Origin: Nitrospinota bacterium
GTDB lineage: Bacteria; Nitrospinota; Nitrospinia; Nitrospinales; VA-1
Assembly (NCBI GenBank): GCA_036339675.1
Contig: JAYZAN010000084.1
Coordinates: 1 to 34,637 of the forward strand
DNA: 34,637 nt
Reading direction: 5' to 3'
Made by a program: the position numbers and the translations under genes. This document shows positions 1 through 34,637 of this stretch, piece after piece. The notes beneath the pieces are model-generated. The model saw nothing but the letters and a program-made list of their open reading frames with translations. It had not been told where the DNA came from and searched no databases. Position 1 is the stretch's first letter, and the number at the start of each line of letters is the position of its first letter.

Positions 1-94
1 CCTGGTATTTTTTCTCCTCGTGAAACTGGCAGCCGTCTTTAAATTTTTCCTGTGCTTCGCGATACTCCTCCACCGTTGCCGGATCTTTTGCCAT
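1..94 (-). CDS. 5' end of a hypothetical protein gene that runs off the left edge. N-terminus reads MAKDPATVEEYREAQEKFKDGCQFHEEKKYQ...
   Basis: ATG complement at 92-94, preceded on the minus strand by an AAGGAA Shine-Dalgarno-like sequence about 9 nt upstream. The frame stays open to the window edge. No recognisable family. Confidence 0.35.
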   Translation of the reverse strand, partial: MAKDPATVEEYREAQEKFKDGCQFHEEKKYQ

Positions 95-430
95 GATAAT
101 TCCTTAATGGATTAAAAAATAATTCCTCCTGCAAATCACGACCCCTTATCAACACAAGGATTGCCCATGATCATCTTTCGGAAGGAAGTATTTTATCATT
201 TCCTTCTCGAAAAATGTAAAGTTGTTGGGAAATTTTTAAATGGATATAGTCATCCGCTCCGGGCGTTACTCAAGAAAACGCAATAGGAACTGCAGGAAGG
301 GTTCACGGAACTTGGCTCGATCTCTCCGGAATTCTCCTGTAAGTGAGGGAGAAAGAGACAATCCTTTTAAGGAAGGAAGGCAACGGATCATCAAGAAGGT
401 ACTAAATGAGAAACCACACCCCGATGGGTT

Positions 431-461
431 CCGCCCCATAATCGGGGCGGAATTCTATTTT
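431..461 (+). terminator. GC-rich hairpin CCGCCCC-ataatc-GGGGCGG followed by AATTCTATTTTC (U-rich on the plus strand): intrinsic-terminator-like.
   Basis: Perfect 7-bp GC stem (431-437 and 444-450) with a 6-nt loop, and a T-rich 3' flank on the plus strand only. It lies 25 nt beyond the stop of the small minus-strand ORF 475..597. Confidence 0.4.
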
Positions 462-474
462 CAGCCCAAACTGT

Positions 475-597
475 TTATTCTGCTGGTTTAGGACTTTCTT
501 CTTCGGTACATTTTCCTTGGGGACATTTCTGCTGAAGACAACCGGTCGTGGCGACCATGGCCATAACAAACATCAATACAGCAAGAATTCCAGCCAT
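475..597 (-). CDS. Small (40 aa) cysteine-rich secreted peptide or lipoprotein: MAGILAVLMFVMAMVATTGCLQQKCPQGKCTEEESPKPAE.
   Basis: Not in the supplied ORF track (under 60 aa). Hand translation of the minus strand gives an ATG at 595-597, an AGGAGA Shine-Dalgarno 9-10 nt upstream, and a hydrophobic signal-like N-terminus ending in TTGC (loose lipobox). It has three Cys spaced C-x4-C-x4-C and a TAA stop at 475-477. Confidence 0.4.
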   Translation of the reverse strand: MAGILAVLMFVMAMVATTGCLQQKCPQGKCTEEESPKPAE

Positions 598-845
598 TTT
601 TTTCGTTCACCTATCTCCTCTTAATAATGCTTTTGTTATAAATTCTACCACTTGAGCCCCTTGATTTTACAAGCTATGCTTTTTATCAATATTTTCGTAG
701 CAATTCAATCAAATTTTTGCCTTTTAACACTATTTTTAGGGGTTACGGCCCATTTCCTCCCCCTGTCCCGAACCTATATTATTCATAAAGAAGGTATAAT
801 GCGGCGAAGGTTTCATAATGATCCGCTTTCTAATCAGGTTAAACC

Positions 846-1640
846 ATGTCCGAGCCCTCTATGCTGGATGCAGCGATGCTCCAATCCAATCTGGACTCGA
901 TCCTAATCGGAGAAAAACTACTGGTTTTTCAGGAAACCGCCTCCACCAATGACCTCGCCAAGACCTATTTCCAGGAGGGGGCGGTCCAGGGACTGATCCT
1001 TATCGCGGACCGGCAAACCGACGGGAAGGGGCGTTTCGGAAGGAGCTGGCATTCCGAATCCGAGGTGGGTATATATACCTCCATCCTTTTAGTCCCGGAC
1101 CTTCCGGTGGAAACACTTTCCGGTCTTCCGTTGTTGGCAGGGGTGGCGGTGGTGACCGCCGTCAATGAGTTCAGCCACCCTAACGCATCTCTCAAATGGC
1201 CGAATGATATCCTCCTGAACGGAAAAAAACTGGGCGGGGTGCTTTGTGAAACCGTTCGGAACCCGCAGGGACAAACGGGTGTCGTGGTGGGAATAGGCAT
1301 CAACGTCAATCACAATTCGTTTCCGGAAGAACTTCGATCCATCGCAACCTCGATACACCTGGAAATGGGCCATCCTATAGACCGGCAGGCCCTCATCCTT
1401 TCCCTTCTGCACCACCTGGACCGGGAGTACCAGGATTTTCTGATCAAGGGGATCGCGGGAATCACCGCCAAATGGTCCCAACACACTAAGATGTTTGGAA
1501 GCTCCATCACCCTGATTAAAGGTAAAACACGGATTCATGGAACCGCTTTACAGCTTGATGAAAAAGGAAACCTGGTAATCCGAACTCCGGAGGGTAACAC
1601 CATGGCCTTCGATTCGGGAGAAGTCACCATGGAAAGCTGA
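846..1640 (+). CDS. birA: Biotin--[acetyl-CoA-carboxylase] ligase (group I BirA, without an N-terminal HTH domain).
   Basis: 264 aa. It contains the biotin-protein-ligase glycine-rich motif GKGRFGRSWHS (the GRGRxGRxW box) and a C-terminal SH3-like tail, with no DNA-binding N-domain. Confidence 0.85.
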   Translation: MSEPSMLDAAMLQSNLDSILIGEKLLVFQETASTNDLAKTYFQEGAVQGLILIADRQTDGKGRFGRSWHSESEVGIYTSILLVPDLPVETLSGLPLLAGVAVVTAVNEFSHPNASLKWPNDILLNGKKLGGVLCETVRNPQGQTGVVVGIGINVNHNSFPEELRSIATSIHLEMGHPIDRQALILSLLHHLDREYQDFLIKGIAGITAKWSQHTKMFGSSITLIKGKTRIHGTALQLDEKGNLVIRTPEGNTMAFDSGEVTMES

Positions 1641-1709
1641 GAGTTCCATTCTATTTGGAAAGCATGATTTTTTTCAGGATAAATAGATCGTCCACAGGCC
1701 GGGGCGGGA

Positions 1710-2210
1710 TCAGAGGGATCCGCTCAGCCCTATATTCAAATGGAACCCGCCAAAATGGAAGGCATCCTCCTGCCAAGAATGAATTTCGATAGCTCGCAAA
1801 AGGATATATTTGTATCGGGAAAATTGCAAAGGATGCATTTCACTTCCCAGTACCTCCCCCGCTACCGTAATTTTGTGTCCTTTCTGATAAGCTGCTTCCG
1901 GTTGAAAAGAATCAGGTATGATAAGAAACCGGCCCTGGGTACGGTCATCCAGGCCAGGTTTCAAACGCCACCCCAACGATCTTTCCAATACCTCAACACG
2001 AATTTCATGGTCCACCTCAAACACCCTCAAAACGGTTCCGCCGAGCAGGACGGTTTTTCCTGTATAGGCTTCTGGGTTACGATGAAACTCGTCGAACAGA
2101 AAATCTCGCTCGCTCCGCTTCAGAATTTCTTCGGAAATGATGGAGGCACATCCGCAAAAGAAACAGATAGCCCCCATCATAAGAAGGATAAAACTGAAAA
2201 TCCGCGTCAT
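1710..2210 (-). CDS. Slp-family outer-membrane lipoprotein (paralog 1).
   Basis: 166 aa with a hydrophobic N-terminus carrying Cys (FFCGCAS). The Slp-like core YTGKTVLLGGTVLRVFEV...RFLII resembles the starvation lipoprotein Slp family. Confidence 0.65.
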   Translation of the reverse strand: MTRIFSFILLMMGAICFFCGCASIISEEILKRSERDFLFDEFHRNPEAYTGKTVLLGGTVLRVFEVDHEIRVEVLERSLGWRLKPGLDDRTQGRFLIIPDSFQPEAAYQKGHKITVAGEVLGSEMHPLQFSRYKYILLRAIEIHSWQEDAFHFGGFHLNIGLSGSL

Positions 2211-2235
2211 ATCGAACCTCCGGGGTCAAGAATGG

Positions 2236-2808
2236 CTATCGGGGAAGATGCAGGGGATGAAACAGGGGCCGGTAATAAGGGTCCCAGTAATACGGATCGT
2301 CATACCCTGTGTAAGGGAACACTTTTTCCCATAAATAGAGTTCCTCCACCTCGATCACCGGATATTCATAGTCCCTGGAACCTATTTTTTTCAGGACATG
2401 GCCCACTACCTTTCCCCCACCCGTAACCGCCCGGCCCTTGGCGTAAATCTCCGGTTCCAGGAAACCGGATCGGGTGAAGATGAAACGGCCGCCCGTTAAG
2501 TCCCCGTACTCTGGGTAACCCAAACGGTCCATATCCTTCTGTACAACCTCTATCTCGGACCTACCTGGAAATATCCGCGTTTCAATAATGATTCCGCCCA
2601 GGACTACTTTCTCACCGATATAGGCACCAGGGTCTTTCAGAACCGCACCAAAGGAAATTGTTTCATCGACCTGGCTTCGGAAATTTTCGGAAATAGGATG
2701 CGCACATGCCAGAAACGCAAAACCACATAGAAACAAAATAAACCGTGGCAGGGCAGGGGAATCAAAAAGGCGGGTGGTACCAGTGGCTGGTGAACAATGG
2801 TTCTTCAA
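2236..2808 (-). CDS. Slp-family outer-membrane lipoprotein (paralog 2, tandem to paralog 1). The start is uncertain (TTG at 2806-2808).
   Basis: 190 aa. AYIGEKVVLGGIIIETRIF...RFIFTRSG parallels AYTGKTVLLGGTVLRVFEV...RFLIIPDS of the downstream paralog. It has a signal-like segment FILFLCGFAFLAC, and its start overlaps the stop of the upstream ORF (TTGA). Confidence 0.6.
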   Translation of the reverse strand: MKNHCSPATGTTRLFDSPALPRFILFLCGFAFLACAHPISENFRSQVDETISFGAVLKDPGAYIGEKVVLGGIIIETRIFPGRSEIEVVQKDMDRLGYPEYGDLTGGRFIFTRSGFLEPEIYAKGRAVTGGGKVVGHVLKKIGSRDYEYPVIEVEELYLWEKVFPYTGYDDPYYWDPYYRPLFHPLHLPR

Positions 2809-3026
2809 AAGCTTTCTTTCTTGATATGCTTTATTCTTGGAATGGTGCTCAGAAAATCCTCAAAATCGTCACAACATTCCTGAATGAAAAGATTAAATTC
2901 GCCTTCCTTCATATTCTTTTCGGAATAAATCTTGGGCCGGGATTTCAACTTATGTCCGATTTTCAGAAACTCCATAAAATTGGCCCGGCATTCATCGACG
3001 AAGCGGTTATAATCATAATCCACCAC
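2805..3026 (-). CDS. ORF overlapping the 3' end of the J-domain gene in another frame. Probably the displaced C-terminal portion of the J-domain protein (frameshift) rather than an independent gene.
   Basis: This frame is open from 3086 to 2805 (84 codons). Its TGA stop overlaps the TTG start of the downstream Slp gene (TTGA), a typical operon junction. An A7 homopolymer at 3056-3062 lies where the two frames could join. Confidence 0.3.
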   Translation of the reverse strand: MVDYDYNRFVDECRANFMEFLKIGHKLKSRPKIYSEKNMKEGEFNLFIQECCDDFEDFLSTIPRIKHIKKESF

Positions 3027-3352
3027 CGACTGCTGGGAATAAACCCGTTTGCTGCTTTTTTTCTCTGCCAGACCAGTTCCTTGCTTTTAAACCGGCCCTG
3101 TCGATGGATGAACCGCCCTAGTATCCGGTCATAGGCCCTTCGCTTCTGCTCATCTGAAAGGATATTATACGCTTCGGTACAGAGCACGAATTTGCGGGTG
3201 GGTTTTCTGTTTCCCGGAAAACGGTCAGGGTGATGTTTCAAGGCATTGACCCGGTACCCTTTCTTGATCTCTTCCAGGCTCGCAAACTTCACCACCCCCA
3301 GAAGCTGGTACAGGTTATAGGGCTTTAAAAATTCCTGCATCTTCATGATCAA
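2963..3352 (-). CDS. J-domain (DnaJ-domain) protein. Its reading frame appears interrupted after the J domain.
   Basis: N-terminal 70 aa form a canonical J domain: YQLLGV...EIKKGYR..ALKHHPDR...EAYNILSDEQKRRAYD with the HPD motif. After about residue 90 the ORF reads as featureless sequence and stops at 2963, while an overlapping frame stays open down to 2805. Confidence 0.7.
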   Translation of the reverse strand: MIMKMQEFLKPYNLYQLLGVVKFASLEEIKKGYRVNALKHHPDRFPGNRKPTRKFVLCTEAYNILSDEQKRRAYDRILGRFIHRQGRFKSKELVWQRKKAANGFIPSSRWWIMIITASSMNAGPILWSF

Positions 3353-3541
3353 TTCACTTATTCACTCGAATCCTTAACAACACTAACTGGTGGGTTAACT
3401 AATTATACACTCATTTAAGGCCATCCCAATAAATGGTGTCAGCCATGAGCCTGCTCTTTAAAAATGGGCCGGTGAACTTCCGGGATCAAGAATCCTGAAT
3501 TATCTGAGGTCTCCTTGAGTAATTTAAGATAAAATCCTCCC

Positions 3542-3940
3542 ATGCTAGAATTTTTATTAATCGTCTTTATCATCCTGCTTTTCATCTTTCCCGTACTGGC
3601 TCTGGCGGTTTTACTGAGACTTTTAACCACCGCGGTCTTGTACCGGAAACTTTATTTATTCGGACACCAGCTTACGGAAGGAAAGAATATCCTCGTTCCC
3701 AACGAAATCACCCAATGTGGCAATTTCATCACCAGCATCGTTATGGCCATTTTATCATCAGGAGTGGTTTTTATCCTGATCATCAACAATATCCTTCTTT
3801 TCGCCTTCAACATGGTTTTCTGCGCTTTTGTCTCTCTCAGGTGGTTCGACTACACGCATAACATGCACCGCGATGCCATCCGGAAAATGAATCCGAAACT
3901 TCCGGAATCTTCCAACCGGTCGGTGTTTGTGGTCTGCTAG
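3542..3940 (+). CDS. Hypothetical integral membrane protein (3-4 predicted TM helices).
   Basis: 132 aa, strongly hydrophobic (LLIVFIILLFIFPVLALAVLL; IVMAILSSGVVFILIINNILLFAFNMVFCAF). No recognisable family. Confidence 0.5.
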   Translation: MLEFLLIVFIILLFIFPVLALAVLLRLLTTAVLYRKLYLFGHQLTEGKNILVPNEITQCGNFITSIVMAILSSGVVFILIINNILLFAFNMVFCAFVSLRWFDYTHNMHRDAIRKMNPKLPESSNRSVFVVC

Positions 3941-4269
3941 GGACTGCAGTCTGGCACTGGACTGGGCGGAGGAATGCTTCCATTCTTCACTGATTCCGGA
4001 TACCTTAGTTTCAGCAAGTCGGAAATCGTTTTCTAGGGAGTTTTCCTGAAGCAGAAGTTCGACGCCTACACCGTGGTATGCATGGAAAAGAAAAGTTTTG
4101 AAAAGATCAGGATCATCGCCAATCGCCTGAGCCACCATCAAACGCCGAGGCCTGGCAAATCGTCTTCAAAGAGCAGTTCTATCCCTTTAAAAGCTGTGAT
4201 CTCTGCAACCGCATCGCCCTTCGCCTCCTCGATCTCTGACAGGTTTTTGTTTTATCTCAGAGCTCCCGG

Positions 4270-4298
4270 TTGAACTGATTCCTGATACCTTATAAAAT
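4270..4298 (+). promoter_or_regulatory. Candidate sigma70-type promoter for the DnaJ-like gene (TTGAAC-N17-TAAAAT or TTGAAC-N15-TATAAA).
   Basis: TTGAAC at 4270-4275 and TATAAAAT at 4291-4298, about 45 nt upstream of the ATG at 4341. No CIRCE element was seen. Confidence 0.3.
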
Positions 4299-4340
4299 AG
4301 AACCATTCCGTAATCGACCCATTTTCCATATATAACTGTC

Positions 4341-5255
4341 ATGCCGGCCACCAAACAAAGGGACTATTACAAAATACTTGGGGTCAAGAAAAAGTCGACT
4401 CTCAAGGACATCAAGAAATCCTACCGGGAGCTGGCGAGAAAATTCCATCCCGACACCAACCAGGGGAGCAAAAAAGCCGAGGAGAAATTCAAGATCATCT
4501 CCGAAGCCTATGAAACCCTACGCAACAAAAAAAAGCGCAAGGAATATGACCAGAGATCGAGTTACGCCCGGCGTGGTCCCAGGACCCAATGGAACGATCC
4601 CGGCGGGAATTACGGGTACGGATATGGCGAGCAACAAAGAACCCGGCAACAATACCAGGAACCTTTCACTCAAACCGCGGAAGAACAAGCTCCCCTCGAA
4701 CCGGATATGCCGAGGGCGGGGTTCGATCTTCAGTTCATGATCAATGTTCCGTTCATGACCGTGGCCCTGGGCGGAGTGGTTCCCTATAGTTATGAAAAAT
4801 ACGTGAACTGCGGCGACTGCGAGGGCACCGGGGAAAAAGACGATACCACCTGCGAAACCTGCCAGGGAAAACGCTGGGTAGTGAGTCCCGTCACCCTGGA
4901 CGTGAAGATTCCCCCCGGTGTGGCCGACCAGTACACGCTTTGCATCCAGAAGGAAGGGGGAGAAGGACTCAACGGCGCGCCTCCGGGCGATTTATTCCTG
5001 AAAGTCCAGACCCAGCCCCATCCACCCTTCAAGCGGGTGAAGGAAAACATTCTCGTGGAGGCCCCCATCCCGGCCAGTCTGGCCGAAAACGGCGGACCGC
5101 TGAAGGTGCAAACGCTGAACTCCACGAAAACCATCGAAGTGGAAGAAGGAACCATTTCGGGAGAGGAATATCGAATCCCCGGGGAAGGCGCCGCCATCAT
5201 GTGGGGGAAAAAACGCGGTGACCTGATCATCAAGTTCATCATCGAGGACGAATGA
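4341..5255 (+). CDS. DnaJ-family co-chaperone with a J domain, a short G/Y-rich linker, a reduced zinc finger (only two CxxC motifs) and DnaJ-like C-terminal beta domains.
   Basis: J domain DYYKILGV...FHPD...EAYETL. Linker GGNYGYGYG. CGDCEGTGEKDDTTCETCQGKRW gives one CxxCxGxG plus one CxxCxGxR, versus four repeats in canonical DnaJ. The C-terminal domain resembles DnaJ CTDI/II. Confidence 0.85.
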   Translation: MPATKQRDYYKILGVKKKSTLKDIKKSYRELARKFHPDTNQGSKKAEEKFKIISEAYETLRNKKKRKEYDQRSSYARRGPRTQWNDPGGNYGYGYGEQQRTRQQYQEPFTQTAEEQAPLEPDMPRAGFDLQFMINVPFMTVALGGVVPYSYEKYVNCGDCEGTGEKDDTTCETCQGKRWVVSPVTLDVKIPPGVADQYTLCIQKEGGEGLNGAPPGDLFLKVQTQPHPPFKRVKENILVEAPIPASLAENGGPLKVQTLNSTKTIEVEEGTISGEEYRIPGEGAAIMWGKKRGDLIIKFIIEDE

Positions 5256-5569
5256 AAACTCTCGTCACCATCTTTGGTATCATTGTCCTGATCCTGATCG
5301 TCATCATCATCACCGTCATCCTCAAACCGGAGGAGAAGCCGGCCGTCCGCAAGATCCAGAAACCTCGGCCTCAACCCAAAAAGAAACCGGAACGAAAAAG
5401 CAGATTCAAGGAACCGCCTCCGCCGGAACAACTGCGGCAGGACATTTCTCAACTGGCAATAGAAGAGCCCAAACTGGTCGTTAATATCGTGAGAAAATGG
5501 CTCAAGGAGGGTGGGAGACCCGGGGATAATATGATAAGAAAAAAAGGCAGTCCCGCCAAAAATAAATAA
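5252..5569 (+). CDS. Small single-pass membrane protein with a Pro/Lys-rich linker and a C-terminal amphipathic segment, translationally coupled to the DnaJ-like gene.
   Basis: ATGA overlap with the stop of the DnaJ-like gene. N-terminal TM helix IFGIIVLILIVIIITVIL, linker KPRPQPKKKPERKSRFKEPPPPE, and C-terminus AIEEPKLVVNIVRKWLKEGG. Confidence 0.55.
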   Translation: MKTLVTIFGIIVLILIVIIITVILKPEEKPAVRKIQKPRPQPKKKPERKSRFKEPPPPEQLRQDISQLAIEEPKLVVNIVRKWLKEGGRPGDNMIRKKGSPAKNK

Positions 5570-5575
5570 GGAGCG

Positions 5576-6346
5576 TTATCCTTTCTTCTTGGCTACCTCT
5601 GCCGCATGGGCCTTTGCCCGTTTCAGCATGGCGGCCCTTTCTTCCGGAGTGAACGTGCGCTTGGGAGTAGCCGGTTTGTCGACAGCAGGTTTGGCGGCGG
5701 TTTTGCCGGCAACCGGTTTAGCGGCGGGTTTCGCCTTGCCGTTCGCCGTGTCGGCGTTGGCTTCAGCAGGTGCGGCCTCTTCTTCGACCGGTTCGGTCCC
5801 GACAGGAGGCGGTGGCGGCTCTCCTTCTATACGTACCAGCCGCATGGACGACCAGACATCTTGGGTCGGGTAAGGCGTGTCCACACCTATTTTGAAATCC
5901 ATGCGGATGATTTTTTCATCACTGCATTCGCTGATCCAGGTGTTGGATGCCCCGCCGGGAGCGAAGATCGGATCCAGGGGATACCCCGTTCCGTTCTTAT
6001 CCATCAGGATCTTGGTCTTGGTTTTATCGAACAGGGTGAGCGACTCCTTCTTGTTCGGGATTCTCCAGTTATCGAAACCGCCGAACTTATCCTTGTTCTG
6101 GTTGACCCAGTCCACATACTCCCGGTGCGTCTGCCAGGGATAGAATTTTTTCATATCCAGCCAGGCATCGGTTTTTTTCCAGGTCAGATTGGAATTGGGA
6201 TCGAAGATGGTTCCGTCGCCGTTATCCACCAAGGGTTTGGCGGCGGGAGCTTCCTTCTTGGGGGGCGCCTTGGCCGCGGGCTTTTCCACGCCTTCAGCCG
6301 GTTTGGCAGACTCTTTCTCTGGTGATGCGGACGGATTTTCGCTCAT
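5576..6346 (-). CDS. DUF1566 (Lcl C-terminal domain) protein with lysine/alanine/proline-rich, histone-H1-like N- and C-terminal tails. No signal peptide.
   Basis: Core DNGDGTIFDPNSNLTWKK...NWRIPNKKESLTL matches the DUF1566 signature (NGDGT..D..TGL.W / WRLPT..EL). Tails include KPAAKAPPKKEAPAAKP and KPAAKPVAGKTAAKPAVDKPATPK. Confidence 0.7.
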   Translation of the reverse strand: MSENPSASPEKESAKPAEGVEKPAAKAPPKKEAPAAKPLVDNGDGTIFDPNSNLTWKKTDAWLDMKKFYPWQTHREYVDWVNQNKDKFGGFDNWRIPNKKESLTLFDKTKTKILMDKNGTGYPLDPIFAPGGASNTWISECSDEKIIRMDFKIGVDTPYPTQDVWSSMRLVRIEGEPPPPPVGTEPVEEEAAPAEANADTANGKAKPAAKPVAGKTAAKPAVDKPATPKRTFTPEERAAMLKRAKAHAAEVAKKKG

Positions 6347-6374
6347 AAAAAAAATATTTTTTAGCTAAGATAAA

Positions 6375-6665
6375 CTAATGGGTGGGTTTGGTTTTGAGTG
6401 CCGTCAAGCCGTTGCCGTCGAGCAACTGCCCGAGATCTTTTCCCGACCGTGTCAGCTCGCACAATATCCCTCCGAGCTCCGTCGCCGAGCACGAACCCAG
6501 GCGGGTCTGAAACTTCATACGGTAACCCGCGGCGTTCTTAGTGATCCAATCGAGAATGCATTGTTCGTCACCGCCTTCGCCTTCCTCAGCCTTCTTTTTC
6601 TCCAGCAGATTGGTCTGAGAAAGACGTATGATCTCGCAAATCAAATCGTCTTTGATGTGGCTCAT
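6375..6665 (-). CDS. Hypothetical small protein (96 aa).
   Basis: Clean ORF in an operon position between oppC and the DUF1566 gene. Contains CILDWITKNAAGYR...LGSCSATELGGILCEL. No family recognised. Confidence 0.45.
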   Translation of the reverse strand: MSHIKDDLICEIIRLSQTNLLEKKKAEEGEGGDEQCILDWITKNAAGYRMKFQTRLGSCSATELGGILCELTRSGKDLGQLLDGNGLTALKTKPTH

Positions 6666-6765
6666 AGCTCAATCCAAACAGAAAAACCTTACAAAGATCG
6701 CAAATCTATAACGATTTTCTTACCTTGTCAAATTCTAATATTCAGAGCGGAACAAGGCAATACAT

Positions 6766-6779
6766 TTCAAATATTTGAA
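6766..6779. promoter_or_regulatory. Perfect 14-bp palindrome TTCAAATATTTGAA in the oppC/small-gene intergenic region.
   Basis: Self-complementary sequence about 100 nt upstream of the start of the 96-aa gene (6665, minus strand). Confidence 0.3.
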
Positions 6780-6901
6780 AAGAAATTGACCCTCTGTCTC
6801 ATCCTTCAAATGGTTCCTTTGTATGCTTTATTTTATCCCATATTTGACGGGGTCTCCAAGCAAAATTGGTAATACCCCAGCAAAACAGCCCGGAACAAGG
6901 A

Positions 6902-7726
6902 TCAGGTCGGACGCGACCGGTCCTTCGGATCGAGGATGTCACGCAATCCTTCTCCAAGGAAATTAAATGCCAGTATGGTCAAAAAAATCGCCATCGACGG
7001 AAACAGGATCAGGTGCGGATAAAACTTAATCGCTTTCCAGCCGTCGTTGGCTAGAGTGCCCCAGCTGCTGAACGGAGGCGAGATGCCCAGCCCGATGAAA
7101 CTCAAGGTCGATTCGGCGAGGATGGCAACGGGAATGCGAAAACTGAGTGTCACCACCAGGAGCCCAGTTATGTTGGGCAGGATCTCGCGCAGGAGTATCC
7201 GTATATGTCCCGCGCCCTGCGCCCGGGCCGCTTCCACATAGGTGTACTCTTTGATGCGCAGGACTTCCCCGCGCACTAGCCGGGCCACCGTCACCCAACT
7301 CACGAGAGTCAGGGCGATGAAGATGCCCATCACCCCCCGTCCCATCACCACGGTGATGAGGATGATCATCAGAAGATCGGGAAGCGCAAAAACCACATCG
7401 ACAATACGCATGAGAAAGTTATCGGTCCGTCCGCCTACATAACCGGAAATGGCGCCGTACACCATCCCTATGATCAGGGCTACAAGCGTGGTCGCAACAC
7501 CGATGAACAGCGACACCCGCGCGCCGTATATCAGGCGGGAAAAAAGATCGCGTCCCAGACGGTCCGTGCCCATCCAGTGTTTCCAGTTAGGAGCCGCAAG
7601 GAGACTCGCCGCGTCCTGCGTTTCGTAGGAATACGGCGCCGCCCATGGCGCAAAGACCGCCACCGATATAACTGTGATCAAGAATCCAGCGCTTAATTGA
7701 CTCGATAATGAAAATTTGAAATTCAT
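6902..7726 (-). CDS. ABC transporter permease, OppC/DppC family (peptide or nickel type).
   Basis: 274 aa, six TM segments. EAA loop YVEAARAQGAGHIRILLREILPN. The N-terminal region is typical of OppC. Confidence 0.85.
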   Translation of the reverse strand: MNFKFSLSSQLSAGFLITVISVAVFAPWAAPYSYETQDAASLLAAPNWKHWMGTDRLGRDLFSRLIYGARVSLFIGVATTLVALIIGMVYGAISGYVGGRTDNFLMRIVDVVFALPDLLMIILITVVMGRGVMGIFIALTLVSWVTVARLVRGEVLRIKEYTYVEAARAQGAGHIRILLREILPNITGLLVVTLSFRIPVAILAESTLSFIGLGISPPFSSWGTLANDGWKAIKFYPHLILFPSMAIFLTILAFNFLGEGLRDILDPKDRSRPT

Positions 7727-7738
7727 TACACGTTATTA

Positions 7739-7751
7739 ACCACAGATGAAT
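7739..7751 (-). promoter_or_regulatory. Copy 1 of the repeated motif ATTCATCTGTGGT (minus-strand sense), in the oppC 5' leader.
   Basis: A 13-mer identical to 8759-8771. The extended match continues as N-C-N-GATA. It lies 12 nt upstream of the oppC start. Confidence 0.4.
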
Positions 7752-7818
7752 GCCGATACCCCAAAACCCCTTCTTCCTTGACCGGTCAGGCTTCGCCGCT
7801 AGGCGAGAATTTTGAACT

Positions 7819-8733
7819 TCATATCTTGACCCTTGGGTCAAGATAGGCATAGATCATATCGACAAAAATATTGGCGAGAACGATGAGCACGGCATAGACC
7901 AGGGTGACGCCCATGATCAACGGATAATCCCGGTTGGTCACGGCGGTGATGAAAAATCTTCCCATACCGGGAATGGAGAATATGAACTCGATCACGAACG
8001 ATCCGGTCACCAGTCCGGCGGTCAACGGACCGATCACCGTCACGATTGGGTAGATGGCATTTTTCAACGTGTGTTTGAACAGGACCACCGGTTCGGTCAT
8101 CCCCTTGGCGCGGGCGGTGCGGATGTAATCCGAAGACAACACCTCAAGCACGGAAGAGCGAGTGAGCCTGGCGATGTACCCGGCAAACGGCAACCCTAAA
8201 GCCAGTGATGGAAGGATCACATGCCTCGGTTCTTCCCACAACGCCGGCGGAAACACGTGCCACTTATGTGAAAGTCCCCACACCAGCACCGTCCCCAGCA
8301 CAAAACTGGGAACGGAGATTCCCAAAGTCGCCAGCAGGACGCAGATCCTGTCCAATAGAGAATTCTGCCAATAGGCGGATAAGATACCGGTGGGGATACC
8401 CACCCCGACCACCACGAGCATGGCACAGAGTCCGAGAACCAGAGATACGGGAAACGTGTCTTTTAAAATATCAGCAACGTCGCGTCCGATGTACTTATAG
8501 GACGGGCCGAGCTCGCCCTGCGTGATCTGTTTCAGGAACAGCAGGTACTGGGTGATGAGAGGTTCGTCGAGATGGTATTTCGCTTCGATGTTGGCGATGA
8601 TTTCCGGCGGCAGTTTTTTTTCCGTGTCGAAGGGCCCGCCCGGCACCAGGTGCATGAAAATGAAGGTCAACGTCGCAACCACGATCAGTACCGGCACCCC
8701 ATACAACACCCGTTTGAAAAAATAACGAAACAT
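7819..8733 (-). CDS. ABC transporter permease, OppB/DppB family.
   Basis: 304 aa. N-terminus MFRYFFKRVLYGVPVLIVVATLTF and EAA-like loop YIRTARAKGMTEPVVLFKHTLKNAIYP. Confidence 0.85.
   Translation of the reverse strand: MFRYFFKRVLYGVPVLIVVATLTFIFMHLVPGGPFDTEKKLPPEIIANIEAKYHLDEPLITQYLLFLKQITQGELGPSYKYIGRDVADILKDTFPVSLVLGLCAMLVVVGVGIPTGILSAYWQNSLLDRICVLLATLGISVPSFVLGTVLVWGLSHKWHVFPPALWEEPRHVILPSLALGLPFAGYIARLTRSSVLEVLSSDYIRTARAKGMTEPVVLFKHTLKNAIYPIVTVIGPLTAGLVTGSFVIEFIFSIPGMGRFFITAVTNRDYPLIMGVTLVYAVLIVLANIFVDMIYAYLDPRVKI
7824..7843. promoter_or_regulatory. Perfect inverted repeat TCTTGACCC-TT-GGGTCAAGA (9-bp arms) over the last codons of oppB.
   Basis: Operator-like palindrome located in the final codons of oppB (stop at 7819-7821), immediately upstream of the 92-bp oppB-oppC spacer. 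Confidence 0.35.
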
Positions 8734-8758
8734 GAAAATATCCTAACACATAGGGGGG

Positions 8759-8771
8759 ACCACAGATGAAT
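8759..8771 (-). promoter_or_regulatory. Copy 2 of the motif ATTCATCTGTGGT, in the oppB 5' leader.
   Basis: Identical 13-mer, 25 nt upstream of the oppB start codon (8733). Confidence 0.4.
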
Positions 8772-8920
8772 TCTGATAAACAAAATATCCCTCTCCTCCT
8801 ACTAGCTCCATAGCATTCTCTTTTCTCCCTCTTATTCATTAAGGATTTATAGGTGTCACCCTCATCCCCGCCTTCTCCCATCAAGGAAGAAGGGATATTT
8901 GTTTTTAGGTGTTTATCTGT

Positions 8921-8932
8921 GTTCATCGGTGG
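8921..8932 (+). promoter_or_regulatory. Copy 3 of the motif (TTCATCGGTGGT, 11/12 identical), in inverted orientation upstream of the UbiD-family gene.
   Basis: Plus-strand TTCATCgGTGGT preceded by ATCTGTG, about 100 nt upstream of the ATG at 9033. Together with copies 1 and 2 it brackets the divergent intergenic region. Confidence 0.35.
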
Positions 8933-9032
8933 TTTCCCTAATTTTTTCCACTCTTCTATCCCGTCTAGGTATAATAGGCGGTTGGTTTTTTATTTTTCTT
9001 CTCCTCGGACGTTGTCCGCCGTTTGACCGCCC

Positions 9033-10859
9033 ATGATCTACGATTCCCTCAGAGAATTCATCGAACGCCTCGAAATGGACAAGGAACTCATCCGCGTCAC
9101 CGAACCGGTCTCCCCCATCCTGGAAATCGCCGATATCACCGACCGGGTCTCCAAACTCGACGGCGGCGGCAAAGCATTACTTTTTGAAAATGTCGAGGGC
9201 AGTTCCATTCCCGTGCTCATCAACGCCTTCGGCAGCACAAAAAGAATGAACGCCGCCCTCGGCGTCCACGACGTCGAACAGATCGCACAGGACATCGAAA
9301 AATATCTTCATGTCGCTCCCCCTTCATCTTTGATGGATAAGGTGAAACTGCTTCCCATGCTGCTGGAAGCGGCGCATTTCCCGCCGAAGCTGGTCAACGC
9401 GTCAAACGCCCTCTGCCAGGAGGTGGTGCACACGGGAGACGATGTCGATCTCGGGATGATCCCCATTATCCAGTGCTGGCCGCAGGATGCCGGACGCTTC
9501 ATCACCTTTCCCATCGTCATCAACCGGAGCGCCGACCGTAAGTTGAGGAACGTCGGGCTCTACCGCATGCAGGTGTTCGACAAAAAAACCACGGCGATGC
9601 ACTGGCACATACACAAGGACGGGGCGCATTTTTTCCACGATTACAGAAAACAGAACAAGGTGATGGAAGTCGCCGTCGCCATCGGCGCCGACCCCACGGT
9701 CTGCTACGCCGCGTCCGCCCCCCTGCCCTACGGCATCGACGAATTTCTACTGGCAGGGTTCATCAGGAAATCCGCCGTGCCTCTCGTCAAATGCAAGACG
9801 GTGGACCTGGAAGTGCCAGCCACCTCCGAGATCGTGCTGGAAGGGTTCATCGATCCGGCCGAGATGCGCCTGGAAGGTCCGTTCGGCGACCATACGGGTT
9901 ATTACTCGCAGGACGGGGACTACCCGGTGCTTCATCTCACCGCCATCACACACCGCAGGAACCCGGTCTACCTGACCACCATCGTCGGCATCCCGCCGCA
10001 GGAGGATTTCTACCTGGGCCAGGCCACTGAGCGGATTTTTCTGCCGCTGATGCGCACGCAGCTTCCGGAGATCGTCGACATGGACATGCCGGTCGAGGGG
10101 GTGTTCCACAACTGTGTGATCATCTCAATCGACAAGCGTTTTCCCATGCAGGCCCGGCGGCTGATGAACGCCTTATGGGGAATGGGGCAGATGAGTTTCG
10201 TCAAAACCATCATGGTGGTCGACCATGATATCGATGTGCACAACCACGAGCATGTGATGCGTCTTCTTCTCAACCGGGTGGACCTGTTGCGTGATTTGTT
10301 TTTTTCAGAAGGCATCCTCGATGTGCTCAACCACGCATCGGATCAGAAACTGTACGGCTCCAAGGTCGGCATCGACGCCACCGGGAAGATCGAAGGTGAA
10401 CCCGGTTTTGGAGAACATCCGCCGGAGGAACATAGCCGCACCCTGTCGCCCGATCCGGAATCGGTCATCCAGACCTTCAAGGAGGTCAAGGACTGCCGCG
10501 TCTTCGAGATGAATGTGAGGAATCCCGTTCTCTTCGTCGCTTTGGACAAGACCGGACCGCACCAGAGCCGGGAATTCATCAAGGCGTTTTTCGAGCATGA
10601 GGAATATTCGGCGATTCATATCCTGATCGTGCTCGAGGGTCATGTGGATGTGGCCGATACATCCCAGGTCATGTGGAAATTTTTCAACAACCTTGATCCG
10701 CGCAGGGATATTCATATTTTCGGAAAACGCCTAGGCATCGACGTCACCCGGAAATACAGGGGGGAAGGCTATGAGCAGGACTGGCCGGACGAAATCGTCA
10801 TGACGAAAGAGATACGCGACAAGGTCGACGAAAAATGGGATTCCCTGTTCAAAAATTAG
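9033..10859 (+). CDS. UbiD-family (prenylated-FMN-dependent) aromatic acid decarboxylase, e.g. a quinone-biosynthesis decarboxylase.
   Basis: 608 aa. The N-terminus MIYDSLREFIERLE...LIRV and a conserved core (GRF..FP, HW.IHKDG, DEF.LAG, GPFGDHTGYY) are typical of UbiD/Fdc1. Confidence 0.85.
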   Translation: MIYDSLREFIERLEMDKELIRVTEPVSPILEIADITDRVSKLDGGGKALLFENVEGSSIPVLINAFGSTKRMNAALGVHDVEQIAQDIEKYLHVAPPSSLMDKVKLLPMLLEAAHFPPKLVNASNALCQEVVHTGDDVDLGMIPIIQCWPQDAGRFITFPIVINRSADRKLRNVGLYRMQVFDKKTTAMHWHIHKDGAHFFHDYRKQNKVMEVAVAIGADPTVCYAASAPLPYGIDEFLLAGFIRKSAVPLVKCKTVDLEVPATSEIVLEGFIDPAEMRLEGPFGDHTGYYSQDGDYPVLHLTAITHRRNPVYLTTIVGIPPQEDFYLGQATERIFLPLMRTQLPEIVDMDMPVEGVFHNCVIISIDKRFPMQARRLMNALWGMGQMSFVKTIMVVDHDIDVHNHEHVMRLLLNRVDLLRDLFFSEGILDVLNHASDQKLYGSKVGIDATGKIEGEPGFGEHPPEEHSRTLSPDPESVIQTFKEVKDCRVFEMNVRNPVLFVALDKTGPHQSREFIKAFFEHEEYSAIHILIVLEGHVDVADTSQVMWKFFNNLDPRRDIHIFGKRLGIDVTRKYRGEGYEQDWPDEIVMTKEIRDKVDEKWDSLFKN

Positions 10860-10893
10860 GAAGACTATAATTATTTTGTCAACGGCTCCTGAT

Positions 10894-10910
10894 CCGGGCC
10901 ACGCCCGGGG
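10894..10910. repeat. GC-rich hairpin CCGGGC-CAC-GCCCGG (followed by GG). The 15-mer GGGCCACGCCCGGGG recurs as a reverse complement at 29626-29640.
   Basis: 6-bp perfect stem with a CAC loop, 35 nt downstream of the UbiD-family stop. Exact 15-nt reverse-complement match at the second site. Confidence 0.4.
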
Positions 10911-10965
10911 AAAATGTCTTCCCCCTTCCTTGAAGGGATCTGGGGAAATTTCAACTTTGGACCTT

Positions 10966-10983
10966 GAACGTGGAACTTCGAAC
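10966..10983 (+). promoter_or_regulatory. Triple direct repeat GAAC-N3-GAAC-N3-GAAC immediately upstream of uvrA. Candidate SOS (LexA-like) operator.
   Basis: GAACgtgGAACttcGAAC ends 16 nt before the uvrA ATG at 10999. uvrA is a canonical SOS-regulon gene, and some LexA boxes are GAAC direct repeats. Confidence 0.3.
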
Positions 10984-10998
10984 TTGTTTTTTTAAAAA

Positions 10999-13821
<2,823 letters not shown>

Positions 13822-13880
13822 AATTACAAAACAGTTGTCTTTAGACTAAATTTAGATCAACCTTTGTCCGGGGAAAACCC

Positions 13881-14111
13881 ATGAAATTAAGCAAAAATAT
13901 TAAACCCGTCAGCTACTTGAAAGCCCACGCCTCGGAAATCATCCGAGGAATGTCCGATGATAAGGAAACCATTATCATCACGCAAAACGGGGAGGCCAAG
14001 GCCGTTCTTTAAAACATCAGGGACTATGAGCAAACCCAGGAAAGTCTAGCCCTGCTGAAAATCCTGACCCAGAGTAACCAGAGCTTGAAAAAGAAAAAGT
14101 CAAAGGCCTGA
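13881..14111 (+). pseudogene. Phd/YefM-family type II antitoxin interrupted by an in-frame TAA at 14010-14012 (43 codons, stop, then 32 further in-frame codons).
   Basis: Hand translation gives MKLSKNIKPVSYLKAHASEIIRGMSDDKETIIITQNGEAKAVL * NIRDYEQTQESLALLKILTQSNQSLKKKKSKA. This aligns with YefM ...PVAVLMSVEEYESLQETLYLL, and the stop falls at the M/S position. Neither piece reaches the 60-aa ORF-track cutoff. Confidence 0.6.
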
Positions 14112-14160
14112 AAACCGCTTTTCGGGACATCCGGAGAAAGATCAAAACACATGAGAAGCC

Positions 14161-14484
14161 ATGATGTTCCGCGTGAATCTTATAGAGGATGCCGAGGAAG
14201 ATTTGCTGGATATTTACCGATACGTCGCCCTCGCTGATTCACCCCAAAAGGCCGAAAAGCTGTTAACCCGCCTTGATGAAACCTGCCTAAAGTTGGAAAA
14301 CTTTCCTAACAAGGGACATGTCCCGCCGGAACTTAAGCGCATTGATGTTTATGATTACCGGGAAGTGCTCTGCCATTCTTACAAAATTATTTATCATATT
14401 TTCGATCGAGACTTTTATATCCACTGTGTTCTGGATGGGCGACGGGATTTGCAGGATCTTCTACAACGGAGATTGGTCCGGTAA
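14161..14484 (+). CDS. ParE/RelE-family type II toxin.
   Basis: 107 aa with the ParE pattern: FRVNL..AEEDLLDIYRYVA...SPQ.A..L...L...C..L..FP.KG...ELK......YRE.....YKIIYHI.D..FYIHCVL.GRRD. It lies 50 nt downstream of the antitoxin ORF. Confidence 0.75.
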   Translation: MMFRVNLIEDAEEDLLDIYRYVALADSPQKAEKLLTRLDETCLKLENFPNKGHVPPELKRIDVYDYREVLCHSYKIIYHIFDRDFYIHCVLDGRRDLQDLLQRRLVR

Positions 14485-14537
14485 GGGGATTAATTTGAAA
14501 TAAACGTATATACGGAGGAGCCTGGGAAGGTAAAATT

Positions 14538-14945
14538 TTACTCGCCCTCGGCGCCTTCCAGGCGGGCCACGGCGCGGAAGAGTTTTTTCTGGGCTTTTGC
14601 GAATTCTTCGTCGGTGAGGTTGGCGTTGGCCAGCATTTCCTCTGCCTTGCCGCGGGCGGCTTCGGCACGGGTCCGGTCGATCTCGTCAAGAAACTCTGCG
14701 GTCTCGGCCAGGACGATCACCCGGTTGTCCGTCACTTCCAGGTATCCCCCGCTCACTACCAGGAAAATGGTTTCGGTATCTTGCTGGTAGGAAACCTTCC
14801 CGGGACGCAGGGTGGTCAGGATGGGCGCGTGGTCATACAGGATGCCCATGTCCCCTTCCACACCGGGTACGTTGACCTGGTCCACCTCTTCGGTGACCAC
14901 CATTTTTTCGGGCGTGACGATGGTGAGTTGAAGGTTATCGGCCAT
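14538..14945 (-). CDS. atpC: F1Fo ATP synthase epsilon subunit.
   Basis: 135 aa with the typical N-terminal beta-sandwich and C-terminal helices. Last gene of the atp operon. Confidence 0.9.
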   Translation of the reverse strand: MADNLQLTIVTPEKMVVTEEVDQVNVPGVEGDMGILYDHAPILTTLRPGKVSYQQDTETIFLVVSGGYLEVTDNRVIVLAETAEFLDEIDRTRAEAARGKAEEMLANANLTDEEFAKAQKKLFRAVARLEGAEGE

Positions 14946-14950
14946 AAGGC

Positions 14951-16384
<1,434 letters not shown>

Positions 16385-17257
16385 TCATCCCTTGAGCGCC
16401 TCGGCCCCGTTGACGATTTCAATCAATTCCTTGGTGATATGAGCCTGTCTGGCTTTGTTGTAGGTCAATGTCAGAGCTCCGATCATCTCGCCCGCGTTGC
16501 GGGTCGCGGCATCCATGGCCGTCATCCTGGCACCGTGCTCACTGGCGCTCGACTCCAGAAAAGCCCGGAAAACTTCCACGGTCATGTACCGCTTAAGAAG
16601 TACGTCCAGAATCGATTCTTCATCCGGCTCGTAGATATAATCCACGATCTGTTCATCTTTGCCCTTGCCGTTTTCCAGCTTTTCGGGCACCACCGGCAAT
16701 AACTGCTCCATCACGACTTCCTGCTGCATGACCGACTTGAACTCGTTGTAAACCATGTACACCTTGTCGACTTCTTTTTGAACGAACAGTTCGGACAGAA
16801 TATTCCCGATTTCGGTCGCTTTCAGGTAATCAAACTCGCGGGTCCAGCCCGTGTAGTCGTGCAGGATCTTGTGGGGCTTGTTCTTAAAAAAAACGTTTCC
16901 TTTTTTTCCCGCGGTGATCAGGCTGATAACCAGATCGGGGTTCACTTCCAGCGTCTGGTGAGCCCGGCGCAGGATATTCGTATTGAAGCTCCCGCACAAT
17001 CCCCGGTCCGAGGTAATGACCAGCAGAAGAACTTTCTTCCCTTCCCGGTCGTCCAGAAGAGGATGCAGGTCGTGGTTGCACCTTGCCGCCAAATGATTCA
17101 GGACTTCCATCATCTTCACCGCATAGGGCCTTGCCTGCACGATCGCCGTCTGGGCTTTGCGCAGTTTGGAGGCCGACACCAGCTTCATCGCCTTGGTGAT
17201 CTGCTGGGTGTTCTTGACACTCCTGATCCTTCGTTTAATGTCTCTCAGGTTCGGCAT
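16385..17257 (-). CDS. atpG: F1Fo ATP synthase gamma subunit.
   Basis: 290 aa. N-terminal IKRRIRSVKNTQQITKAMKLVSASKLRKAQ and the conserved C-terminal helix ITKELIEIV.GAEAL. Confidence 0.9.
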   Translation of the reverse strand: MPNLRDIKRRIRSVKNTQQITKAMKLVSASKLRKAQTAIVQARPYAVKMMEVLNHLAARCNHDLHPLLDDREGKKVLLLVITSDRGLCGSFNTNILRRAHQTLEVNPDLVISLITAGKKGNVFFKNKPHKILHDYTGWTREFDYLKATEIGNILSELFVQKEVDKVYMVYNEFKSVMQQEVVMEQLLPVVPEKLENGKGKDEQIVDYIYEPDEESILDVLLKRYMTVEVFRAFLESSASEHGARMTAMDAATRNAGEMIGALTLTYNKARQAHITKELIEIVNGAEALKG

Positions 17258-17263
17258 AAACGG

Positions 17264-18769
17264 TTACTTGAACAATCCTTTATATTCCAGAACGGCACCC
17301 TTCAATTTTCCTTCCATCTCATCATCGAGTTTCTTGGTCCTTTCTATAGTGTCGACGATGTCCTTGTGTTTATCTTCCATGAAGCTCAAGAGGCCCGACT
17401 CGAACTTTTTAATTTCGCCCACATCGATATCGTCGATCAACCCGCGGACCCCGGCGAAAATAGAAACGACCTGCTGGGTGGCGGAAAGAGGTTTATACTG
17501 GTCCTGTTTGAGAATTTCCACGAGCCGTTCGCCCCGCGCCAGCTGCGCCTGGGTCGCCGCGTCAAGATCGCTTCCGAACTGGGCGAAGGCGGCCATTTCC
17601 CGGTACTGGGCGAGATCGAGGCGCAACTGTCCAGCCACCTGTTTCATGGCCTTGATCTGGGCCGCGCCGCCGACCCTGGATACGGACAGACCGACGTTGA
17701 TCGCCGGGCGGACTCCGGAATAAAACAGGTCCGACTCCAGATAGATCTGCCCGTCGGTGATCGAGATCACGTTGGTCGGGATGTATGCGGAAACGTCGCC
17801 CGCCTGGGTTTCGATGATCGGCAACGCGGTCAGAGACCCCGCTCCCAGGTCGTCGCTTACTTTAGCGGCCCGCTCCAGAAGGCGGGAGTGCAGAAAGAAA
17901 ACGTCCCCGGGATAGGCTTCGCGTCCCGGAGGCCTTCTCAGCAACAGTGACAACTGCCTGTACGCCGCCGCCTGTTTGGTGAGATCGTCATAGATGATCA
18001 GGCAGTGCTGGCCGCTGTCGCGGAAATATTCACCCATCGCGCATCCCGCATAGGGGGCGATAAACTGCGCGGGGGCGGGTTCACTGGCAGAGGCCGAAAC
18101 AACAATGGTGTATTTCATGGCGTCATGCTCCTCCAGGACCTTGACCACCCGCGCCACCGTCGAACGTTTTTGCCCGACCGCGACATAAATGCAGAACATG
18201 TTCTGCCCTTTCTGATTGATGATCGTATCGATGGCAACGGCGGTCTTTCCCGTCTGACGGTCGCCGATGATCAATTCCCGCTGGCCCCGACCGATGGGAA
18301 TCATTCCGTCGATGGCTTTGATGCCGGTCTGCATGGGTTCATGGACCGATTTCCGGTCGATCACGCCGGGTGCTATATTTTCGATAGGGCCGAACTTTTC
18401 AGTTTTTACAGGCCCTTTTCCATCAATAGACTGACCCAGGGCATTGACCACCCTCCCCACCAGTTCGGGGCCGATCGGTACTTCCATGATGCGTCCGGTG
18501 CGCTTGACTTCGTCGCCTTCCTTGATCTTATCGTCAAAACCGAGCAAAACCGCGCCTACATTGTCTTCCTCCAGGTTCAACACCATTCCCACAAGATCAC
18601 CGGGAAATTCCAGAAGCTCACCGGACATGGCTTTTTCCAGCCCGAATATCCGGGCGATTCCATCCCCCACGGAAATCACCCGCCCGGTTTCCTTGAGCTC
18701 GATCCCTTCGTCAAATCCCTGGATTTGTTTTTGAATTAGGGAACTTATTTCATCGGCTCGCAAATTCAC
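17264..18769 (-). CDS. atpA: F1Fo ATP synthase alpha subunit.
   Basis: 501 aa. Walker [20 protein letters not shown]. Canonical alpha-subunit sequence. Confidence 0.95.
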
Positions 18770-19321
18770 TTAAGCTACCTCCTCTTTTTCAATAACTCGT
18801 TTCAGAATGGATAGTCTGTTCCTGATGGTGCCGTCGGCGACCTGATCGCCCACCCGGAGCTGAATGCCGCCTATCAGAGACTCGTTCACTTCCACATCCA
18901 GAAGAATGGTTTTCCCGAGGACCCTGTTCAAGGCGGATTTCAAATGATCCGTATTCGCATCCGTCAAAGGAGAAGCGGACTGCACATGGACCCTGACCTG
19001 ATTCAGCCTCCTATCGACAACATCCTCAAAATAGTCTGTGATATTTTTAAGAAACAGGATCTTGTTTCGTGCGGTCAGTATCCGGAGCATATTACGTACG
19101 CCCTGGCCCACCTCCAACCGGTCGCAAAGTTCCTGCACCACCGTGTTCTTTTTTTCAGTTTCGATGGCCGGATGCGCAAAAAAACGGGGCAATTGTTTTT
19201 CGGTTTCAAAAGCCTGGGTGAAGGCTTTCAAATTTTCAAGAGCCGAATTCAATTGCGCCGTTTCGGAAATGCTGTCCGAAAGCGCTTCGGCGTATCGTTT
19301 GCCAACTTGGTTTTCAATCAT
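18770..19321 (-). CDS. atpH: F1Fo ATP synthase delta (OSCP) subunit.
   Basis: 183 aa. N-terminal YAEAL motif (KRYAEALSD) and operon position between atpF and atpA. Confidence 0.85.
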   Translation of the reverse strand: MIENQVGKRYAEALSDSISETAQLNSALENLKAFTQAFETEKQLPRFFAHPAIETEKKNTVVQELCDRLEVGQGVRNMLRILTARNKILFLKNITDYFEDVVDRRLNQVRVHVQSASPLTDANTDHLKSALNRVLGKTILLDVEVNESLIGGIQLRVGDQVADGTIRNRLSILKRVIEKEEVA

Positions 19322-19453
19322 AAGAGAATCTCAAAAAATTGCTCGTAGCCATGAGCTGGCCCTTTATTTAAAAGAGCAAGCGAATTGCGAACCTGTAGAA
19401 TTTCGAATTATCAGAGGTGCCCATAATAATTCAAACGGGGATCAGGAACGGAT

Positions 19454-19972
19454 TCAGGCTTTTTTACCTTCCATTTCCTGTATCACCTCATCGATAGACT
19501 GTTCGACGAGCTCCTTTTTATCCGCATCGTCGAGGGTTTTCTTTAAAAATTTTTCGGTGGAAGCGATCGTCAGGTCCGCCGTATAACGCCGGATCTCGCC
19601 CAGCAGTTTGTTCCGGGCGACCACGATCTCCTGCTCAGCGTCTTTCTGCAACTGCTTGACCTTGTGCTGCGTTTCCTGAACGGTTTTTTCCTGGATTTTT
19701 TTCGCTTCGTCTGAGGCCATCTGGACGATGGTTCCAGCCTTGTCATGGGCGGTCTTCAATTCCTGGTCCAATTGCTCCCGTAAAGACTGGGCCTCCTGCT
19801 TCAGTTTTTCAGCACTCTCGATTTCGCCGCGAATTCTCTTTTCCCGCTCTTCCAATGCTTCCAGAATAGGGGGAAAGGCGTAACGCTTAAGCAGAAAAAA
19901 CAAAAGGCCGAAAGACAGCAGTGACCAGAAAATGAGTGAGCTGAAAACTTCTACCTGCTCGAATTGTGGCAT
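19454..19972 (-). CDS. atpF: F1Fo ATP synthase B subunit.
   Basis: 172 aa. Single N-terminal TM helix followed by a long charged helix (KRYAFPPILEALEEREKRIRGEIESAEKLKQEAQ...). Confidence 0.85.
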   Translation of the reverse strand: MPQFEQVEVFSSLIFWSLLSFGLLFFLLKRYAFPPILEALEEREKRIRGEIESAEKLKQEAQSLREQLDQELKTAHDKAGTIVQMASDEAKKIQEKTVQETQHKVKQLQKDAEQEIVVARNKLLGEIRRYTADLTIASTEKFLKKTLDDADKKELVEQSIDEVIQEMEGKKA

Positions 19973-20058
19973 CGTTGGCTCTTCTTATTGGAAAAAGTTT
20001 TTCTAATTCGACCCGCCTCGCCGGCCTCATCACCGGTGTTCTGCGGACCCGGCTTCAC

Positions 20059-20280
20059 TTAAGGCATGATGATGAACGCGATAACCAGCGCATAGAGCGC
20101 GATCGCCTCAACCAGCGCGAACCCGATCCAGCAATACTTGGCCACGCGGGCCTCTGCATTAGGCTGCCTGCCGACGGTTTCGATCGTCTTTGCGAAAATA
20201 TAGGCGATTCCCAAGGCCGCACCGAAGAACCCGGCCGCGCACAATCCCATTCCAATCAATGCTGCTGATTCTGGTCCCAT
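20059..20280 (-). CDS. atpE: F1Fo ATP synthase C subunit (proteolipid). The supplied 123-aa ORF is over-extended; the true start is the internal ATG.
   Basis: The 74-aa product MGPESAALIGMGLCAAGFFGAALGIAYIFAKTIETVGRQPNAEARVAKYCWIGFALVEAIALYALVIAFIIMP is a two-helix hairpin with the conserved RQP loop and carboxylate helix. A GGAGG Shine-Dalgarno lies 8 nt upstream of the ATG at 20278-20280. Confidence 0.85.
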   Translation of the reverse strand: MGPESAALIGMGLCAAGFFGAALGIAYIFAKTIETVGRQPNAEARVAKYCWIGFALVEAIALYALVIAFIIMP

Positions 20281-20306
20281 TTTGTATCTCCTCTTTTTTC
20301 TAAAAA

Positions 20307-21038
20307 TTAATGTAACTTGATCACGTCGCCTAAATACACACAGGTCAGCGTCGTAAAAATATAAGCCTGAATAAATGCAATCGCGATTTCCAGTCCGTTG
20401 ATGACAATTGTGAACCCGAAGGGAAGCCATCCGATCCAGATGGAACCGCTCATGGCCAGGCCGAACAGCACGGCCAGAACCGTATGACCGGCGGTCATAT
20501 TGGCGAACAGCCGGACAGATAATGAGATCGGGCGGGCAAGCATACTGATGATTTCAATGGGAATCATCAGCGGTACCATGATCTTCGGAACTCCCGGCGG
20601 AACCAGGATGCCAAAAAAATGCATCCCATGCTTGGCAAACCCTATGAACAGGGTCAATACAAAAATTCCCAGTGCAAAAGCACCGGTCACCACCAGTTGG
20701 CTGGTGATCGTATAGGAACCGGGAATCAACCCGATCAGGTTGCAGGAAAGGATAAAGATGAATATGGATGCGATAAAGGAGAAATATTTTTTTCCTTCTT
20801 CCTTGCCGATGAATTCGTTCACCATCCCCTGAATGAACTCCAGCATGATTTCCACAACACTTTGCAGTTTTCCCGGAACGGACGTGACTCCTTTTCGCAC
20901 CACCACCATGAATAAACCGAAAAACAACGCCATACCGATCCACATGGCGATCACCGCCTTGTTTATGGAAATGTCGAACCCCATGAGGCTCATGCGAATG
21001 AGGGGGTGCAGTTCAAAGTGATGTAACGGGCTGTCCAT
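20307..21038 (-). CDS. atpB: F1Fo ATP synthase A subunit.
   Basis: 243 aa, polytopic. Conserved segment ISLSVRLFANMTAGH with the essential Arg (LSVRLFANM). Confidence 0.9.
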   Translation of the reverse strand: MDSPLHHFELHPLIRMSLMGFDISINKAVIAMWIGMALFFGLFMVVVRKGVTSVPGKLQSVVEIMLEFIQGMVNEFIGKEEGKKYFSFIASIFIFILSCNLIGLIPGSYTITSQLVVTGAFALGIFVLTLFIGFAKHGMHFFGILVPPGVPKIMVPLMIPIEIISMLARPISLSVRLFANMTAGHTVLAVLFGLAMSGSIWIGWLPFGFTIVINGLEIAIAFIQAYIFTTLTCVYLGDVIKLH

Positions 21039-21043
21039 TCTGA

Positions 21044-21301
21044 TTATTCTCTTTTATTGTTTTCCTCGTTGTCGCCGTTATCATTTACTTCAATGGTGAT
21101 TTCCTGGGCGGCCCTGTACACATTTATGCATCCAGCAGCACCGCCTAAGAGGACTCCCACAACCAAGAACCAGGGGCGGGTATCCAAAAACCGGTCCAAA
21201 GCATACCCCATGAGCGCCCCGATCATTGTGGCTATGGTAATTTCTATCCCCAACCGAAATGCGATTCCTAAGCCTTGACGGAAGCCATTGCCCTTACTCA
21301 T
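21044..21301 (-). CDS. atpZ: AtpZ/AtpI-family small membrane protein, first gene of the atp operon.
   Basis: 85 aa with two TM helices (IEITIATMIGALMGYALDRFLDTRPWFLVVGVLLGGAAGCINVY), typical of AtpZ/AtpI proteins. Its start codon is preceded by a C6A8 tract with no Shine-Dalgarno. Confidence 0.65.
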   Translation of the reverse strand: MSKGNGFRQGLGIAFRLGIEITIATMIGALMGYALDRFLDTRPWFLVVGVLLGGAAGCINVYRAAQEITIEVNDNGDNEENNKRE

Positions 21302-21524
21302 TCAATTTTTTTTGGGGGGAAATAGGGACCTGTTGAAAAAAACGCTCACATCATACACAATCAACAACTTGTTGTCCAAATTAGTTTTTATACCATCATT
21401 GTTTTCTAAGGGGATTCAGTCCGGAAAGACGTTTCCCGCCTCGCCGGCTAGGAACCGGCCTTAAACTGAGTCGGGATAGTCGAGATCAAATCTAACCGTT
21501 TGAAAAGGTGGACCACACAGAAGC

Positions 21525-21851
21525 TCAATAGGGCAATGCCCCGTGTTCTTCTTCGTATTCCTCAAGCGGGACCATATCGATGGCATCCCACGGGCAACCC
21601 TCCAGAAAAGTGTCCATCGGCCCTTTGGTTATACACTTCTTACATCCGATACACAGCAGGGGATCGACCTCAACTCGGTTGAATATAGGAGCGTCCGGGT
21701 TGGGGACTTCATACATGCAATTGTCCACGGGACATTCTGTAATACAGATGGGGGATCCGCTGCAACCCGTACAGGCATCATTTATGATGGCCAATATTTT
21801 TGGCTTTCGTTTTCGTTGCCCGGTCTTTTTAGGTTTTTCTGCGACAGCCAT
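21525..21851 (-). CDS. 4Fe-4S dicluster ferredoxin-like protein with non-canonical cysteine spacing and a basic N-terminal tail.
   Basis: 108 aa. Cluster 1: CTGCSGSPICITECP (C-x2-C-x5-C-x3-CP). Cluster 2: CIGCKKCITKGPMDTFLEGCP (C-x2-C-x2-C-x12-CP). N-terminus KPKKTGQRKRKPK. Confidence 0.7.
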   Translation of the reverse strand: MAVAEKPKKTGQRKRKPKILAIINDACTGCSGSPICITECPVDNCMYEVPNPDAPIFNRVEVDPLLCIGCKKCITKGPMDTFLEGCPWDAIDMVPLEEYEEEHGALPY

Positions 21852-22279
21852 AAAATGAATTTTCAGAAAAAATTAAAACTGGCGATACATTGTAACAAAA
21901 CGAGCTGGCATTATTACCAGAAACTTCCATGGTTTTCAATATTTCTCTGGGCTAACTGGTAGGGATCAGGCATTCCATCCTCATAAAACCGTGTTCCGAA
22001 CCATCCAGCCCTGCGGATTTAATCACATAAATTACAAAATAACAATCAGTTAAACGTTTATATTTTCGGGGAATCCGAGGAACCCTCTGGGGATTTTGAT
22101 TTACAGCCCTCTTTCTGTATATTATGATGGCAAAAGAGGATAGAAAGACGCCACCGCATAAAATTCGCGGTTTTCGAATAGGATGTTGTTAGAGAAATAT
22201 TTTAGATTTGCCAAACCTTAAATAGAATCCACCGTCTTATTTTCTGTATTCAACGAATTGACGGTTAGATATAACGACC

Positions 22280-23299
22280 ATGCCCTTCGCCCGTGTCCTG
22301 GGCCAGGATAAGCCCAAGCAGATTATTGCCAAGGCCCTTAAACATAATAGTGTTCCCCACACCTACCTGTTTTTCGGCCCGGAAAGCATAGGGAAAAAGC
22401 TTGCCGCCATAGAACTCGCGAAAGCTCTTAACTGCCGGGAGCTGGAATCGGGGGACAATTGCGGCCATTGCGCCTCCTGCAGAAAAATTGAACAGCGAAC
22501 CCATCCCGATTTCATTTTACTAGGACCGCAAAAAAGCACCCCTTTGGCCCGCCAGGCCGTTATCAAGATTGAAGCTGTTCGCAACCTGCAAAAAAAACTC
22601 TCGTTCCTTCCCTATGAAGGGAAAACCAAAGTGGCAGTGATCGATGGGGCGGAAAGCATGACCCCCGAGGCCGCAAGCTCTTTTTTAAAAACACTGGAAG
22701 AACCGCCTTCCTCTACGGTATTGATATTGATAACATCCAATCCTTTCCTGCTACTTCCGACCATTGTTTCACGATGCCAGGGAGTCAAGTTTCATCCCCT
22801 GTCTACAGGACAGGTAAAAGAAATCATTTGCGGGATTATAGAAATAGAAGGTATCGAGATTCCCCCTGAAGAACTCGAACCGAGGGCTGTTCGGTCCATG
22901 GGGGGCATTAACCGCGCCCTGGAGGAGGACGTTCTTGAAACTGGAAAATTACGGGAAGAACTGGTGAATTTAATCGACAAGGCTTCTTTCGACCAGATGG
23001 ACGTGGTCTTTCAATGGTCGAAAACCTATGCCCGTCAAACAGAACGCCTTCCGGCCCTGCTGGACGAACTGATGAACTTGATCCGGGACCTGGCGGTCCT
23101 GAAATCGGAATCCGACCCGGAATACCTGTACAACCGAGACCTGTTGAAAAAGTTAAAACCTCTTTCGGAAAAGAAATCCTTTCCGGCCCTATTAAAAATA
23201 TTCGATTCGGTGCAAGGGACGAGGTTGGCATTGAGCGCCAACGCGAACGTGCAGCTTTCTCTTGAAACCATGCTCATCCGGTTTTGCGAAGCCGCCTGA
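22280..23299 (+). CDS. holB: DNA polymerase III delta-prime subunit.
   Basis: 339 aa. Degenerate Walker A GPESIGKKLAAIELAKAL, a zinc module CRELESGDNCGHCASC and the SRC motif (TIVSRCQ). Confidence 0.85.
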   Translation: MPFARVLGQDKPKQIIAKALKHNSVPHTYLFFGPESIGKKLAAIELAKALNCRELESGDNCGHCASCRKIEQRTHPDFILLGPQKSTPLARQAVIKIEAVRNLQKKLSFLPYEGKTKVAVIDGAESMTPEAASSFLKTLEEPPSSTVLILITSNPFLLLPTIVSRCQGVKFHPLSTGQVKEIICGIIEIEGIEIPPEELEPRAVRSMGGINRALEEDVLETGKLREELVNLIDKASFDQMDVVFQWSKTYARQTERLPALLDELMNLIRDLAVLKSESDPEYLYNRDLLKKLKPLSEKKSFPALLKIFDSVQGTRLALSANANVQLSLETMLIRFCEAA

Positions 23300-23314
23300 A
23301 AAAGGTAAGTATTC

Positions 23315-24211
23315 ATGGACCAGGCTACAGAACAACTAGAAGCGGAGAAAGCGGCGGCGCCTTCCCCCAACTTCGTCATCGGGATCCGTGTGGAAAATTA
23401 TAATAAATCCATCACGTTCGATCTCATGAATTTAAAACTCCGTGTGGGAATGAGGGTGATGGTGGAATCCCATGAGGGTCCCAAACTGGGAGTGGTCGCT
23501 TCCAACAAGATCATCGACTTTCGACAGGACCGCAAGGAGCCTCTCCGTAAGGTCCTGAGGATCGCTAACGAAAACGACCTGCAGGCCCAGGCCCGGAGAG
23601 AAAGCATGGAGAACAAAGCCAAACTCCTGTGCGTTGAAAAAATTGGCAAGCTCAACCTGCCTATGAACCTCAGCCGTGTGGTCCACCAGCCGGGTGCCAA
23701 CAAGACCATTTTCTATTTCACCGCGGAAGGGAGGGTCGATTTCAGGCAATTGATCAAGGAACTGGTATCCAACCTGCACCACCGGATAGAGATGAAACAG
23801 GTTGGGATTCGAGATGAAGCTGGGGCGATCACGGGTTACGGGATATGCGGAGAGACACTCTGCTGTTCGCGGTTTCTGACAGAATTCAACCCGGTGACCA
23901 TTCGCATGGCCAAGGACCAGGGGTTGGCTCTCAATCCCAATAAAATTTCCGGGGTTTGCGGGCGCCTGATGTGCTGCCTGCAATACGAACATGAAGTGTA
24001 CCGGGAACTGATCGGGGGATTGCCAAAGGTCAATGCAAAAATCGACACACCCGATGGAGCGGGAAAGGTTTTGAAGAACGAAATCCTTGAGCAAAAGATA
24101 CTTGTCCGCCTCGACAGTGAAAGTATAATGACCTACCATCTGGATGAATTGAAGGATTATCTCCAATCCGGGAAATCGGACAAGGTCTCCCCGGACCCAT
24201 CAACTCAGTGA
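23315..24211 (+). CDS. PSP1-domain protein (RicT/YaaT-like).
   Basis: 298 aa with the PSP1 C-terminal domain and its cysteine motifs (GICGETLCCSRFL; GVCGRLMCCLQYE). The conserved position right after holB matches B. subtilis yaaT. Confidence 0.8.
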   Translation: MDQATEQLEAEKAAAPSPNFVIGIRVENYNKSITFDLMNLKLRVGMRVMVESHEGPKLGVVASNKIIDFRQDRKEPLRKVLRIANENDLQAQARRESMENKAKLLCVEKIGKLNLPMNLSRVVHQPGANKTIFYFTAEGRVDFRQLIKELVSNLHHRIEMKQVGIRDEAGAITGYGICGETLCCSRFLTEFNPVTIRMAKDQGLALNPNKISGVCGRLMCCLQYEHEVYRELIGGLPKVNAKIDTPDGAGKVLKNEILEQKILVRLDSESIMTYHLDELKDYLQSGKSDKVSPDPSTQ

Positions 24212-24227
24212 CCAACGCCCCCGATCC

Positions 24228-26180
24228 ATGCCACAGACAGACAAAAAGTTTTTTCTGACAACGCCCATCTATTATGTCAACGACGTCCCGCACATCGGGC
24301 ACGCCTATACGACGATAGCGGGGGATATCTTGGCACGGTACAAACGGCTGGACGGTTATGAGGTTTTTTTTCTAACTGGAACCGACGAGCACGGCCAAAA
24401 GGTTCAACATGCAGCGAAGGAGATGGGCGTGGAACCGCAGACCCATGTCGACAACCTCCATCAACGGTTCAAGGAACTGTGGGTCCGGCTGGAAATCTCC
24501 AACAGCGACTTCATCCGAACCACAGAAGAACGGCATAAACTAGTCGTCCGGGATATCCTGAACCGGCTTCACGAAAAAGGCGAAATCTATAAAGACAGTT
24601 ACGAGGGATGGTACTGCATGCCCGACGAACGGTTCTGGACGGAGAAGGACCTGGTCAACGGCAATTGCCCCGAGTGCGGGCGCAAGGTCGAAAAAATTCA
24701 GGAGCACAATTATTTTTTCAAGATGGGACAGCACGGTGAGTGGCTGGCCCGGTATATCCGTGACCACGAACACTTCATCCAGCCCGCATCCCGGCGCAAC
24801 GAGGTTCTGGGATTTCTGGGAAAACCGCTGGGCGACCTGTGCATCTCCAGGCCGAAGGAACGCCTGCCCTGGGGAATCCCCCTGCCCTTCGATGAAGATT
24901 ATGTCACCTATGTCTGGTTCGACGCTTTGATCAACTATGTTTCCACCTTCGGCACCATTGAACAGATCAAGGAGTGCGGTTTCTGGCCCGCCGACCATCA
25001 CCTGGTCGGGAAAGATATTCTGACAACCCATGCGGTGTACTGGTCCACCATGCTGCGCGCGGTAGGTTTGGAACCGGCAAAAGATATATTCGCTCACGGC
25101 TGGTGGACAGTGAACGGACAGAAAATGTCCAAATCGTTAAGAAACGTCGTCGAACCCAATTTATTGATCGATCAGTTCGGCGCCGACGCCATCCGTTATT
25201 TCCTGATGCGGGAAGTTCCCTTCGGGCTGGACGGGGACTTTTCCCACAAGGCCCTCATCGGAAGGATCAACAGCGACCTGGCCAACAACCTGGGTAATCT
25301 TCTCAACCGCACCCTGAATATGATGAAACGGTATCACGACAAGGTGATACCGGAACCCGCGGACCGGGAAGAAGACAAACCGCTCAAAGAAGAGTTTCAC
25401 AAAGGGATCCCTGAAATTCGGAAGTTGTACGAGGAACTGGCCTACAACAAAATTCTGGAAAAAATCTGGAAACTGGTGGACGCCACAAACCAGTTCATCG
25501 ACAAGAGCGGGCCCTGGAACCTGGTTAAGACCGAAGAGGGGAAAATCCGTCTCACCACCGTCATGTACAACTCGGCCGAATGCCTGCGAACGCTCGCGGT
25601 CCTGATCTACCCGTTCATGCCTTCCACCGCAGGAAAAATAATGGAACAACTCGGTGTCGAAACCCCCGTGGAAAAACAGGGAATGGATTCGATCGGCGCC
25701 TGGGGATGGATCAAGCCCGGAACACAAGTGAACCCCGGAGCACAACTGTTCCCGCGTATCGAAGACAAAGAGATTAAAAAGATCCACGCCGCGGTCGAAT
25801 CGACGGGTAAAACGGAAAAAACTTCAACGGATTCCCAAGGAAACGGCGCCTCTTCCGAGCAGATCAGCATCGACGATTTCATGAAAGTCGATCTGAGGAC
25901 CGGCCAGATCGTCGAAGCGGAAAAGGTCAGGAAATCGAAAAAACTCATCCAGCTGAAGGTGGATATCGGAGGGGAAGTCCGGCAGGTGGTCGCCGGGATC
26001 GCCGAGGGGTATGAGCCGGAAACACTGGTCGGGCGCACGGTGATCCTCGTCGCCAACCTGAAACCCGCCAAACTGATGGGGATCGAATCCCAGGGCATGA
26101 TCCTGGCCGCCAGCGGCGACGATAAGATCATCCTCGCGGGATTCGACCAGGAACCCGGAAAAGGAACCCGAGTGCGATGA
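24228..26180 (+). CDS. metG: Methionyl-tRNA synthetase with a C-terminal EMAP-II-like tRNA-binding domain.
   Basis: 650 aa. HIGH motif (VPHIGHAYTT), KMSKS, a zinc knuckle CPECGRKV, and a C-terminal OB-fold domain (DLRTGQIVEAEKV...IQLKVDIGGE). Confidence 0.95.
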   Translation: MPQTDKKFFLTTPIYYVNDVPHIGHAYTTIAGDILARYKRLDGYEVFFLTGTDEHGQKVQHAAKEMGVEPQTHVDNLHQRFKELWVRLEISNSDFIRTTEERHKLVVRDILNRLHEKGEIYKDSYEGWYCMPDERFWTEKDLVNGNCPECGRKVEKIQEHNYFFKMGQHGEWLARYIRDHEHFIQPASRRNEVLGFLGKPLGDLCISRPKERLPWGIPLPFDEDYVTYVWFDALINYVSTFGTIEQIKECGFWPADHHLVGKDILTTHAVYWSTMLRAVGLEPAKDIFAHGWWTVNGQKMSKSLRNVVEPNLLIDQFGADAIRYFLMREVPFGLDGDFSHKALIGRINSDLANNLGNLLNRTLNMMKRYHDKVIPEPADREEDKPLKEEFHKGIPEIRKLYEELAYNKILEKIWKLVDATNQFIDKSGPWNLVKTEEGKIRLTTVMYNSAECLRTLAVLIYPFMPSTAGKIMEQLGVETPVEKQGMDSIGAWGWIKPGTQVNPGAQLFPRIEDKEIKKIHAAVESTGKTEKTSTDSQGNGASSEQISIDDFMKVDLRTGQIVEAEKVRKSKKLIQLKVDIGGEVRQVVAGIAEGYEPETLVGRTVILVANLKPAKLMGIESQGMILAASGDDKIILAGFDQEPGKGTRVR

Positions 26181-27568
26181 TCATCGATACCCATGCCCAT
26201 CTCGATATGGATGCCTTTGACGAAGACCGTTCCAAGGTCATCGAACGCGCCATGGAGCAGGGGGTTCAATATATCATCAACGTGGGCTGCGATGTGGAAA
26301 GCAGCAACCGGTCCCTGGAGCTTGCCGAGCGATACGACTTCATCTATGCCACCGCCGGGGTGCACCCGCATGATGTGAAATCGGCCAACGGGTCCACATA
26401 CGACACTCTGAGGGAACTTCTTCATCATCCCAAAATGATCGCGGTCGGTGAAACGGGCCTGGATTTTTTTAAAAACTACTCGCCCCAGCAGGACCAGCGG
26501 GATCATTTTCGAAAACAAATCGAACTCGCCAAAGAATGCGATAAACCCCTCATTATTCACAGCCGGGACGCCAAGGAGGATATCATTAGCATTCTCCAGG
26601 ATTACTACCCCGCCGACCCCGATGCGCGGTCGGGAATCTTCCATTGCTTTTCAGGAGATCAAGAACTGGCGGACAAGGCCCTGGAGATGGGGTTTTATAT
26701 TTCCTTTTCCGGTTCCGTCACGTTCAAGAAAGCCCAAGACCTGAGGGAGGTCGCCAAGACCATCCCTGCAGACCGGCTGTTCGTTGAAACCGATTGCCCT
26801 TTTCTGGCACCCGTTCCCAAAAGAGGCAAACGCAACGAACCTTCCTATGTCAACCACACGGCAGAAAAAATCGCCGAAGTGCGGGGTTTATCCATCGAAG
26901 ATGTTCGGCGCACCACCGAACTCAATTTCTTTGAATTGTTCGGGATCGGCACCAACGCGAAAACGGGAACGATCTCTTATAAGATCCGCAACTCTCTGTA
27001 CCTGAACCTGACCAACCGGTGCACGGCCAATTGCGTATTCTGCACGCGCCTGACACGTCCGGTTGTTCAGGGATACGACCTCAAACTGGACCGCGAACCC
27101 ACCGCCGAGGAAATCTGGCAGTCCATTGACGACCCGAATAAATATAAAGAGGTGGTTTTCTGCGGATACGGGGAACCCACTCTCCGTCTCAACGTGATCA
27201 AGGAAGTAGCTAGAAAGATCAAAGATGCCGGAGGCCGTGTGCGGCTCAACACCAACGGACACGGAAACATCATCAACAAGCGCAACATTCTTCCCGAGCT
27301 TCAAGGCCTGATCGATGAGGTTTCCGTCAGCCTCAATGCGGACACCTCGGAAGCTTACGACGAAGTCGTCCAACCCCTTCCGATGTTCCAGAACGGGGTC
27401 TATGACAAAGTTCGTGAGTTTATTTTAGAGTCCAAGAAATACATTCCCGCCGTCCAGGCCACCATCGTCACGCATCAAAAAGAAGTGGACGAGGCGAAAT
27501 GCGAAAACATCGCCAAGGACGAGTTCGAGGTCAACTACCGTCAACGGCGATATAATATCGTTGGTTAA
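26177..27568 (+). CDS. TatD-family metal-dependent hydrolase fused to a C-terminal radical-SAM domain (TatD-associated radical SAM type).
   Basis: N-terminal roughly 255 aa are TatD (IIDTHAHLD...GVHPHD...HSRDA...FHCFSG...ETDCPFL). C-terminal roughly 200 aa contain LTNRCTANCVFCTR (C-x3-C-x2-C), the radical-SAM cluster-binding motif. Start overlaps the metG stop (ATGA). Confidence 0.8.
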   Translation: MIIDTHAHLDMDAFDEDRSKVIERAMEQGVQYIINVGCDVESSNRSLELAERYDFIYATAGVHPHDVKSANGSTYDTLRELLHHPKMIAVGETGLDFFKNYSPQQDQRDHFRKQIELAKECDKPLIIHSRDAKEDIISILQDYYPADPDARSGIFHCFSGDQELADKALEMGFYISFSGSVTFKKAQDLREVAKTIPADRLFVETDCPFLAPVPKRGKRNEPSYVNHTAEKIAEVRGLSIEDVRRTTELNFFELFGIGTNAKTGTISYKIRNSLYLNLTNRCTANCVFCTRLTRPVVQGYDLKLDREPTAEEIWQSIDDPNKYKEVVFCGYGEPTLRLNVIKEVARKIKDAGGRVRLNTNGHGNIINKRNILPELQGLIDEVSVSLNADTSEAYDEVVQPLPMFQNGVYDKVREFILESKKYIPAVQATIVTHQKEVDEAKCENIAKDEFEVNYRQRRYNIVG

Positions 27569-27606
27569 AATAAAAATTCTGGTCTGCAAGTTTCTACAAT
27601 TAATTT

Positions 27607-27990
27607 ATGAACTGGGTTTCTTTAGGAGCGGTTTTCGGGGGATTGAGCGTGATGCTCGGAGCATTCGGCGCGCACGGATTGAAAAACGTTCTTTCCGAAC
27701 AGAAACTCTCCGCCTTTCATACGGCCACGCAGTACATGGGGTACCACGGACTGGCCCTGGTCCTGGTCGGAATTCTATGCATCCAACTGGGTGAAGAGGG
27801 AGCCAGGAGTCTAAAAAAGATTGGAATGCTATTCACGGCGGGAATCGTGATGTTTTCCGGCAGCATCTACGCCCTCACCTTTGACGGACCTCGTTTTTTC
27901 GGTCCCCTCACCCCCCTCGGTGGACTCTGTTTCATGATCGGATGGTTCACCCTCGCCGCTATAGGTTATAAATCTTTCAAAAAAAACTGA
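27607..27990 (+). CDS. DUF423-family small membrane protein.
   Basis: 127 aa, four TM helices, with the GAFGAHGL motif characteristic of DUF423/YgdD. Confidence 0.75.
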   Translation: MNWVSLGAVFGGLSVMLGAFGAHGLKNVLSEQKLSAFHTATQYMGYHGLALVLVGILCIQLGEEGARSLKKIGMLFTAGIVMFSGSIYALTFDGPRFFGPLTPLGGLCFMIGWFTLAAIGYKSFKKN

Positions 27991-28683
27991 TGGGCGTTGA
28001 TTTTACAAATTGCCCCTGCCAAACTTCCGGGCCTGTGGACCACGAGTAGTTTGCAGAGGCATTTCAGAAAATTCGGGATAAATGCCTGCCTTGAACCAAA
28101 TTTCTGCACCTGATGATGTTTGGAAAGATTTTCAAGATCGGGATAAAGAATTCGAAGAAAGCCCCGAAGAAACAGACCATCACAGCTCCATTTTTGTCCT
28201 AGCCCTAGCGGATATCTAGAGAAAATCACATCACCCATCCACAGATATCTTTTACAGGGCAATTCAATACATCCAGAAACAACCAAGCAATGCCTAAAAG
28301 ACCTGCCCGAGAAATAGGTAACAAAAACAACTGAATTGGAACGTCACAAGAAAGGTAGAATTTACATGGGGAAGATTGTAGAACTGGTTCACGCAAAAAA
28401 ACTGGGTACTTAAGGCTATTCCATTTGCGGGAGAGGGTCGGGGTGAGGGAAATTTTCTAATCTTCCTTCAAAGCTTTTGCAATAACCTGAGACACTGCTT
28501 CGGTTTCATTCAAAACCTAACCATTCCAAAACCGAAAAACACGATCCCCTGCGATTCTAGTGGCGGAATTTAAAATCTTTCAACTGGCGGCTCCTAAGAA
28601 CAGACCGCAATTTTCTTTCTGCATACGTTAAGGTTTTTCGGAGTTTTCTCGCCGTAGAATTTTCATTATTCCCCTCATCCTAA

Positions 28684-28706
28684 CCTTCTCCCGCAAGAGG
28701 AGAAGG
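28684..28706 (-). terminator. Weak candidate hairpin (CCTTCTCC-cgcaaga-GGAGAAGG) downstream of the minus-strand gene ending at 28723.
   Basis: 8-bp stem with a 7-nt loop, 17 nt beyond the stop. It has no clear U-tract on the minus strand, hence the low confidence. Confidence 0.2.
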
Positions 28707-28722
28707 AACAGTGAGACAACCT

Positions 28723-29580
28723 TCAAATAGCGGAATAACCATCAAGAGAACATTTTTTTCTTTTCCAATATCGGTAACAGAGGAAAGTTCCAAAAGCCAA
28801 AATGAGGACCAAATGCAGGGCCAGGTTCTTAACGGTCCAATATTTCTGGAACGTGACGTCCCCGCGGACCTCTCCGGTATAATGTTTGAGCATTTCCGCG
28901 TACTCGATCATCAAATGTACGGGATAGGTTTCCGACTCGCTGTCGGAAAGTTTGCGAACCGACACCTCAAACCGTTTTTCCTCTCCCGCCAGCAGAGTGA
29001 ACCCCATCATCCCCTGAAACTTTTCGGCGATCAAGCCGGGAGGCAGAAGGAGCATCAGCCGGACATTCTTGAAGGATGAAGAGGTATTGAGCAACCATAC
29101 CTTGAGAAGAGAAACCCCCTCCTCCGCGACGGAATCGATTTTACCTTCTATGGTCGACTCGACCGGATCGTTGTAATAAAACGAATCGGTATGGATCTGC
29201 GAAAGGTATTTCCCGCTTTGTTTATCTTTCTGGTATTGCACCATGGCCACCAGAGGATAGCGCCCGTCCCGCGCCACGGGAGGATGATCGGTGTTTTCCA
29301 TTGTGATCCCCTGCCCCGGTTCCAGGCGCATGATTTTCGGCATCATTGCCATGGTATGGTGAAAATGAAACATGGGGTGTACATTGTAGAGAGGTTCTCG
29401 GGACGGGTTCTTCAGGGAAAGTAGAATGCGAACGGTCCCGTTTTCGGCCACGATGGTTTCGGTGGACACCTCCAGCGGGCGCTCCGCGGCAAAAACTGGA
29501 TAGGAAACGCCGGAACAAATCAACACCACCATCAAAACCAATAGCGAACGGCAAAGTTCAAGTAGGGAACACATAAACAA
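28723..29580 (-). CDS. Hypothetical bitopic envelope protein: N-terminal signal peptide, beta-rich ectodomain, C-terminal TM anchor and basic tail. Transcribed divergently from the SPFH operon.
   Basis: 285 aa. N-terminus LLVLMVVLICSGVSYPVFAAE (signal-like). Beta-strand-rich middle (TVRILLSLKNPSREPLYNV; VSLLKVWLLNTSSSFKNVRLMLLLPPG; KRFEVSVRKL). C-terminal LALHLVLILAFGTFLCYRYWKRKK. The topology is like BatD-type or CARDB-like envelope proteins. Confidence 0.55.
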   Translation of the reverse strand: MFMCSLLELCRSLLVLMVVLICSGVSYPVFAAERPLEVSTETIVAENGTVRILLSLKNPSREPLYNVHPMFHFHHTMAMMPKIMRLEPGQGITMENTDHPPVARDGRYPLVAMVQYQKDKQSGKYLSQIHTDSFYYNDPVESTIEGKIDSVAEEGVSLLKVWLLNTSSSFKNVRLMLLLPPGLIAEKFQGMMGFTLLAGEEKRFEVSVRKLSDSESETYPVHLMIEYAEMLKHYTGEVRGDVTFQKYWTVKNLALHLVLILAFGTFLCYRYWKRKKCSLDGYSAI

Positions 29581-29610
29581 ATTGTATCATAGCCGCTAGC
29601 CGAGGGGACA

Positions 29611-29640
29611 GCCAGCCACGCTGGCCCCCGGGCGTGGCCC
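29611..29640. repeat. Two adjacent GC-rich inverted repeats: GCCAGC-CAC-GCTGGC (29611-29625), and CCCCGGGCGTGGCCC (29626-29640), which is the reverse complement of the 15-mer at 10896-10910.
   Basis: Perfect 6-bp stem with a CAC loop, the same architecture as 10894-10908. Exact 15-nt reverse-complement match. Located in the 164-bp divergent intergenic region. Confidence 0.4.
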
Positions 29641-29744
29641 AGTCGGCCCGGGTGGGATTTACCGGGAAAAAACTGGTACCATTGTCGATGGGCGGAAAAA
29701 AACTTTAACTTTTCAGATCCAGCGTCACGCTGGCAGGAGGTTGT

Positions 29745-30509
29745 ATGGACGCAGTGCTTATCGGTCTGGTTGTTCTAGCTGTCTTGTTGTTCAGCGCGTT
29801 CAATATTCTCCGCGAATATGAACGCGGGGTGATATTCCTTCTCGGCCGTTTCTGGAAGGTCAAGGGGCCGGGCCTGATCATCGTCATTCCCGGGATCCAG
29901 AAAATGATCAAGGTCAGCCTGCGGACTGTGGTTATGGACGTCCCCCCACAGGACATCATCACCAAGGATAACGTAACGGTCAAGGTGAATGCCGTTATTT
30001 ATTTTCGGGTGGTTGACTCGAGACGGGCCATCATTGAGGTGGAAGACTATCTGTATGCCACCTCCCAGTTGTCGCAAACCACATTAAGAAGCATCCTAGG
30101 GCAAAGCCAGCTGGACGACCTTTTGTCCAAGCGGGATGAGATCAACTTGCACCTGCAAAAAGTCATTGATGAACAGACTGAACCCTGGGGAATCAAGGTC
30201 GCCAATGTCGAGGTCAAAAACGTCGATCTTCCGCAGGAGATGCAGAGGGCTCTGGCGAAACAAGCGGAAGCGGAGCGGGAACGGCGAGCGAAAGTCATCA
30301 ACGCCCAGGGAGAATTCGAAGCGGCCGAAAGGCTGGGTGATGCGGCGGACCGGATCGGGGCCCATCCCCCCGCTTTACAGTTGAGGTTTTTGCAAACGCT
30401 GCTGGATATATCAACGGACAGGAACACGACCACCTTTGTCCCTATCCCCATCGAATTGTTTAACGCTTTTCTTAAAAACAAACCAAATCCCGGGGATCAA
30501 AATCCCTGA
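29745..30509 (+). CDS. SPFH/Band-7 (stomatin/prohibitin-like) membrane protein.
   Basis: 254 aa. N-terminal TM helix, the characteristic start [16 protein letters not shown], the [22 protein letters not shown] block, and a C-terminal coiled-coil [31 protein letters not shown]. Confidence 0.85.
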
Positions 30510-30601
30510 TCGGGAACCTGACCTGTCTGCCTGACCTCAAAGTAACCAATCGAAACTTTGATCCTGGCCCTGAGTGTGTTGTAATAGATAGTGAAGCATC
30601 T

Positions 30602-33600
30602 ATGGACGGATCCCCCCTCATGGAGCCAAAAACCTTCATCGATCAATTTCTCCATCGGGTCCGGCAGGAACGCTCCCGAACTTTTTTGCGCCAGGGGGTC
30701 TATCTCCTCCTGGCGGTCTTGTCAGGGGGCTATCTTCTGGCCAACCTTTGGTTCTATTATTTTCCGCACATCAACAACTTCGGCGAGGTATTTCTACTCT
30801 TGATCGTCTCGGCGGTCGGTGTTTTGATTTACATCTGTTTTATAAAAGGGGCGTTTGCAAAATTCTCGCCGGATCAGGCTGCCCTTTTGACTGAAGCAAA
30901 GTATCCTCAACTGCAGAATTCCCTGATCAACGCCAATCAGTTAAAGCGTCATCTGGATGACCCGGATAACGATAAAAGGACCTCCTTGTTCTTCATCCGG
31001 GAGTTGCTGGGGCAAACCGTCTCTCTCATCCGGGATATAGAACCTGAATCCGTCATAGACAAGAGCCAGACGGTCCGAGCCCGAAGAATTTTATTGGGCA
31101 CGCTGGGCTCCCTGATTTTGGTATCCCTGGTTCTTCCGGACTTCCTCCCCCGTGGGCATGAAAACTGGACCCGGCCCTCAATCCGGGAGAGTCTCACTGC
31201 ATCTTCCGTTCCCGGAGAAAAAAAATGGATGCCTGCATCGTTACAGAACCCGTATTCAATCGAGGAACTTTGGCTGACCTTCAATTACCCCGCTTACACC
31301 CAATTAAAGAGCGAAACCTTACATCCCTCGGACGGGGAAGTCAGGGTTCTGCCCGGAACCGAGGTCCGGATAACGGCCAAAACCAATCTTCCTGTAGAGG
31401 GAGCTGAACTTGTCCTCAACAACCTGGATCATTTTTCTATGCAGAAACAGGAGGGAAACCGGATCAAGGGCAGGTTCATCGTAAAAGAAAAAGGGGTTTA
31501 CCAGTTTCAGATTAAAGAGGCGTCCGGGGATAAATTTTTGCTGGCGACAAAATACCCGATCCACCTGAACAAAGACAATTCTCCCAGCATCATTTTGTTA
31601 CTGGCCAACCCGAAACCCGTATATTTTGAAACCGATAAGGTTCAGTTTTTCTATGAAGGCAGTGACGATTTCGGCATTTCCCGGATCGACCTATTCGCGC
31701 AAGTAAACGGCAAAACCATTCGTAAGGAAATCAAACAACCGAAAAGCACCGAAAAAGTCATCAAAGATGGGTACACATGGAATCTCAACCTGATGCTTTT
31801 AAACCCCGGGGACCAGGTCCAGTATTACCTGGAGATACGCGACAACGACAATTTATTCGGCCCGAACACCGGTCACTCGGAAACCTTTTCGTTCACCGTT
31901 TTCGATTCCAGGAAGGAACGGGAAAACCTGATCTTTCTCCAGGAGGAGTTGATGGAAAAAATGATTGCCCTTTTGGGAAACAACCTGGTGCGAAACGCAG
32001 TCCTTTTGGAATCCCCATCCGATCCGATGAGCTGGAAACAGCTGTTCTCGTCCAACACGGATGCGCTGATCGACATCATCAATCAGGCCCAGCGCATCAA
32101 GGACCGCGCGGAATCGATCGACCGTTTTCCGCAGCCCTATTTCAATTTGCTGAACAACCTCATTTCGAGCCTGACCCGTATTCGCGAAGATCAAATTGAT
32201 GAAACCACCAAAATTCAAAACACGGTCCAAAAACCCACTCAGGCGGAATACAATATCGAACAGGCTTCCCTAACCAGCAATAAACTGATCCTGAACCTGG
32301 AACAGAACATTCTATACCTGATCAAAATGACCAACCGTCAGAAAATGGACCAGGTGATGGACCTAGAGAAGCGTCTGTCCGAACTCACGGAATCGTTGAG
32401 GGAGGAGTTTGAAAAAATCAAAGATAAAAAGAGCGTTCCACGCCCCCTGGAATTGAAAGCGAAAATTGAACAGATGCAGCAGACATTGCAGAAAATCATG
32501 GAGCAGTTGGCGAGCCAGTCCCAGAGTCTGCCCGATGAATTTCTCAATTCCAACGCTTTCAAATCCATGAACCTGCAGAATTTCAACGCGGCCCTCGAGA
32601 AGCTGAAGAACCTCGCGGCTCAGGGAAAGTTTGAAGAAGCCCTGGAGGAATTGAAAAAACTGGCCGACGACCTAAAATCCCTCGCCAATCAGCTGGACCA
32701 GCAGAACCATCAGTTGGACGAGCTCATAGACACGGAGCTCATGGAGCAACTGGAGGAAACCTCGAAGAAACTGGACCGCCTCGAGAAAGACCAGAAAGCT
32801 TTGGTCGGAGACACCACCCGTCTCAACCAGTCCATGAGAACTCGCCAATCCAAAAAATTCGAGGCTGAAATAAAAAATCTTTTTAAGGAACTACTGAAAG
32901 ACGTCAACCAAATTCAGGACATTTTTCAAGAAGACGAAAAATACCTGGACAACCATCCGGTCATGCAGACCTTGAAAGAATTGACGGAGAAAGAAATCAA
33001 GCTCAACGAGAGAATTCAGGATATGAGGCAGAAGACCGTAGAGCCCAGCCTCAGTGAAGGCCTGGAAGCGAATTTCAGGGCTTTGAACAAATCCCGCAGG
33101 GAATTGACCCGCCTTTTGAAGGAAAAAGATTCCCTGCGCGTCAAAGAATTCCAAAAGTATCTGGAATCCCTTCCCAACGTGAATGAGAAATACCGCAATC
33201 TGGAAGAGTTGGCCGAACTGAGGGACCTGAACGAGTTCAACCATCTATTCAAGAACACCTATCCCGAGACTTTCCGCCTGCAAAACAACCTGAGAACGAC
33301 GCCCAACCGCCGGGAAGACCTGGCGGATCGAGTGGACAGCGATCTTCGGGAAGTGACCCGGCTGAACGGGGAAATCTCGAAGAAACTAGGCTCAACGATG
33401 CGGGAACTCAGGGACAACTACCCGTCCATGCTCACCCAGAAAGACCGTTCCCAGCTCACGGAAATGGCCCGCCGGCAAAATCAGATGGAAGGCGAGTCCA
33501 GAGACCTGTCCGAGCAGTTTTCAGAAATGAACCAGCAGAACCCGACCATCTCCCCCGACCTATCAAAAGGAATGTCCCGGGCCGGCAACCTCATGAAACA

Positions 33601-33955
33601 GGCTGAGAACGATTTAAATGGCCAGGATGTCCAGGGAGGGGTGGAATCGGAAAACCGGGCCCTGCAGCAGATCAGGAAAACGCGCGATTTGCTGGATGAA
33701 ATCAAAAACACCAACAATCAGATGCAGAGAAACGCGCAGCGGAAAACACCCCTGAAGCTGGGAACGGGAAGCGCCCGCGACCCCAGACGGGGAGGCTCGG
33801 TCCGAATGCAGAGGGAAAGGGTACTTCTCCCCACGGAAGACCAATACAAAGTGCCGACCGAGTTCAGGGAGGAAATCCTAGATGCCATGAAACGGCAGAC
33901 ACCTAAAAATTACGAGCGGATGGTCGGCGAATACTATAAGGAACTGGTGAAATGA
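30602..33955 (+). CDS. Giant (1117 aa) membrane-anchored coiled-coil protein of unknown function.
   Basis: Two N-terminal TM helices (VYLLLAVLSGGYLLANLWFYYF; VFLLLIVSAVGVLIYICFI), a third hydrophobic segment (ILLGTLGSLILVSLVL), a roughly 250-aa beta-rich region, then roughly 650 aa of E/K/L/Q/N-rich heptad-like sequence, and a C-terminal segment ...YKVPTEFREEILDAMKRQTPKNYERMVGEYYKELVK. No catalytic motif seen. Confidence 0.8.
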   Translation: MDGSPLMEPKTFIDQFLHRVRQERSRTFLRQGVYLLLAVLSGGYLLANLWFYYFPHINNFGEVFLLLIVSAVGVLIYICFIKGAFAKFSPDQAALLTEAKYPQLQNSLINANQLKRHLDDPDNDKRTSLFFIRELLGQTVSLIRDIEPESVIDKSQTVRARRILLGTLGSLILVSLVLPDFLPRGHENWTRPSIRESLTASSVPGEKKWMPASLQNPYSIEELWLTFNYPAYTQLKSETLHPSDGEVRVLPGTEVRITAKTNLPVEGAELVLNNLDHFSMQKQEGNRIKGRFIVKEKGVYQFQIKEASGDKFLLATKYPIHLNKDNSPSIILLLANPKPVYFETDKVQFFYEGSDDFGISRIDLFAQVNGKTIRKEIKQPKSTEKVIKDGYTWNLNLMLLNPGDQVQYYLEIRDNDNLFGPNTGHSETFSFTVFDSRKERENLIFLQEELMEKMIALLGNNLVRNAVLLESPSDPMSWKQLFSSNTDALIDIINQAQRIKDRAESIDRFPQPYFNLLNNLISSLTRIREDQIDETTKIQNTVQKPTQAEYNIEQASLTSNKLILNLEQNILYLIKMTNRQKMDQVMDLEKRLSELTESLREEFEKIKDKKSVPRPLELKAKIEQMQQTLQKIMEQLASQSQSLPDEFLNSNAFKSMNLQNFNAALEKLKNLAAQGKFEEALEELKKLADDLKSLANQLDQQNHQLDELIDTELMEQLEETSKKLDRLEKDQKALVGDTTRLNQSMRTRQSKKFEAEIKNLFKELLKDVNQIQDIFQEDEKYLDNHPVMQTLKELTEKEIKLNERIQDMRQKTVEPSLSEGLEANFRALNKSRRELTRLLKEKDSLRVKEFQKYLESLPNVNEKYRNLEELAELRDLNEFNHLFKNTYPETFRLQNNLRTTPNRREDLADRVDSDLREVTRLNGEISKKLGSTMRELRDNYPSMLTQKDRSQLTEMARRQNQMEGESRDLSEQFSEMNQQNPTISPDLSKGMSRAGNLMKQAENDLNGQDVQGGVESENRALQQIRKTRDLLDEIKNTNNQMQRNAQRKTPLKLGTGSARDPRRGGSVRMQRERVLLPTEDQYKVPTEFREEILDAMKRQTPKNYERMVGEYYKELVK

Positions 33956-34637
33956 GACCCCTTTATCTATCAGTAAGGGTCCTGATCCTTTTAACGGTTA
34001 TGGTACTCCCATTCGGAGCCAGGGCCGAGATATCGATGGGGCCCGATGAAATATTCGATGGTCACAAGCTTATCGAAGATTGGGATATCGCCGAGGCGGA
34101 ACGGCTGACTCTAAGACTCCTGGAAAATTATCCCGAATCCGGGGACGCCCATTTCCTCAACGCGCGGGTCCAGTTCATGACGGGCCATTACGATTTCGCC
34201 TGGAACATCCTGAAACAGGTCGAGGACTCTCACCGGTCCGTGAAGGAATTTAAAACCCTCGCAAAAAACACCCGCGAGGCCACCAGGAATTTTATCTCCC
34301 AAGAATCGAAACATTTTATTTTCCTGTTCGAGGAGGGGCCCGATGAAATCCTGGCCCACTACGCCGAACAGGCCCTGGAAAAATCTTACACGGTTCTTGG
34401 AAAACTACTGAATTACTATCCGGAAGAAAAAGTCCGGGTCGAAATCTATCCCGACCGCAAAAAATTTTCCCGGATTTCCCCTTTGACCTTGAAAGACATC
34501 GTGACCTCCGGAACCGTCGCTTTATGCAAATACCACCGGATCATGATGATCTCTCCGGGATCTTTAATTCGGGGCTATAACTGGCTGGACACCCTCAGCC
34601 ATGAATACACCCATTATCTCCTCACCAAGAAAAGCCA
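33952..34637 (+). CDS. Secreted zinc metallopeptidase candidate (HExxH), translationally coupled to the giant protein. The gene continues past the window edge.
   Basis: ATG at 33952-33954 overlaps the upstream TGA (ATGA). Hand translation gives MRPLYLSVRVLILLTVMVLPFGARAE (signal peptide) ... and the frame is open to the edge, with LSHEYTHYLL (HExxH) at residues about 220-226. Confidence 0.6.
   Translation, partial: MRPLYLSVRVLILLTVMVLPFGARAEISMGPDEIFDGHKLIEDWDIAEAERLTLRLLENYPESGDAHFLNARVQFMTGHYDFAWNILKQVEDSHRSVKEFKTLAKNTREATRNFISQESKHFIFLFEEGPDEILAHYAEQALEKSYTVLGKLLNYYPEEKVRVEIYPDRKKFSRISPLTLKDIVTSGTVALCKYHRIMMISPGSLIRGYNWLDTLSHEYTHYLLTKKS

Follow-up and report, generated by a model that had tools for sequence, protein, structure and literature searches.

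The window analysed here (the whole stretch of 34,637 nucleotides) carries on its minus strand, between positions 2805 and 3352, one gene, as sequence comparison shows, that is spread over two overlapping reading frames and encodes a J-domain protein of about 180 aa. The frames meet at a run of A that has eight bases in the intact allele and seven in the window, and we favour a genuine inactivation at strain level, caused very recently by replication slippage, over an assembly error (probability roughly 55%). Both are ordinary causes, recent inactivation or assembly error, and no new recoding mechanism is involved. In this species decay of the locus is already under way: the divergent membrane-protein gene that partners the J gene is a pseudogene. 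The relevant features of the window are:

846-1640, plus strand: birA, encoding biotin-protein ligase, convergent with the unit formed by the J gene and two Slp genes
1710-2210, minus strand: second Slp-family lipoprotein gene (Slp2), 166 aa; PF03843 at 92 bits; ATG start with GGAGG 7 nt upstream; lipobox-like FCGC
2236-2808, minus strand: first Slp-family lipoprotein gene (Slp1), 190 aa; PF03843 at 127 bits; TTG start; lipobox-like FLAC
2805-3055, minus strand: 3' part of the J-protein gene, in the -1 frame; C-terminal domain (SSKRVYSQQSVVDYDYNRFVDECRANF...TIPRIKHIKKESF), with a gapless ortholog alignment through the junction
3056-3062, minus strand: run of seven A (A7), site of the one-base deletion; the intact allele has A8 (AGA AAA AAA AGC = R K K S)
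3063-3352, minus strand: 5' part of the J-protein gene, in the original frame; J domain with HPD (HHPDR) and start of the linker; Pfam PF00226
3402-3429, minus strand: promoter-like site, TTGGGA, 16 nt, TATAAT; 10/12 consensus matches
3542-4273, plus strand: membrane-protein pseudogene with two in-frame TAG codons and a one-base deletion
4341-5255, plus strand: intact DnaJ-like gene, 304 aa, with a J domain, a remnant of the Zn-finger region and DnaJ_C

The minus-strand frame from 3352 to 2963 encodes 129 aa and offers two starts, TTG at 3352 and ATG at 3346, the latter in agreement with the ortholog starts (MKM...). It stops at 2963-2965, and its last 32 aa form an out-of-frame tail. The second minus-strand frame is open from 3086 to a TGA at 2807-2805, which overlaps the TTG at 2808 of the 190-aa Slp ORF (TTGA). 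The sole long run within the overlap of the two frames is the A7 of the coding strand at 3056-3062 (T7 on the plus strand); passing from the first frame to the second requires a -1 shift, equivalent to one added A, and gives a product of 180 aa if translation starts at the ATG and of 182 aa if it starts at the TTG. Our coordinates for the frames, the run and the TTGA junction are the same as those of the first-pass annotation, in which the two frames had been read as one gene interrupted at A7. That reading holds: in orthologs one uninterrupted ORF spans about 180 aa, and the same-species contigs carry A8. In the source record the second frame is represented only by a 56-aa hypothetical protein, VX667_04630, and we suggest merging the J-domain ORF and VX667_04630 into one frameshifted gene. 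The promoter-like site lies some 50 nt ahead of the J gene start, between this gene and the divergent membrane-protein gene; it matches the consensus and no more, and the count of such sites in the region does not exceed the shuffled expectation. Scans of the window for tRNAs and Rfam families were both empty.

Comparison within the species identifies the intact state. That the two frames can be joined is more than chance, since P0003, a 182-aa single-ORF protein from another assembly, matches the joined product along 100% of its length at 98% identity. Five other same-species contigs encode the protein of about 180 aa as a single ORF. At the DNA level, the run is A8 in all four same-species contigs whose DNA was examined across it (L001, L002, L041 and L042, with 98.0-98.6% identity to the window), three of these ORFs being complete. 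The closest, L002 from Tara Oceans, is 98.6% identical to the window over 9.1 kb, while in L041 (98.3% over 2.45 kb) the run is the sole indel. A7 was seen in one assembly only among the same-species contigs covering the site. As in a frameshift pseudogene, the frame is thus disrupted by a one-base deletion with respect to intact close orthologs, here L002 and L041. No further lesion is seen in the J gene, whose C-terminal frame is open throughout and, over 84 codons, differs from L002 by only 3 substitutions. On these alignments, A8 is shown to be the intact state and the window to carry a one-base-deletion allele (A8 to A7). Because of that deletion, standard decoding would yield the 129-aa product, with the J domain and the out-of-frame tail and no C-terminal domain. 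Two apparent variants of the tract, A8 plus an extra G in L001 and A10 in L007, were dropped: in both, unrelated sequence of low GC (37% and 33% respectively, vs 51%) is joined on at or close to the site, and they are treated as chimeric scaffolds. L042, with A8 and another extra A, belongs to a scaffold set of this kind. DNA pattern scans for the flanks of the tract gave zero matches in JGI metagenomes and GTDB species genomes.

Beyond the species, the gene was found as a single ORF of 171-183 aa in 25 of the 29 other GTDB Nitrospinota species, and more distant proteins (P0004, P0005 and P0007; 177-196 aa, 71-53% identity) are likewise single ORFs. The family alignment shows no gap through the frame junction. 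In L012, L013 and L015 an A8 lies in frame at the same codons (AGA AAA AAA ACN), and the run is missing at the junction in the orthologs with 71-53% identity. Since most relatives have single ORFs and the run is, in the orthologs examined, either an in-frame A8 or absent, the two-frame layout is not conserved. The first-pass annotation had named the outcome that would speak against a single gene, orthologs ending near the equivalent of 2963 with the downstream frame closed; the comparison gave the opposite. A two-gene arrangement, in which a short J protein ends at 2963 and an independent protein of 56-73 aa is encoded in the other frame, could point to the 56-aa hypothetical protein of the source record and to a 72-aa product called on L001. 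Yet eight full-length relatives (of 12 matches in a representative search) are proteins of about 161-179 aa with the C-terminal domain at roughly residues 80-176, the 32-aa tail has no counterpart in any ortholog and a separate start for the C-terminal part was found in none, so that ortholog sequences in practice refute it. Recovery of the orthologs depended on the query: a word-indexed search with the C-terminal frame alone returned two fragments only, the joined protein recovered them, and little more came from querying with a C-terminal-domain profile.

Broken copies of the J gene do occur in other lineages. L018 has the same layout of a J-only frame and a C-terminal frame, its -1 shift being required at another A8 run, some 8 codons further upstream; L008 is frameshifted at an A3 (vs A4) in an N-gapped scaffold; L021 combines a frameshift in the J domain with a truncated membrane-protein partner; and in L033 the J domain is deleted, a stop codon is present and the partner gene is missing. 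In the L021 and L033 lineages the J gene has unambiguously decayed, which also speaks for a real deletion in the window. Such repeated independent decay in several lineages would make the locus usable as a marker of strain-level gene loss in these populations.

As to the origin of A7, the first-pass annotation offered a homopolymer sequencing error, a recent pseudogenisation or programmed slippage. Conserved programmed slippage is disfavoured by the 25 of 29 species in which the two-frame layout does not occur, while the other two causes both stay in play. An assembly or sequencing artefact, in which one A was lost from the consensus of an organism that really has A8 and an unbroken 180-aa gene, seems to us possible though not probable. 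It would fit a run length that is the sole difference from the intact allele and that appears in one assembly only, six other same-species contigs being in frame or A8. A single-base change of homopolymer length is the typical look of such an error, and an intact downstream frame without a second lesion in the J gene is equally compatible with an error and with a very recent mutation. Several short same-species metagenome scaffolds have obvious artefacts (the chimeric low-GC ends of L001 and L007, the extra A of L042), and two other draft MAGs are frameshifted at A runs of the J gene (L018 and L008), so MAG errors could be not rare. Against this, the window contains 47 runs of the same kind (A/T of at least 7 nt or G/C of at least 6 nt), none of which otherwise breaks a frame, and its other long ORFs (about 30, up to 1117 aa) are all unbroken. 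In the 9.1-kb overlap with L002, the 15 other runs (10 of A/T, 5 of G/C) have equal length in both assemblies, and the other indels are all intergenic, within the pseudogene or in an in-frame 6-nt repeat. Moreover, two differences specific to the window, a nonsense substitution and the loss of one base from a 3-nt run of G, both lie within the pseudogene; this speaks against error, because real mutations, and not errors, would concentrate there. A real deletion, our preferred reading, would have arisen by replication slippage in the coding A8 of a locus that was already decaying.

That decay is most evident in the adjoining membrane-protein gene (3542-4273), which has three lesions, no other gene of the window being broken. 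One in-frame TAG, at 3938-3940, corresponds to CAG in L002; a second, at 4034-4036, is common to the window and L002, i.e. to two independent assemblies; and a one-base deletion is located near 4134 (GG in the window, GGG in L002). The remnant should be marked as a pseudogene in the annotation. Compared with L002, nonsynonymous and synonymous differences stand at 26:18 in the genes of the module and 11:24 in flanking genes (Fisher p = 0.023). Like the state of the membrane-protein gene, this contrast speaks for a real deletion, but it is built on small numbers, with Slp1 contributing 13 of the 26 nonsynonymous differences. Intact orthologs of the membrane protein are polytopic, with 227-293 aa in those surveyed and no Pfam match. 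This divergently transcribed gene, which the first-pass annotation did not mention, is the most widely kept neighbour of the J gene (23 of the 29 species surveyed). In the L012 clade and L031 the J gene is intact without an adjacent membrane partner, so partner loss alone does not make it dispensable.

Another way to read the run is as a functional slippage switch, where phase-variable A7/A8 states, or transcriptional or -1 ribosomal slippage, would provide both a J-only and a full-length protein. Its appeal lies in a run that is phased for a -1 shift (A AAA AAA), so that either a -1 slip or one added A restores the exact wild-type sequence, in the length polymorphism of the run within the species and in the occurrence of the same J-only and C-terminal layout in a second species (L018). 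The tract differs between A7 in the window and A8 in L001, L002, L041 and L042, as a phase-variable locus might, but the off state was met only once and may be an error. A slippery heptamer of the X XXY YYZ type is indeed present in the zero frame (AG A AAA AAA GCA in the J-domain frame). Conservation, as expected of a programmed -1 site, is nevertheless lacking, with single ORFs in 25 of 29 species and in five same-species contigs; the two-frame layout is absent from all other contigs of this species, the A8 is in frame where present and the orthologs with 71-53% identity have no run. Nor did we detect stimulatory elements: the fold of 3075-2975 was not significant (z = -1.74, 9 of 200 shuffles as stable), no hairpin lies downstream at the usual spacing of 5-9 nt, and a GGAGG-like element was not found upstream of the heptamer. 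Slippage at A runs does rescue frameshifted bacterial genes (PMC1088944, PMC5009743), but RNA polymerase slippage is usually evident at A/T runs of 9, in some organisms 8 (PMC1088944), and the run of the window has 7. All in all, we consider such a switch very unlikely.

Close parallels are poly(A) frameshifts partly rescued by transcriptional slippage in E. coli strain variants and in the insect endosymbiont Blochmannia (PMC1088944, PMC3017870, PMC5009743). As in those genes, a coding A run is one short of its in-frame length and one A in the mRNA would restore the protein; in contrast to them, where the runs number 8-9 or more or the genome is AT-rich and reduced, the window has A7 in a 51% GC genome. 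Programmed -1 frameshifting is well known from dnaX (A AAA AAG) and from IS3-family transposases (reviewed in PMC5009743). The window shares with these the zero-frame X XXY YYZ heptamer of lysine codons and a short product alongside a longer -1 product, but differs in that its layout is not conserved in orthologs and that neither a stimulatory structure nor a Shine-Dalgarno-like element was detected; in dnaX, moreover, the shift shortens the product, whereas here it would lengthen it. Under the inactivation that we favour, an occasional -1 ribosomal slip on A AAA AAA, or one A inserted by RNA polymerase, could still produce some wild-type protein, and on a run of seven this would be expected as a minor leak without any designed mechanism. 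Current understanding of recoding and of chaperones is unchanged by these findings.

The assignment of the intact product to the J-domain proteins (Hsp40/DnaJ superfamily) is supported at the levels of profile, motif and predicted fold. Pfam DnaJ (PF00226) matches residues 11-73 over its full 63 positions with 72.1 bits (cut-off 27.8), and the window J domain contains KHHPDR, in which each of H, P and D is either invariant or kept in at least 90% of sequences (sets of 12 and 30 family members). In an AF2 model of the 98% identical P0003, pLDDT is 86-94 over residues 11-80, and Foldseek aligned the modelled J domain to solved J domains (rmsd 1.1-1.8 Å over about 65 residues, probability 1.00), as expected for the four-helix fold. 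By profile, HPD motif and modelled fold, the protein is thereby shown to be a J-domain protein. PF00226 is the only domain found on the 180-aa protein, and the full-length DnaJ and CbpA NCBIfam models match the J domain only, far below their cut-offs. With no G/F region, Zn finger or DnaJ_C, the protein is by its predicted domains a Nitrospinota-specific class C (type III) J protein. Its J domain lies at the N-terminus and is followed by a basic linker and a C-terminal domain of about 85 aa.

Helical and specific to this family, the C-terminal domain has a single conserved Cys. It matched no Pfam, NCBIfam or PDB entry; a PDB profile search with this domain gave nothing better than E = 0.18, and all PDB Foldseek matches were J domains. 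The earlier description of a novel, Cys-containing domain is borne out as regards a family-specific region and the Cys of DECR (Cys122 in the 182-aa numbering of P0003), which is kept in 29 of 30 orthologs, but not as regards the CC of QECCDDF, whose two residues are kept in 11/30 and 1/30. Because only one Cys is conserved, the domain is not a Cys-rich module, and a Cys-based metal site was rejected on the same ground. The family appears confined to Nitrospinota: a search of 1.84 billion representatives gave 12 matches, and each of the 29 genome loci belongs to this phylum, which includes the main marine nitrite oxidisers. By sequence comparison it is a small, uncharacterised J-protein family restricted to (marine) Nitrospinota and newly defined here.

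Both ORFs downstream of the J gene are recognised by the Slp profile PF03843 (cut-off 22.5), and the first-pass proposal of a J gene followed by two Slp genes is confirmed as a gene order that recurs across the phylum. As far as sequences tell, the arrangement is real, widespread and variable, with 2, 1 or 0 Slp genes. Slp1 is the ortholog of Nitrohelix SlpA and of the Slp of L006 (47-49% identity), and Slp2 a divergent paralog, 30% identical to Slp1. Read by eye, each begins with a hydrophobic stretch followed by FLAC/A (Slp1) or FCGC/A (Slp2), and an exact-sequence look-up of the window Slp1 returned no record. The Slp-less L003 and L004 had suggested a recent insertion of the Slp genes beside the J gene, an idea that we rejected, given that J-Slp-Slp occurs in Nitrohelix and in 15 of 28 assessable species. 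On the far side the unit is bounded by birA in 15 of 19 relative loci (from gene tables or searches), and in most Nitrospinota loci the DnaJ-like gene follows the membrane-protein gene on the same strand. The E. coli Slp is an outer-membrane lipoprotein induced by starvation and in stationary phase. The window ORFs resemble it in matching PF03843 well above the cut-off and in their putative lipobox-like signal sequences; unlike it, both fall below the cut-off of NCBIfam TIGR00752 (Slp1 65.3 and Slp2 51 bits, vs 88.45), and the Nitrospinota genes occur in 0-2 copies directly after a J-protein gene. We know of no description of an enterobacterial slp in such a position.

If the protein acts as all J proteins do, its J domain would dock on DnaK and set off ATP hydrolysis there, and the client or the location would be provided by the C-terminal domain. 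With Slp lipoproteins encoded downstream and, upstream and divergently, a polytopic membrane protein, the neighbourhood points to a client related to the envelope, and its conservation (DnaJ-like gene, membrane-protein gene, J gene and 0-2 Slp genes) suggests an envelope-directed DnaK co-chaperone. A bolder version would make the protein a dedicated DnaK-recruiting adaptor of a Nitrospinota envelope module, its C-terminal domain binding the cytoplasmic tail of the divergent membrane protein and/or Slp precursors, with the recurrent poly-A runs of the linker (A7/A8 in the window; A8 in L018, where an intact A9 is presumed) acting as strain-level on/off switches. We regard this combination as unlikely; if true, it would couple the cytosolic Hsp70 cycle to the biogenesis or turnover of outer-membrane lipoproteins. 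Class C J proteins are known from E. coli as DjlA, DjlB and DjlC, of which DjlA has an N-terminal TM segment and a C-terminal J domain. Like these three, the Nitrospinota protein has a J domain with HPD and lacks G/F, Zn finger and DnaJ_C, the rest presumably being a client or location module. It differs from DjlA in its N-terminal J domain, in having no TM segment of its own and in scoring 17.7 bits with the NCBIfam DjlA model (cut-off 162), but its neighbourhood hints at a link to the membrane or envelope such as DjlA has.

The first-pass annotation had described a minus-strand gene at 2805–3352 that begins with a J domain and continues in a second frame, joined to the first at a run of seven A. 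The ORFs, the A7 run and the overlap of the TGA of the second frame with the TTG of the lipoprotein gene that follows were all confirmed.

Features of the J-gene locus (L002, a same-species Tara Oceans contig, is the comparison for the lesions)
TTG 3352 or ATG 3346 to stop 2963–2965, minus strand: J-domain ORF, 129 aa
3086 to TGA 2807–2805, minus strand: second open frame
3056–3062, coding strand minus: A7 run, the sole homopolymer in the overlap of both frames
2236–2808, minus strand: Slp1, Slp family (Pfam, 127 bits)
1710–2210, minus strand: Slp2, Slp family (Pfam, 92 bits)
3542–4273, plus strand: remnant of the divergent membrane-protein gene (the partner), three lesions
3938: first partner lesion, in-frame TAG (CAG in L002)
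4034: second partner lesion, in-frame TAG, common to L002
near 4134: third partner lesion, one-base deletion

The second frame is reached from the first by a -1 shift, equivalent to one added A, which gives a joined product of 180 aa counted from the ATG. Pfam found in it a complete J domain (residues 11–73, 72.1 bits, cut-off 27.8) and no other match. The source MAG annotates the second frame just as a 56-aa hypothetical protein (VX667_04630). Judged by sequence comparison, the two frames are one interrupted gene, as had been proposed, because the orthologs are single ORFs and the family alignment is gapless across the junction. Four relatives of the joined protein are each encoded by a single ORF: P0003 (182 aa, 98% identity, full coverage), P0004 from a Nitrospinaceae MAG (180 aa, 71%), P0005 (177 aa, 59%) and P0007 (196 aa, 53%). 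With the second frame alone as query, an exhaustive HMMER search retrieved 12 representatives among 1.84 billion, one of them a spurious repeat protein; eight full-length matches were ~161–179 aa long, with the second-frame domain at ~80–176, and the named family members all belong to Nitrospinota (Nitrospinaceae, Nitrospina and Candidatus Nitrohelix vancouverensis). Scanning one genome per GTDB species yielded 29 loci, again all from this phylum, of which 25 carry a single ORF of 171–183 aa, one ends at a contig edge and three are disrupted.

Its sequence places the joined protein in class C of the J proteins: the family keeps the HPD motif, and neither Pfam nor NCBIfam detected a G/F, Zn-finger or DnaJ_C region. 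In the AF2 model of P0003 the J domain is confidently predicted and superposes onto solved structures of this domain at 1.1–1.8 Å. For the C-terminal ~85 residues, which had no match in Pfam, NCBIfam or PDB sequences, three helices are predicted with moderate confidence (pLDDT 60–88). Conserved motifs here are F-S-EL-QR-K-KR-Y, VDHDFNRFVDECR-NF-FLK, RPKV, NM and VPRIK. The Cys-containing domain noted earlier did not hold up in its CC pair, which is not conserved; just Cys122 (P0003 numbering) is kept, in 29 of 30 sequences. In J proteins the J domain activates DnaK and the remaining domain selects the client or location. By analogy, the roles may be split likewise here, and the C-terminal domain would pick the client or place while the J domain activates DnaK.

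Contigs of the same species carry A8 at the tract, so the window allele is A8 minus one. L002, 98.6% identical to window 1405–10537, reads AGA AAA AAA AGC (R K K S); in L041 (98.3% over 2452 bp) the tract is the sole indel relative to the window, and A8 also occurs in L042 and L001. A single frame crosses the tract in five contigs of the cluster with at least 90% identity. An in-frame A8 at identical codons is found in three other species (L012, L013, L015) and an in-frame A7 in L014, and orthologs at 71–53% identity lack the run (AGG CGT AAA TCC and similar). Sequence comparison thus identifies A8 as the functional state in the window species, and the lesion as an ordinary single-base homopolymer frameshift. 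In two short same-species ENA metagenome scaffolds (L001:1–498 and L007:681–782) the J gene is joined to unrelated low-GC DNA (37% and 33% GC), in one within the J domain and in the other exactly at the poly-A run, there A10; both are probably chimeric assemblies. L042, of the same scaffold set, has an additional A at window 2916.

Of the three causes initially suggested, conserved slippage is disfavoured. Read in the J-domain frame, the run forms a slippery heptamer (A AAA AAA); the exact wild-type protein would result from a -1 slip, or from a single A inserted into the mRNA. The two-frame layout is also repeated in an uncultured Nitrospina sp. (L018:2722–3254, CATMOP010000128.1; 127 aa + 71 aa), where the frames change at another A8 run (L018:2963), which lies ~8 codons 5' of the window site; with A9 the frame would be restored, and the product would then be collinear with L028 and similar relatives. 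Functional slippage or phase variation is nevertheless improbable, since the layout is missing from 25 of the 29 species and from all other same-species contigs, and elsewhere the run is in frame or missing. No significant RNA structure was found at the run (z = -1.74). A7 is also shorter than the usual length for bacterial transcriptional slippage, which is usually evident at nine A and sometimes at eight (PMC1088944). A low-level leak at A7 is plausible.

The gene order belongs to a block conserved across the phylum, and present in the complete Nitrohelix genome: ABC permease genes, a small ORF and an Lcl_C protein gene; then, on the opposite strand, a ~100-aa TM protein, a DnaJ-like gene and the membrane-protein gene; and finally the J gene, Slp genes and, on the opposite strand, birA. 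The operon earlier called unusual is thus real in its gene order and recurrent, with at least one Slp gene in 15 GTDB species. The J gene is followed directly by two Slp genes in 6 species, by one in 9 and by none in 13; the window species and Nitrohelix also have two. Slp1 and Nitrohelix SlpA are orthologs at 47% identity, so the J–Slp pairing is old and the losses came later. The TTGA overlap is confined to the window species, with J–Slp gaps of 49–74 nt in Nitrohelix and L006, and the sole support for co-transcription is a predicted promoter-like site (3429–3402). What is of mild interest here is the J-protein family, small, uncharacterised and limited to this phylum, together with its envelope-flavoured gene surroundings; the frameshift itself is of none.

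The partner, a polytopic membrane protein of 227–293 aa in the intact orthologs surveyed, has no Pfam match and is present in 23 of the 29 species. From its lesions it is a pseudogene in the window species. The TAG at 4034 is common to two independent assemblies and is no error, so this gene was truly inactivated before the window and L002 strains diverged; the window strain has gathered further real changes, the one-base deletion included. In the L012 clade the partner and DnaJ-like gene are missing from the locus, and J–Slp–Slp is still tightly packed.

The other two causes, recent pseudogenisation and sequencing error, are both live. We favour a real, recent inactivation of the J gene (probability about 0.55), in part because its partner is a pseudogene with a real one-base deletion. 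Four indel events separate the window from L002 in their common 9.1 kb, and apart from the A tract one is intergenic, one falls in the partner pseudogene and one is an in-frame 6-nt repeat unit. Loss of one A from an A8 in assembly or sequencing is a possible but less probable explanation: such a change is the classic error type, the A7 break occurs in a single assembly, the J gene carries no further damage, and one-base breaks at A runs affect other draft MAGs, namely L018 and the species-level relative L008 (L008:1166–1870, CAYFLW010000450.1; A3 where A4 would keep the frame), although an N10 scaffold gap within the J domain makes the quality of the latter assembly doubtful. Against an error, the remaining 15 homopolymer runs of the overlap have the same length in L002, and among 47 such runs in the whole window no long ORF other than the J gene is broken. 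Real inactivation is further favoured by the differences from L002, whose nonsynonymous:synonymous ratio is 26:18 over Slp1, Slp2, the J and the DnaJ-like genes and 11:24 in flanking genes (p = 0.023). Slp1 alone, in DNA that is 98.6% identical overall, differs by 13 nonsynonymous and just 4 synonymous changes, which suggests relaxed or diversifying selection on this lipoprotein; flanking permease genes show 1:5. The J gene has also decayed in other lineages. In one Nitrospinales chromosome (L021:3742–4282, OZ253496.1) an A inserted in helix III of the J domain shifts the frame, HPDV replaces the usual HPDR and the partner is truncated to 174 aa; in another (L033:3950–4282, OZ252246.1) the N-terminal J domain is gone, a TAA is present, and neither partner nor DnaJ-like gene is nearby.

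The 6-nt indel is a GAAGGC repeat unit (window 6579–6584), in frame within a 94-aa gene (L002:3872–4156). The DnaJ-like gene, within 4341–5569 (plus strand), encodes 304 aa with just a Zn-finger remnant (CGDCEGTG...CETCQGKR; PF00684 below cut-off), and its stop codon and the start of the gene for a 105-aa single-TM protein (5252–5569) overlap; in most Nitrospinota loci this pair adjoins the membrane-protein gene. At 5576–6346 (minus strand) lies the Lcl_C protein (PF07603), whose N- and C-terminal regions are of low complexity and rich in Ala, Pro and Lys; this protein is kept in the equivalent block of other Nitrospinota.

Follow-up and report, generated by a model that had tools for sequence, protein, structure and literature searches.

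Introduction

The described systems closest to the locus examined here are the Bat-like and cmdA–cmdD operons, which combine MoxR, DUF58, and vWA/TM proteins (PMC5700661; bioRxiv 10.1101/551135). In R. leguminosarum, cmd mutants display envelope and morphology defects, and a genetic interaction with the periplasmic TPR protein TtpA is documented; no definite molecular function has been assigned to Bat/Cmd operons (PMC5700661; bioRxiv 10.1101/551135). TPR proteins are either included in such systems (BatC/BatE) or genetically linked to them (TtpA with cmd). Other potentially comparable systems place an SPFH protein beside a protease partner, as in stomatin–NfeD (PH1511–PH1510; QmcA–YbbJ) and HflK/C–FtsH.

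Two protein families are central to this work. In DUF4175 proteins and the alphaproteobacterial TIGR02302 proteins, TM helices at the N-terminus lead into a long helical region of low complexity, whereas Peptidase_MA_2 (PF13485)/TPR proteins carry HExxH with a downstream Glu in a WxxEG context. Neither family has a characterized function, and a literature search found no paper describing their pairing and no biochemically characterized Peptidase_MA_2 member.

The DNA analyzed, hereafter the window, is a 34,637-nt Nitrospinota MAG contig whose end falls inside its last gene. The original prediction regarded a stomatin-like SPFH protein, a 1117-aa protein (the giant), and an HExxH peptidase as one module, with the latter two in the partner position of the SPFH protein. 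Our results indicate that the functional unit is probably a different one, namely a DUF4175 inner-membrane protein and a translationally coupled, secreted Peptidase_MA_2/TPR protein, followed in Nitrospinota by MoxR (AAA_3).

Results and Discussion

Organization of the Locus

All four ORFs were confirmed at the coordinates given in Table 1. The stop codon of the giant and the start codon of the peptidase overlap as ATGA, as had been predicted, and the same 4-nt overlap recurs in the Nitrospinota loci L001 and L081.

Table 1. Coordinates of genes and features of the locus, counted from the first letter of the window
Feature	Position	Strand	Remark
Envelope protein ORF, 285 aa	28723-29580	-	TTG start
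Divergent intergenic region, 164 bp, separating the 285-aa and stomatin genes	29581-29744	.	Sequence read
Stomatin-type SPFH protein, 254 aa	29745-30509	+	Band_7; lineage-specific neighbor, non-core
DUF4175-family inner-membrane protein (giant), 1117 aa	30602-33955	+	PF13779; core component 1
TM hairpin of giant: TM1, residues 33-55; TM2, residues 62-84	30698-30853	+	Hydropathy; AF2 helices H9-53, H55-85
Small conserved helical domain of giant, residues 85-160, putatively cytoplasmic	30854-31081	+	AF2 helices 90-151
TM3 of giant, residues 161-185	31082-31156	+	Hydropathy; AF2 H155-177
Tandem beta-sandwich (Ig-like) domains of giant, residues 220-322 and 329-434, putatively periplasmic	31259-31903	+	AF2 strands
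Long all-helical region of giant, residues 436-1047	31907-33742	+	AF2 secondary structure; composition
Conserved C-terminal motif of giant	33797-33952	+	Kept in 24/24 diverse family members
Peptidase_MA_2 + TPR protein, N-terminal 228 aa, cut by contig end	33952-34637	+	Core component 2
HEYTH zinc-binding/catalytic motif of peptidase (predicted)	34600-34614	+	Sequence

Family and Architecture of the Giant

The giant is 100% identical to an NCBI hypothetical protein from a Nitrospinota MAG. Although it had at first seemed unassignable to any recognized family, it scores 50.2 bits (E = 1.5e-13) against Pfam DUF4175 (PF13779), whose gathering cutoff is 27.3, in a match that spans only profile positions 189-688 of 825. 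In a profile search, 7705 relatives fell below E = 1e-3, and 824 (50%-identity clusters) below E = 1e-30. Most are 1000-1150 aa long, and most homologues bear a precomputed PF13779 annotation. Against TIGR02302 (aProt_lowcomp; curated cutoff, 394 bits), the giant gives no match and its distant relatives a weak one (20 bits, E = 1e-4). No sequence relative was found in the PDB. The subfamily of ~1000-1150 aa differs from DUF4175 and TIGR02302 in having its own motifs: YPxYTG, DDFG, DNDxxSGPK, PDEFLN, and a C-terminal FRxEILxAMK...YY.

The two or three TM helices and the beta-rich part that had been predicted are both recovered, as three hydrophobic helices by hydropathy and as two beta-sandwich domains in an AlphaFold2 model (mean pLDDT 79). 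The predicted ~650-aa coiled coil is not; the all-helical region, which is rich in L/E/Q/N/K, is broken by loops into ~20 helices, each 22-56 residues long, and in the model it is better explained by helical hairpins or bundles than by one continuous coiled coil. Topology was assigned from hydropathy and charge bias. The first 32 residues hold six K/R, which suggests a cytoplasmic N-terminus, and by the positive-inside rule residues 85-160 would also be cytoplasmic. This small domain contains AALLxExKYPxLNNSLINAxQL, which is among the best-conserved stretches of the giant in Nitrospinota and is recognizable in distant relatives. After TM3, a periplasmic part of ~930 residues would follow, with the Ig-like sandwiches nearest the membrane, then the segmented helices, then the C-terminal motif.

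The family-wide motifs YPxYTG, DDFG, and LExxDNDxxSGPK fall in the beta-sandwich region. Foldseek searches of the PDB returned only generic tandem-Ig matches for the sandwich domains (Fab, ICAM; E ~1e-4) and no specific match for the all-helical region, in which the conserved PDEFLN motif occupies residues 644-649. Alignment of the beta-sandwich region with a DUF4175-like protein of Gemmatirosa by hhalign gave a probability of 99.1% and E = 4.4e-19. A disordered Gly/Arg-rich linker precedes the C-terminal motif, (V/I)P..FR.EIL.AMK...P..Y......YY..L; the model has low confidence at residues 1043-1084 and resumes with helices at 1086-1116.

Family of the Peptidase

The peptidase gene runs off the contig end after 228 codons, finishing ...LSHEYTHYLLTKKS. 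A hydrophobic signal-like segment lies at its N-terminus, and the longer start yields a normal signal peptide (MRPLYLSVRVLILLTVMVLPFGARA/E) like those of orthologues; the NCBI start is 16 codons further downstream (P0270, 212 aa). On its own, the fragment, which breaks off at the motif, gives only TPR-like Pfam matches. Its identity is 71% to the 521-aa L081 orthologue and 60% to that of L001, and it represents the N-terminal part of a secreted Peptidase_MA_2 + TPR protein of ~521 aa. The L001 orthologue matches Peptidase_MA_2 (PF13485) at 1.2e-15 (58.3 bits versus a cutoff of 32.4) and has C-terminal TPRs; a distant peptidase, L140, also exceeds the family threshold. Judged by its sequence, the HExxH protein belongs to Peptidase_MA_2 and is of the gluzincin type. 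From the N-terminus onward, its layout would comprise a signal peptide, a TPR-like segment, a gluzincin domain with HExxH and the downstream Glu, and finally TPRs. The group is set apart from Peptidase_MA_2 at large by this combination of an N-terminal TPR-like segment with C-terminal TPRs and by its obligatory pairing with DUF4175.

Conservation of the Giant–Peptidase Pair

Among genome contigs, 67 giant loci have at least 1.5 kb of downstream sequence; 60 of these carry the peptidase after the giant in the same orientation, 52 of them within 300 bp. These loci come from Nitrospinota, Brocadiia/Planctomycetota, Myxococcota, Elusimicrobia, and 'Clostridia' MAGs, and the orthologues outside Nitrospinota are found by phmmer at 1e-75 to 1e-117. 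The peptidase follows the giant in all Nitrospinota (7/7) and Myxococcota (16/16) loci; for Brocadiia/Planctomycetota, it is adjacent in 29/40 and within the locus in 34/40. In Elusimicrobia and 'Clostridia' MAGs, the distance is 1.3-5.3 kb. Both annotated gaps contain insertions, of cobalt ECF transporter genes (L062, Elusimicrobia) and of an IS200 transposase (L002, Planctomycetota); a GMP synthase-like ORF occupies the gap in L059 ('Clostridia'). Reciprocal searches of metagenome contigs, starting from the peptidase, place the giant immediately before it in 43/43 Nitrospinota-like loci; for distant peptidases, the giant is upstream in 17/23. The other six include L140, where the peptidase sits behind GT2-TPR genes.

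The predicted coupling of the giant and HExxH genes is thus real and extends far beyond Nitrospinota. We conclude that the two genes are a true, translationally coupled pair that has stayed together in five or more bacterial phyla and is usually accompanied by MoxR. Adjacency and translational coupling suggest that the two products are functionally linked.

MoxR and the Bat/Cmd Operons

Because the window contig ends at 34637, the placement of MoxR is taken from relatives, in which it lies just past the corresponding point; this gene was missed when the giant and metallopeptidase were viewed as SPFH partners. MoxR directly follows the peptidase in 44/45 Nitrospinota-like metagenomic loci. The order in L001 and L081 is a 27x-aa gene (minus strand), Band_7, giant, Peptidase_MA_2+TPR (with the 4-nt overlap), and MoxR AAA_3, the last scoring 4.7e-63 in L001; MoxR is also present in L081 and L103.

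A MoxR (AAA_3) gene beside large envelope-anchored proteins is a feature shared with Bat and cmdA–cmdD (RL3499–RL3502), as is the presence of TPRs, here in the peptidase. Relatives of the locus also continue with DUF58 and BatA_N+vWA. In L047, which was annotated, the order is giant–peptidase–MoxR–DUF58 (3.8e-49)–BatA_N+VWA (4.4e-17), and L064, L069, L070, and L076 have the same ORF clusters after MoxR; DUF58 and BatA-vWA stand behind MoxR in some Myxococcota loci and one Planctomycetota locus. In the MAG loci of Elusimicrobia and 'Clostridia', a VWA+GATase1_like protein is encoded upstream. In Gemmatirosa, a DUF4175-like giant closes an operon of the order DUF4159–MoxR–DUF58–BatA_N+VWA+GATase1_like–DUF4175-like, which has no peptidase. 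The recurrence of MoxR in distant phyla together with this operon indicates that the giant family itself is tied to MoxR systems. The R. leguminosarum cmd operon may contain a DUF4175 homologue as well, with cmdD as the candidate.

The Nitrospinota locus differs from these operons in three respects. Its order is giant–peptidase–MoxR rather than MoxR–DUF58–BatA–giant. It has no adjoining DUF58 or vWA gene (L001 and L081), an unusual arrangement for a MoxR system. Finally, a gluzincin is coupled to the giant, and PMC5700661 and bioRxiv 10.1101/551135 describe no such gene for Bat/Cmd. PADLOC anti-phage defense models, including MoxR-vWA conflict systems, gave only marginal TPR and AAA matches (5.8e-6 and 6.3e-5). 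The locus appears to be a peptidase-containing variant of known MoxR/Bat/Cmd envelope operons.

The pair could instead be a self-contained periplasmic protease/anchoring system to which MoxR adjacency is secondary, making the Bat/Cmd analogy misleading. The pair alone is indeed the most widely conserved unit, and its Nitrospinota representatives have no adjoining DUF58 or vWA gene. MoxR lies within 10 kb in 1/33 Brocadiia/Planctomycetota loci, so it is not obligatory in cis, and within the flank in 6/15 Myxococcota loci. However, its almost invariant position after the peptidase in Nitrospinota-like loci, its presence with DUF58 and BatA beside the pair in distant phyla, and the peptidase-less giant that ends the Gemmatirosa operon make this explanation improbable.

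The Stomatin and Divergent Genes

The predicted SPFH identity is secure: the stomatin matches Pfam Band_7 (PF01145) at 4.9e-37 (128 bits versus a cutoff of 23.6), and against known stomatins it scores 9.5e-65 with PH1511 (PDB) and about 2e-64 (2.3e-64) with the human protein. SPFH–protease pairings are a well-established theme, and the stomatin could form a microdomain cage that organizes the giant and the metallopeptidase, the latter replacing NfeD/FtsH. The gene is the direct upstream neighbor of the giant, in the same orientation, in the window, L001, L081, L051-L057, and 20/26 metagenomic Nitrospinota-like loci, and a scan of the 92-bp gap gave no terminator-like site. As originally stated, a Pfam scan finds neither NfeD nor FtsH among the window ORFs, and no NfeD-family gene occurs among the Pfam matches of the neighbors of the stomatin in the window, L001, and L081.

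The expected co-conservation of all three genes does not extend to the SPFH gene. In none of ~70 non-Nitrospinota loci is an SPFH gene closer than 10 kb to the giant, and six of the 26 Nitrospinota-like loci are SPFH-less, with the giant–peptidase–MoxR trio intact. L103 is such a locus, with the order OEP (minus strand), giant, peptidase, MoxR. Shared gene order in the syntenic loci reaches further upstream, into unrelated housekeeping genes: five loci have DUF423, and both the window and L001 have annotated metG and tatD. The stomatin adjacency therefore says little about function. The stomatin is 86% identical to its L001 orthologue, but the giant only 52%, which fits an independent housekeeping role for the former. 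In addition, the stomatin begins with a short, uncharged stretch before its single TM helix, behind which come R/K residues. This predicts a cytoplasmic SPFH domain, as in QmcA and PH1511, on the membrane side opposite that predicted for the peptidase and most of the giant. Instead of an NfeD or FtsH partner, the locus has a secreted gluzincin as its protease. What it shares with stomatin–NfeD and HflK/C–FtsH is a stomatin gene with a membrane-protein gene and a protease-like gene beside it, and we consider the cage unlikely. The stomatin is a movable, lineage-specific neighbor outside the conserved unit.

The 285-aa gene is separable as well, contrary to its assignment to the module: in the L103 Nitrospina contig, it lies ~13 kb from the trio, with no stomatin gene adjoining. 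An alternative ATG at 29532 gives a 269-aa form, as in database relatives. The protein has the envelope architecture foreseen for it: a hydrophobic signal/TM helix at the N-terminus and a TM helix at the C-terminus enclose two beta-sandwich domains. It also has a conserved His cluster and is Nitrospinota-specific. The intergenic region between it and the stomatin gene has no Rfam match and no promoter-like or terminator-like match, with scanned-region counts not above those of shuffled sequence.

Conservation of the Catalytic Motif

The third-ligand residue of the window peptidase falls beyond the window end and was read in orthologues. The downstream Glu in question, the E of WMHEG, lies 16 residues past the second His and is present in L081, L001, and ~60 orthologues, in agreement with the predicted metallopeptidase; the pattern HExxH-x16-W[LMF][HQN]EG[LI]AK is conserved in these ~60 orthologues across phyla. 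Such motif conservation suggests that the protein is catalytic. It is very doubtful that the protein is instead a non-catalytic TPR/peptidase-fold adaptor binding a peptide or cell-wall ligand, with the giant as a structural periplasmic spacer: TPR segments do flank the peptidase domain on both sides, the residue before the third ligand varies (H/Q/N) across phyla, and the literature search found no Peptidase_MA_2 member with demonstrated activity, but HExxH, the catalytic Glu, and the downstream Glu are kept in essentially all ~60 orthologues from at least five phyla, and pseudoenzymes usually lack at least one catalytic or zinc-ligand residue.

Proposed Mechanism

Our model for the DUF4175–peptidase–MoxR unit takes the observed families, architecture, gene order, and conservation and adds a putative physical interaction, topology, catalysis, and envelope role. 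The giant would be a membrane-anchored periplasmic platform that docks and positions the TPR-metallopeptidase, and translational coupling would fix the giant:peptidase ratio. The cytoplasmic MoxR ATPase may assemble or remodel the complex, acting through the conserved cytoplasmic domain of the giant or, where they are encoded, through DUF58 and BatA-type vWA partners. By analogy with Bat/Cmd operons, the unit may serve in cell-envelope maintenance. The stomatin and divergent 285-aa genes are neighbors in many Nitrospinota, possibly co-transcribed or co-opted there.

A bolder version, which we hold to be a long shot, is that DUF4175, gluzincin, and MoxR constitute an undescribed trans-envelope machine, in which the ATPase acts via the cytoplasmic domain of the giant to switch or position the periplasmic metallopeptidase, with the stomatin perhaps recruited in Nitrospinota. 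If true, this machine would represent a new coupling of ATP to periplasmic proteolysis or envelope remodeling, and it would supply a mechanism for Bat/Cmd-type MoxR operons.

Identity of the DUF4175 and HExxH Proteins

All four open reading frames (ORFs) that the original prediction had grouped into an envelope module were recovered with unchanged boundaries. The window is a Nitrospinota MAG contig of 34.6 kb, and its remaining genes are housekeeping genes (F1Fo ATP synthase, holB, PSP1, metG, a TatD-radical SAM fusion and DUF423). The fusion is also present in two relatives' loci, L001 and L162, and is therefore a conserved Nitrospinota gene rather than an assembly artefact. An ORF with an Lcl C-terminal domain lies distant from the module.

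Coordinates of features in the window and in relatives' loci
Feature	Location	Strand	Description
Lcl-domain ORF	5576-6346	-	256 aa; PF07603, 3.3e-11
TatD-radical SAM fusion	26177-27568	+	one 463-aa ORF; TatD-type DNase/hydrolase domain (2.1e-92), C-terminal radical SAM domain (3.6e-15)
285-aa gene	28723-29580	-	divergently transcribed
Stomatin	29745-30509	+	254 aa
Giant	30602-33955	+	1117 aa; DUF4175
HExxH ORF	33952-34637	+	228-aa N-terminal fragment
HEYTH motif	34600-34614	+	ORF leaves contig end 14 codons past motif start
L001, MoxR surroundings	14951-16307		no adjoining DUF58 or vWA gene
L081, MoxR surroundings	6846-7832		no adjoining DUF58 or vWA gene
L103, MoxR surroundings	7507-8496		no adjoining DUF58 or vWA gene
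L062 (Elusimicrobia)	981-9581		VWA+GATase1_like gene upstream of giant
L059 ('Clostridia' MAG)	163-2424		VWA+GATase1_like gene upstream of giant
L140	499-7509		peptidase locus lacking a giant
L080 (Gemmatirosa)	12018-14699		MacB-like permease 3' of DUF4175-like gene

The 1117-residue protein, termed the giant, had not been assigned to a family by eye. It passes the gathering threshold of Pfam DUF4175 (50.2 bits versus 27.3), and it is 100% identical to NCBI VX667_04780 from a Nitrospinota bacterium. A profile of 19 Nitrospinota homologues retrieved 7705 cluster representatives at E<1e-3, of which 824 score below E<1e-30; the matches are mostly 1000-1150 aa long and align end to end. Family-wide motifs include YPxYTG, DDFG, LExxDNDxxSGPK, PDEFLN and, at the C-terminus, (V/I)PxxFRxEILxAMK...P..Y......YY..L. 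Along the chain, the AlphaFold2 model (mean pLDDT 79, pTM 0.44) places a TM hairpin first. Residues 90-151 then form a small helical domain, after which come TM helix 3, a disordered linker and a pair of beta-sandwich domains at residues 220-322 and 329-434. Residues 436-1047 make up ~20 helices, each 22-56 residues long; beyond them, a Gly/Arg-rich stretch is disordered, and two short helices lie at the C-terminus. The single 650-residue coiled coil originally predicted does not stand, because the helical part is segmented into these separate helices. Foldseek returned only generic tandem-Ig matches in the PDB, where no sequence relative was found. Hydropathy and charge bias suggest that the N-terminus is inside, that residues 85-160 are cytoplasmic and that all ~930 residues after TM3 are periplasmic.

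The overlap between the giant's stop codon and the start of the last ORF is present (GAAATGAGAC). Judged from its sequence, this ORF encodes the N-terminal part of a secreted Peptidase_MA_2 + TPR protein. Identity reaches 71% with a 521-aa orthologue in L081 (...HEYTHYLLTKKSRNRLPLWMHEGIAKY) and 60% with a 522-aa orthologue in L001, which matches PF13485 (1.2e-15) and carries C-terminal TPRs. The NCBI annotation (P0270, 212 aa) begins 16 codons downstream of the overlapping ATG, at 34000 versus 33952, and thereby loses the signal peptide; the longer form, which agrees with both orthologues, is probably correct.

Linkage of the Giant and the Peptidase across Phyla

Conservation of the pair was examined from both sides. 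Starting from the giant, 78 loci on one-genome-per-species contigs were searched in six frames with seed proteins, and loci with at least 1.5 kb of downstream sequence were counted.

Peptidase genes downstream of the giant in genome loci
Group	Loci	Peptidase within 300 bp	Peptidase in locus
All groups	67	52	60
Nitrospinota	7	7	7
Myxococcota/'delta'	16	16	16
Brocadiia/Planctomycetota	40	29	34
Elusimicrobia	1	0	1
'Clostridia' MAGs	2	0	2
Unclassified bacterium	1	0	0

Peptidase orthologues outside Nitrospinota were detected by phmmer at 1e-75 to 1e-117. Both of the giant-peptidase gaps that were annotated contain insertions: cobalt ECF transporter genes in the Elusimicrobia locus L062 and an IS200 transposase in the Planctomycetota locus L002. 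In the reciprocal test, from the peptidase on metagenome contigs, the giant lies directly 5' in 43/43 Nitrospinota-like loci and upstream of 17 of 23 distant peptidases. The proposed coupling of giant and peptidase holds. For a large DUF4175 subfamily, pairing with a conserved, secreted TPR protein resembling zinc peptidases appears obligatory, and it spans at least five phyla.

The one giant-less exception examined, L140, has three tandem GT2 glycosyltransferase-TPR fusion genes, then the peptidase, then a MacB/FtsX-type permease. A MacB-like permease is also found 3' of the DUF4175-like gene in Gemmatirosa.

Stomatin and the 285-Residue Protein as Neighbours

The SPFH protein is a true stomatin (Band_7, 4.9e-37; PH1511, 9.5e-65; human stomatin, 2e-64; QmcA, 3.5e-36). 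Within-phylum synteny alone proves little because unrelated upstream housekeeping genes share the same order: L001 has those of the window too, and DUF423 is upstream in three further Nitrospinota loci. Outside Nitrospinota, none of the loci has an SPFH gene closer than 10 kb to the giant. Of the Nitrospinota-like metagenome loci with enough upstream sequence, 6/26 have neither stomatin nor the 285-aa gene. One of these six, L103 (a 311-kb Nitrospina contig), reads OEP(-), giant, peptidase, MoxR; its 285-aa homologue is ~13 kb away, beside transglutaminase-like, PpiC (rotamase) and MsrA genes and still near metG-tatD-DUF423, with no adjoining stomatin. The trio of giant, peptidase and MoxR is stable as a unit, beside which stomatin and the 285-aa gene count as movable neighbours.

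SPFH, giant and HExxH proteins had been proposed as a scaffold-protease module. That proposal fails on the distribution of SPFH, and the stomatin adjacency reflects a gene order particular to the lineage rather than an SPFH-protease system under conservation. An SPFH-protease microdomain may still be a Nitrospinota-specific add-on, as the 92-bp stomatin-giant gap without a terminator-like site and the lack of an NfeD gene nearby would allow. However, besides the failure in the co-conservation test set by the original prediction, the stomatin domain is predicted to be cytoplasmic, whereas the bulk of the giant and the peptidase are predicted to be periplasmic.

The 285-aa protein matches no Pfam family, and among 120 relatives listed, the source names given are all Nitrospinota-type except one MAG labelled Marinimicrobia. 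Its model (pLDDT 87) agrees with the envelope topology claimed for it, comprising a signal/TM helix, two beta-sandwiches and a C-terminal TM helix; its structural neighbours are generic. Its His cluster is strikingly conserved (HPMFHFHH, residues 68-75; HPP, 99-101), and His 130, 222 and 233 are likewise invariant or nearly so. This cluster on a TM-anchored two-beta-sandwich fold suggests a periplasmic metal-binding protein (Cu, Ni or Zn?).

Association with MoxR and Bat/Cmd-Type Operons

The closest relatives, L001 and L081, share the order 27x-aa gene(-), stomatin, giant, peptidase (4-nt overlap) and MoxR AAA_3 ATPase. MoxR lies directly 3' of the peptidase in 44/45 Nitrospinota-like metagenome loci, and it follows the pair in 6/15 Myxococcota and 1/33 Planctomycetota loci; most anammox loci have no MoxR near the pair. 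A pair that works independently of MoxR appears improbable.

In L047, MoxR is followed by DUF58 (3.8e-49) and a BatA_N+vWA protein (4.4e-17); L064, L069, L070 and L076 carry the same post-MoxR ORF clusters. In Gemmatirosa, a 1268-aa DUF4175-like protein (hhalign probability 99.1% against the Nitrospinota profile) is last in a DUF4159-MoxR-DUF58-BatA_N/VWA/GATase1_like operon without a peptidase. A VWA+GATase1_like protein (737-754 aa) is encoded upstream of the giant in Elusimicrobia and 'Clostridia' MAGs, directly so in L059. These neighbours place the giant family in the MoxR/DUF58/BatA (Bat/Cmd-type) operon world. In the Nitrospinota loci L001, L081 and L103, no DUF58 or vWA gene adjoins MoxR, an unusual setting for an ATPase of this class. 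Downstream of MoxR in L001 are genes for a small DUF8220 protein, a DCC1-like and an HTTM protein. In L062, the VWA+GATase1_like gene is separated from the giant by three TMEM260-like (protein O-mannosyltransferase-like) + TPR proteins in tandem. The Elusimicrobia/'Clostridia' arrangement hints that, in those lineages, the envelope module is linked to protein glycosylation.

The cmdD product of the Cmd operon may itself be a DUF4175 protein. Operons of the MoxR/DUF58/BatA (Bat, Cmd) type occur very widely and are of unknown molecular function; their phenotypes, in Bacteroides, Rhizobium, spirochaetes and other bacteria, concern the envelope, stress and virulence (PMC5700661). Mutation of cmd in Rhizobium leguminosarum leads to defects of envelope and morphology, and the mutants show a genetic interaction with TtpA, a periplasmic TPR protein; neither Bat-like nor cmdA-D systems have a definite function (PMC5700661; bioRxiv 10.1101/551135).

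Proposed Mechanism

The third zinc ligand lies past the end of the window. Its absence would have spoken against a peptidase, and this objection falls away because the signature HExxH-x16-W[LMF][HQN]EG[LI]AK is kept in ~60 orthologues from several phyla. No biochemical data were found in the literature for any Peptidase_MA_2 member. That the HExxH protein is a non-catalytic, peptidase-fold adaptor seems less probable still than a MoxR-independent pair. No support was found for a defence system.

We favour a model in which the giant would be a membrane-anchored periplasmic platform, made in fixed ratio with the TPR-flanked gluzincin that it probably docks. MoxR, on the cytoplasmic side, would assemble or remodel this complex, perhaps by way of the conserved helical domain that the giant is predicted to have in the cytoplasm, or by way of DUF58/BatA-type vWA partners where encoded. 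The lack of an adjoining vWA or DUF58 gene in Nitrospinota, and of a nearby MoxR in most anammox loci, weighs against this model. By analogy with Bat-like and cmdA-D operons, the module may serve in envelope maintenance.

Conclusions

The observation behind the original prediction is confirmed and its interpretation partly supported; reading the stomatin adjacency as an SPFH-protease system was a tempting over-interpretation, corrected here. The component families are already catalogued, and the MoxR/Bat/Cmd operon class is known, its mechanism unsolved. Only four papers that mention DUF4175 were found, none of which deals with its pairing with Peptidase_MA_2. As far as could be found, neither the DUF4175-Peptidase_MA_2/TPR pair, translationally coupled and shared across phyla, nor the giant-peptidase-MoxR trio has been described. 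Among the carriers of the pair are nitrite oxidisers (Nitrospinota) and anammox bacteria, which are important in biogeochemistry. MoxR, DUF58 and BatA accompany the pair in some lineages, and the pair offers a concrete, testable handle on these operons in the form of a predicted enzyme whose active site is clear.
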